A stretch of DNA of 40,397 nucleotides, taken from Candidatus Limnocylindrales bacterium (GTDB taxonomy: Bacteria > Moduliflexota > Moduliflexia > Moduliflexales > JAUQPW01). The notes beneath the pieces are model-generated. The model was given only the letters and a program-made list of their open reading frames with translations. It had not been told where the DNA came from and ran no database searches. The stretch lies in contig DATMBG010000021.1 in assembly GCA_035559535.1 (NCBI GenBank), forward strand, positions 186,001 to 226,397. The letters are read 5' to 3'. Position numbers and translations under genes: made by a program. Numbering within the stretch: position 1 is the first letter of the stretch; every line of letters starts with the position of its first letter. Shown here in pieces: positions 1 through 40,397 of this stretch.

Positions 1-2
1 AT

Positions 3-941
3 TCGGATCTGGGAGGTCTTCCTTTAGGAGAATCCCTGACAGGCTCTAAACCGGGCCCGGCTAAATCAAGTTTTGAAGATATTCCGAAACCTGAAGTCAA
101 AAAGGCTTCCACAGAAACCCCGCAAATAGAGGTTAAAGAACCCATCACACCTCCTGTGGAAAAAAAAGATACACCTGAGAAAAAGGACGAAGTCCTTCCA
201 ACCGGCAAGGAAGCAAAGGTAAAAAAGGATGATCCCAAAACCTCATTTCGAGAGGTCAAGGATATTCCAAAGGTAAAAGACGAACCATCGGCCATTGCCG
301 AGAAGCAATTTTCTAAACCCCCCAAGAAAACGGAAAAGGCCCCGGCCAGGGTTACAAATCGTGAGGAACGGTCTGCGGTGAGCCCTGTGGAACCACGCTC
401 GTTTTCCGTTGAGGAAATCAGGGAAAAGCGCTTAAAGCAAATGGCAGAAGTTCTCCCCGAGAAACGACCTCCGCCCATTCCTACCCGAGAGCCAACTCCG
501 AATCCTCCAGAAGCTCTGCCTCCGACCTCTCAACCGGAAGATAACCCTTCCCTGCGGGGTCAGAGAGTGGAATCCTCAGATGGAAAGATGGGAGGAAGTT
601 CGGGATCGGCCTCCCTGGAATTAGGAGGAGATTTCCAGCAGGGTTCTCGGGCCCTGGTGAGTTACATGGAATCGGTTACCAATATCATCAGCAATCGCTG
701 GCTCCCTACCAGTGGAAAGGGTCGGGGAATTATTCAATTTACCATTTTTAAAAGCGGAGAGATCTCCGATCTTCATATTTTAAAATCCTCTGGAGACAAA
801 AACCTGGACGAATCCATTTTAAGGGCGGTAGAAGACTCTAATCCTCTTCCCGAATTCCCACCGGAATTACAACAGGAATTGGATCGCCTGAATGATTCAT
901 TCATACGAGTAAAATTTCATTTCGGACGCAGAGTGTCCTGA
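3..941 (+). CDS. tolA: TolA/TonB C-terminal domain protein (5'-truncated by window edge)
   Basis: Frame is open from position 3. Long Pro/Lys/Glu-rich stalk, then TonB_C-like domain (IQFTIFKSGEISDLHILKSSGDKNLDESILRAVEDSNPLP). Directly upstream of tolB. Confidence 0.8.
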   Translation, partial: SDLGGLPLGESLTGSKPGPAKSSFEDIPKPEVKKASTETPQIEVKEPITPPVEKKDTPEKKDEVLPTGKEAKVKKDDPKTSFREVKDIPKVKDEPSAIAEKQFSKPPKKTEKAPARVTNREERSAVSPVEPRSFSVEEIREKRLKQMAEVLPEKRPPPIPTREPTPNPPEALPPTSQPEDNPSLRGQRVESSDGKMGGSSGSASLELGGDFQQGSRALVSYMESVTNIISNRWLPTSGKGRGIIQFTIFKSGEISDLHILKSSGDKNLDESILRAVEDSNPLPEFPPELQQELDRLNDSFIRVKFHFGRRVS

Positions 942-945
942 GCCT

Positions 946-1019
946 GGAGGATAAGAATAGAAGATCGAGGATAGAAAGTCTGTTTCTTCCTCGATCTTCA
1001 ATTTTTAATCCTCAATCCT
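946..1019. repeat. Heptamer tandem repeats in inverted arrangement (gaggata/gaagatc ... tcctcga/tcctcaa)
   Basis: Purine-rich heptamer run followed by its pyrimidine-rich complement; imperfect hairpin. Confidence 0.5.
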
Positions 1020-1021
1020 TC

Positions 1022-2353
1022 ATGCGTAACTGGAGTAAGTACAGTATTGTTTTTGGCCTCCTCTGCATAGGGGGAATCTTTGGATTTTCATCTCCAGTAC
1101 TCGCTCTGGAGTACGAGACTGGTTCCGATATCATAGGAACTAAAAAAATCAAGATCGCCATAGCCCCTATGATATCCTCCCCGAACTCCCAGGCTTCGGT
1201 AGAGGGGCTTTCAGAGGATTTAACGAAGATCCTACGAAACGATTTGGAGATATCCGGATTTTTTGATACGCTGAAAGATAAAACTTCCCTTATTGCCCAG
1301 TTAGATCAATCTGAAAGGGGAACAGAGAATATCAACTTTGATCAATGGCGATCTCAAACCGAAGCCCAGGCCCTGGTCAAGTGTATCCATACCCTTCAAC
1401 CGGGTAAACTTTCCCTGGAATGCCGGGTTTACGATACCCAGAAAGCCGCACAAATTTTAGGAAAGGCCTATGAGAGTGATCCTAAACAGACGCGTAAAGT
1501 CATCCATCGATTTGCCGATGAAATCATCTTAAAGTTCACAGGGGAACGCGGCGTCTCGGATACCAGTCTGGCTTTTGTTTCCACACGAAGTAAAAACCGG
1601 GAGATTTATCGGATCGATTTTGATGGAGAGAACCTCCAACGCCTGACCAACGATCGTTCCATTGTGCTTTCCCCTAGCTGGTCACCGGATGGACGTGAAA
1701 TTCTTTATACCAGTTATCGGAATAATAACCCGGATCTTTTCGTTATCAGTGCCAACGGCGGAGAGCCTAAACCCATATCGATACAACCAGGGCTTAATCT
1801 GGGTGGAAAATGGTCTCCCGACGGAAAACAAATTGCCTTAACCCTTTCAAAGGATGGAAATTCAGAGATTTATGTGATGGATTTGAGTACCCGTAATTAT
1901 CGGAGACTTACCAAAAATCGCTGGAACGATGTCTCACCGTGCTGGTCACCCGATGGAAAACAAATAGCCTTTACCAGCGATGAGTCTGGAACACCTCAAA
2001 TTTATGTCATGAATAGCGATGGATCTAATATCCGAAGGCTCAGTTTTATAGGTAACTACAGTGTCTCACCCTCCTGGTCTCCCCGGGGAGATCGAATCGC
2101 TTTTGCTGCCAGAAAGAATGGAAAATTTGATATTTACACCATCAGCGTAGATGGAAAGAGTCCTCCGCAACAACTAACCTTTGATGCAGGTAATAATGAG
2201 GATCCGGTCTGGTCCCGAGATGGCCGATATATTGCGTTCCATTCAGACCGGGATGGGGTGAGCGGTATCTATGTCATGAACCAGGATGGCACGAATCAGC
2301 GAAGGGTGACCGATCTCCAGGGGAACGATATGTCTCCGACCTGGTCACCTTAA
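1022..2353 (+). CDS. tolB: Tol-Pal system beta-propeller protein TolB
   Basis: Signal peptide, TolB_N (LRNDLEISGFF, HRFADEII), repeated PD40 motifs (PSWSPDG). Confidence 0.95.
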   Translation: MRNWSKYSIVFGLLCIGGIFGFSSPVLALEYETGSDIIGTKKIKIAIAPMISSPNSQASVEGLSEDLTKILRNDLEISGFFDTLKDKTSLIAQLDQSERGTENINFDQWRSQTEAQALVKCIHTLQPGKLSLECRVYDTQKAAQILGKAYESDPKQTRKVIHRFADEIILKFTGERGVSDTSLAFVSTRSKNREIYRIDFDGENLQRLTNDRSIVLSPSWSPDGREILYTSYRNNNPDLFVISANGGEPKPISIQPGLNLGGKWSPDGKQIALTLSKDGNSEIYVMDLSTRNYRRLTKNRWNDVSPCWSPDGKQIAFTSDESGTPQIYVMNSDGSNIRRLSFIGNYSVSPSWSPRGDRIAFAARKNGKFDIYTISVDGKSPPQQLTFDAGNNEDPVWSRDGRYIAFHSDRDGVSGIYVMNQDGTNQRRVTDLQGNDMSPTWSP

Positions 2354-2462
2354 AAGGAGGAAAAGAACAGAAGAAATGGAAGATGGAGAGAATAGGAGAA
2401 TGGCAAGAGGAATCTCAGCCCCTCCCATTCTTCTATTCTCCCTTTCTCTCACCCTTTAAACT

Positions 2463-3428
2463 ATGGGCGTGCAAGATCCTTTATCCAAAGTGATTCCCTG
2501 GCTGTGCTTAGCTATCTTACCCTGGGTTCTCACAGGCTGTGGAGGAGCTGCGGCAAAACCCGATGATCCTCTGGTTCAACTTCAACAGCAGATTGCGGCT
2601 TTGCGAAACGATATAAATCAAGATCGTAAAGCAGAAACTGAACGTATGGCCATTGTAGAAAAAAATCGAGCGGATTATCTGGCCGATAGTGAAGAAATGA
2701 AATCCAAACTTCAAGCCATTGACTCTAAGCTCAATGAATATAATGAACGGATGAATCAACTGGCTGAAAAGCTTGACAATCTGCAAACAAAGTTTAATGA
2801 GGAATTGGAAAACAGGCAGATGGGAAGAATTCCGACCCCGGGCTATACTCCCCCGACTACAACTAACCCGCAGTCTTCTACTACCGGAACGAGTCCGGTT
2901 ACCAATAGCGGTGAAGCAGCCTCTTCCGTAAATCCAATGGGTAATCCCTCCCATGTTAATCCAACACCCCCTACCGGTCAAACGGGTTCATTGCCCCAGC
3001 TACCTTCTGTACCGCCTTCACCAGCAGTTGGGGGGAAATCAGAGGATTTAACCTCTCCAGAACGGCTCTATCAGACCGCTCAAAATGAATACAATCAGGG
3101 TAATTACGATGTGGCCATCGCCGGCTTTCAGAAATATCTGGAGCTCTATCCCAATGCAGAACTGGCCGATCTTGCTCAATACCAAATTGCAGAGGCATTC
3201 TTCAATCTCAAAGCCTATGAAACGGCCCTTAAAGAATACGATAAGCTTATTAACCTTTATCCTAAAAGTAAGAGATTACCCTGGGCCTATTATAACAAAG
3301 CACAGGCCTTCCTGAAATTGGGCAGGCAACTGGAGGCCACTTCCCATCTACGCTATATCTTGACCCAGTTTCCCAATTCAGAAGTCGCAGAGAAAGCCAG
3401 AGAAGATCTGGCCAGGCTGGGTGGATAA
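2463..3428 (+). CDS. cpoB: Tol-Pal protein CpoB/YbgF (lipoprotein; coiled coil plus TPR)
   Basis: Lipobox LTGC, N-terminal coiled coil, P/S/T linker, C-terminal TPRs (YLELYPNAELADLAQYQIAE); follows tolB. Confidence 0.88.
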   Translation: MGVQDPLSKVIPWLCLAILPWVLTGCGGAAAKPDDPLVQLQQQIAALRNDINQDRKAETERMAIVEKNRADYLADSEEMKSKLQAIDSKLNEYNERMNQLAEKLDNLQTKFNEELENRQMGRIPTPGYTPPTTTNPQSSTTGTSPVTNSGEAASSVNPMGNPSHVNPTPPTGQTGSLPQLPSVPPSPAVGGKSEDLTSPERLYQTAQNEYNQGNYDVAIAGFQKYLELYPNAELADLAQYQIAEAFFNLKAYETALKEYDKLINLYPKSKRLPWAYYNKAQAFLKLGRQLEATSHLRYILTQFPNSEVAEKAREDLARLGG

Positions 3429-3441
3429 AGTTAAAAGAGAA

Positions 3442-4572
3442 ATGAAAAAAACTCCCCTAAATCAGATTCATAAAGCTCTCGGAGCTAAAATGATCGATTT
3501 TGCAGGATGGGAGATGCCGGTCCAATACACCGGAATCATCGAGGAACATCTCACAACCCGCACGAAGGCCGGACTTTTCGATATCAGCCATATGGGCGAA
3601 ATCCTGTTTAAAGGCCCTGGAGCTCTACAGGCCGTTCAGTACCTCACGACGAATCAGGCGGCAAAACTGGTACCAGGCCAGGTTCAATACTCGGCCTTGC
3701 TTTATCCCACAGGAACCTTTGTTGACGATATCACCGTGTATAAATTTAGTGAAGAGCAATTCATGTTCTGTGTGAATGCGGCCAACACAGATAAAGATTA
3801 CGCCTGGATTCAGGAAATTATCTCCCCGAAAAAGCCGGGTTTTGCTCCCGTACAGATTAAAAATATCAGTGATGAGATAGCTCTTCTGGCTTTACAGGGA
3901 CCGAAGGCTGCCGAGATTTTACAAAAACTTACAGAAATCGATCTCTCCACCCTTAAATCCTTTCGTTTTATGGAAGGAACGGTGGGAGGGATTAAAACCT
4001 GGATATCCCGAACCGGCTATACCGGTGAAGATGGATTCGAACTTTATATCCCTTCCGAAGAAGCCAATCCAGAAGACCATCAAGAAAAGGTTATTGAAGT
4101 CTGGAATAAGCTTCTCGAAGTGGGACAGGAGTACGGATTAAAACCGGTTGGTTTGGGGGCCCGGGATACCTTAAGGTTAGAGGCCAGATTGGTTTTATAT
4201 GGAAACGATATAACCGATCAAACGACCCCCTTAGAAGCAGATCTGGAATGGATTGTAAAATATGATAAAGGAGACTTCATCGGGCGGGAAGCTCTCCTTA
4301 AACAAAAGGAACAGGGGATTCAGAAAAAATTAGTTGGATTTGAAATGATCGAAAGAGGAATTGCCCGACCTCACTATAAAATTCTGAAAAGCCAGGAACC
4401 CATTGGAGAAGTTACCAGCGGAACCTATGCGCCTTATCTGGATAAAAATATAGGACTTGGCTATGTAAAAATAGAATACAGTGAGATCGGCACCGAGCTG
4501 GATATTCTTATCCGGGATAAAAAGGTTAAAGCTAAGATTGTTCCCACGCCGTTCTATAAAAGAAAAAAATAG
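3442..4572 (+). CDS. gcvT: Glycine cleavage aminomethyltransferase (alternative GTG start at 3421)
   Basis: MKKTPL, FAGWEMPVQY, GLFDISHMGE, RTGYTGEDGFE, GLGARDTLRLEA. Confidence 0.96.
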   Translation: MKKTPLNQIHKALGAKMIDFAGWEMPVQYTGIIEEHLTTRTKAGLFDISHMGEILFKGPGALQAVQYLTTNQAAKLVPGQVQYSALLYPTGTFVDDITVYKFSEEQFMFCVNAANTDKDYAWIQEIISPKKPGFAPVQIKNISDEIALLALQGPKAAEILQKLTEIDLSTLKSFRFMEGTVGGIKTWISRTGYTGEDGFELYIPSEEANPEDHQEKVIEVWNKLLEVGQEYGLKPVGLGARDTLRLEARLVLYGNDITDQTTPLEADLEWIVKYDKGDFIGREALLKQKEQGIQKKLVGFEMIERGIARPHYKILKSQEPIGEVTSGTYAPYLDKNIGLGYVKIEYSEIGTELDILIRDKKVKAKIVPTPFYKRKK

Positions 4573-4712
4573 TATGGGAGTGGGAGTGTGTAGGGGCGAT
4601 CGGCCGATCGCCCCTACTGGAGTATGGGGGTATGGGAGTGTGGGAGTGGGAAAGAATATACTTCCATACCCCCCTACTTCCATACCCCCACACCCCCACA
4701 CCTCCATACCCC
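4572..4712. repeat. Octamer tandem/inverted repeat cassette (gtatggga/gtgtggga ... ccatac/cccacac) containing a GTAG REP palindrome at 4590-4617
   Basis: gtaggggcgatcggccgatcgcccctac is a perfect 28-bp palindrome flanked by G-rich then C-rich octamers. Confidence 0.85.
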
Positions 4713-4715
4713 AGG

Positions 4716-6071
4716 ATGCGTTATATACCCAACACCGACAAAGATCGTCAGGAGATGTTAAAAAAGATCGGGGTTCAATCGGTTGAAGAACTTTTTTCAG
4801 ATATACCCGAGTCGATCCGATTAAAACGAAAATTGAACTTACCGGCTGCCCTGTCGGAAAAAGAACTCATAGAAGAGCTGAAAGCTCTCAGTGCACTTAA
4901 TACCCCGGTAGAGGAATATATCTCCTTTTTAGGAGCTGGGGCTTATTATCACTTCATTCCCAGCCTTATCAACCATCTGGTTTCCCGCTCGGAATTTTAT
5001 ACGGCCTATACGCCCTATCAGCCGGAAATAAGCCAGGGTACTTTACAGGCCATCTTTGAGTACCAAACCCTTATTTGTCAGTTAACTGGCATGGAGGTGG
5101 CCAATGCCTCCATGTATGATGGCTCTACAGGTCTGGCGGAAGCCGTTCTTATGGCCCATCGAATCAACGAGCGTCCTGAAGTGATCCTTTCCACAGGGAT
5201 TCACCCGGAATATCGAATGGTTTTAAAAACCTATGTAAAACATTTTGGAATCACGATTCGAGAAGTCGGTTTTACAGAAAAAGGAACGACCGATCTGGAG
5301 GTCTGCAGGAGTTTAACAAATCCAAATACCTCGGCGGTCGTCGTCCAATATCCTAACTTTTTCGGCTGCATCGAAGATCTGGCCAGGGTCTCACGTATGG
5401 CTAAAGAGGCGGGAGCTTTATTTATCGTGGTTGTCACAGAACCCATAGCTCTAGGGATTCTCAAAGCCCCTGGAGATTTTGGAGCCGATATTGTTGTAGG
5501 GGAGGGTCAATCCCTGGGTAATCCCCTCAATTTTGGAGGTCCCTATGTGGGTTTTTTTGCCGTTCGACAGGAATATCTCCGGAAGATGCCGGGGCGACTG
5601 GCCGGGGAAACAACCGATTTGGAAGGAAAGCGCGGCTACGTCCTGACCCTGTCCACCCGAGAACAACACATTCGGCGGGAGAAGGCCACCTCTAATATCT
5701 GTACTAATGAAGCCCTCTGTGCCCTGATAAATACCATCTATCTGTGCACATTGGGAAAACAAGGAATTCGAGAACTTGCCATTCAAAACCTTCAAAAGGC
5801 CCATTATGCCAGGCAGACTTTGGGTCAACTGAAGGGTTATAAACTCTTATTCGATGGGCCTGTTTTTAATGAATTTGTAATCCAGACCCCCCGACCCCTG
5901 CCGGAAATAAACCAGATCCTGCTGGAAAACAAGATTATCGGAGGGCTGGACCTGAGCAGATTTTACCCGGAACTCACGAACTGCATGCTGGTCTGTGTAA
6001 CCGAGAATCATTCAAAAGGACACATAGATAACTTAGTGGAGGTCCTTAAAAAATTAACCCTTACCCCTTAA
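4716..6071 (+). CDS. gcvPA: Glycine dehydrogenase subunit 1
   Basis: MRYIPNT start (upstream extension is repeat-derived), FLGAGAY, YTAYTPYQPEISQG, REQHIRREKATSNICTN. Confidence 0.96.
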   Translation: MRYIPNTDKDRQEMLKKIGVQSVEELFSDIPESIRLKRKLNLPAALSEKELIEELKALSALNTPVEEYISFLGAGAYYHFIPSLINHLVSRSEFYTAYTPYQPEISQGTLQAIFEYQTLICQLTGMEVANASMYDGSTGLAEAVLMAHRINERPEVILSTGIHPEYRMVLKTYVKHFGITIREVGFTEKGTTDLEVCRSLTNPNTSAVVVQYPNFFGCIEDLARVSRMAKEAGALFIVVVTEPIALGILKAPGDFGADIVVGEGQSLGNPLNFGGPYVGFFAVRQEYLRKMPGRLAGETTDLEGKRGYVLTLSTREQHIRREKATSNICTNEALCALINTIYLCTLGKQGIRELAIQNLQKAHYARQTLGQLKGYKLLFDGPVFNEFVIQTPRPLPEINQILLENKIIGGLDLSRFYPELTNCMLVCVTENHSKGHIDNLVEVLKKLTLTP

Positions 6072-6118
6072 CCATCGAGTTAGATATCGTTAACGGATAA
6101 CTAGATGGTTAACAACCC

Positions 6119-7687
6119 ATGCCCATGAAAGAGACGGTTGGGACCAAAGGCCTTATTTACAATGAGGATGTGATTTTTGAAAAGAGTGTAGAAGGTAGAA
6201 AAGCCTATTCACTTCCGGCTTTGGATGTACCGGAAGTGGAGGTCCGGCAACTTATCCCAGAGGAGTATATACGCGAGGAGGTTTCGGGATTTCCCGAGGT
6301 CAGTGAGGTAGATGTCATCCGACATTTTGTCCGGTTATCCCAATGGAATTACGCCATTGACGTGGGATTTTATCCTCTGGGTTCCTGCACCATGAAGTAT
6401 AATCCCAAGGTCCATGAGGATATCGCCCGACTCCCCGGGTTTGCGCAGATCCATCCGTATCAGCCGGAGGAGTTAGCCCAGGGGGCCATTCGTCTCATGT
6501 ACGAGCTGGAAAAGTATCTTTGCGAAATCAGTGGAATGGATCGGGTTTCCTTACAACCTGCCGCAGGAGCCCATGGAGAGTTGACCGGGCTCATGATGAT
6601 TCGGGCTTATTTAACTTCCCAGGGAAATCCGCGCAAGAAGGTTATTATTCCCGATTCGGCCCATGGAACCAATCCGGCCAGTTCAACCCTTTGCGGTTAT
6701 GAGGTCATCTCGTTAAAATCTAACGACCGGGGCTGTATAGACCCCGATCTTCTTAAAAAGGTTATGAACGAAGAGGTGGCCGCAATTATGCTTACCAATC
6801 CCAATACCCTGGGGCTGTTCGAAGAACATATTCTGGAAATAGCCCGGATCGTTCATGAGAAGGGGGGACTGGTTTACGGTGATGGGGCCAATCTGAATGC
6901 CTTATTAGGCATGGCCCGCCCGGGAGATATGGGAATCGATGTCATCCAGTTTAACCTTCACAAAACTTTTACCACTCCCCACGGAGGAGGAGGCCCCGGA
7001 GCCGGTCCGGTTGGGATCAAATCTCACCTGGTTCCGTTTATGCCTGTTCCTACACCGGAACGTAGAGAAAAAACCGAGGAAGAGAAAAGAACGTATGGGG
7101 GTATGGGAGGGAGTACGGGCGACCGGCCGGTCGCCCGTACTCCCTATTTCTATTATCTGGATTACAACCGGCCCCAGTCTATTGGAAAAGTACGGGCCTT
7201 CTATGGAAATTTTGGAATGATGGTTCGGGCCTATTGTTACATACGAACGATGGGAGCTGAGGGCCTTAAACAGGTCTCGGAAAATGCGGTTATCAATGCC
7301 AACTATATCCTGAGTCAACTCCGAGACGTATACCACCTTCCCTACGACCGATATTGTAAGCACGAGTGTGTTTTTTCAGACAAATATCAACTAAAAAATG
7401 ATGTTAAAACCCTGGATATTGCTAAACGTTTGATGGATTATGGATTTCATCCTCCGACCATTTACTTTCCGCTTATCGTTCATGGAGCTTTGATGATTGA
7501 ACCTACAGAAACCGAAAGTAAAGAGACTCTAGATCGGTTCATTGAGGCCATGCGAGCCATTGCAAAAGAAGCTGAGGAAAAACCCGAGGTTGTTCGCAGT
7601 GCTCCTCACCTTCCGAAGGTCCGACGTTTAGACGAGACAACCGCCGCAAGAAAACCCAAACTTCGTTGGAAAAAAGAGGTAGGGTAA
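6119..7687 (+). CDS. gcvPB: Glycine dehydrogenase subunit 2, with an in-frame repeat-derived insertion
   Basis: [28 protein letters not shown] (PLP lysine), [11 protein letters not shown]. Confidence 0.96.
7109..7144. repeat. REP-like 36-bp perfect palindrome inside gcvPB
   Basis: gggagtacgggcgaccggccggtcgcccgtactccc; same architecture as 4590-4617. Confidence 0.85.
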
Positions 7688-7708
7688 GACGGCCGTCTTA
7701 CCCTACCT
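7677..7708. repeat. GTAG REP palindrome overlapping the gcvPB stop codon
   Basis: aggtagggtaagacggccgtcttaccctacct is a perfect palindrome. Confidence 0.8.
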
Positions 7709-7858
7709 ACCTATGACCCGTTGTCCGTTGCTGATAACAGACCGACCCGGGCCTTATTAAATTGAGTTTGGGGTTTATGTGTCCTGCAGGGGGCACGAAA
7801 GTAAGATCAGGCCCGAGAGGGTCAGGGTTATACACAACGGACCAGGGGCACGAATACT

Positions 7859-8899
7859 ATGGAGACCGAAAAAATTTCTTTGTTAAATCGTCGTGAGTTC
7901 TTTAAAATAGCTTTCATAGCTACCGGAGCGATTCCTTTATCTTCCTTACTTGGATTTAAGAAGTCTAAAGCCTTTGGAGCAGACAAGCAAATTTTAGCAC
8001 GATTGGCCCACTCCCTTGCGGTGGGGGATCCCCAGCATACTGCATTGGTCAGTATGGCCGATAAGATCAAAGAGCGGACCCAGGGGAATTTTACGATTCA
8101 GGTAGTTCCTGCCGGACAATTAGGGGCCGAGATCGATGCCGCAGAATCAACCGCTATTGGAGCCATTGAAATGACCGTTGTGAGTCCGGCCGGATTGGGG
8201 ACCTTCCAACCCCAATTTGCCATCTTCAGCCATCCTTACCTTTGGAAGGATTGGGACGAAGCCAAAAGAGTTCTCCACGGACCCTTTGTAAAGAACATGG
8301 AAGACCAACTGGTTAATTCAAAGGGACTGCAGGTAATAGATTACTGGTATTTTGGCTGGCGTCACGTATTTACGCGAAATAAACCCATCAATTCCCTGGC
8401 AGATATGAAAGGGTTAAAAATTCGGGTCTCTAAAAACCGCATGTTCACCGAGACCTTTAAAGCCCTGGGAGCCAATCCGACCCCTATGGACTGGCCTGAA
8501 GTCTATCAAGGTCTCCAGCAAGGAGTCGTAGATGGTGCAGAAGCTCCCCTCCCCTCCCTTTATGCCTCTAAATTATACGAGGTGACCAAGTATCTTGCAC
8601 TTACTTATCATATGCTCCAGGCCAATATTCTGCTGGCAAACCACACCTGGCTTACAGGACTCCCGGAGGAATATCAGAAGATCCTGAAAGAAGAAGCCTT
8701 GAATGCTGCGGAATACATGCGAGAGCTCACCCAAAAACAAGAACAGGAGTATGCAGTAAAGCTTAAAGAGCTCGGCATGATTTTTTCAGAACCTAACCTG
8801 GATGAATTTCGCAAGGCCACAGCAGAGGTATATAAAGCCTTTGAAAAAAGTTGGGGAACCGATCTGTATCCGAAACTGCAGGCTGCAAAACAGGCTTAG
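7859..8899 (+). CDS. dctP: TRAP transporter substrate-binding protein (DctP family), Tat signal
   Basis: NRREFFK twin-arginine signal, GLKIRV, LGANPTPMDWPEVYQGLQQGVVDGAE. Confidence 0.92.
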   Translation: METEKISLLNRREFFKIAFIATGAIPLSSLLGFKKSKAFGADKQILARLAHSLAVGDPQHTALVSMADKIKERTQGNFTIQVVPAGQLGAEIDAAESTAIGAIEMTVVSPAGLGTFQPQFAIFSHPYLWKDWDEAKRVLHGPFVKNMEDQLVNSKGLQVIDYWYFGWRHVFTRNKPINSLADMKGLKIRVSKNRMFTETFKALGANPTPMDWPEVYQGLQQGVVDGAEAPLPSLYASKLYEVTKYLALTYHMLQANILLANHTWLTGLPEEYQKILKEEALNAAEYMRELTQKQEQEYAVKLKELGMIFSEPNLDEFRKATAEVYKAFEKSWGTDLYPKLQAAKQA

Positions 8900-8918
8900 T
8901 ACAGGCAGGGAGGCAGGA

Positions 8919-10730
8919 ATGAAACGTTTATTGGAATGGTTTGCCGGTTTAATTCTGGCAACAGAATTTGTAGTGGTCTTTTTAGGGGTTTTTTTTCGTT
9001 ATGTGTTAAATAATCCCCTAACCTGGTCGGAAGAAATCGCCCGCCTGCTCTTGGTCTGGTTGACCTTCATGGGAGGTGCCGTAGCCTTCTTTCACAAACA
9101 ACACATTGGGGTTGCGATTGTTTATCGTCGGTTTTCCCACAAGGCTCAACAAACCTTGGATATTGTCGGACAGTTCATCCTGATCTTCTTTTTTGCCTTT
9201 CTTTTCCGCTGGAGTGTAGAACTGGTCCAGCGACGTTGGGACGAGCCATCCCCAGCCGTAGGATTCTCCCAGAGCTTTTTCATGTTACCCCTCTCAATAG
9301 GAGTTCTGGCTATGATTATCTCCCTTCTTTTCCAGCTTTTCCGTCTCCCGGCTCGAGAAATCTTACGCGGAGGAGGGATTATTTTACTGCTGGGTCTGGG
9401 GGTCGGCGGTTTAGGGTATGGACTTAAGGGATTTATCCTGAGTTTGAATCCTCTGCTTGTGCTTCTGACCGGATTTATTATCCTGCTGGTTATTAACACG
9501 CCCATTGCTTTCTCGCTAGGTTTATCGGCACTGAGCTACCTGGTACTCGATGGAAAGGTTCCTCTCACAATTATGCCCCAAAGAATGGTGGTTGGGGTGG
9601 ATTCCTTTGTTCTCCTGGCCGTCCCCCTGTTCATTGTGGCCGGAGCTTTGATGGAGACGGGAGGTATTTCTCAACGTCTGGTTAACTTTGCCATAAGCCT
9701 GGTCGGGCACATTCGAGGGGGGCTGGCCATGGTTGTGGTGATCTCGGAGATTTTGTTCTCCGGTATTTCGGGATCCACCACCGCAGATGTGGCCGCAGTC
9801 GGTTCTTTACTTATTCCGGCCATGATTCGGGCCGGTTATACCCAGGCAGAAGCCGCCTCCATTGTGAGTGCCTCTGCAGCTATGGGTATTTTGGTTCCTC
9901 CCTGCATCCATATGGTCGTCCTGGGAACCCTGGTTAATGTCTCGGTGGCCGCGCTCTTTCTCGGAGGGTTTATTCCCGCCTTTGTCCTGGCTGCTTCATT
10001 GATGGGACTTATTTACTTCAAAGCCCGCAGAGGAAAATGGGCCAGTACCCCACGTACTTCCTGGAAACAGTTGGGTAAGACTTTTCTTCATGCAATCATC
10101 CCCCTGATGACCCCGGTGATTATCTTTGGAGGGATTTTTACAGGAATTGTAACCGTTACAGAGGCCGCTGTGATCGCTGTTGCCTATGCCCTCATCGTAG
10201 GGCTCCTCATCTATCGAGAAATAAAGTTTCGGGATCTTCCCAGAATCTTCATCGAAAGCGCCACTACCAGCGGAATGGCTCTGTGGCTGGTTACAACGGC
10301 TACTATTTTCTCTTGGGTTATGGTCCGACAACAGGTTCCTCAATTGATCGTCGGTTGGATTACCAGTATCTCTTCAGGATCCTGGTTTTTTCTGGCTTTT
10401 ACCGTTGTACTCTATCTGATTTTCAGCGGACTTCTTGAGGGACTTCCTTCTTTACTGATTTTAGCCCCCATCCTCTATCCGGTAGCCCTCCAATTTCATA
10501 TCGATCCCATCCACTTTGGAATTATCTCCATTGCGGCCCTGGGAATCGGTTTCTTTATGCCCCCTATCGGTCTTGGACTCTTTTTGTCCTGCAGCATCGC
10601 CAAAGCTAATATCGGAGAGACTGCCAAAACCTTTGCCCCTTACATGCTGGTCTTAATCCTGACTTTATTGGGGATTGCCTTTTTAGAACCCCTCTCGTTG
10701 TTTATACCCAGATGGTTTGGATTTAATTAA
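8919..10730 (+). CDS. TRAP transporter fused small/large permease (DctQ-M)
   Basis: N-terminal DctQ (RYVLNNPLTWSEEIAR) fused to DctM (LLAVPLF, GISGSTTAD, DPIHFG); ATG at 8919 follows GGAGG. Confidence 0.9.
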   Translation: MKRLLEWFAGLILATEFVVVFLGVFFRYVLNNPLTWSEEIARLLLVWLTFMGGAVAFFHKQHIGVAIVYRRFSHKAQQTLDIVGQFILIFFFAFLFRWSVELVQRRWDEPSPAVGFSQSFFMLPLSIGVLAMIISLLFQLFRLPAREILRGGGIILLLGLGVGGLGYGLKGFILSLNPLLVLLTGFIILLVINTPIAFSLGLSALSYLVLDGKVPLTIMPQRMVVGVDSFVLLAVPLFIVAGALMETGGISQRLVNFAISLVGHIRGGLAMVVVISEILFSGISGSTTADVAAVGSLLIPAMIRAGYTQAEAASIVSASAAMGILVPPCIHMVVLGTLVNVSVAALFLGGFIPAFVLAASLMGLIYFKARRGKWASTPRTSWKQLGKTFLHAIIPLMTPVIIFGGIFTGIVTVTEAAVIAVAYALIVGLLIYREIKFRDLPRIFIESATTSGMALWLVTTATIFSWVMVRQQVPQLIVGWITSISSGSWFFLAFTVVLYLIFSGLLEGLPSLLILAPILYPVALQFHIDPIHFGIISIAALGIGFFMPPIGLGLFLSCSIAKANIGETAKTFAPYMLVLILTLLGIAFLEPLSLFIPRWFGFN

Positions 10731-10803
10731 ATAAGGTCCGTTGCCTGTGGCCCCGGGAGTCCTTTGGGTTTAAGGCCGGGACTAAAAATACAAGCAACGG
10801 ACC

Positions 10804-11358
10804 CTATTTAAGAAGATTTTTAACCAGCTTCCTGGCGTCCTCGCTGGCCCAATCCCTATCGCCTAAGGTCCATCCGATAAGAAATCCCTCCTTGTCGATT
10901 AAATAAGAGGTTGGTAAACCCCTTACCCCATAGTCTTTGGTTGTTTTTCCCTCTGAATCCAGAAGGATCGGAAAAGACACCTTTGTCTCTTCCAAAAAGG
11001 CCTTGATCTTATCTAAAGTTTCCTGGTAATCGATGGCTAGAACAACCAGGCCTTCATCTTTAAATTCCTGATAAAGTGTATCTATGGCGGGCATCTCTTT
11101 ACGACAGGGAATACACCAGGTAGCCCAGAAGTTTAAGAGAACCACTTTACCCACAAAACTGGACAGACTTACCTCCTGACCCTCCAGGTTTTTCAGGGTA
11201 AAATCCGGAGCTTTTTTCTTTTCCTTGTATTTTGTAACCTCTAAGGCCTTCATCGGGTCATTGGCAGCAGAAAGCCAGGCAGAGAAAAACAGAACAGTTA
11301 TTAAATTATACATGACCATCAACATTTTAGGCGATTTTTTACAAGCTTTCCTTGACAT
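10804..11358 (-). CDS. TlpA/ResA-like thiol-disulfide oxidoreductase (start uncertain)
   Basis: APDFTL, LLNFWATWCIPCRKEMP, YGVRGLPTSYLID. Confidence 0.9.
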   Translation of the reverse strand: MSRKACKKSPKMLMVMYNLITVLFFSAWLSAANDPMKALEVTKYKEKKKAPDFTLKNLEGQEVSLSSFVGKVVLLNFWATWCIPCRKEMPAIDTLYQEFKDEGLVVLAIDYQETLDKIKAFLEETKVSFPILLDSEGKTTKDYGVRGLPTSYLIDKEGFLIGWTLGDRDWASEDARKLVKNLLK

Positions 11359-11548
11359 GTCTTCTCCTTCTGAGATAGAGTTAATAAATCAAGCTTTTCA
11401 CTTTTAACCTCCACGACAAAGGAGGGGGCCTGGATTGAATGAAATTAAGTTAATATGATAAAAGTTTTTATAAAACCCTGTCAAGAAATTTGTCCGTTAT
11501 CCGTTGTAGAGCGTAACCAACAGGCAACAGACAGCGGGCAACAGAGGT

Positions 11549-12970
11549 ATGAAAGTATTACTTATTGCCATGCCGGATACCACCAGTTGCTTTGATCACA
11601 TCATGGAGGTTCCAAACCTTGGAATATGCTCCATTGCCGGAAATTTAGAGGGATGTGATGTCAAAGTTCTGGATCTTGTCCTGCATAAAAAGAAGATCAC
11701 CTCGTTTATTGAAAAAATCATGGACGATTTTGACCCGGATCTGGTCGGTCTCAGTGCCATGAGTTTTCAATACGACAGTGCACGGCGTATTGCCAGCATC
11801 TGTAAAAGAGTTAAGGGTGAAGTTCTAACGGTTCTAGGTGGGTATCATGCCAGCTTGATGTACCAGGAAATAGGGGACAGTGATGACGGCAGGCTGTTCG
11901 ATTTCATCGTCCGGGGTGAAGGGGAGATCACCTTCAACCGATTGGTTCAGGAGTTAGCTTCTGAGAAGAAAAACTTTGCCTCCATCCCCGGCCTGTCCTT
12001 CAGGCAGAACGGGATCTTTTACCATAACCCCCCGGCCCCCCTTCTCGATCTTGAGCAAATCAAACTTCCCAATCGGGATTGTCGAATACTCCAGGATTTT
12101 GAATTCATGAAAAAGAAGTTCGACTGTGCAGAAACGTCTCGAGGATGTACTTTACCCTGCAACTTTTGCAGTATTACCAAAATGTACGGGCGATCTTTCC
12201 GACTTTACCCTATCCAACGCATTATCCAGGATCTCAAGAACTTACAAGCCCGGGGAGTTAAAGGGGTCTTTTTTGTCGATGATAATATCACCTTGAATGT
12301 AAAACGGCTCAAAGAACTGTGTAAGGCCATGGTTCGGGAAAAGGTCAACGATCTGTATTATATCACCCAGGCTAGCGTCCCGGGTATCGCAGCAGATCCA
12401 GAGCTGGCAGGCTGGTTAAGACAGGCCGGATTTCGTTTGGTATTCATGGGAATCGAAAGCGGAATCGAACGAAATCTAAAGGAAATGCATAAAAGAGGGG
12501 TTTTGCAAAATACCCGAAAAGCGGTTTCCCTTCTGCAAGAGCAGGATATTTGTGTATTGGGCGGCTTTATTATCGGTAATCCTCAAGACGACCGTGAAGA
12601 CATCAAAAGCACTTACGATTATGCCTATGATATCGGAGTGGACCACGCCATCGTCCAGTGCATGACCCCCTATCCGAAAACCGAAGTTCGGGAAAAACTG
12701 CTGGCACAGGGTTATATCACCAATCCCGATGATTTAACACGATACACCGGATTTATTTGTAATGTACGAACTCAATTTCTGACCACCGAAGAGTTGAAGA
12801 AATGGATGATCCTGTATGGAATAAAGCTTTACTTCAACCCGCGATATATTCTGAGAAACCGCCTCTGGTGGCATCACAAAAGGAATGCCCATCGTATGTT
12901 GATAAATAATATCAAATTCGTGGTCGACGGATTGCGGGGAAAGTTGTTTTATTCAAGACATAGCTGGTGA
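11549..12970 (+). CDS. Cobalamin-binding radical SAM protein
   Basis: B12-binding N-domain (DLVGLSAMS, GGYHAS, RGEGE), SRGCTLPCNFC motif, FVDDN, GIESG. Confidence 0.9.
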   Translation: MKVLLIAMPDTTSCFDHIMEVPNLGICSIAGNLEGCDVKVLDLVLHKKKITSFIEKIMDDFDPDLVGLSAMSFQYDSARRIASICKRVKGEVLTVLGGYHASLMYQEIGDSDDGRLFDFIVRGEGEITFNRLVQELASEKKNFASIPGLSFRQNGIFYHNPPAPLLDLEQIKLPNRDCRILQDFEFMKKKFDCAETSRGCTLPCNFCSITKMYGRSFRLYPIQRIIQDLKNLQARGVKGVFFVDDNITLNVKRLKELCKAMVREKVNDLYYITQASVPGIAADPELAGWLRQAGFRLVFMGIESGIERNLKEMHKRGVLQNTRKAVSLLQEQDICVLGGFIIGNPQDDREDIKSTYDYAYDIGVDHAIVQCMTPYPKTEVREKLLAQGYITNPDDLTRYTGFICNVRTQFLTTEELKKWMILYGIKLYFNPRYILRNRLWWHHKRNAHRMLINNIKFVVDGLRGKLFYSRHSW

Positions 12971-13050
12971 GGGTATGGGAGGATGGAAGTGTGGAAGTGT
13001 GGGAAGATGGAAGTAAATACCCTCATACTCCCTACTCTATACCCTTACAC
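12971..13050. repeat. Octamer tandem/inverted repeat cassette
   Basis: gtatggga/gtgtggaa units followed by ctcatact/ctctatac units; same family as 4572-4712. Confidence 0.65.
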
Positions 13051-13058
13051 TGATAGGC

Positions 13059-14222
13059 GTGTTTGACGTTATTATCGTTGGAGCCGGTCCTGCGGGGTCT
13101 GCTACGGCTACCTTTCTAGGACGGAGGGGTTATCGGGTACTTTTAGTGGATAAAGCCCGATTTCCCAGAGAAAAGGTTTGTGGAGAATTTATGAGCCCGG
13201 AGATCCCCGAAGTACTGGACCGGTTGGGTGCCCTCCCGGCCATCCGGGAAAAAAAGCCCTGGGAAACCCAGGGGATTTTTATCTCCTCCTACCAGAAATT
13301 CCACTTTAAACTGGATTTTTCAACCTATTTTCCCCACCGGGAAGATACTTCGACCCTGGGATTTAATATGCCCCGGTTCCTCTTCGATGAGATCCTCTTC
13401 CGAAATGCTCAGGCAACCGGAATTGAAACCCTGGAAGGATTCAAAGTAACCGATCTCATCTTTCAAGGGGACCGGATCTGTGGGGTCAGGGGTATTCACC
13501 CGACCGGGGACAAGTTAGAACTCAGATCCCGTATGGTCATCGGGGCCGGAGGAAGAAACTGTATAGTAGCCCGGCGACTTCATCTCCACAGGGGATACTG
13601 GTGGTTAAAAAAAGTGGCTCTGATGACCTACTTCAGAGAGGTTCGTGATCCGGGAAAATATGTGGAAATGTATGTCCATCCACCGGGATACTGCGGGATT
13701 GCACCCCTTGGAGAGGACCGGCTTAACGTTTCCCTGGTCGTAGATTGGGAGGCAATTCAAAACCGTCGTGGAGATCTCTGGGATTACCTCCTGGAAGGAC
13801 TCTTCAGAAACCGTCTCGTTCGGGAAAAATTAGCCGGAGCTCGACCGGAAGGTCATCTCAAAGGCGTAGGTCCTCTGGCCTTCAAAGCAAAACGCTGCTC
13901 TTGGGACGGAGCCCTTCTGGTCGGAGATTCTGCCGGATTTATAGATCCCTTTACAGGGGAAGGCATTTATCACGCCCTGCGAAGCGGAGAACTGGCAGCC
14001 GAAGTTGTTCATGAAGCTTTTAAAGTCGGCAACTTCTCAAAGGAATTTCTACAAAGCTATGACCGTACCCGAATCCAGGAATTCCGAAAAAAATTCCGGA
14101 TCTGCCACGTCCTTCAACATATTCTTTATCGCCCCTGGCTGGCTAATTTTGTGGCTCGATCCATGGCCAGGGACTCTATTCTCAAAGAATGGCTGATTCC
14201 CTGGAAACCATCGGAGGATTAA
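13059..14222 (+). CDS. Geranylgeranyl reductase-family FAD-dependent oxidoreductase
   Basis: DVIIVGAGPAG, FPREKVCGE, LVGDSAGFIDPFTGEGIYHALRSG. Confidence 0.88.
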   Translation: MFDVIIVGAGPAGSATATFLGRRGYRVLLVDKARFPREKVCGEFMSPEIPEVLDRLGALPAIREKKPWETQGIFISSYQKFHFKLDFSTYFPHREDTSTLGFNMPRFLFDEILFRNAQATGIETLEGFKVTDLIFQGDRICGVRGIHPTGDKLELRSRMVIGAGGRNCIVARRLHLHRGYWWLKKVALMTYFREVRDPGKYVEMYVHPPGYCGIAPLGEDRLNVSLVVDWEAIQNRRGDLWDYLLEGLFRNRLVREKLAGARPEGHLKGVGPLAFKAKRCSWDGALLVGDSAGFIDPFTGEGIYHALRSGELAAEVVHEAFKVGNFSKEFLQSYDRTRIQEFRKKFRICHVLQHILYRPWLANFVARSMARDSILKEWLIPWKPSED

Positions 14223-14243
14223 AACCCGACCCTTCCTTCAAAA

Positions 14244-14915
14244 CTAAGGGCTCGCCTCGGCAACCAGATTAAATTCCACCCTCACATTCTTATCCATCTT
14301 GACAAAGACAATAACAGGAACCCGGGGCGGATCGATCTGATAATCTGTAATATCCAGAGGCATTTTACCGGAGATAGTCACCCGGTTACCTTCCCTCTTA
14401 CTTTCAACTTCCACGGTCACAGGTCTCTCAACTCCATGAATACCCAGCATCCCTTCCACTTTATATCTGTCCGGGCCTGTATCCGAAGCCTTTTGAATCA
14501 AGCGGACCTGACCCAATTTGAAGGTGATCAGAGGATATTTCTCTACCTCCAGGGTTTCCCTCATCTTTTTGTCCCGACGATCATTACCCGTATTCAGAGA
14601 CCGGGCCTCTACCCGAACTTCGGCTTTTAAATTTGAGGAAGGGGCCTGGGTGATCGTTTCGATGGGTCCCTCCAGGAAGCCTTCAATCTGCGTACTGGTA
14701 CCCGTAAATTTATCAAAAGGGGAGCTTCCATAAAATTTAACCTGACTCAGGCCGGGAAGTATCTTATAAAAGGCAGGCTTCGAGGAAGCAGCCGGCTTAG
14801 CATAAGTCGGAAAGGTAAGGAAAAAATGCTTCGTCCCGATAAAAATGAGACCCTGAAACAACAAAAAATAAATAATGACTTTCTTAAAATAGTTCTTCTT
14901 GAAATTCATCAGCAA
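14244..14915 (-). CDS. YceI-family lipid/polyisoprenoid-binding protein
   Basis: SLNTGNDRRDKKMRETLEVEKYPLITF, LGIHGVERPV; N-terminal hydrophobic signal. Confidence 0.85.
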   Translation of the reverse strand: MLMNFKKNYFKKVIIYFLLFQGLIFIGTKHFFLTFPTYAKPAASSKPAFYKILPGLSQVKFYGSSPFDKFTGTSTQIEGFLEGPIETITQAPSSNLKAEVRVEARSLNTGNDRRDKKMRETLEVEKYPLITFKLGQVRLIQKASDTGPDRYKVEGMLGIHGVERPVTVEVESKREGNRVTISGKMPLDITDYQIDPPRVPVIVFVKMDKNVRVEFNLVAEASP

Positions 14916-14992
14916 CCCTCATTCCTGGCAGAGTAAACTATCCTTAAAGTAGGTAGAGCGGAGATAGCTGTCAATTCCATTTTTTAAGTATC

Positions 14993-15021
14993 TTGACAAA
15001 GTGCTTTCTGGTACCTATGTT
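14993..15021 (+). promoter_or_regulatory. Sigma70-like promoter
   Basis: TTGACA-N17-TATGTT upstream of RBS GAGGAGGTG and ATG 15055. Confidence 0.6.
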
Positions 15022-15054
15022 TGAGGGAGAGTGAGAGGAGGTGAGAAGATTTAC

Positions 15055-15276
15055 ATGTTAAAGCTTTACCAGTTTGAGACCTGACCTTACTGTGAAAAAG
15101 TAAGAAAGGTTCTTTCTTATAAACAGTTGGATTATGAAAAAATAGAGGTTCCTCGCAACGACAAAAGCGAGTTGATTAAAATTTCCGGACAGGAACTCGT
15201 TCCGGTGTTGGTGGATAATGATAAAGTGATTGTGGACTCTACGGACATCATCGAGTACCTGGAGAAGCACTATTAA
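15055..15276 (+). CDS. Probable selenocysteine-containing glutaredoxin / GST N-terminal domain protein (73 aa)
   Basis: MLKLYQFET-U(TGA 15082-84)-PYCEKVRKVLSYKQLDYEKIEVPRNDKSELIKISGQELVPVLVDNDKVIVDSTDIIEYLEKHY. TGA sits at the first Cys of CPYC; strong RBS; fold continues in frame. Confidence 0.85.
15100..15120 (+). promoter_or_regulatory. Candidate bacterial SECIS hairpin
   Basis: Stem TAAGAAAG/CTTTCTTA with apical loop GTT (G first, then U), loop about 24 nt after the UGA. Confidence 0.65.
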
Positions 15277-15462
15277 TTTAAGTTCTAAAGACCTATTCTA
15301 GCTTTTTATATCGGAAAACCGGATAGGAGAAGGGGAGAAAGAAGGTGTGAAGGGCAGGATTTTCAGGGGTAGAGGCAGGTTTTTCTCACCTGACCTCCTG
15401 GCCCCCCTTCCTGAGGCCTGTCCCATCACTTTCCTTTCTCCCTTGTTTTTCTATTTTTTTAG

Positions 15463-15825
15463 ATGAGACGGAGTGTACTTCCCGAAGATCCTTATGAAAG
15501 GGCTTTATGCAAGTTGATAGAAGAATACGCCGACGAGCATCTGGCCAAAATTCTGTATAAGTACAGAATGGAAATTAATAAAGAAGAATCTCAGCAAGAT
15601 AAAGCGCTTTTAGCACAATATCAAAAAGCGGTGGAAGAAAATCTAAAAATTCTCAATGATCTCCTGACCGGGCGAGAATGGCTGGTTGGGAACCGGTATT
15701 CCCTGGCTGATATTTCTATTTACGCTTTTCTCCAAAGAATGGCCGCAGAACCTAAATCCTGGAAAATTGTTGAGGAGAGGTATCCTCAGATTATACGATG
15801 GTTTGAGGCAGTGAAAAAGCAATAA
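15463..15825 (+). CDS. Glutathione S-transferase C-terminal domain protein (stand-alone)
   Basis: LPEDPYERA, LNDLLTGREWLVGNRYSLADISIY, YPQIIRWF; no obvious RBS. Confidence 0.75.
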   Translation: MRRSVLPEDPYERALCKLIEEYADEHLAKILYKYRMEINKEESQQDKALLAQYQKAVEENLKILNDLLTGREWLVGNRYSLADISIYAFLQRMAAEPKSWKIVEERYPQIIRWFEAVKKQ

Positions 15826-15930
15826 TCGGTAGGAGAGGTTGGGCATAAGCCCCAGGCTAAGGCTTGGTCGGGACGCGACTGTCTGCCTTACCTCCTTTGC
15901 TCTCCCTCTCCCGAAGCCTCCCTCAACCCC

Positions 15931-16356
15931 CCTATGCGCCAGGATAAGAGTGAGATCCCTGAGGAGGACCCTTAATGTCAAATATCAAACGAGACGTTTG
16001 ATCCACCGGATATTTAACCTACTAACCTTCCCCCGCTTTGCAGGGGAAGGAACTTTGAAGCGAAGTTCCCTCCCCATCCTATCTTCCTCTAAGCCTCAGC
16101 GGGGCGACCTGTTTCACAGGCCGCTCCTCCGGAGCTTGAAAAATTCTGGATGACTGGATCCCCTGACTTGCATCCTTAGCATTACCCACATTTTTTCATG
16201 TCGAAGGTGTGTCAACCGGGACGGTTGACCTACTAACCTGACCGTTTTAAACCCCATCCTCCCAAATCGAAAAATGTGAATAAAGGTAAGGACTTACGTC
16301 CGGGGCTACCCACGGTTCGCTCCTGACGGGCTTTTCAGCTTAACCTGGCACGTATG
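15931..16356 (+). mobile_element. MITE copy 1, expanded by nested insertions
   Basis: Ends cctatgcgccaggataag ... cttaacctggcacgtatg; internal blocks (ctgtttcacaggccgctcctccggag, tgactggatccc) shared with 36900-37053 and 40191-40344. Confidence 0.75.
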
Positions 16357-16481
16357 CCGAGTTCCCCCTTCTCATAAGAGTATCTTTTTTATTGACTTAA
16401 ATCCCCTTCCCCCCTCTATCCCCCCGCATGCGGGGGGAAGGGGGGTTGGGGGTTAGGTGAGAAAAAACTGCCTTGAAATTT

Positions 16482-17855
16482 TTACAGATGCAGGATAACC
16501 ATCACGGCCATAATAATCAAAATGGCGAAGGTCAAAATCCCCACCATACGCTTTTCTTCCCATACAAGTTCTTCCACATCGGTGGGTAAGGTTGTCGGGA
16601 TAAGTTTTTCTTTGACAACCATAACAACGGCTACCAGAAACCACAGCATCATGGCTACTTCAGAATCTCCAAAATTGTTTTCAAAGAATCCTTCAACGAA
16701 AAAGGCGATAAAACCGGCCAGACAACCCAGGATCAAGGCCCGTAAGTAGTAACGGTCCGGGGGAATTTGCTCAAGGGTCACTCCGGTTTGTTTAAAGATC
16801 GTGATCCAGAGCCAGATAAAAGCCATCAGGCCTAAAATACCCCGATCAACGGTAATCATAATCAAATCATTGTGGGAATGGGCATGGCTTGGGGGTTCTT
16901 TAAAGGGGTAAGATTTTTGGTACTCCCGGGACAACTTATTATAATTTCCCTGTCCGATTCCAGTTATCGGATGATCTTTAATCATATCCAGGGAACTTTT
17001 CCAGATATAGATGCGATCCATATTCTGCTCAAAGCTAAACATACTCCTGGCACGGTTTAAAACCGAAGGTTGAAGCATAAAAATTATTATTACACAGACC
17101 AGAGCACCCAAAATCAGTTTTAAGAATGATTTTCGGCCTTTTAGATAACCTAAGAACAGCAAAGCAACCCCAAATCCTAACCAGGCACTTCGGGTATAGG
17201 TCCATATCAGGGCAAAAAATATACAGACTGCGGAAACGATCAGTGGAAATTTGTTTTTATTGGATCGATCAAAGAGAATAAAAGACCAGACCAGAGAAAG
17301 GACCATAATGAGCTGTCCAGCAAAGGTCATAGAGATGGAAAAAGTCCCGGGTATACGGATATCGGACCCAGGCAAATCAGTGACGGGTCTTAAGTAATTC
17401 TTATGGCCACTTAAACGGAACCAGTCTATATGCCAGAAGTGCTGGGCAATTCCATAAATTGCGTTGAGGGTTGCAATAATTAAAAGAAGGGTTATTAATT
17501 TTTTGATGGTTTTGAGATCTTTCAGGTAATAGAAAACCAGGTAAAACACCGACATGGGGAAAAGAGAAGGAATGAGGACCTTCAAACTCTTGAACACGTT
17601 AACGCTAAAGAGTGTCGAGATCAGAGTAGCCAGGACGAAGAGAAGGATAGGGAGATCCATAGGACTCTTCATAAATCGGAGTCGGCGGGTTGTTAGGGCC
17701 TCTGCAAAATAGGCAACCAAGATAAATCCCAGGCTGATCTGGGAAAAGGCAATAGAGGCCGGTAGAAATAAAACGAAGGAAAACAGGCCAAACTGGGCTA
17801 AATTTTCACACCATTTCAGGACCTGCTCTTTATGAGAAAGTGTTTGATTTAACAT
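16482..17855 (-). CDS. O-antigen ligase (WaaL/Wzy_C) family protein
   Basis: Multi-TM; TYTRSAWLG, RIYIWKSSLDMIKDHPITGIG, HAHSHN. Confidence 0.88.
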   Translation of the reverse strand: MLNQTLSHKEQVLKWCENLAQFGLFSFVLFLPASIAFSQISLGFILVAYFAEALTTRRLRFMKSPMDLPILLFVLATLISTLFSVNVFKSLKVLIPSLFPMSVFYLVFYYLKDLKTIKKLITLLLIIATLNAIYGIAQHFWHIDWFRLSGHKNYLRPVTDLPGSDIRIPGTFSISMTFAGQLIMVLSLVWSFILFDRSNKNKFPLIVSAVCIFFALIWTYTRSAWLGFGVALLFLGYLKGRKSFLKLILGALVCVIIIFMLQPSVLNRARSMFSFEQNMDRIYIWKSSLDMIKDHPITGIGQGNYNKLSREYQKSYPFKEPPSHAHSHNDLIMITVDRGILGLMAFIWLWITIFKQTGVTLEQIPPDRYYLRALILGCLAGFIAFFVEGFFENNFGDSEVAMMLWFLVAVVMVVKEKLIPTTLPTDVEELVWEEKRMVGILTFAILIIMAVMVILHL

Positions 17856-17898
17856 CTCTTATCAACCTGGAGTGTAGGAATACTTTGTAATGTTAATT

Positions 17899-18250
17899 CT
17901 GTGTAATTTCCCCTCACCCTCCCTTTCCCTCCCCGTGGGCGGAGAGGGAAGCGAGAAGATCTCCGGGCCAGCTCCCGGTGAACCCTCCTCATCCTCCCCG
18001 TGGACGGGAAGGGAAGGGGGAGAGGGGGGTTCACCGGGAGTAAAGGCAGAACCGTTATTCAAATCTAACTTTACAAGGGAGTAGTACACTGTTACCTTAA
18101 TTTTGACCTCATAGGGCTGCTTTCACTCCCCAGCTCCCCTCACCCCCATCCCCCCCCTAGCCCCCCAGTGCCCCCCCTCCGTAGGGGCGGGAGGCCTCCC
18201 GCCCCTACACAGGAGAGGGGCCGGGGGTGAGGGCCACTTAAACGTTAAAC
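17899..18250. repeat. Cluster of REP/MITE-like repeats, including GTAG REP at 18181-18208
   Basis: 18116-18250 matches 36748-36822; 18048-18086 is the reverse complement of 36846-36881; gtaggggcgggaggcctcccgcccctac palindrome. Confidence 0.8.
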
Positions 18251-18254
18251 AAAA

Positions 18255-19391
18255 CTAGGTAAACAATGTAGTAGCAGGTAGGGTCTCTGCACTCCAGTTT
18301 TTTAAAAGAACTTCCACACCGGCTAAGACATCTTCTACCGAGATGGAATCTATTTTTCTGTTCTCCTTTCGAATGGCCAGGTAGATATCCCCAATCGGTT
18401 TCCATTGGGCTGGATTAGACGGCCCATACAAGCCGATAAGGGGAACCTTTTGGGAAGCAGCGATATGGAGGGCCCCGGTATCGTTTCCGATATACAGATC
18501 GAAATTTCGCACCAGGCCGGCCAGGGTCCTCAAGGTAGTGGGAGGAGATATAAAAACGCTCTCCTTATTTTTAACCTGCTCTTTGAGGGTTTCCACCAAT
18601 TTTTCTTCACCGGGTCCGCGGGTTAAGATAATCTTAGCTCCATAAAGCTCCACCAGCGCATCGCATAAGTGGGCATATTTATCCAGGGGCCATCTCTTAT
18701 TCTCAAACCGGGCCCCCAAATGGACTCCGATTAACCAACGGGCGGGAGGGATAGATAAAGATTGTAACATCTGTTGACCTTGAAGGATCTCTGCTTCGGT
18801 CAAAACCAGGATATAACTCTTATCGGTTGTATCGGCACCGATATACCGAACCACATCCAGGTTAGAATCTACCTGACTTTTTTCATTTTGGGTATCCACA
18901 GGTACGGCCAGGTTATAGAAAAGATCTCCGGGTCCGGGACCGTACTTTTTATACATTGATCCGAGTCGATATTTCGCACCACTTAGCCAGGCGATAAGGT
19001 CACTGGAGAAAGACCTGGAGACCGTATTGAGTACCACAGCCAGATCGTAGGGACGGATACGCCTGATAAAAGTTAAAAATGTGGAAAGACTCCAGTGTTG
19101 AAGTTGTCGATAATACACAAGGACCTCATCTATATAAGGATTATTGATCAGGATCTCCTGGGTCAGTTGGCGAACCACGACGGTTATATAAGCTTGAGGG
19201 AATCTCTCTCGCAAGGCTCTGAGGGCCGGGGTTGCAATCAAGAGATCACCGATTTGATCGTGCTGACGCACGACGAGAATCCGTTTAATCCGGGAATAAT
19301 CTATCTCTTCCGGCCTGAGAGGGGTCGGAGTAAAGAACAGGCCAACCCCCCTTAGAAGGAGATCCCTGAAAAATCTCTCCAAACCTCTCAA
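18255..19391 (-). CDS. Glycosyltransferase family 9 (LPS heptosyltransferase-like)
   Basis: ILVVRQHDQIGDLLIATP, KRWP, YIGNDTGALHIAA, GLYGPS. Confidence 0.92.
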   Translation of the reverse strand: MRGLERFFRDLLLRGVGLFFTPTPLRPEEIDYSRIKRILVVRQHDQIGDLLIATPALRALRERFPQAYITVVVRQLTQEILINNPYIDEVLVYYRQLQHWSLSTFLTFIRRIRPYDLAVVLNTVSRSFSSDLIAWLSGAKYRLGSMYKKYGPGPGDLFYNLAVPVDTQNEKSQVDSNLDVVRYIGADTTDKSYILVLTEAEILQGQQMLQSLSIPPARWLIGVHLGARFENKRWPLDKYAHLCDALVELYGAKIILTRGPGEEKLVETLKEQVKNKESVFISPPTTLRTLAGLVRNFDLYIGNDTGALHIAASQKVPLIGLYGPSNPAQWKPIGDIYLAIRKENRKIDSISVEDVLAGVEVLLKNWSAETLPATTLFT

Positions 19392-21205
19392 GATTTATCT
19401 GTTGTTGGCCGTTCGTTGTCCGTAACCCGGGGTTGGTTGTTTAATACCGGGTATCCAGAGTCTACTCTGACCGACGATGGATAACGGACAGCAGATGCCT
19501 GCATTTCATACAACCGGGTATAAATTCCATTTAGTTTTAGAAGTTCCTCATGGGTTCCTTCCTCGACGATTCGTCCATGATCCAGGACCAGGATTTTATG
19601 GGCATTTTGAATGGTAGACAGGCGATGGGCGATGATCAAGGTTGTACGGTCTCGCATGAGATTACCCAAAGCTTCCTGGACCACTCTTTCAGATTCTCCA
19701 TCCAGGGAAGAGGTTGCTTCGTCCAGGATCATGATGGGAGGATTCTTGAGAATGGCCCGGGCGATGGCAATCCGTTGTCGTTCCCCACCGGAAAGCCTGA
19801 GTCCCCTCTCTCCGATGACGGTCTGGTAACCTTCCGGAAGCTTCATAATGAATTCATGGGCACAGGCTGCCTTGGCTGCCTGTATGACCTCCTCCAGGGA
19901 AGCTTCGGGAACTCCATAGGCGATATTGTTTCGGACCGTATCGTCGAAGAGGATTACATCTTGAGTCACCAGACCGATCTGCCGTCTTAAGGATTTGAGG
20001 GTTACCCGGCTGATATCCACCCCGTCGATTCGAATAGTTCCCGAGGTCGGGTCATAAAATCGGGGCAGAAGATTCAAAAGGGTTGTTTTGCCCACACCAC
20101 TTACACCGACAAAAGCAGTAACCTCACCGGCCCGGGCCTGGAAATGGATGTTTTTCAAAACCGGCAGGTCTTCATATTGAAAAGAAACATCAACATATTC
20201 GATATCGCCCTTGACAGGTGGTAATTCAATGGCATCGGCCGCCTCTAGAATATCCGGCTGGGTATCCAGAACTTCAAAAACCCTTTCAGCGGCAGCCATG
20301 GCCTGTTGAATTTTATTATTCGTTCGGCTTATTTTTTTGATCGGCTCGTAAAGCATGAGAAGGGCGGTCATAAAAGAGAAAAAGGTTCCCGGACTTGTAA
20401 TTCCATGAATAACCTCATAACCCCCGTACCACATGACTCCGGCTACCCCCAGTCCTCCCAACAATTCCGAGACAGAAGAAGAAGTTGCATGAATCCGGGC
20501 AGATTTCATAGCCATATGAAAATAATCCTCTATAACCTGGGCGAAACGAGCGCTCTCCCTTTCTTCTGCACAAAAAGCCTTTACAATATGAATTCCCGAG
20601 ATTTTCTCCTGAAGGATATGGGTAATATCCGCCATCTTCATCTGAGTGGCCCGGGTTATTTTCCGAACTTTTTGACCAAATCGGGTAATAAATAAAAAAC
20701 CCAAGGGAAGGACCGAAAGAGAAATCAGCGCCAGCAGCCAGTGTCGATAGAAAATCACCCCTAACAATCCTAGAATGGTAAAACCGTCCCGGATCAGGTC
20801 GGCCAGCATATGAGAGACTACCACGTGGAGGAGCGTTACATCATTGGTAATTCGGGAGATCAAAATTCCGGTGGGGGTCTTAGAAAAGTATCGAAGGGAT
20901 AAAAATTGAATATGGTGAAAGAGCTGATTGCGTAATTTCAGAATGACCTTTTCACCGGCATAAGCGATCAACGTCGCCTGCCCATAAGCAAAGAGACCTT
21001 TTAAGCCCAGGAGAACGATGACCACAACGGGAATGATCAGTAACATAAATTGATCTTTGTTGGCAAAGATATCGTCCACTACGTTTTTTACAATCAAAGC
21101 CGAAATTGCCGTGCAGAGAGCCACCAGGGCTGAACAGATCATCGATCCTAAGATCCACTTCCAGTAGGGTATGGCGTAAGAGAGCAAACGCTTATAAAGT
21201 TCCAT
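19388..21205 (-). CDS. msbA: Lipid A export ABC transporter MsbA-like
   Basis: TM domain plus NBD (GVSGVGKTT, LSGGERQR, ILDEATSSLD); LPS gene context. Confidence 0.85.
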   Translation of the reverse strand: MELYKRLLSYAIPYWKWILGSMICSALVALCTAISALIVKNVVDDIFANKDQFMLLIIPVVVIVLLGLKGLFAYGQATLIAYAGEKVILKLRNQLFHHIQFLSLRYFSKTPTGILISRITNDVTLLHVVVSHMLADLIRDGFTILGLLGVIFYRHWLLALISLSVLPLGFLFITRFGQKVRKITRATQMKMADITHILQEKISGIHIVKAFCAEERESARFAQVIEDYFHMAMKSARIHATSSSVSELLGGLGVAGVMWYGGYEVIHGITSPGTFFSFMTALLMLYEPIKKISRTNNKIQQAMAAAERVFEVLDTQPDILEAADAIELPPVKGDIEYVDVSFQYEDLPVLKNIHFQARAGEVTAFVGVSGVGKTTLLNLLPRFYDPTSGTIRIDGVDISRVTLKSLRRQIGLVTQDVILFDDTVRNNIAYGVPEASLEEVIQAAKAACAHEFIMKLPEGYQTVIGERGLRLSGGERQRIAIARAILKNPPIMILDEATSSLDGESERVVQEALGNLMRDRTTLIIAHRLSTIQNAHKILVLDHGRIVEEGTHEELLKLNGIYTRLYEMQASAVRYPSSVRVDSGYPVLNNQPRVTDNERPTTDKS

Positions 21206-21587
21206 GGTTCTATCTTGTTTTTCCCTTTAAAGATCGAAGGTTTTCCTTTTTTGAACAACAATAAAACTATAACGAATAAAACTATAATGGTTCCAAAGGA
21301 ATTTGTCCAGGTTTAAGTTCCTTGAAAAGACGGAAGAATCCCTGTTATTGCTTGTGAAAGAATTATCTACCAGGAGAATCTCAAGTCCACAAAACCCTTG
21401 GGGGTAACTTCATCTCCCCGTTAAAGTATCCTGTAACTATAGAGAAGGCGATCTTCCTGCAATGAAGCGACATTTTCATAGAGGGATCGACACAATTTCA
21501 CAAAAGCCTTGACGAAACAAGGAGAACTTACCATAATGAATGAAAATCACAACATCGGACTTATTTTAACATCAAAAGGGGGAGGTT

Positions 21588-22976
21588 ATGTCAAGGGTTA
21601 TTATTATAGGCGCCGGAAAAGGGGGAAAAGCTTTATTGGAGATTTTCCATGGAGATTCCGGAGTGACCATTGTAGGGGTTGCCGATATCAATCCCCATGC
21701 TCCGGGGATAGAGTTGGCCAGAAAATTAGGTATTCCGGTCACCACCGATTATCGCAAACTCTTGAAAAGTGAAGAGATCGATTTAATTATCAACGTAACA
21801 GGCAATCCCCAGTTGGATAAAGAGATTTATGCACATAAACCGGAGGGAGCCGAAATTATGGGTGGTGTCAGTGCCAAGTTCATGTGGGATCTCATTGAAG
21901 TACAAAAACGAAAGGACGAGCTTCTTCTGGAAGAACGAAAAAAGAAAGAAGAATTAGAATACAAATACAAATTGATGTTAAGGGAGCTGGCTTCCAAGTC
22001 TGAGAGTGAGTTTATCATCGGCAACAATCCCAAGATGAAAGAGATTGGGGAGCTAATCCTCAAGGTAGCTCCGACACCGACCACCGTACTCATTCGAGGG
22101 GAGAGTGGTACCGGGAAGGAGTTGATTGCCCGGGCCATTCACAAATACAGTCATCTTAAGGACAAGCCTCTGGTTACGGTAAATTGTACAGCGTTAACTC
22201 CGACTCTCATGGAAAGTGAGCTTTTCGGCCATAAAAAGGGATCTTTTACCGGAGCCATTAAAGACAAGATCGGGTTGTTTGAGAAAGCCGATGGAGGAAC
22301 TATTTTTCTGGATGAAATCGGAGATATGAACATGGCCATGCAGTCGAAGTTGTTGCGGGTCCTTCAGACAGGAGAGATTAAAGCTGTTGGAGATGTAACC
22401 ACGAAGAAGGTCAAAGTCCGGATTATCGCAGCTACCAACCGAAACTTAGAAGAAGCCATTGAAAAGGGAGAGTTTCGAGAAGATCTTTTCTATCGGTTTA
22501 ACACGTTTACGATATTTGTACCTCCCTTACGGGACCGAGTGGAAGATATACCCACCCTGGCCTATCATTTTCTCCGGAAGGCAGAAGCCAAAGTTAACAA
22601 GAAGGTGGAAAGGATCTCTCCCGAAGCCATGGAATACTTGAAAAGTTATCACTGGCCTGGAAACCTTCGGGAGTTAGAAAATATCATCGAGCGGGCGGTT
22701 GTTTTAACCTTATCCACCCAGATCGAAGTCGGCCATCTTCCCCTTCATATCCAGGAAAAAAGACCCAGGCTGAACATCCAGGAGGGATTCATGAAGGCCA
22801 AGGAAAGGGCCATTGCCGAGTTTGAACGAGAATCCCTTATCCGATATCTTTCTGAAACCAACGGGAATATCTCCAGGGCCGCCCAAAAAGCTCAGATCCC
22901 CCGTCGGACCTTTCATCGCCTGTTGGCAAAACATGGCATCTCGGCCGTAGAATTTAAACTACAAAAAAAGTACTGA
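21588..22976 (+). CDS. Sigma-54-dependent activator with an N-terminal Rossmann-like domain
   Basis: IIGAGKGG N-domain; GESGTGKE, ESELFGHKKGSFTGA, FLDEIG, WPGNLREL; Fis-type HTH. Confidence 0.92.
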   Translation: MSRVIIIGAGKGGKALLEIFHGDSGVTIVGVADINPHAPGIELARKLGIPVTTDYRKLLKSEEIDLIINVTGNPQLDKEIYAHKPEGAEIMGGVSAKFMWDLIEVQKRKDELLLEERKKKEELEYKYKLMLRELASKSESEFIIGNNPKMKEIGELILKVAPTPTTVLIRGESGTGKELIARAIHKYSHLKDKPLVTVNCTALTPTLMESELFGHKKGSFTGAIKDKIGLFEKADGGTIFLDEIGDMNMAMQSKLLRVLQTGEIKAVGDVTTKKVKVRIIAATNRNLEEAIEKGEFREDLFYRFNTFTIFVPPLRDRVEDIPTLAYHFLRKAEAKVNKKVERISPEAMEYLKSYHWPGNLRELENIIERAVVLTLSTQIEVGHLPLHIQEKRPRLNIQEGFMKAKERAIAEFERESLIRYLSETNGNISRAAQKAQIPRRTFHRLLAKHGISAVEFKLQKKY

Positions 22977-22983
22977 GTACTGA

Positions 22984-23187
22984 AGGACTTTGGGACACGG
23001 GGATTTTGGGACGCGGGGACGCGGGGACTTTTGAGACATTTCCTCAACATAATCAGAGGTTATATAAGTAAGATTAGCTGGAACCGGGAGAAAGGGGGAC
23101 TTTTGAGGCATTTCCCCACATCTCTCAGTTCCCGCGTCCCCGTGTCCCAAAATCCCCGTGTCCCCATGTCCCCGCGTCTCCGTGTCC
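22984..23187. repeat. Octamer tandem/inverted repeats (ggacgcgg/ggacacgg ... ccccgtgt/ccccgcgt) between convergent genes
   Basis: G-rich units followed by complementary C-rich units. Confidence 0.75.
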
Positions 23188-23192
23188 TTTAT

Positions 23193-24605
23193 TTAATAAG
23201 CATGGTCGTTGACCATCCCTTTCCAGAGGGTAAGGAGAAGGATTTTGATATCAAATAAGAGGGACCAATTGGCGATATAGTAAAGGTCGTATTCGATCCG
23301 CTTTTCAATGGAAGTATTTCCCCGCCAGCCGTTGACCTGAGCCCATCCGGTCATACCGGACTTGACCTTATGGCGAAGAATGTATTGAGGGAATTTTTCT
23401 GTAAATTGTTCAACAAAGGGAGGTCGTTCGGGTCGAGGACCGACCAGACTCATTTCTCCCTTCAAGACGTTAAAGAGCTGAGGAAGTTCATCCAGACTGG
23501 TTCTCCGCATAAAAGCCCCGATTTTGGTTCGACGAGGATCGTTTTTCTTTGCCCAGACGGCTCCGGTCCTTTGCTCCGCATTGACATACATAGATCTGAA
23601 CTTATACATATTGAAAACCCGTCCGTCCAGTCCCATTCGTTGCTGAACGTAAAAAATCGGTCCTGGGGAAGTTAACTTAATCAGGATGGCCAGGATGATC
23701 ATGATAGGAGCGAACAGGATGATTCCAATCAGGGACAGGAGGATATCGAACCCACGTTTGATAATACTATTCCAACCCTGAAGTGGTGTTTCCCGCAGGG
23801 TTACGATGGGAATACCGTCTAACTCGTCGACACCCCCTTTGAGGGCTACATATTGGACCAGATCCGGAACGACTTTAATATCCACATATTCCCGATCCAG
23901 GGTATTCAAGATAGAGAGAAGGCGTTCATGGGCACTCAAAGGCAAGGCAATAAAAAGCTGTTGAATCTGATGGGTTTGAATAACTTCTCGCAGATCATCC
24001 AGAGTACCCAGTACCGGAACTCCCTCGATGATTTTCCCTTGTTTTGCCGGATCGTCATCCACAAACCCCCGCACATTTAATCCAAGCCCTGAATAGTAAC
24101 GGGCTTTACGAACAAGCAATTGGCCTAACTCCCCGGCTCCCGCAATCAGGATATGGCGCAGATTATATCCCTTACTCCGGGCGTAGGAGATGAGATCATG
24201 GAACAAAGCTCTTCCGATGCCGATGAGAAAGACATCGATGGCCCAGAAGTAGAGAAGACCTAATCGGGAATAGGTGGTGAGCGGAAAGAAAAAGAAATTA
24301 AACGTAATAAGGAAGAGAGTCCCCAGCGTTACCGCTTGAAAGACCGTAACAAACTCATCAATTTTTGAATGGCCCCGGCGGGGAAGATAGAGACCACACA
24401 GCTTAAAAACGATGGGCCAGATGACCAGGATGGGATATAAAGCTTGTAAATAAAGGGATAAAGGTGGAATCCCTTTGGTTACCGGAACTATGTCCGTATA
24501 AAATCTTAAAGTGTAAGCCAGAAGTAGAGAAAGTGCTGTTGCAATAAGATCAATCGTTACCAGTCCCGTTAAAATCAACGGATGGTTTTTTTTCAATGAA
24601 GCCAT
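23193..24605 (-). CDS. Undecaprenyl-phosphate glucose phosphotransferase (WcaJ-like)
   Basis: TM region, Rossmann-like domain, KFRSM, SLDELPQLFNVLKGEMSLVGPRPERP, GMTGWAQVNG. Confidence 0.93.
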   Translation of the reverse strand: MASLKKNHPLILTGLVTIDLIATALSLLLAYTLRFYTDIVPVTKGIPPLSLYLQALYPILVIWPIVFKLCGLYLPRRGHSKIDEFVTVFQAVTLGTLFLITFNFFFFPLTTYSRLGLLYFWAIDVFLIGIGRALFHDLISYARSKGYNLRHILIAGAGELGQLLVRKARYYSGLGLNVRGFVDDDPAKQGKIIEGVPVLGTLDDLREVIQTHQIQQLFIALPLSAHERLLSILNTLDREYVDIKVVPDLVQYVALKGGVDELDGIPIVTLRETPLQGWNSIIKRGFDILLSLIGIILFAPIMIILAILIKLTSPGPIFYVQQRMGLDGRVFNMYKFRSMYVNAEQRTGAVWAKKNDPRRTKIGAFMRRTSLDELPQLFNVLKGEMSLVGPRPERPPFVEQFTEKFPQYILRHKVKSGMTGWAQVNGWRGNTSIEKRIEYDLYYIANWSLLFDIKILLLTLWKGMVNDHAY

Positions 24606-24833
24606 ACCTCCCTTTCTCCTGTCCAGTTTCTAAATCACTTCCATTATCCAGATATCCAAACAACTCTTCCCTAACACTTTTCGACTTTAAATTTGTAAAA
24701 AGGGAAAGCTTAACTCTATAAAACGCAATTAATTAAACACACAGGTTACCCTTCTGTCAACAAAAATTCTCACTTAAAAAATGCAAAAGATATTTTATTG
24801 ACATTCTTTCCAAAATTCAAGATAGATTAAGTT

Positions 24834-25490
24834 ATGAAAAATAAAAACTACTATGAGATTTTGGGAATTTCCAGGGAGGCTTCCGAGGCCGAGATCAAGG
24901 CAGCGTATCGAAGGGCTGCCTTAAAGTATCATCCAGATAGAAATCCTGGAAATGCAGAGGCTGCCGAAAAGTTCAAAGAAGCTGCCGAGGCCTACGAAGT
25001 TCTCTCCGATCCCGAGAAGCGTAGACTATACGATCGGTACGGGCCTGATTTTGGCCGAAAGGGTCGTACGACTCGAGAACAAAAGCAGGAGCCCCCCTCC
25101 TACGAACCTTCCGACATGATGGAAGAAGTTTTGATCGAGTTGGGCTGGGCGTTGGTGAAAGAGCATGGAAAGTACATCCCCGAGCATGTTTTCGACACCC
25201 TGTTCCAGGATGAACTCCAGGCCCATATACGGCTTCCTTTCATTTACGAACGCATCCCCCATCCTGCTACGGGTCGACCGGTCGTCTGGATGAAAAAAAT
25301 CAAGAAGAGCAAGATATCAGCTACCCGGGCGCAACAGACCGAAGATAACCTCTCCCGTCTGAAAAGTGCGTTGAAAGAAGCCGGGCTTTCCCTGGAAGAC
25401 CTCTCCTACTCTGAAATCCTCCAATTTACCAAAGAGCTAGGCATTACGCTGGGTACCAAGATCCTGAAAAAATTGATGAGGAGAGAGTAG
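24834..25490 (+). CDS. J-domain (DnaJ-type) protein with an unrecognised C-terminal region
   Basis: [30 protein letters not shown]; no G/F-rich or zinc-finger region. Confidence 0.85.
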
Positions 25491-25625
25491 TACCGGCCTG
25501 GCCGTCGGATATTGGAATACCTTTTAGATCATATAAAACTTAGAGTTCTCACCGGCATGAACTGTAGCAGTTCCCAAGCTATCCCACCCAACTTTACAAA
25601 AATTTTGAAACCTTTTTGTCCTTTT

Positions 25626-26027
25626 CTATTCTACGAACCGAGAGGGTAAAACCTCTTCCTCCCCCATTTTATCCTCAATAAAAGCCAGCCGGGATTCTAT
25701 TCTTTCAAAGGCAGTTGCCATGGTAAATTCCAACTGCCTGAACCGTTCGCTCTCCAGAAGGGAGGGGTTGGAACTTTTCAATTTTCTGAGTTGGGCGATG
25801 AGTTGGAGGATCCATTCCAGGAGGAAGAGGGCCAGGTAGCTGAAGAGGATAATGAGGGCAAGAACGGTGGTCGTTATACTGATCACCAGCAGAAATCGAA
25901 CATCCTGGGGAGTCAAGAGGGGACCTGCCAGTTGAAAAAGGTTATAGAGCAAATAAATTCCTGCCAGTCCTCCAAAAACGGTCAGGATCCTCAAGGAGTC
26001 TGCCAGGGGATTTTGGGATTTTTGCAT
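25626..26027 (-). CDS. Hypothetical membrane protein (2 TM plus short coiled coil)
   Basis: Two hydrophobic segments; GGAGGTGA RBS upstream on the minus strand. Confidence 0.65.
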   Translation of the reverse strand: MQKSQNPLADSLRILTVFGGLAGIYLLYNLFQLAGPLLTPQDVRFLLVISITTTVLALIILFSYLALFLLEWILQLIAQLRKLKSSNPSLLESERFRQLEFTMATAFERIESRLAFIEDKMGEEEVLPSRFVE

Positions 26028-26378
26028 GATAGATCACCTCCAGGGAATGGATAGACTTTCTGGTTTTTCAAACCAGATTTTTTTCTTAACGATACCATTG
26101 CATTTTTTCCAAGGTCTATCCGTTTGTATTCAATTCAATTGAAGCACTTCCTGGTTTCTAAGGCCTCTCCCTGTTCACCCTGGGTTTGTTGAAGGGGGAA
26201 CACCCTCCGAAGGGCAGGGTCGGGTTAAAGGCCGATTTCAATCAAAGGGTTAGAGATACGTATGCAGATAATATACAGGCGAATAAAAGGAGAAGTCAAA
26301 GGAAAATTAACCGGGTGAAAAGAAAGACTTGGGAGGAAAGGGATTGGTTTTTATTTTTTTCCGGGCCTATTTCTCTCC

Positions 26379-26407
26379 TTGACAGAGGATCACCGGTTTT
26401 ATAAAAT
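26379..26407 (+). promoter_or_regulatory. Sigma70-like promoter upstream of the WYL gene
   Basis: TTGACA-N17-TAAAAT. Confidence 0.65.
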
Positions 26408-26498
26408 TTTATCCAACTTCTTACCGATTTCCTATCCTTGCCTTTCGTAAGGGAAAAACTTCAACTGTCCGGACAAAAAATTAAAAATTTTTACCCTC

Positions 26499-26519
26499 AA
26501 TCCAGACAGGGGCGGACTC
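26499..26519. promoter_or_regulatory. Putative WYL operator box 1
   Basis: aaTCCagacaggggcGGActc; near-identical to 35733-35753. Confidence 0.55.
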
Positions 26520-26572
26520 AACGGGTGTCAGGGTCTGGTGAGAGCCAGATTCGGAGACCTAAGTTAGGGTTG

Positions 26573-27592
26573 ATGTTAAAAGAAACAAATCATTCAAACT
26601 TCAATTATGGAGCGACCAAGTTTGCACGCATGATCCGCCTCATGTCGGAGGTCAAGACCAACCCTTATCAACGACCGGAGGAGCTTTGGCGACTGTTGGG
26701 GATCAAGCGTTCGCAGTTTTTTGAAGATCGGAAGGTACTGGCCCAATTCGGTTTTGAATTCAAATATGATCGGCGCGAGAAGAGGTATAAGATAATCCGG
26801 GACATTTTCATTCCTGTGCTGGACCTTACGGTAACCGAAGTGATCAGTCTGGCCATGGCCGTACGTCAGCTTTCGGCGGCCGGGGATCATACCCTTGTTT
26901 GGGATGCCGTACAGGCGATTCGAAAGATTGCGGCCAATGCTCCTGAAGCGGCGAGTGAGATGCTTTCCTATGCGATTAACCAGAAAACCCTCAAAGATAC
27001 GTTCAAAGTCAGCCCAAAATGGATGAATCTGCTCTGGCAAGCCCGGCAGAATCGCCATCGTGTCAGGATACTCTATGAGGATTACTCCCGAGGGCAAAAA
27101 CGTTGGTTTCTGGCCGATATTTACATGATTTACTTCAAAGGTCGAGCCTTGTATGTAGATGCCTATTTACCCGGCGAGGATCGTATCGCCATGTTAAGGG
27201 CCAGCCGGATCAAGCAGGTGGAGCTACTTTCGGAAGAGTTTCAGGTGCATCCCGACTATAACTTTCATGAACGTCACCGTTACAGCTTTCGGGTCATGAT
27301 CAGTGAAAGCAAACCCGTACGGGTACGAATTCGCTTCGATCCGAAAATTGCCCCTTACATTCGTGAAGCCTACTGGCATGAATCCCAGCAGATTCTTGGA
27401 TGCGACGATGGAGGGTTGATTCTGAGTTTGACCGTAGCCGAGCCGCAGGAAGTGTTGTGGTATCTGGTCTTTCCTTGGGGTGAAGGGGCCGAGATCCTCG
27501 AGCCTGAGTCGCTACGCCAGGAAGCGGCCAGAGTTGCGCTTCAGGTGTATAAGCGGTATACAGAAAAAAAAGATCCCGGATTTGAAACCTGA
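26573..27592 (+). CDS. WYL-domain transcriptional regulator (wHTH-WYL-WCX, PafC/YafY-like)
   Basis: HTH (EELWRLLGIKRSQFFEDRKVL), YFKGRALYVDAY, LRASRIK, YIREAYWHESQ, WGEGAEILEPESLR; ATG 26573 supported by the homologous relic at 35807. Confidence 0.9.
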   Translation: MLKETNHSNFNYGATKFARMIRLMSEVKTNPYQRPEELWRLLGIKRSQFFEDRKVLAQFGFEFKYDRREKRYKIIRDIFIPVLDLTVTEVISLAMAVRQLSAAGDHTLVWDAVQAIRKIAANAPEAASEMLSYAINQKTLKDTFKVSPKWMNLLWQARQNRHRVRILYEDYSRGQKRWFLADIYMIYFKGRALYVDAYLPGEDRIAMLRASRIKQVELLSEEFQVHPDYNFHERHRYSFRVMISESKPVRVRIRFDPKIAPYIREAYWHESQQILGCDDGGLILSLTVAEPQEVLWYLVFPWGEGAEILEPESLRQEAARVALQVYKRYTEKKDPGFET

Positions 27593-27656
27593 AATCTTTG
27601 CAGTTCATAAGGGATAGGTTGAGGGCGTCCGACAGCAGGTGGAGGGAGGGTAAGAT

Positions 27657-28205
27657 ATGTCCAGACAGGATATCAAAACGATTATTTTTTTAACCTTTCT
27701 ATTGCTTGCCATCCCGGGCTGTGGAGACGATGACGATCATAATGACCTGACACCCAATGTAGCAGGGGTTTGGAATCTCAGCGCGAATCTGACAAGTAAC
27801 AGTTGTCCTGTTCCGGCCACGCCCATTGTTGTGGATCAATTTTCCATAACCCAAAATGGGAACGCACTAACCGCCGTGGATACAAGCGGAGCGCCTTATA
27901 CCGGAAGCATTACAGGTAACACCATCAGGTTATCGCTGGCGACTCCCACGACCGAAACAGAGGATTCCTGTACCCTCACAGGGGATATCGATGTCCTGGC
28001 GTTTGTGAACCCTGGGGAGGTAAATCCCAGCCGGGCCACCGGGACCCTCAGTTTTCTCTTTACCTCGAGTGGGAGCTGTGCACTTCCGATAAACTGTCGG
28101 GTGGACCACAGTTTAACCATGGAACGGGCAGGAGTGGCCAAGGAGCAGCCGTCGGGTTATCCGGGTTTAAGGAAAGTGTTAGGAGAGATGATGAACAGGT
28201 TTTAA
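27657..28205 (+). CDS. Hypothetical beta-rich lipoprotein
   Basis: Lipobox IPGC followed by GDDDD, NVAGVWNL; GGAGG RBS. Confidence 0.8.
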   Translation: MSRQDIKTIIFLTFLLLAIPGCGDDDDHNDLTPNVAGVWNLSANLTSNSCPVPATPIVVDQFSITQNGNALTAVDTSGAPYTGSITGNTIRLSLATPTTETEDSCTLTGDIDVLAFVNPGEVNPSRATGTLSFLFTSSGSCALPINCRVDHSLTMERAGVAKEQPSGYPGLRKVLGEMMNRF

Positions 28206-28218
28206 GTGAAAGAGCTGT

Positions 28219-28241
28219 AAGCGGCCCGCAAAGGGCCGCTT
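28219..28241 (+). terminator. GC-rich hairpin after the lipoprotein gene
   Basis: aagcggccc-gcaaa-gggccgctt; weak U-tract. Confidence 0.5.
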
Positions 28242-28242
28242 C

Positions 28243-28377
28243 ATGGGGATAAGGGTTTTCTTTGATAAAGGGTTAGGCGAGTTAGCCATAGAATGGATTC
28301 ACCTTCAGTGGGGGCGGGCCCTTTTAATCATGGGAGCCGTTTTAGTAATTGCCGGGGCTATTGTAAAGGAAAGCTGA
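28243..28377 (+). pseudogene. 44-aa hydrophobic ORF, probably a C-terminal fragment of a membrane protein
   Basis: MGIRVFFDKGLGELAIEWIHLQWGRALLIMGAVLVIAGAIVKES; one TM; no RBS. Confidence 0.35.
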
Positions 28378-28598
28378 GTTGCTCACTCTACTCTACAGCT
28401 ACTTGCTCGGATTTTTAATGTGTCACTTTCAGCGATGCGTTGTCGGTTGCCTGCGCTTGGGTTTTTGAAAGATTCTGAAAAAGAAGGGCAACCGGGTCTA
28501 TTTGAGTAGAAGTGTGATAGGTAAGTCATGAAGGCTCAAAGGTTATCGTTACAAATACCGTGAATCGATACTCCATGATCATAAAGGAGGGTGATGAG

Positions 28599-28958
28599 AT
28601 GAGTTTACAGGAACAGATTACAAAAAGCAAAGAAATAAAAAGAGTCGCCGGCTACCTGAGAAATGTGTTTGAAGTAGAAATTGCCTATGATATCTTAGAT
28701 AAAATTGCCAAGGCACGAAAAATCGAAGATTTTTGCGAAGGTCTGTATACCGCTCTAAGACTTCAGGAAAAGACTCAGAGAGAAAAAAAGAAAGAAGGTA
28801 TTAACAACATTTATATCCCGTCGGGAGATGATCTTCAGAAGGTTGTGGAGCTTGCTAAGCAAAACCTTAAGGAAACATCGAGGTATTTAGCTTCTCTAGC
28901 CTTGGCATATCCAAGTAAAAGAACTGAGAAAAAGGAGGAATCGATATCATGTTTTTAA
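28599..28958 (+). CDS. csa5: Type I-A Cascade small subunit Csa5/Cas11a
   Basis: AYDILDKIAKARKIEDFCEGLYTALRL, IPSGDDL; first gene of the cas operon; RBS AAGGAGG. Confidence 0.82.
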   Translation: MSLQEQITKSKEIKRVAGYLRNVFEVEIAYDILDKIAKARKIEDFCEGLYTALRLQEKTQREKKKEGINNIYIPSGDDLQKVVELAKQNLKETSRYLASLALAYPSKRTEKKEESISCF

Positions 28959-30292
28959 GGATTACAGGAAGAATTTTTCTGAATGTTCAGTCGATGAACG
29001 CTCAGGGTGGCGGTGGAACTAATTATATTGAGATAACTAAAGTTCCTATCATTTTAAAATCCAATGGGAACTACAAACCTTGTGAGGTCCCTGCTATTTC
29101 TGGCAACATGATCAAACATTATCACTTTGTGGGGTTTACAGAAAGATTTAAGCAGACTCCTTACGCCCAAAATCTTACGTGGGATGCATCCAGGGCTTAC
29201 GTTGCTTTAAGATTTGATCGCGGTAAAACAGCCAAAAAAGCAAATGGACAAGAGATTTCCCTGCAATCAGAAGGAGAAATACTAAGCCATTTTGCAGATG
29301 CCGATCTTCATGGCTTTTTAGCCCCAGATACCCAGTGTCGAAGGGAATCTATTTTGAAGTTCTCTTTCTTTGTTCCAGTAGAAGAGTTCGTTGAAGAGGT
29401 TGAGGTAAAGGCTGTGGTTCATAACAGAGTTGATGTAGATGAAGAGGGTAAGATACCCCCTAGAGAAGAAGGTGCCATGATGTTCTTTAAACGAGAGTAT
29501 ACCTCTGCGCCATATGGTTTCCTTATGAGCTTTGATCTACCTTACAGCGGGCTAACTCTCGCAAGCATGAACTCACCAAACGTACTGGGAGTACTCGAAC
29601 GCCAATCAAGGGTTAAATCAGCCATCTTAGGGCTTATGGACCTGTTATCTGGAAGGGCGGGCGCAAGTTTATCCCGGGCTTTTCCCGCTGCAAAGGTTGA
29701 AGAGTTAATCGTGGCTTCTTCCGAAGAGCCGCTTCCGGCCCTGGTTCACGGGTTTTACAAAGACTATGCGGAACAGAGCGCCAAAATCCTGAAGGCTTAT
29801 AAGAGTCTTTCGAGTACTGATATTACTGTAAACCTCTATGCCAGGAATTCTCAAAGAAAATCTGAACTTGAGCAGATGCTTAAGGATAGCCAGAGTAGCT
29901 TAGAAGTCAAGGTTTTTGATGACTTCATAAGCCTTTTATCCGATGCAGAGAAGAGTGCTGAGGAGGTAATTGCGAGTATGGCCATGAAAGAGCTTAAAGA
30001 AATACAAGAAAAGGTTTCTCTTCAATCAAAAGAAGAAATCAAAAAGGTTTTAGAGAACTGGCAAAATCTATTGGCTAAAGCCCAAGAGATTTATCCAGCA
30101 ATATGGGAAGAGTATAACCTGCTTGAACAATCGATGGAATCTGAAGATAAGGATTTGAAAAAACTTGCTGATGAGCTTAGGGAAGCAAACTCCACGGAAA
30201 AAAGAACTGAATTGATTAAGGCTCTGAGGGAAGGAATCGAAAAGAAAAAAAACAAAAAGAAGGAGGAAGAAGGTGAAGGCTCTGGCTCTTAG
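28949..30292 (+). CDS. cas7: Type I-A Cas7 (Csa2/DevR) with a C-terminal helical extension
   Basis: NAQGGGGTNYIEITK, EVPAISGNMIKH, DADLHGFLAP, HNRVDVDE, REY, PALVHGFY. Confidence 0.93.
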   Translation: MFLRITGRIFLNVQSMNAQGGGGTNYIEITKVPIILKSNGNYKPCEVPAISGNMIKHYHFVGFTERFKQTPYAQNLTWDASRAYVALRFDRGKTAKKANGQEISLQSEGEILSHFADADLHGFLAPDTQCRRESILKFSFFVPVEEFVEEVEVKAVVHNRVDVDEEGKIPPREEGAMMFFKREYTSAPYGFLMSFDLPYSGLTLASMNSPNVLGVLERQSRVKSAILGLMDLLSGRAGASLSRAFPAAKVEELIVASSEEPLPALVHGFYKDYAEQSAKILKAYKSLSSTDITVNLYARNSQRKSELEQMLKDSQSSLEVKVFDDFISLLSDAEKSAEEVIASMAMKELKEIQEKVSLQSKEEIKKVLENWQNLLAKAQEIYPAIWEEYNLLEQSMESEDKDLKKLADELREANSTEKRTELIKALREGIEKKKNKKKEEEGEGSGS

Positions 30293-31133
30293 AGTACGAG
30301 GGCCCTTGTACTCCTCAAAATCTGCCCCCAGGGAACTGCTGTCTTATCAGGTGGCTATCTGTCCGCCTTTGCCCTTACCTGCTGCACTTCTAGGTGCTTT
30401 GATCCGAGCCTATGCCCGGCTTGATAGGAGTGTGTCAAAGGATAAGGTGGATAAAGCTGCGGTAGAATACCTTGAAAGGTTCAAGAAGTATGGCATCTCA
30501 GCTACATGTAAGCTTTCCTCAGATTCCTCTCTTATCAAAGGAGCCATATTACTAAAAAGATTTAGAACTCTAGAAGCAACGCCCCCAAAGGGAGAAGAAA
30601 AAAGTGATGCCATGCGCCGTGAGTACATTTTCCATAATAAACTGGATATCTTCTATCTCTTTGATTCACCACCTGATGACTTCAAAAAGATAGAGCAGGC
30701 CGGGTATCTGATTGACAGGATGGGTGATACAGAATCTTTAATTACCGTTGAAGAGATTATCACCGTCAATAATCAGAACCCCGTTAATGATCGAGAAGTT
30801 GAGATCAATACCGTTACTCCCTTTGACCTTTTGGATGAGCATCCGTCTAATGGGATGATTTGGAACGGGCTGGCTGAGTCAATATATCCAGGTAGGGAAG
30901 CAAGGCCAGGAGCATTTGTGTTACCCCTTGAAACAAGGGTTTCAAAGGGATCTGAGTATTTCGTTGGATGTTCGTTCCAAGCTAAAATAAAAGAGGGCGT
31001 TAACGTTCACAGCTTCGAGTTTAAAGGTGAAACGATTACAGTGATAAGTTGGGCAGCTCAACAAATTACTTATAAGACCGAGCAAAGAAAGAAAACAAAA
31101 GATGGAAGAGGAAAAGGTAAAAGAAACTTTTAA
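30273..31133 (+). CDS. cas5: Type I-A Cas5a
   Basis: SYQV..PPLPLPAALLGAL, LLKRFRTLE, EKSDAMRREY, IDRMGDTESL. Confidence 0.9.
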   Translation: MKALALRVRGPLYSSKSAPRELLSYQVAICPPLPLPAALLGALIRAYARLDRSVSKDKVDKAAVEYLERFKKYGISATCKLSSDSSLIKGAILLKRFRTLEATPPKGEEKSDAMRREYIFHNKLDIFYLFDSPPDDFKKIEQAGYLIDRMGDTESLITVEEIITVNNQNPVNDREVEINTVTPFDLLDEHPSNGMIWNGLAESIYPGREARPGAFVLPLETRVSKGSEYFVGCSFQAKIKEGVNVHSFEFKGETITVISWAAQQITYKTEQRKKTKDGRGKGKRNF

Positions 31134-32523
31134 GAGGATTATCGAAAAAGAACCCTACGATTATCAAGAGAGAGCATTCCGAGAAATCCTCAATCTCTCT
31201 GATTCGGGTGGGCTGGCCTTAATAGAAGCACCTACCGCGTCGGGTAAAACAGAAGCGGTGGTATTTCCTTATCTAACCCAACACGACATAAAGAGCTTTC
31301 CACTCGCCAGGAGATTGATTTACGTTCTTCCAACTCGCGCACTGGTTAACGCCCAAGCCCTGAGGATAAAAGGGTATGCTCAAAAGCTTGGCCTAAATCT
31401 GGTTGTTAACATAGATCATGGTGCTGTTCAATCTCCCACACCAATGTTCTATGGTGATGTTGTCCTTACGACGTGGGACGCTTTTCTCTATGGATATGCA
31501 GCTCAAAGGACCATAGGGACCAGGTTAACCATCCCTGCCGGGAATTTGGCTCTTTCCATGTTAGTCTTTGATGAGGTTCAGATGTATCAGGATTGGGACT
31601 TCTATACACCCAGGCTGATGGGATCTATTTTAAACCACTTTAAAGGCCCTGGAATTCCCATTGTGTTTATGACGGCCACACTACCTGCACGGCTAAAGGA
31701 AATGTTGGGTTTAGGGGAAGCTGTTCTAATCTCATCTCTTAGCTCTGACGCTAAAAAACCCCTTCGTGGAACTGTCCATGTTGAAATTGAAAAGGAAAAA
31801 GACATCTTAGACGTTATAGCTAAAAATAGAACCACCCTGGAAGAGACTATAAAAAGACAGGAGAAAGTGCTGATTGTAACCAATACGGTAAAAAAGGCCG
31901 TTGAAGTTTGGGAGAAAGTTAAAGAAATCGATTCAGAAGCAATTTTGCTTCATTCGCGGCTGGTCAATCAGGCAAGAAGAGAAAGAGAGCAACAACTTAT
32001 CAACGGGCACTTTAAAGTGTTAGTTGCAACCCAGCTGGTAGAGTCAGGTCTTGATATACCGAAAATAACTTTGGGTATTGTGGAAGCAGCTCCACCCGAT
32101 GCTCTTATCCAACGAATCGGTAGGGTTGCAAGAAGAGAAAGCGAGCATGGGCAGGTTTTAGTTGTGATACCAAGAGAAAATGGGAAAGTTCACTTTAGAC
32201 CATACTTGTCAGTCAGTGAAGATGATTTGAAGGGATTGAAGGCTGAGATTGAGAAATTAGACGCAAAAATCAAGAAATTAAAAGAAAAAAATGAAAAGGC
32301 TGATAAAATTAAAAAACAACACAAGGAGCTTACACGGCAGCGTGAAGAGCTTAAACGTATTTACAAAAAATTTTATACTTTGGAAAATTTCTGGGCTGAC
32401 TTGAACAGGGACAGCGTGTCTGAAGCATTAAATAATCTGGAAGCGTGTCGAAAACTCCTGGATAATTTCTATGATCAATTCATTGTTGAGGAAGAAGAAA
32501 ATGGCGAAGAGAAAGCAGAGTAA
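31102..32523 (+). CDS. cas3: Cas3' SF2 helicase, N-terminal part
   Basis: PYDYQ, APTASGKTE, VLPTRAL, FDEVQ, MTAT, LLHSRL, VATQLVESGLD, LIQRIGRVAR. Confidence 0.92.
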   Translation: MEEEKVKETFKRIIEKEPYDYQERAFREILNLSDSGGLALIEAPTASGKTEAVVFPYLTQHDIKSFPLARRLIYVLPTRALVNAQALRIKGYAQKLGLNLVVNIDHGAVQSPTPMFYGDVVLTTWDAFLYGYAAQRTIGTRLTIPAGNLALSMLVFDEVQMYQDWDFYTPRLMGSILNHFKGPGIPIVFMTATLPARLKEMLGLGEAVLISSLSSDAKKPLRGTVHVEIEKEKDILDVIAKNRTTLEETIKRQEKVLIVTNTVKKAVEVWEKVKEIDSEAILLHSRLVNQARREREQQLINGHFKVLVATQLVESGLDIPKITLGIVEAAPPDALIQRIGRVARRESEHGQVLVVIPRENGKVHFRPYLSVSEDDLKGLKAEIEKLDAKIKKLKEKNEKADKIKKQHKELTRQREELKRIYKKFYTLENFWADLNRDSVSEALNNLEACRKLLDNFYDQFIVEEEENGEEKAE

Positions 32524-33028
32524 AATAAAAGAAGAAACTAAAAAATCAATCGTGGAAGAAATTAAAAAGCGTGAGAACGAGATACAGAGAATACTTGCTG
32601 CTGCAGAGGCTTACTTTAGCGAGTTCTCCCTCTTCTCCCTTCCACCCGAGATTGAACTCAGAGCGAGACCGGAGCTTTATGTCACGGCGGTTTGGGTCCC
32701 CTCCTGTGAAGAATTCAGAGAGCTAAGAGAACAGATTGAACAATTCAGCAAAGGTTCAGACAACTCAAAAGATGTGGAAGCTTCGCCCCAGGAGATTCGA
32801 AAACTGTTTGAAGATTACTCCTTCAATTTACCTCTCCGACAGGCACATGCCGTTTTAAAGTGGGACGACAAAAAATTCATTGTCCTTGAAGTTAGCCAAA
32901 CCTTGAAGAGGGAAGGGAAAATCGAGGTCAGGATAAGAAAACAAGACTATCTATCAGGTCTTACGACCGCTTTGGTCAAAGAGTATGATTCCGAAATGGG
33001 GTTAATAGGAAATCATGAGAGAGAATAA
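32501..33028 (+). CDS. Cas3' C-terminal domain as a separate overlapping ORF (or frameshifted continuation)
   Basis: YFSEFSLFSLPPEIELRARPELYV and terminal EYDSEMGL resemble the I-A Cas3' C-terminus; +1 frame relative to upstream ORF; GAGGAAG before ATG 32501. Confidence 0.72.
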   Translation: MAKRKQSKIKEETKKSIVEEIKKRENEIQRILAAAEAYFSEFSLFSLPPEIELRARPELYVTAVWVPSCEEFRELREQIEQFSKGSDNSKDVEASPQEIRKLFEDYSFNLPLRQAHAVLKWDDKKFIVLEVSQTLKREGKIEVRIRKQDYLSGLTTALVKEYDSEMGLIGNHERE

Positions 33029-33848
33029 TACCTCATTTAAATGTCCCCATAACTACGGCTGCACAGGTCTTGTAGACTGTAAACTTCCTTCCTTCTATGA
33101 GGGGAAGAATGGAAGCAGAGAACCCAAGGAATGCTTTGTCCAGCACATAGAACTTTTGCTCAATACCTGGATAAATCGGCTGGAATTAAAATACTTACCT
33201 TCTATTCTCAGGGTCTGTAAAACAATAGACCCACTGTTGGATCCAGATACCCTAAACAGCTTAATAAAGGCTGTGATGATTTTTCATGATGTGGGAAAAT
33301 TAACCGACGTTTATAAAGCTGGTAGGGGTATAGGGGACTTTCGCCATGAGTTTGTTAGCTCCTATGTTTTCAACTTGGTTCTTGAAAAGCTTTCGACCAA
33401 GTTTCACTCTGAGTTAAAAACGGCGGCGATAGGCGCTGTGCTCCTACATCATGAACCTATCCTTATGGGACAGGTTGGTCAAATTCATGAGGAGAAACTT
33501 ACGACCACTGAAATTTGGAGACGCCTAAATAGTGTGGATAAAGAGAAAACCTTACTTCTTGAACGAACAGTTGAAGCTATCAACAAACTTGTAAAAAAGT
33601 ACTGTGGATGGGATGTGGAAATACCGCGAGAGATAGTGATCAAGGAATTGGCAGGTTTTCTTCAACGACTCCTCACTGGTTCGAGACACCTGGGTAAGAG
33701 AGAAGATAGAATAAAAAGGAGAATTTTAGTAGGTGTTTTTTTATCACCCCTTGTTTTATGTGATTATACGGCTGCAGTTAATTTCAGAAACGAAGACAAA
33801 CAAATAACCGCTTTTTGGGAAGTAGCAAAATCAGAGGTGGAGTTATGA
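33015..33848 (+). CDS. cas3'': Cas3'' HD nuclease
   Basis: QH, FHDVGKL, FRHE, LLHHE, LCDY metal ligands. Confidence 0.9.
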   Translation: MRENNTSFKCPHNYGCTGLVDCKLPSFYEGKNGSREPKECFVQHIELLLNTWINRLELKYLPSILRVCKTIDPLLDPDTLNSLIKAVMIFHDVGKLTDVYKAGRGIGDFRHEFVSSYVFNLVLEKLSTKFHSELKTAAIGAVLLHHEPILMGQVGQIHEEKLTTTEIWRRLNSVDKEKTLLLERTVEAINKLVKKYCGWDVEIPREIVIKELAGFLQRLLTGSRHLGKREDRIKRRILVGVFLSPLVLCDYTAAVNFRNEDKQITAFWEVAKSEVEL

Positions 33849-34897
33849 AGCTATACACTCCCGGTTTTGGAGAAATTCCAGATATGTACATAACCTATGG
33901 TCTTTTTGAGGGAGCAGTAAGGGGATTACCTTACTCAGAGGTAAAACTCTTTCCGCAAGGACAAAAATTCATTTTGGAAATCGAAGCCGATGAAAGCGAT
34001 ATTTCCAAAGGTCTGATAAGAGGCGTAAAAGATGCTATTATAGAAATGCTAGAACTCTTTCAATCAACATGGAAAATCGGATATACATCCTTTGGAGGAG
34101 CTATAGATAGGCTTGATTTAGGAAGGAATTATAAGTCTGTTCCTGGAAAGTTAAAGACTTTTTTGAAAAAATCCTGGGATCTTTCAAGTAGTTATAAAGA
34201 AGCTCATCACAAGTGCAGTAAAAAAACGACCCCTTATCTCCCTATTACTCCACAACTGGGCACGAAGCGTTCTTTTTTATATGAGACTGTAGAACGAAAA
34301 AACTACTACCAAATCCTTGGAGAAAATTGCTGTTTTCCCCTCTGTTGGGTTGGCTTACATTATTATAGCTCTTTCTATACAACAGGAGATTCAACCACTT
34401 TTTGCACTTTAATTCCAACATCTTTGTTAGATAAAACTGACTTACTTCCAGTTAAAGATATCTCAACTCGTGTTCAATACCACAAAGAGTCGAGGAAAGT
34501 CCAGCTAAACTTGTTTTCCTTGGCACTTTATTTGCTTTCAAAAGGTGAGACATTATTTGCATTGAATAAGCCATGGAAATTATGTATCTATAACATTTCT
34601 ATTAGTGGAAAGGCCCCTTCAATAAGAAGCTACACAATAATTCAACCAAAAAGATTTCTCGAGTTTATTTCAGTAGTAAAATCCTCCTCGCCAAACTGGC
34701 TAAGACTCTTAGATAGTCTAATAAAAGAAGACAAGCAAGAATCTATTTCACTTATTGCAGAATCTCTTTTGTTCAACAATACAAATAGCTTATACGATGC
34801 CCTGAAGCAAGTCGAAAGAAGCTTAGGCAAAGAAGAAAAACAGTTCCTCGACGAGGCTATAGTAGATGCTCTCTACAAAACTATTTGGAGTTTGTAA
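33845..34897 (+). CDS. cas8a: Type I-A large subunit Cas8a (Csa4-like)
   Basis: MKLYTPGFGEIPDMYITYGL, YLPITPQLG, PLCWVGLHYY; ~350 aa; ATGA overlap with cas3''; operon position. Confidence 0.75.
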   Translation: MKLYTPGFGEIPDMYITYGLFEGAVRGLPYSEVKLFPQGQKFILEIEADESDISKGLIRGVKDAIIEMLELFQSTWKIGYTSFGGAIDRLDLGRNYKSVPGKLKTFLKKSWDLSSSYKEAHHKCSKKTTPYLPITPQLGTKRSFLYETVERKNYYQILGENCCFPLCWVGLHYYSSFYTTGDSTTFCTLIPTSLLDKTDLLPVKDISTRVQYHKESRKVQLNLFSLALYLLSKGETLFALNKPWKLCIYNISISGKAPSIRSYTIIQPKRFLEFISVVKSSSPNWLRLLDSLIKEDKQESISLIAESLLFNNTNSLYDALKQVERSLGKEEKQFLDEAIVDALYKTIWSL

Positions 34898-34936
34898 GAT
34901 GAGGGGAACTTATTTGAGGGTTATAGGTGAAATAAA

Positions 34937-35734
34937 ATGCCCATTGCAACCGTTCTTCATAGTATCCTTTCCGAAGATCTGGACGCTTCAAAAATCAGCG
35001 GCGAAGCTCTCCATGGACTCTTTTTTGCCATCCTTGCCCAGAAGGACAAAAGACTGGCCTGGCAACTCCACAAAGCAGCCGGAACAAAGCCTTTCACCCT
35101 GGCCTTCCTGAACCGGGGAAAAAAGAGCAAATTTAAACCCGGTGAAGAACTGAGAATGAGGGTGACTTTACTCGACGATTCGCTTTTCATGAAACTTGCC
35201 GATGCCTTTATGAATCCGCAAATGGAACTCGAACTTCAGAACGCCAGAATAATTCCCACGATGATCAACCTCTCTGCCACAGACAGGGGCCTGTGGACAG
35301 GACAACAGAAATGGGAAGAAATCTACGATTCGGCAGGGGAAGGTATCGAGATAGTCCTGCAGTTTGTAACCCCCACGACTTTTCGGCAAAGAGATATGGA
35401 CGTTCCCCTCCCCATTCCCAAACTGGTGTTCGGCAGCTATCTAAAGAGATGGAAGGAGTTCTCTCCTATTCCCCTTCACCCGGATTTACAAACTGTAGTG
35501 GAAGAACGCATCGCTGTCTTCGAACCACACATTAAACCCGCTCCGTTTTTTACAGGAAAAGTATGGGTACACGGATTTATCGGTCGAAGCCGGTTTAAGA
35601 TCATGGACGATGTCAGCCCGGAACTCGTGAAACAGATTAATATCCTTGCCGACTTTGCCTTTTATTCAGGAACTGGTTACAAGACTACGTATGGAATGGG
35701 AATGACCAGAAAGTTAAAAATTTTTTATATTTAG
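34937..35734 (+). CDS. cas6: Cas6 crRNA-processing endoribonuclease
   Basis: LHGLFF, KPFTL, FVTPTTFRQ, PLPIPKLVFGSYLKRW, Gly-rich loop YSGTGYKTTYGMG. Confidence 0.93.
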   Translation: MPIATVLHSILSEDLDASKISGEALHGLFFAILAQKDKRLAWQLHKAAGTKPFTLAFLNRGKKSKFKPGEELRMRVTLLDDSLFMKLADAFMNPQMELELQNARIIPTMINLSATDRGLWTGQQKWEEIYDSAGEGIEIVLQFVTPTTFRQRDMDVPLPIPKLVFGSYLKRWKEFSPIPLHPDLQTVVEERIAVFEPHIKPAPFFTGKVWVHGFIGRSRFKIMDDVSPELVKQINILADFAFYSGTGYKTTYGMGMTRKLKIFYI

Positions 35735-35925
35735 TCCAGACAAGAGCGGACTCGGGTAGGATCAAGATCTTGTAACAGTTGGACTTACAGAAATAGGTTA
35801 AAATTAATGATAAAACCACTGTGGATCAATTTTCCATAACCTAAAGTGGGAGCATCCTTTCCGCAATCTCACAGGGCTGAAACCTCAGATATGGAAGGGA
35901 CAGAGAAATAACCTTCAAACTTCCA
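35704..35925 (+). pseudogene. Decayed, internally deleted copy of the WYL promoter/start fused to a lipoprotein gene fragment
   Basis: 35735-35814 aligns ungapped to 26501-26580 (51/80 by hand). 35820-35851 matches 27830-27861 (30/32) and translates VDQFSIT*SGSILSAI versus VDQFSITQNGNALTAV. Confidence 0.75.
35733..35753. promoter_or_regulatory. Putative WYL operator box 2
   Basis: AGTCC-N10-GGACT palindrome; 17/19 identical to box 1. Confidence 0.55.
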
Positions 35926-35993
35926 GAGCAGATTATAAGCCTGAGAGGCAAAGCGTGCGGGAACAATCTTACCACTTAAAGGAGGAATTCCCT

Positions 35994-36503
35994 ATGCTTA
36001 AAACCACGGCATCGATACTGGTTTTTGTGTTAATCTTTGAATCTATTGCCTTGGCCGTTGATTCCAAAAATGCGGCTTATGTAGGCGGTACGGCCGTTGA
36101 GTTTGGGAATCCAGAAGAACCTATCGAGGGGAAATTGCTCACAAAGAGTGAAACAGAGCTTCAATTTGTTTGGGGGGATAAGAAGGGTTCTAACACCTTT
36201 TCTATTCCCTATAAAAATATCCTGGATTTAGAATACGGCCAGAAAGCAGGGAGAAGGGTAGGAGTAGCCATAGGAACTGCGTTATTAGTAAGTCCCATAG
36301 GTCTATTTGCCCTTTTTTCCAAGAAACGAAAGCATTTTCTAACCATCGGATATAAAGATGCCCAGGACAAAGAACAGGTAGTTGTTTTTGAGTTAGGTAA
36401 GGGTATTGTACGAACCACCTTGCCTATCCTGGAAACCCGGTCGGGTAAGAAAATTGAGTATCAAGACAAAGAAGCAGAGAAAGCCGGTAAAGGTGGGAAT
36501 TGA
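35994..36503 (+). CDS. Hypothetical exported protein
   Basis: RBS AAGGAGGA, signal peptide ending ALA, motif LEYGQKAGRRVG...LFSKKRKHFLTIGY. Confidence 0.75.
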   Translation: MLKTTASILVFVLIFESIALAVDSKNAAYVGGTAVEFGNPEEPIEGKLLTKSETELQFVWGDKKGSNTFSIPYKNILDLEYGQKAGRRVGVAIGTALLVSPIGLFALFSKKRKHFLTIGYKDAQDKEQVVVFELGKGIVRTTLPILETRSGKKIEYQDKEAEKAGKGGN

Positions 36504-36747
36504 GTCCGGTACTCTCTTACAGGAATATCAAATGAGTTTGCTTTAAGTGACCTCTACTTATATTAAGTTTAGATCTCTGCAAATTTCGATCGGTACCAGG
36601 ATCTCCCTTTTTAACCCTCTTACCAGAAGTATATATAACCTTGAAATCTTTTTAAGCATGCCCCAAACTTAGTTGGAGTAAGAAGTGACTCTCAGTTAAA
36701 AGAACTCAAAAACTAATACATAGTCCATTTAATATTGGCTTTAGAAA

Positions 36748-36881
36748 GCTGCCTTCACTCCCCAGCTCCCCTCTTCCGCAGCATGGGAGAGGGGCCGGGG
36801 GTGAGGGTCACTTAAACATTAAGCAAAATTAAAGTAACAAAGCATTACTACCTTGTAAAGTTAGATTTGAATAATCGTTCT
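36748..36881. repeat. REP/MITE-like repeats shared with 18048-18250
   Basis: gctgccttcactccccagctcccct...ggagaggggccgggggtgagg; tactaccttgtaaagttagatttgaataa. Confidence 0.75.
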
Positions 36882-36899
36882 ACCCCCACCCCCAGCCTC

Positions 36900-37053
36900 C
36901 ATACGCGCCAGGATAAGAAGTCAGGCCCCGGCGGGGCGATCTGTTTCACAGGCCGCTCCTCCGGAGTCTGAATGACTGGATCCCCCGATCTATATCGGTG
37001 GCTACCCACAGTTCGCCCCTGATGGGGTTTTTCAGCTTAATCTGGCGTGTATG
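36900..37053 (+). mobile_element. MITE copy 2 (154 bp)
   Basis: Imperfect 18-bp TIRs catacgcgccaggataag / cttaatctggcgtgtatg; no ORF. Confidence 0.8.
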
Positions 37054-37300
37054 CCCCGGTCCTTCTCCCGAAGCTTTTGTGTAATTTTCCACCCTTACCT
37101 CCCCTAATCCCTCGGCACCAGGTTAAGGCACCTCCACCCGACTCCTCCCACTTTCGATTTGAGAGACTAGGACTCAAAACGGCTTGGCTAGGCTTTGGGG
37201 GGTTGGTTACTCTTTTTGCAAAAGAAGGATCTTGCCTTCCCCAAGGAGTTCGGTCCATTTCGCCGTTTAGCCGATGGACTCATTGAACCCTCTCTTAATC

Positions 37301-37396
37301 TCCGAAATGAAAAAGTAGGTAATGGTTAGAACTTACGTCGAGGGCTACCAACCTTTCGCCCTTGACGGGGTTTTTCAGCTTAACCTGATGTGTATG
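37301..37396 (+). mobile_element. Partial MITE (right end)
   Basis: Matches 16261-16356 (acttacgtc..ggctacc..ttttcagcttaacctg..gtatg). Confidence 0.65.
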
Positions 37397-37789
37397 GGGG
37401 GTTAGGAGAGTATCTAGACCCCCGGGTCTAACCCTTAACTTGGCCCATAGGGGGTAGCTCGTTGTGGTAGCCCTATTTAAGGGCGATCCTGGATGGTCGC
37501 CCTGCAAGGTTATATAACACTTCTATGATTTAGTATAAAATGATGAATATCATCGGTATTGACAAGCTTGCTTTTAGAGAGGAAGATAACCGGGTAGATG
37601 GGGTTCCGGTGGAAGCGGAAAATTCAACCTAACCTCGATGGGGGATTTCACACATAAAATTAACCCAGGAATGCATTTCGATCCGGAACCTAAGATATTT
37701 TGTTAATTCAAGGCATACTGGTAAGGTCTGCAAGTCTTAAAAGAGCGCCTGTACCGGGCCGGTTATCCTTCAAAAAGGAGGTTTTACTT

Positions 37790-39091
37790 ATGAAACGATT
37801 TTTATTGAAAACGACTGGAATGATTCTCATGATAGTAGGGATAATTTCCATAGTACCTGGGGTGGGGGCTACCTCCCTATCCCCTGTGAAGCCTGAACAG
37901 GTTGGTCTCTCCTCGGAGCGATTGGATCGCCTGGATCAATTCTTCAAAACTGAGATTGACCAGGGTAAAATCCCAGGTGTTGTAGCTCTCATTGCACGAA
38001 AGGGACAGATTGCCTACTTTAAGAGCTTCGGTTTTCGTGATAAAGCAAGCGGCGCACCCATGTCCAATGATGCCATCTTCCGGATCTATTCCATGACCAA
38101 GCCTTTTACCTCGGTAGCAGCGATGATGCTGGTCGAGGAGGGGAAAATTGTCCTCACCGACCCCATTTCGAAATTTCTTCCACAGTTGGGAAAGCTGGAA
38201 GTGAGTGTACCGAAGTTTGATCCCACTACCGGTATGGTAACCTATTCGACCACACCCGCCGTGCGTGAAATTACGGTTCAAGATCTGTTGCGTCACACCT
38301 CCGGTTTTACCTATGGAACCCAGACTACAAACGTCTACGTGAAGGAACTCTATGACAAGGTAGGTGTAGATGCCACCGATATTACAAATGCGGATCTGAT
38401 CGAACGTCTGGCGAAGGTACCACTGGTCCACCAGCCCGGGACGGCCTTCGAATACAGCCGGTCAACAGATGTACTGGGGCGACTCATCGAGGTTGTGGCC
38501 AACACGACCCTGTCCAAATTCTTCAAGGAGCGTATCTTTGATCCTCTTAAGATGGAAGATTCCGGGTTCTATGTGCCGGAGGAGAAACTGGGTCGCCTCG
38601 CCCAGCCGTTTCCCACCGACCCAGCTACTGGGAAGCCCATTAAACTACTGGACGTAACGAAACCTCCCACCTATGAAGCCGGAGGTCAGGGTGCCGTCTC
38701 TACGGCCAGCGATTATGCACGCTTCTGCCAGATGTTGCTTAACGGCGGACATCTCGATGGTGTCCGGCTACTCAGCCGTACAACGGTAAATCTCATGACC
38801 TCCGATCATCTGGGTAAGATACTGGAAGCCGCTCCGATGCCCAGCCAGCTCTTGCTTGGTGTGCCCGGTTATACCTTTGGACTCGGATTCGCAATCCGTC
38901 TGGAGCCGGGTATAGCAGGAGTTCCAGGATCGGCCGGGGAATATACCTGGGGTGGCTTTGCCGGAACTTACTTCTGGGTTGATCCTAAAGAAGAACTTAT
39001 CGGTATCTTAATGCTCCAGACCCCGGGCCCGGCACGGGTCCAATACCGAAAACTTTTCAGACAACTGGTTTATCAGGCCATCGTCGACTAA
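37790..39091 (+). CDS. Serine hydrolase, beta-lactamase/EstB family, exported
   Basis: FRIYSMTK (SxxK), LLRHTSGF, FEYS, WGGFAGTYFWVDP; RBS AGGAGG. Confidence 0.92.
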   Translation: MKRFLLKTTGMILMIVGIISIVPGVGATSLSPVKPEQVGLSSERLDRLDQFFKTEIDQGKIPGVVALIARKGQIAYFKSFGFRDKASGAPMSNDAIFRIYSMTKPFTSVAAMMLVEEGKIVLTDPISKFLPQLGKLEVSVPKFDPTTGMVTYSTTPAVREITVQDLLRHTSGFTYGTQTTNVYVKELYDKVGVDATDITNADLIERLAKVPLVHQPGTAFEYSRSTDVLGRLIEVVANTTLSKFFKERIFDPLKMEDSGFYVPEEKLGRLAQPFPTDPATGKPIKLLDVTKPPTYEAGGQGAVSTASDYARFCQMLLNGGHLDGVRLLSRTTVNLMTSDHLGKILEAAPMPSQLLLGVPGYTFGLGFAIRLEPGIAGVPGSAGEYTWGGFAGTYFWVDPKEELIGILMLQTPGPARVQYRKLFRQLVYQAIVD

Positions 39092-39212
39092 TCGCGTTCA
39101 GATTTAAAGGATCGATCCGGGTGGTTTAACTTTGTTTTTTCAATCGGACCTTGTTCCCAACATCTTTTTTTCATAAACTTACGATTTTAAAATCGTGTAG
39201 AGGAGATGAATT

Positions 39213-40157
39213 ATGATAACCCGAGCGACTCTTAAAGGACATCCCATTCATTCCATATGGGTTGTGCTTCCCATTGGAGCTTTTTCAGCTTCCTTTGTCG
39301 CTGATCTTGTTTCTTTTTGGAGCCAGGACTCCATCTGGTACTGGCTGGGATGGTATAACTTATGGATAGGTTTTATAGGAGGGCTGGCAGCGGTAATTCC
39401 GGGTCTTATAGACTATTTTTCTCTTCCTAAAGAAAGTGCTGCCCGGCGTACCGCTTTCCTTCATGCAAGCCTGGCCCTGGTTATGCTGATTTTGTTTTTT
39501 ATAAGTCTTCTACAGCATGGAAGTTCTACGGCTCCCTTACAACCTGCCTGGAAATCAGGATTTTTATTCTCTTTGATGGGAATCCTGGTTATGCTGGCCG
39601 TGGGATGGTTGGGGGGATCCCTGGTATATAAATATCAGGTAGGGGTTCAACCACCCAAAGATCTTGATCTTGAAACCCTTGGGGAACCCAGGAGCATAGC
39701 CAATATCAAGGGTCATCCCATCCATCCCATGTTGGTACCTATGCCCCTCACGCTTTTTCTGGTTTCCGTCCTGTTTGATCTGTTTGTTTTATTCGGAAAA
39801 GAGGCCGCTTTCTGGGAACGGCTCGCTTTTTATGAACTCAGTCTAAGTTTAGGAGGAGCCGCTTTAGCCTTTTTTCCCGGAATGATAGATGCCTTTCATG
39901 TCCTTTCCCTACCGTCCGGACAGACAGTAGGTAAGCATGTTATAGCCATTGCCTTATTCCTTTCTTCACTTACCATCAGCCTGGTAGTCCGTGTCTCTGG
40001 GCTCCCGTTCGCCTGGTGGGTTGGTTTTATAGCTTCTCTGGTGGGCCTGGTTTTCTTGGGCATAGGAGGCTGGTTCGGAGGGGAGAATGTTTATCGGGAA
40101 CGAATAGGGATCGAAAAAGAAAGGGTTCAGGCCCGGGCTGAAACTTTACCGCGGTAA
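39213..40157 (+). CDS. Membrane protein with two tandem DUF2231-like domains
   Basis: GHPIHSIWVVLPIG...GWLGGSLVYKY and GHPIHPMLVPMPL...GGWFGGENVYRE. Confidence 0.8.
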   Translation: MITRATLKGHPIHSIWVVLPIGAFSASFVADLVSFWSQDSIWYWLGWYNLWIGFIGGLAAVIPGLIDYFSLPKESAARRTAFLHASLALVMLILFFISLLQHGSSTAPLQPAWKSGFLFSLMGILVMLAVGWLGGSLVYKYQVGVQPPKDLDLETLGEPRSIANIKGHPIHPMLVPMPLTLFLVSVLFDLFVLFGKEAAFWERLAFYELSLSLGGAALAFFPGMIDAFHVLSLPSGQTVGKHVIAIALFLSSLTISLVVRVSGLPFAWWVGFIASLVGLVFLGIGGWFGGENVYRERIGIEKERVQARAETLPR

Positions 40158-40190
40158 AGAATTTTATCCTGAACTAATCCCTTCAACCCC

Positions 40191-40344
40191 CATACGTACC
40201 AGGTTAAGCTGAGAAGTCCCATCCAGGACGAACTGTCTGTAACCCCCGACGTAGGTCGAGGGATCCAGTCATTCAGACCCTGGCGGAGTGGCCCGTGAAA
40301 CAGATCGCCCCGTCGGGGCTAATCTCCTTATTCTGGTGTGTATG
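40191..40344 (-). mobile_element. MITE copy 3 (154 bp, inverted)
   Basis: Reverse complement of 36900-37053 with the same length. Confidence 0.8.
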
Positions 40345-40397
40345 CCTCTGATCCCTCTCCCCTCACCCCTTGTCCCCCTCTCCTGTGTAGGGGCGGG

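Follow-up and report, generated by a model that had tools for sequence, protein, structure and literature searches.

A full set of type I-A CRISPR-Cas interference genes in a bacterium of a rarely sampled diderm phylum

Type I-A CRISPR-Cas interference modules of the kind described here are otherwise almost confined to heat-loving archaea. The presence of such a module in a diderm bacterium raises the questions of how it came to be there, from where its guide RNAs would be supplied and whether it is still in use. The window (the whole stretch of DNA that was analysed, 40,397 nucleotides of contig DATMBG010000021.1) is part of a metagenome-assembled draft of 58 contigs (95.8% complete, 4% estimated contamination), and the type I-A interference module that it carries is complete; the host belongs to a diderm phylum that has rarely been sampled. 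In the ORF listing, eight reading frames on the plus strand, all of them open and with ends that overlap or almost touch, extend from 28560 to 35734 in the order csa5, cas7, cas5a, cas3' helicase, cas3' C-terminal domain, cas3'', cas8a2 and cas6. Genes were typed with the Pfam, TIGR and PADLOC HMM libraries, with additional support from matches to PDB entries 7r21, 7r2k and 7tr6-7tra:

28560-28958, plus strand: csa5 / cas11a, small subunit (PADLOC Cas11a 1.5e-18)
28949-30292, plus strand: cas7 / csa2, backbone subunit (TIGR02583 241.6 bits, cut-off 212.6)
30273-31133, plus strand: cas5a (TIGR01874 83 bits, cut-off 23.05; PADLOC Cas5a 6.2e-24)
31102-32523, plus strand: cas3' helicase core with a coiled-coil linker, the first of two Cas3' pieces (TIGR01587 169.7 bits, cut-off 102.45)
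32471-33028, plus strand: cas3' C-terminal domain, a separate ORF in a +1 frame overlap (homology to the C-terminal part of single-ORF Cas3')
33015-33848, plus strand: cas3'' HD nuclease, extended at the N-terminus by a Cys-rich stretch (PADLOC Cas3a2 6.4e-29)
33815-34897, plus strand: cas8a2 / csa4, large subunit and I-A signature (Pfam PF09703, Cas_Csa4, 116.8 bits, cut-off 25, 1.7e-33)
34937-35734, plus strand: cas6 endoribonuclease, Cas6d-like and of bacterial type (PADLOC Cas6d PDLC02042 1.1e-42; TIGR01877 61.5 bits, cut-off 58.65)

The tightly overlapping I-A operon of a preliminary description, made from the sequence alone, is borne out by all three HMM libraries, but it had been counted as seven genes: the ORF at 32471-33028 had been missed, and csa5 starts with the GTG at 28560, the ATG at 28599 from which it had been read being internal. 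Csa5 scores 27.7 bits (2.6e-06) against TIGR01878, under the cut-off of 53.35; of 17 genome loci that were examined, 15 have a homologous csa5 gene (a cut copy in locus L006 counted). Cas7 matches the Cas7a chains of 7r21/7tr6-7tra with an E-value of 1.9e-84, and the motif that had been described as Pyrococcus- or Thermococcus-like is indeed identical in a Pyrococcus Cas7. Cas8a2 is recognised by PADLOC Cas8a (3.8e-31) and reaches 114.7 against TIGR01914, under that model's cut-off of 232.5, which makes it a diverged member of the Cas8a family. Four features by which a type I-A interference module is recognised were found: the Cas8a signature, a separate Csa5/Cas11a, a Csa2-family Cas7 together with Cas5a, and a Cas3'/Cas3'' split with catalytic motifs.

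The Cas3 component is encoded in three pieces. The helicase ORF (PADLOC Cas3a1 1e-70) aligns with residues 6-365 of the 651-aa I-A Cas3 helicase 7r2k_A (E 4e-81), and in the alignment its Walker A and DEVQ motif II are those of archaeal homologues. In seven archaeal and 11 metagenome loci, where Cas3' is a single ORF, the C-terminal part of the protein matches the following ORF, whose residues 34-73 line up with 481-520 of 7r2k_A; this ORF also carries the ARPELYV motif noticed earlier, a motif type that is present in 7r2k. Its start is likely to be the ATG at 32501, which is preceded inside the overlap by a GAGG ribosome-binding site. Cas3' is split at the same place in the closest whole locus that was found, L013 (contig CAZHST010000018.1, an uncultured bacterial MAG), likewise with a ribosome-binding site and start codon inside the overlap; retention of this arrangement at just 25-50% protein identity argues for long-term selection. 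The HD nuclease Cas3'' scores 41.9 against TIGR01596, slightly under the cut-off of 43.45, and all invariant residues are present (H44, H91-D92, H111, H145-H146 and D250). Its Cys-rich extension is common to the window and L013 only among the 10 sequences compared. A further peculiarity is a helical C-terminal tail of about 115 aa on Cas7 (residues about 326-440), for which the AF2 model (mean pLDDT 83) places helices at 326-397, 401-412 and 416-440. The tail occurs in none of 21 aligned homologues, and none of the 86 Cas7 hits exceeds 366 aa.

The relatives of these proteins bear on the origin of the module. Eighteen of the 86 Cas7 hits carry an organism name; all 18 are archaeal, at 45-52% identity, as are 26 of the 27 genome loci. 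L013 is nevertheless the best match for seven of the nine genes compared (WYL, Csa5, Cas5, both Cas3' pieces, Cas3'' and Cas8a). It resembles the window in the WYL gene directly upstream, in gene order, in the +1-frame Cas3' split and in the Cys-rich Cas3'' extension, with identities of 44% for Csa5, 47% for Cas7, 45-50% for the helicase and 24-25% for the C-terminal-domain ORF. As in the window, its cassette lies below the host in GC content (52-56%, flanks 63-65%), and there is no cas1 or array at the locus, four cas1 genes being found elsewhere in that genome. It differs in having no Cas7 tail, an unrelated Cas6 placed upstream and a second WYL gene, and its host (about 64% GC) belongs to another phylum, outside the nine genomes of the phylum considered here. 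The widespread bacterial I-A clade that the preliminary description had named as speaking against its reading was not seen, since I-A Cas7 is rare in both host phyla, at 1/9 and 1/251 genomes; among the nine it occurs in G000 only and is absent from the other eight. In the Cas7 tree the window sequence and the L013 clade group at only 84% SH-aLRT, and no well-supported set contains the window Cas7. These comparisons indicate that the module reached its host horizontally, through a small, deep bacterial lineage, not a widespread one, of an otherwise archaeal I-A family. The proposed inter-domain transfer thus keeps its footing in archaeal named relatives and foreign composition, but because the closest whole locus is bacterial the transfer was not recent and direct from Pyrococcus or Thermococcus.

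The composition of the operon sets it apart from its host. Its GC content is 41.45%, whereas the genome averages 45.7% (sd 2.0); of 5233 genome windows of equal size, only 0.52% are as low. In tetranucleotide distance it ranks among the highest 2% of 600 windows taken at random. The AT-richness of csa5-cas8a, previously judged by eye, is confirmed by measurement (GC 36.5-43.3%, with the minimum of 36.5% at cas8a2); cas6 is host-like at 46.6%. Atypical composition, exclusively archaeal organism-named relatives and the estimated 4% contamination of a metagenome draft could also point to an archaeal fragment misjoined into a bacterial contig during assembly or binning, an explanation that we regard as barely credible. 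The contig that contains the operon is 226 kb long, and bacterial genes flank the operon to the left and right (TolB, YbgF/CpoB, GcvT/PA/PB, a heptosyltransferase, an ABC exporter and a sugar transferase), which together with a nearby lipoprotein gene upholds the diderm context of Tol-Pal and LPS genes described earlier. A Logan contig from the likely source run, the product of a second assembler, covers 25500-36792 with zero differences and crosses both junctions unchanged. Identical pieces of flank as well as operon were found in an independent mine-metagenome run, and a soil run yielded partial sequences, 90-96% identical, for the genes of the WYL protein and the lipoprotein, for the cas7 tail and for cas5, cas3', cas3'' and cas6. 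In addition, a sister species has the left flank together with remnants of genes that lie on either side of the operon, the same operon adjoins glycine-cleavage genes in a second bacterial MAG, and the WYL and Cas6 proteins are of bacterial kinds.

Three further features lie upstream of the operon or enclose it:

26438-27592, plus strand: WYL/WCX-domain regulator, WYL1 (Pfam WCX 2.6e-15, WYL 7.8e-10)
27657-28205, plus strand: orf182, intervening host lipoprotein gene, not a cas gene (signal peptide and lipobox in the translation)
27742-36196, no strand assigned: segment missing in sister species G001, a deletion scar (homology break, no Cas7a match)

WYL1 is 46% identical to the WYL gene product encoded directly upstream of csa5 in L013 and 39% identical to that of the genome's own I-D locus, and its gene is conserved in the sister species; all three cas gene clusters of the genome are headed by a WYL gene. 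The sole strong sigma-70-like site in 26000-37000 (11/12) lies at 26379-26407, just upstream of WYL1, although the site count is not above chance. A Csa3-type regulator is typical of type I-A, without defining it. The preliminary description had named Csa3 as the usual regulator, but Csa3 is absent from the genome (best TIGR01884 score 23.3 bits, cut-off 60.2) and the WYL gene stands where it would be expected. From this position and conservation, we infer that WYL1, rather than Csa3, probably controls transcription of the module. The intervening orf182 is host-like in GC content (51%); no Pfam family was found for it, and the Atlas clusters closest to it consist of hypothetical proteins and lipoproteins from bacteria (scores 0.93-0.94).

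The module is dispensable, as the sister species has deleted it and close relatives have a shortened or frameshifted cas6. Homology to G001 (87-93%) runs up to 27741, inside orf182, and resumes for just 86 nt (36197-36282) before a WYL2-I-B-III-D cluster; no Cas7a match was found anywhere in the G001 genome. The shortened Cas6 proteins of close relatives measure 187 aa (P0207) and 194 aa (P0208), and in soil run X4 two nucleotides are inserted at 35450, in cas6. The window Cas6 itself is 28% identical to that of the genome's I-D locus, has organism-named relatives in Meiothermus, Calidithermus and Chloroflexota, and shows no significant similarity to the Cas6 of L013. Such losses, the fragments of two flanking genes left behind in the sister species, the missing array and cas1/2/4, and the fact that no Cas7 above 56% identity is on record despite Cas6 relatives at 84-93% could all be read as signs of a decaying relic, acquired and then deprived of its own array and adaptation genes, that has fallen out of use before disabling mutations accumulated. 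This reading is given a small but real chance. It fits poorly with eight intact ORFs, the retention of each catalytic residue checked and the preserved overlaps of coupled gene ends, as well as with the Cas3' split and its translation signals conserved in L013, and the soil relative retains pieces of most genes.

If the module is in use, it would have to draw guides from elsewhere. The earlier observation that adaptation genes and array are missing holds for the window but not for the genome. Within the 40-kb window no CRISPR array was detected (Tandem Repeats Finder returned 26 short rows, none of them CRISPR-like, and a repeat-family search three trivial families), and cas1, cas2 and cas4 were neither typed nor found as remnants (tblastn best E 1.3). 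The genome as a whole has one cas1, one cas2 and one CRISPR-linked cas4, as a cas4-cas1-cas2 set beside I-D genes on contig C27, and a single array of 18 copies of a 37-nt repeat at the start of contig C16; an array with cas1/2/4 elsewhere in the genome was half of what the preliminary description had listed against its interpretation. There are four effector modules, the I-A module and I-B, III-D and I-D modules on other contigs, and two Cas6 genes in all. In the sister species the counterpart of this C16 array is found some 285 nt past cas2 of the corresponding cas4-cas1-cas2 cluster, and this physical tie to the I-D adaptation module means that spacers are probably chosen with an I-D-type PAM. 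The C16 repeat folds weakly (z -1.36) and ends in GGGATTGAAAC, 10 of the last 11 nt agreeing with archaeal I-A-linked repeats; the repeats beside archaeal I-A loci end in ATTGAAAG in three of the four examined, and one of them ends in GGGATTGAAAG. No protospacer was found for the C16 spacers, whose own-genome matches are only chance 14-16-mers. The available text on Pyrococcus furiosus describes an I-A module without acquisition or processing genes that silences DNA using crRNAs from shared arrays (PMC4666368).

Two other accounts of the missing array were considered. A dedicated array, perhaps with adaptation genes, could have gone unrecovered or lie on another contig, making this an ordinary complete I-A system. 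Arrays often break assemblies, the genome is an incomplete draft, the array that was found sits at a contig start, the window ends with its contig 4.7 kb past cas6, and the Logan contigs end in repeats at about 36800. Even so, this account is judged improbable: a scan of all 58 contigs revealed no second repeat family with more than three regularly spaced copies and no further copies of the known repeat, cas1 and cas2 are single, the genes after cas6 are non-cas genes, the L013 locus likewise lacks array and cas1, and in P. furiosus none is needed (PMC4666368, as far as its available text goes). Repurposing had also been proposed; a non-defence role, for example RNA-guided regulation or transposon targeting of the sort suggested for I-A systems linked to Mu-like transposons, is very unlikely. 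The effector-only layout and a Cas7 helical tail without known function would fit it, and I-A systems that accompany Mu-like transposons, as yet uncharacterised, are noted in the accessible part of a classification paper from 2025 (PMC12669027). Cas3' and Cas3'' have undamaged helicase and HD motifs, however, whereas transposon-associated CRISPR effectors are mostly inactivated according to the same part of that paper (PMC12669027); there is no transposase or Mu-like gene among the typed ORFs of the window, which places the locus outside the CRISPR-associated transposons, and the spacers have no own-genome matches beyond chance.

We consider it likely, though well short of certain, that the locus is a complete, horizontally acquired I-A module from a rare, bacterially adapted offshoot of a known system, one that interferes by means of crRNAs from the genome's single shared array and is probably under WYL control. 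The use of crRNAs in trans proposed earlier survives as the best reading, on the strength of the single C16 array and the P. furiosus precedent, and both crRNA sharing and activity are most likely on the genomic evidence. The tie of the array to the I-D genes, the weak fold of its repeat and the low identity between the two Cas6 proteins count against it. One or both of the two Cas6 enzymes would most likely cut the array transcript, and the Cas5a/Cas7 backbone would take up crRNAs that bear an 8-nt AUUGAAAC handle at the 5' end. With Cas3'/Cas3'' already bound in an auto-inhibited state, Cascade would then find PAM-flanked DNA and form an R-loop, and the target would be degraded, as in the solved archaeal I-A complexes, with the upstream WYL protein, not Csa3, probably governing transcription. 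In the available text of a second source, Cas3 is described as integral and auto-inhibited in I-A complexes, and co-resident systems as sharing Cas6 (PMC11127173). A bolder proposal is offered tentatively, and may well be wrong: the window and L013 might represent an undescribed bacterial I-A sub-lineage with a three-piece Cas3 (helicase, C-terminal domain and Cys-rich HD nuclease) and WYL control. Here it would be one swappable cassette of a WYL-governed immune system in which four effectors (I-A, I-B, III-D and I-D) depend on one array and one adaptation module of I-D type; in the sister species the cassette is seen deleted at the cluster head. The Cas7 tail would be a new structural addition to the Cascade backbone, which might serve to dock the separate pieces of Cas3'.

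Compared with known systems, the WYL and WCX architecture of the regulator beside cas genes is that of the WYL proteins that regulate CRISPR-Cas systems and further defence loci; in the portions of the literature that were available, no type I-A system was found described as regulated by a WYL protein. The I-A systems of Sulfolobus and Thermoproteus share the subtype and subunit families but form a much more distant branch (window Cas7 against 3ps0 and 9cp1, E 1.5e-12) and are controlled by Csa3, which the window genome lacks. Euryarchaeal I-A loci have the same csa5-cas7-cas5-cas3'-cas3''-cas8a order, and archaeal I-A-linked repeats differ from the 8-nt handle of this genome only in the last base. 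The closest parallel is the P. furiosus I-A system (7r21, 7r2k, 7tr6-7tra), which has an equal subunit set. Relative to it, only the window has a diderm host, a split Cas3', the Cys-rich Cas3'' extension, the long Cas7 tail, its own Cas6 of a bacterial kind and a WYL gene upstream, with Cas7 at 45-52% identity and the other subunits lower. There too the effector lies apart from adaptation genes, and the text available for that system already documents an effector-only I-A module that shares arrays (PMC4666368), a precedent that makes the arrangement in the window less surprising.

The central observation of the preliminary description, a type I-A interference operon in a diderm bacterium, is confirmed. 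The window makes up the final 40 kb of a 226-kb contig, C21. The nature of the host is evident from the genes that share the window with the operon, which encode TolB, YbgF/CpoB, glycine-cleavage proteins, a TRAP transporter, a heptosyltransferase, an ABC exporter, a sigma-54 activator, a sugar transferase and a lipoprotein; the nearest organism-named relatives of GcvPB come from candidate division KSB3 (71%), Ca. Vecturithrix granuli (69%) and Methylomirabilales/NC10 (69%). The ORF listing places eight ORFs on the + strand (28560-35734), the ends of which overlap or almost abut:

28560-28958, + strand, Csa5/Cas11a
28949-30292, + strand, Cas7/Csa2
30273-31133, + strand, Cas5a
31102-32523, + strand, Cas3' helicase
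32471-33028, + strand, 185-aa ORF, Cas3' C-terminal domain (by homology to single-ORF Cas3')
33015-33848, + strand, Cas3'' HD nuclease
33815-34897, + strand, Cas8a2/Csa4
34937-35734, + strand, Cas6

Pfam, NCBIfam and PADLOC agree on every product except the 185-aa ORF. Scores exceed the NCBI curated cut-offs for Cas7, Cas5a, the helicase and Cas6. Those for Csa5, Cas3'' and Cas8a2 do not reach the NCBIfam thresholds, but these proteins are clear in PADLOC and Pfam. The subtype call of I-A is correct, and the closest solved structures by sequence are the I-A Cascade-Cas3 entries 7r21, 7r2k and 7tr6-7tra (E 1.9e-84 for Cas7a and 4e-81 for the helicase). The seven genes originally named are all present; the ORF at 32471-33028 had been overlooked.

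This additional ORF has no family match in Pfam, NCBIfam or PADLOC, but corresponds to the C-terminal part of single-ORF Cas3' proteins from 7 archaeal genome loci and 11 metagenome loci. Within the 651-aa helicase chain 7r2k_A, positions 481-520 pair with residues 34-73 of this ORF, and positions 6-365 with the ORF that precedes it. The alignment places the break between two conserved blocks, 'ALDxVY' and 'LFSLPPE..RARPELY'. Of the non-bacterial genome loci, the 14 whose Cas3' is complete or nearly so all lack this break; it recurs at the identical position, likewise by an overlapping +1 frame ORF, in L013, the I-A locus of an uncultured bacterial MAG from another phylum. Because the break is shared, and because a GAGG-type ribosome-binding site and start codon lie within the overlap in the window and L013 alike, Cas3' is read as a stable split gene with coupled translation rather than a fresh frameshift. 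The same signals led to the rejection of a programmed frameshift fusing the two pieces, in favour of separate initiation.

The Walker A motif and motif II of the helicase are conserved, the latter as DEVQ, as in the archaeal homologues. The replacement of DExH by DEVQ was considered as a sign of inactivation and rejected: DE(V/I)Q occurs in all 8 archaeal homologues with a fused Cas3' in the alignment, and DEVH only in L005, another of the genome loci compared. Cas3'' keeps all invariant HD residues and, with both sets of motifs intact, nothing points to the repurposing that had been suggested. The Cas3 of a separate I-B module is likewise encoded by two adjacent ORFs (370 + 543 aa), both in the host genome G000 (contig C27, 11095-13770) and in its sister species G001 (locus L041, 10519-13253). 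The coding strand of the I-A operon is purine-richer than its flanks (window 28000-34000; GC skew up to +0.23, AT skew up to +0.21), a bias that accompanies numerous linkers and tails rich in Lys and Glu in Cas7, Cas5, the helicase and the C-terminal-domain ORF. A coiled-coil linker terminates the helicase ORF (Pfam DUF7201, 6.8e-06), and Cas7 ends in a tail of ~115 residues, present in none of its homologues and of different length in a related strain detected in a soil run; the model gives this tail a 72-residue helix and then two shorter ones (pLDDT around 80-88).

The archaeal kinship first proposed from sequence motifs holds for Cas7: all 18 organism-named proteins among its 86 matches are archaeal (45-52% identity; Thermococcus, Pyrococcus, Methanocaldococcus, Archaeoglobaceae, Thermoproteota and Nitrososphaerota), the best unnamed ones reaching 56%. 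The species-genome collection contributes 27 loci, 26 of them archaeal and the other one L013, and a scan of JGI metagenome contigs returned 19 loci in which Cas7 identity never exceeded 56% and neither WYL nor a split Cas3' occurred (0/19). For the locus as a whole the best match is bacterial: the Cas7 of L013 is 47% identical and not the closest, but L013 gives the best match for WYL, Csa5, Cas5, both Cas3' pieces, Cas3'' and Cas8a. It also has three derived characters in common with the window, namely a WYL gene directly upstream, the split Cas3' and a Cys-rich N-terminal extension of Cas3'', the last of which is missing from the 8 archaeal sequences compared. In the Cas7 tree the window groups with the four-member clade of L013, sister to Thermococci/Methanococci/Archaeoglobi; this grouping has an SH-aLRT of only 84%. 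This bacterial lineage is rare, I-A Cas7 being found in one of the 9 species genomes that represent the host phylum in the collection used and, above the family cut-off, in one of 251 genomes of the phylum of L013. The literature searched yielded nothing specific on bacterial I-A or its archaea-to-bacteria transfer, supplementary subtype-distribution tables being a place where further loci could be listed; Section 10 of one article gives no figure for bacterial I-A (PMC12669027).

The impression that the csa5-cas8a genes are AT-richer than their flanks was borne out by the GC profile (operon 41.45% vs a genome mean of 45.7%, with just 0.52% of 5233 genome windows as low), and the L013 cassette is similarly displaced (52-56% vs 63-65% in its surroundings). 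The exception is cas6, which has host-like composition and bacterial named relatives; the Cas6 proteins of the window and L013 are unrelated. Because of these features of cas6, the module looks like a mosaic, in which an archaeal-type effector core would have recruited a bacterial Cas6 and a bacterial-style regulator later. A WYL/WCX regulator gene (26438-27592) and the lipoprotein gene lie directly upstream of the operon, and no Csa3 is detectable in the G000 genome. Between the lipoprotein gene and csa5 the inverted repeats are weak and a convincing promoter is absent, the promoter/terminator scan giving counts at chance level.

Several further features of the two bacterial loci were recorded. 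The glycine-cleavage operon (gcvT, gcvPA, gcvPB) lies near I-A in both hosts (window 3421-7687, 19 kb away; L013 1681-6033, directly adjacent), which, GcvPB being only 68% identical between them, may be either coincidence or an old common neighbourhood. Two 182-aa ORFs flanking the operon were considered as a duplicated target site and rejected, as they are unrelated. Downstream of cas8a in L013 (15890-17309) the start of a short ORF is duplicated ~1.1 kb apart, with small ORFs in between that look, on reading of the sequence, toxin-antitoxin-type; a cas1 remnant at this duplication was dropped as an interpretation (tblastn with G000 Cas1/Cas2/Cas4, best E 0.89-0.96). Non-coding multi-copy repeats occupy window positions 36700-37100 and 37300-37450 (20-49 copies in G000, dozens in G001), and Logan contigs of the source run end at them. 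G-rich or C-rich short tandem repeats of 8-nt period lie at 4619-4712, 22985-23028 and 23131-23187.

The history of the cassette can be followed within the genus. G001 (97% complete, ~87-93% DNA identity) has no I-A Cas7. Homology to the window extends past the WYL gene as far as 27741, within the lipoprotein gene, and reappears over just 86 nt (36197-36282) that belong to the ORF following cas6; from there G001 continues straight into the WYL-headed I-B/III-D cluster. Only fragments of the two flanking genes are left, which resembles the scar of a deletion, and we therefore infer that the cassette is older than the divergence of the two species and that G001 lost it. Pieces of most operon genes at 90-96% identity in the soil run (carrying insertions of 18 nt, in frame, in the Cas7 tail and of 2 nt in cas6), Cas6 proteins recorded in truncated form at 93% and 84% identity, and identical pieces in an independent mine metagenome agree with a cassette that is older than the G000 strain and decaying in places. 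The upstream WYL gene heads one continuous cluster ending in an array in G001; in G000 the same cluster is located on a different contig. The junctions next to the cas clusters are swapped between the two genomes (G000 contigs C21, C27 and C30 vs G001 contigs C175 and C122), this WYL gene joining I-A and a beta-lactamase gene in G000 and the I-B/III-D/I-D cluster in G001. This may be a real rearrangement or an assembly effect; a mis-join at a common repeat was rejected, as the junction regions have no sequence in common.

The window itself is, as described previously, free of arrays (repeat searches of the 40 kb) and of cas1, cas2 and cas4 (no trace by tblastn), but the module is not isolated at genome level. 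Two cas gene clusters lie on contig C27. One consists of a WYL gene and the I-B, Csx1 and III-D genes (typed via 81-96% identical orthologues in G001), the other of another WYL gene together with a complete I-D set, Cas6d, Cas4, Cas1 and Cas2. G000 has one cas1, one cas2, one CRISPR-linked cas4 (plus a stand-alone Cas4-family gene on contig C2), two Cas6 genes and one array, which begins at the very start of contig C16 and contains a 37-nt repeat 18 times, with 17 spacers (34-38 nt) in between. Because in G001 the same repeat (one mismatch, 18 copies) is located ~285 nt downstream of cas2, with the C16 flank coming after it, the array can be assigned to the I-D adaptation module. Compared with these ~285 nt, G000 has ~1.2 kb dense in GC-rich palindromic (REP-like) elements between cas2 and the contig end (C27, 44977-46188). 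Two findings had been named that would speak against the preliminary reading: an array with cas1/2/4 elsewhere in the genome, which exists (C27, C16), and a widespread bacterial clade, which was not found (1/9 and 1/251 genomes).

The 3' end of the 37-nt repeat is GGGATTGAAAC; arrays adjoining archaeal I-A loci end ...ATTGAAAG in three of four examined, and the Archaeoglobales one ends GGGATTGAAAG. Judging from these matching ends, the 8-nt handle presented to Cas5/Cas7 would be nearly identical to the archaeal I-A-linked ones. The 17 spacers gave only chance matches to their own genome (14-16 exact bases) and two spacer cores had no match in viral contigs, so a PAM could not be inferred. No RNA run is listed among the public runs holding the sequence. 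One end of the CRISPR repeat has a single 18-nt match (<=2 mismatches) at C21 ~20291, outside the window and in opposite orientation, which is probably due to chance.

To our knowledge, I-A is the least bacterial type I subtype, and all solved or tested examples are from hyperthermophilic archaea. I-A complexes with pre-bound Cas3 have reportedly been turned into detection and editing tools, to which a variant from a bacterial host could serve as a practical alternative. The window suggests that an I-A effector module is able to pass from one domain to another and link up with an adaptation and array system that is foreign to it, and that it has been in bacteria long enough to gain WYL regulation, a bacterial Cas6 and its own architecture. 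In the mechanism proposed, crRNAs with the AUUGAAAC handle and C16 spacers would load onto the I-A complex, and four effector types (I-A, I-B, III-D and I-D) appear to use one common adaptation module and one array, which would make this genome a natural test of how far Cascade loading and PAM reading tolerate such sharing. This is not a new kind of system; its novelty is modest but real, and consists of a small, deep bacterial I-A branch in which Cas3 comes in three pieces, WYL stands where Csa3 would be expected and a bacterial Cas6 has been recruited. The layout fits the account of a review, in which co-resident systems have Cas6 and crRNAs in common and Cas3 is described as an integral component of I-A complexes that is kept auto-inhibited (PMC11127173). 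In P. furiosus an I-A effector module apart from the adaptation genes has been shown experimentally to be supplied by shared arrays (PMC4666368). The module of the window is likewise placed away from adaptation genes, and its effector-only arrangement has a tested precedent in the archaea.

Follow-up and report, generated by a model that had tools for sequence, protein, structure and literature searches.

The type I-A CRISPR-Cas locus contained in the window (the whole 40,397-nt stretch of DNA analysed, from a Gram-negative bacterium) raises the question of how a Cas7 backbone subunit came to carry a long charged addition at its C-terminus, and what this addition may do. The usual view of Cas7 backbones is that of compact, uniform building blocks; in type I-A systems, several copies of Cas7 per Cascade form the helical backbone which binds the crRNA. 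Both properties, crRNA binding and a multi-copy backbone role, are assumed for the protein described here from its family membership. All features reported below lie on the plus strand.

The cas7a ORF (28949-30292) encodes a protein of 447 aa, with a C-terminal end reading KKKNKKKEEEGEGSGS. It matches the NCBIfam model for type I-A Cas7/Csa2, TIGR02583, over aa 2-282 (241.6 bits, cut-off 212.6), Pfam DevR (PF01905) over aa 5-277 (205.5 bits, cut-off 23.8) and the PADLOC Cas7a model (E 2.6e-72). A full-length AF2 model (pLDDT 85.9) predicts the Cas7a fold, and its best Foldseek match is the Cas7a of the Pyrococcus furiosus I-A Cascade, 7tr6_I (E 1.7e-32, 44% identity over 349 columns), followed by 4reg (E 5e-27) and 3ps0_C (E 5.3e-15). 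When the protein is aligned with 15 homologues, their ends fall opposite aa ~335-346. By TIGR02583, Foldseek and these homologue ends, a family-typical Cas7a/Csa2 core was defined as aa 1-343 (28949..29977). The sequence-only reading had described a Cas7 of 447 aa with an E/K-rich helical end, and length, composition and AF2 helices agree with it. It had also placed the end of the Cas7a part near aa 335, leaving an extension of ~110 aa: the extra tail is real, while the family-typical part is slightly longer, since homologues reach aa ~335-346, and the extension measures about 103-104 aa.

The gene belongs to an operon with the order csa5-cas7-cas5-cas3'-cas3''-cas8a2-cas6, of which the part from csa5 to cas8a2 recurs in a related locus, L009. 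The csa5 (cas11a) gene at 28599..28958, with a probable ATG start at 28599 preceded by a Shine-Dalgarno (SD) sequence, matches TIGR01878 with E 2.6e-06, under the cut-off, and aligns, in seven related loci, with the gene that precedes cas7. Downstream, cas5a (30273..31133; TIGR01874 at 83 bits, cut-off 23) is followed by the gene for the 473-aa Cas3' helicase (31102..32523; TIGR01587, 169.7 bits; DUF7201, E 2e-06). The latter ends in an E/K-rich coiled-coil add-on, aa 369-473 (32206-32520), with an E+K content of 34.3% against 14.7% for aa 1-368; its C-terminus is the second most E/K-rich in the genome. In the next gene, orf185 (32471..33028), the C-terminal domain of Cas3' stands split off from the helicase: its product can be aligned with the C-terminal region of archaeal Cas3' proteins that form a single chain, sharing the motif FSLPPE..ELRARPELY..YD..G, and the same split occurs in L009. 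The operon continues with cas3'' (HD; 33015-33848, TIGR01596), cas8a2/csa4 (33815-34897), assigned by PF09703/TIGR01914 under the curated cut-off but in the expected place, and cas6 (34937-35734, TIGR01877). Upstream lies a gene for a WYL/WCX-domain regulator (26438..27592; PF13280, PF25583), in the place of which L009 has a 324-aa ORF. The 182-aa ORFs on either side of the operon are not paralogous, and a search of the whole window against Rfam gave no match.

The tail, aa 344/345-447 (29978-30289, or 30292 with the stop), is a genuine, conserved, lineage-specific coding sequence. Throughout this region the cas7 frame alone is open, several stops being present in each of the other five frames. 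E and K make up 38.5% of the tail against 14.9% of the core, and the 100 C-terminal residues of Cas7a are the most E/K-rich of the genome (0.39, where the median of the 2974 mechanical ORFs with 250 aa or more is 0.13). Overall, the tail is acidic, with a net charge of -4. Near its end a Lys-rich patch, KKKNKKK, can be read at aa 432-438 (30242..30262); EEEGE follows, and the tail closes with an acidic Gly/Ser end. The last tail codons (KEEEGEG) contain the SD of cas5, GGAGG at 30262-30266, and its GTG start at 30273 (region 30262..30275), which places a DNA-level constraint on the final tail residues too.

The closest homologues carry the tail as well. In an independent JGI protein of 438 aa (P0199), which is also present as two partial pieces in an NCBI MAG, the same tail is fused in frame: 53 of 94 aligned positions are identical (56%), with zero internal gaps, and 23 of 27 hydrophobic positions are kept hydrophobic. 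The cores of the two proteins are 80.5% identical, so that the tail diverges faster, and a tree built on the core pairs them with an SH-aLRT of 100. A closer relative, P0198, shares 62 of 73 tail residues; an in-frame insertion of 18 nt behind position 30254, detected in the corresponding relative of run X2, matches the longer Lys patch of P0198, while in P0199 the patch is weak (EEAEKKKE). In a C-terminal fragment, P0073, one uninterrupted frame leads from aa 238 of the core into and through the tail. The part after the HGFYxDY motif measures 174 residues in the protein studied here and 165 residues in P0199; the median over 88 proteins is 62. Since the closest homologues also have the tail, it is not a recent read-through, a case which the sequence-only reading had considered along with that of a common, already annotated Cas7a feature. 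The latter does not apply either: no model of the tail exists in Pfam, NCBIfam, PADLOC or PHROGs, and all 69 ordinary I-A Cas7 homologues surveyed, 247-366 aa long, are devoid of it. No description of a Cas7a tail was found in the literature.

Outside these relatives the tail was not met. One of 131 representatives matches beyond aa 366, and this is itself a piece of the P0199 sequence; none of the 37 complete Cas7 ORFs of related loci carries the tail. Searches by tail words recovered the query alone among proteins of 245-783 aa and P0198 alone among shorter ones. A search with the whole Cas7 detected no tail-bearing Cas7 among 60 relatives, one of which (G032) has an ordinary Cas7 of 332 aa, and gave no match in the 8 other genomes of the host's phylum. 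The tail gave no match in 4 genomes behind related loci, nor in 92, then 96, genomes from the family and class of G061, the genome of locus L011, and no paralogue was found in its own genome, in a search that doubled as a positive control. Among the matches listed by a metagenome scan with P0199, one locus appears, 46% identical. The known carriers are three sequences, namely the query, P0199 and P0198, and the sequences compared show the tail to be restricted to one small clade.

Structure prediction describes the tail as helical throughout, with a pLDDT of 82-93 for the helices. In the full-length AF2 model the last core helix runs on as a stalk, forming one long helix from aa 326 to 396 (29924..30136; pLDDT 82-97), which in a model of the tail alone is broken at aa 358-360. 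The tail-only model further predicts a three-helix bundle at aa ~380-445 (30086..30283; helices 380-397, 401-412 and 416-445), with a pLDDT of 85-92 for aa 366-435. The predicted order is therefore long helix, small three-helix bundle, Lys-rich patch and acidic Gly/Ser end, and the tail is predicted to be an independently folding alpha-helical module at the C-terminus of a type I-A Cas7a. The Foldseek search suggested by the sequence-only reading assigned no fold to it (best E 1.9 against PDB). VIA-align found generic three-helix bundles, with a best Z of 7.1 for model residues 55-120, and the neighbours retrieved from the ESM Atlas are generic helical proteins with feature scores of 0.75-0.76, under the noise level of the tool. 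Sequence comparisons of the tail gave a best E of 0.016 against Pfam, all matches being under the cut-offs, 0.017 against PHROGs, 0.077 against PADLOC and 0.3 against PDB sequences.

Three candidate relatives were tried and rejected: Csa5 (hhalign probability 0.7% with 8 Csa5 sequences; BLASTP against the Csa5 of the locus, E 1.1), the C-terminus of Cas3' (E 2.5) and the tails of distant Cas7 proteins (hhalign probability 1.65%).

The boundary between core and tail has a feature of its own. Codons E338-E339-V340 of cas7 contain a perfect SD sequence, AGGAGGT (29961..29967), followed after 10 nt (11 nt from GGAGG) by an in-frame ATG, codon M344 (29978..29980), exactly at the junction; codon M346 provides a second in-frame ATG (29984-29986). 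Counted likewise from GGAGG, the spacing at cas7's own start is 10 nt. The 3' end of the 16S RNA (contig C26) carries the complementary CCTCC, and of the 422 sites taken as likely true starts in this genome, 41 have a spacer of 10 nt and 26 one of 11 nt. A putative ribosome-binding site is thus present within cas7 at a working distance before an in-frame start. On the plus strand of the 7.4 kb between 28400 and 35800, GGAGG followed by a start after 4-12 nt occurs four times, the other three sites being the starts of csa5, cas7 and cas5. In-frame internal SD-start sites have a genome-wide frequency of 2.1e-4 per codon, which gives a chance expectation of ~0.08 sites in cas7 and ~0.002 within 5 codons of the junction, as estimated after the site had been seen. 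At the protein level, conservation in the region peaks at the junction, A337-L349, where 12 of 13 residues are identical in P0199 (AEEVIA-x-MAMKEL), including EEV and MAM. Two observations count against reading the site as the trace of a fused cistron: GAG-GAG codons within an E-rich stretch can form an SD by chance, and the 11-nt spacer exceeds the optimum of 5-8 nt found in this genome.

The internal SD and ATG, which the sequence-only reading did not mention, change the likely origin of the tail and possibly the way in which it is made. Their position at the junction makes a captured small cistron the probable origin of the tail, which may still be translated separately from M344. In all seven related loci cas7 and cas5 abut or overlap, so the ~310 nt that separate them here are an insertion rather than an intergenic spacer brought into frame by read-through. 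The explanation preferred, to which about an even chance is given, is that the tail is a lineage-specific helical module: a small cistron once located between cas7 and cas5 would have been fused in frame to cas7, the SD and ATG at the junction being remnants of its own start, and would likely act as a protein-protein accessory. Every backbone subunit would then bear a helical stalk, a three-helix-bundle tip and a flexible Lys-rich/acidic end, a display of one tail per subunit that would follow from the multi-copy stoichiometry established for Cas7. The tail might bind itself on neighbouring subunits, a free copy of the module of ~12 kDa possibly made from M344, or another Cas component. We infer the fusion origin, the separate translation, the multivalent display and any binding. 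The donor cistron is unseen, because in none of the seven related loci does a small gene stand by itself between cas7 and cas5, and protein searches (245-783 aa and shorter) gave no stand-alone homologue of the tail. A stronger form of the same idea, which seems rather unlikely, would make cas7a a two-product gene, yielding the fusion and a free helical protein of ~12 kDa from M344 that bundles with the tethered copies as a second small subunit, possibly coupled to the E/K arm of the split Cas3'.

The missing stand-alone homologue speaks for a rival explanation, a plain C-terminal elongation of Cas7a in one lineage, which would act as a spacer or solubility aid or be simply neutral, with a coincidental SD-ATG pair, no separate product and no specific partner. 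The faster evolution of the tail relative to the core fits such an elongation, as do the short charged Cas7 ends of P0035, P0039 and L027 and the E/K-rich tails recurring in a distant Cas7 clade, which end with EEEIKxLEEEI and then a basic segment (L039, 385 aa; L040, 407 aa; P0092; P0111). The SD-ATG pair, however, lies exactly at the domain boundary, where ~0.002 sites are expected, and the operon has no second internal site of this type; the junction is the best conserved stretch of the region, and hydrophobic pattern and gapless conservation speak for a domain that folds and is under selection, not for a neutral tail. This explanation is accordingly given a minor share of the probability. 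That the fusion itself is an artefact, cas7 and a small ORF having been joined by an assembly or sequencing error which deleted a stop codon, is extremely improbable: a canonical SD and ATG exactly at the junction would suit it, and this assembly probably derives from the sole run that covers the stretch entirely, but P0199, which has a different source, shows the fusion in one frame too, as does the fragment P0073, and the source contig has a depth of ~29 with no variant listed.

Two other proposals concern what the tail may contact. It could pair with the coiled-coil addition, rich in E and K, of the split Cas3' helicase (aa 369-473), tethering the helicase to the backbone. The two most E/K-rich C-termini among the 2974 ORFs are indeed these two, in the same operon, with a richness limited to the add-ons, as the cores are ordinary (14.7-14.9%); a local motif, SEDxDLKxL, is common to both (18 of 43 residues identical), and the Cas3' coil has a net basic part, while tail aa 381-400 are net acidic. 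Docking on Cas3' is nevertheless considered distinctly unlikely. The similarity between the two C-termini is insignificant, as reported above; a single Cas3' per complex against several tails makes for an unparsimonious arrangement; and L009 combines a split Cas3' bearing a C-terminal add-on with a 361-aa Cas7 without tail, from which it follows that tail and add-on do not strictly co-occur. Alternatively, KKKNKKK on its helical arm could touch DNA or crRNA, for example a flanking duplex or the displaced strand. Basic C-termini recur in these systems (Cas5 here ends with KKTKDGRGKGKRNF, the Cas5 of L009 with RRRRR, the Csa5 of L027 with KKKKEGE), K-rich runs end the distant Cas7 tails, and the Lys patch is retained although its length varies by in-frame indels. 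Contact with nucleic acid is still held to be improbable, as the tail is net acidic overall and EEEGE follows the patch, which is weak in P0199, and the overlap with the SD and start of cas5 may account for the keeping of part of the patch sequence.

If the tail is a conserved, folded add-on of each backbone subunit, as the captured-cistron explanation holds, it would alter the outer surface of type I-A Cascade, a complex already in use in diagnostics and genome editing, and could reveal a new route to partner recruitment or filament stabilisation. From the SD and ATG at the junction it seems that cas7, too, may harbour nested or fused small cistrons, known to date for Cas11 in cas8 and cas10d, which matters for annotation and heterologous expression; if cas7a does make two products, the free protein would represent a Cascade accessory of a new kind, nested in cas7 and not in the large-subunit gene. 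In addition, the locus exemplifies the occurrence of an archaeal-type I-A system, with split Cas3', in a bacterium.

Compared with known systems, the core (aa 1-343) and the operon order are like those of type I-A Cas7a/Csa2 (P. furiosus PF0642 in 7tr6, 4reg; Sulfolobus Csa2, 3ps0). The solved type I-A Cas7 chains, of 274-336 residues, align to the core only and none has a 104-aa tail; they come from archaeal systems, whereas here the host is bacterial and Cas3' is divided over two genes. What PMC3150331 calls the 'C-terminal extension' of Csa2 is, by the passages that concern it, the ordinary family region after the RRM core and not this tail. The predicted bundle at aa ~380-445 has the topology of generic antiparallel three-helix bundles, such as staphylococcal SCIN, protein A-type domains and designed mini-binders (VIA Z 5.3-7.1, rmsd ~2-3 A over 50-65 residues), with Z values below the level that the tool considers meaningful for helical bundles; there is zero sequence relation, and such a common arrangement has no functional implication. 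In the distant DevR/Csa2-like Cas7 clade (L039, L040, P0092, P0111), an amphipathic E/K helix and a basic end likewise follow the conserved last helix, but these proteins have ~30-45 extra residues only and their cores are 27-32% identical to the one described here, so their tails and that of Cas7a are probably independent acquisitions.

The closest parallel in gene arrangement is provided by Cas11. According to passages of 10.1101/2020.04.18.045682, Cas11 is made by internal in-frame translation from cas8 or cas10d (types I-B, I-C and I-D): there, too, an in-frame SD and ATG lie near the 3' part of a subunit gene, and the small helical product (~12 kDa) doubles as the C-terminal part of the larger protein. 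In the present locus the host gene of the putative nested cistron is cas7, not that of the large subunit, and a separate csa5/cas11a already exists. The tail has no sequence relation to Csa5, and no Cas11-type chain appears among its 50 best VIA fold matches or the Foldseek rows shown, although helical bundles give poor and unspecific matches.

The protein encoded by cas7a (28949-30292, + strand, 447 aa) was compared with profile and structural models of its family. TIGR02583, the model for type I-A Cas7, scores above its cut-off and spans aa 2-282; Pfam DevR spans aa 5-277. When 15 homologues are aligned with the protein, the family C-terminal subdomain reaches about aa 343, and the homologues terminate opposite its residues 335-346. 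An AlphaFold2 model of the full protein (mean pLDDT 85.9) matched the P. furiosus Cas7a of the I-A Cascade (7tr6_I) with E 1.7e-32 and 44% identity over about 349 columns. Profile, fold and operon context all place the protein in type I-A Cas7a, and the limits of the homologues and of the structural match define its extra part as aa 344/345-447. The sequence-only reading had proposed a charged C-terminal extension of about 110 residues; the extension is confirmed by profile limits, alignment, model match and composition (Glu+Lys 38.5% versus 14.9% in the core), but it covers about 104 residues. The cas7 frame is the sole open frame in the tail region, and the C-terminal 100 residues are the most E/K-rich among the 2974 mechanically called genome ORFs that are 250 aa or longer.

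In the full-length model the last core helix is extended into the tail as one long helix (aa 326-396), followed by helices at 401-412 and 416-442; pLDDT is 82-93 up to aa 440, with no alignment row over the tail. A model of the tail only, built from three sequences, has mean pLDDT 78.8, with highest confidence at aa 366-435, and the long helix is broken at aa 358-360. Fold searches with aa ~380-445 returned generic antiparallel three-helix bundles only (best Z 7.1; Foldseek best E 1.9). On these predictions, the tail may be read as a stalk formed by the long helix, then a small knob of three helices, a patch rich in Lys (aa 432-438) and, last, an acidic Gly/Ser stretch. The last tail codons include the Shine-Dalgarno (30262-30266) and GTG start (30273) of cas5, so that the end sequence is partly constrained at the DNA level. 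The tail belongs to no known family; assignment to Cas11 failed the sequence test, and the fold matches, generic helical bundles only, speak neither for nor against it.

When 1.84 billion representatives were searched exhaustively, 131 matched, and only one of these matches extends beyond query aa 366. This is P0073, a fragment of 201 aa that is 68% identical to the query over aa 238-437; it and the N-terminal fragment P0071 are neighbouring partial proteins on one contig of a MAG that its depositor labelled Archaeoglobaceae archaeon. The same protein is found complete (438 aa) in their cluster-mate P0199, from a JGI metagenome. Query and P0199 are identical at 277 of 344 core positions (80.5%) and at 53/94 tail positions (56%), where there are no internal gaps and 23 of 27 hydrophobic positions remain hydrophobic. 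A further homologue, P0198 (79 aa), shares with the query 62 of the 73 tail residues that align, as well as the EEEGEGSGS end; short contigs of an independent sequencing run, X2, show about 94% DNA identity and an in-frame 18-nt insertion behind 30254; P0198 and the X2 contigs are two views of one third tail-bearing relative. Since P0199, with its fragment P0073, and P0198/X2 carry the tail, it is neither a read-through nor an assembly error. A core-only tree (53 rows, quick search) joins the query to P0199 with SH-aLRT 100 and a stem of 0.39, but does not resolve the sister group of the pair.

Outside these relatives no such tail was detected in any of 69 homologues from a word-based search (247-366 aa), nor in 37 complete Cas7 ORFs from 40 related loci, the longest of 407 and 385 aa; three further ORFs in these loci are cut by contig ends. 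Of 199 proteins, 88 match the HGFYxDY pattern and were measured, the other 111 being excluded; a median of 62 aa follows the motif, against 174 aa for the query and 165 aa for P0199, and the next values are 134 and 116. Seven of the 131 representatives measure at least 400 aa, all at 26-30% identity, and in the three inspected (P0121, P0139, P0170) the extra length is made up of internal insertions before the conserved last helix. In a distant DevR-like Cas7 clade (27-32% identical; P0092, P0111 and the loci L039:2894-4051 and L040:656-1879) the protein ends with a short helix, EEEIKxLEEEI, and a basic run. A relationship of the tail to these ends was rejected, no significant similarity being found (hhalign probability 1.65%); the L039 and L040 proteins also contain an acidic insertion of ~25-30 aa in the core. 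A literature search found no description of a Cas7a tail of this kind, and these counts argue against a common annotated Cas7a feature. The tail is conserved within a small clade and rare (three sequences).

The type I-A interference operon of the window is complete and lies on the + strand; its genes are csa5/cas11a (28599, probable start, to 28958), cas7a, cas5a (30273-31133), cas3' (31102-32523), a 185-aa ORF (32471-33028), cas3'' HD (33015-33848), cas8a2/csa4 (33815-34897) and cas6 (34937-35734). The mechanical csa5 ORF begins at GTG 28560; ATG 28599, with GGAGG 8 nt upstream, is the likelier start and gives 119 aa. A WYL/WCX regulator gene (26438-27592, +) lies upstream, and L009, a related locus from an uncultured bacterium, has a 324-aa ORF at the equivalent position. 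Basic C-terminal ends occur on other I-A subunits, namely Cas5 here (KKTKDGRGKGKRNF, 31075-31133), L009 Cas5 (RRRRR) and Csa5 of the related locus L027 (KKKKEGE). No CRISPR array or adaptation genes were found within the window, which ends at the contig end; the only array that the genome yielded, C16:3-1260 with 18 copies of a 37-nt repeat ending ATTGAAAC, lies at the edge of another contig, adjoining hypF/D/E, and one cas1 is on a third (C27, 43688-44560).

Genes for TolB, a YbgF/CpoB-like protein, MsbA, an LPS heptosyltransferase and a sigma-54 activator elsewhere in the window identify the host as a Gram-negative bacterium; its genome measures 5.6 Mb, and its phylum comprises only 9 genomes in the collection. 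The Cas7 query has no match in the same-genus genome or in 7 other genomes of the phylum, and its relatives are nearly all archaeal; on these grounds the operon was most likely acquired horizontally. An archaeal-type I-A operon is seen in a Gram-negative bacterium and missing from its same-genus genome. A short piece (27830-27874) of a lipoprotein gene upstream of the operon (27657-28205) recurs just 3' of cas6 (35820-35864), 94% identical over 32 nt and with an in-frame stop, and may be the scar of the insertion or recombination that brought the operon. Several intergenic direct-repeat families (38-67 nt, 73-90% identical) are common to ~16-18 kb and ~36.7-37.4 kb of the window (16093-16365, 18082-18273, 36714-37405), and C-rich CCCCTC-like runs occur at several intergenic sites; neither matched an Rfam family.

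Cas7 is the multi-copy backbone subunit of Cascade, and the tail would therefore occur several times per complex. Family, fold and partner evidence do not point to a function, and every functional statement here is an inference; a protein-protein role is considered most likely, in which tails of neighbouring or free copies would bind each other or, alternatively, the tail would dock another component. One lead is Cas3' of the same operon, which is split. Its 473-aa helicase part is terminated by an E/K-rich coiled coil (about 105 aa; 32206-32520, +; weak DUF7201 match) in place of the C-terminal domain that single-chain archaeal Cas3' proteins (532-588 aa) have; the 185-aa ORF corresponds to that domain by alignment. 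The Cas3' C-terminus ranks second in E/K richness among the 2974 ORFs, directly after the Cas7 tail, and the richness is confined to the add-on (34.3% E+K in aa 369-473 versus 14.7% in the helicase core). Similarity between the two add-ons is, however, not significant (E 2.5, with a local SEDxDLKxL resemblance), and L009 has the same Cas3' split (469 + 198 aa), yet a Cas7 of 361 aa without tail. Another possible role is contact of the Lys patch with nucleic acid.

Of all points, the signal at the junction of core and tail is the most interesting and the most testable. A Shine-Dalgarno, AGGAGGT at 29961-29967, is followed, after a 10 nt spacer, by an in-frame ATG at 29978 (M344); another ATG lies at M346. 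The site falls precisely at the point where ordinary Cas7a proteins end. The operon region (28400-35800, + strand) contains four GGAGG-N4-12-start sites, corresponding to the starts of csa5, cas7 and cas5 and to the junction. Across 2398 genome ORFs that are 300 aa or longer, the rate of such in-frame internal sites is 2.1e-4 per codon; as a post-hoc estimate, this predicts about 0.08 sites for cas7 as a whole and about 0.002 for the stretch within five codons of the junction. The 16S rRNA of the genome has the usual CCTCC at its end; of 422 likely true starts, 41 have a spacer of 10 nt and 26 one of 11 nt, spacers of 5-8 nt being commoner. At the protein level, 12 of 13 residues of the junction peptide A337-L349 are identical in P0199.

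All seven of the related loci that were inspected have cas7 and cas5 abutting or overlapping, from which it follows that the ~310 nt of tail were inserted between the two genes. On the simplest reading, a small cistron downstream would have been joined in frame to cas7, forming the tail and leaving its Shine-Dalgarno and ATG at the junction, with continued ribosome start there as a putative consequence. Against fusion count the failure of word-based protein searches to find a free-standing tail homologue and the absence of a gene between cas7 and cas5 in the same seven loci. A nested cistron would have the Shine-Dalgarno and ATG that it needs, with a putative product. In types I-B, I-C and I-D, according to a preprint (bioRxiv 10.1101/2020.04.18.045682), Cas11 arises from in-frame translation that starts inside cas8 or cas10d. 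This is a precedent for the candidate internal start that the Shine-Dalgarno and ATG mark in cas7.
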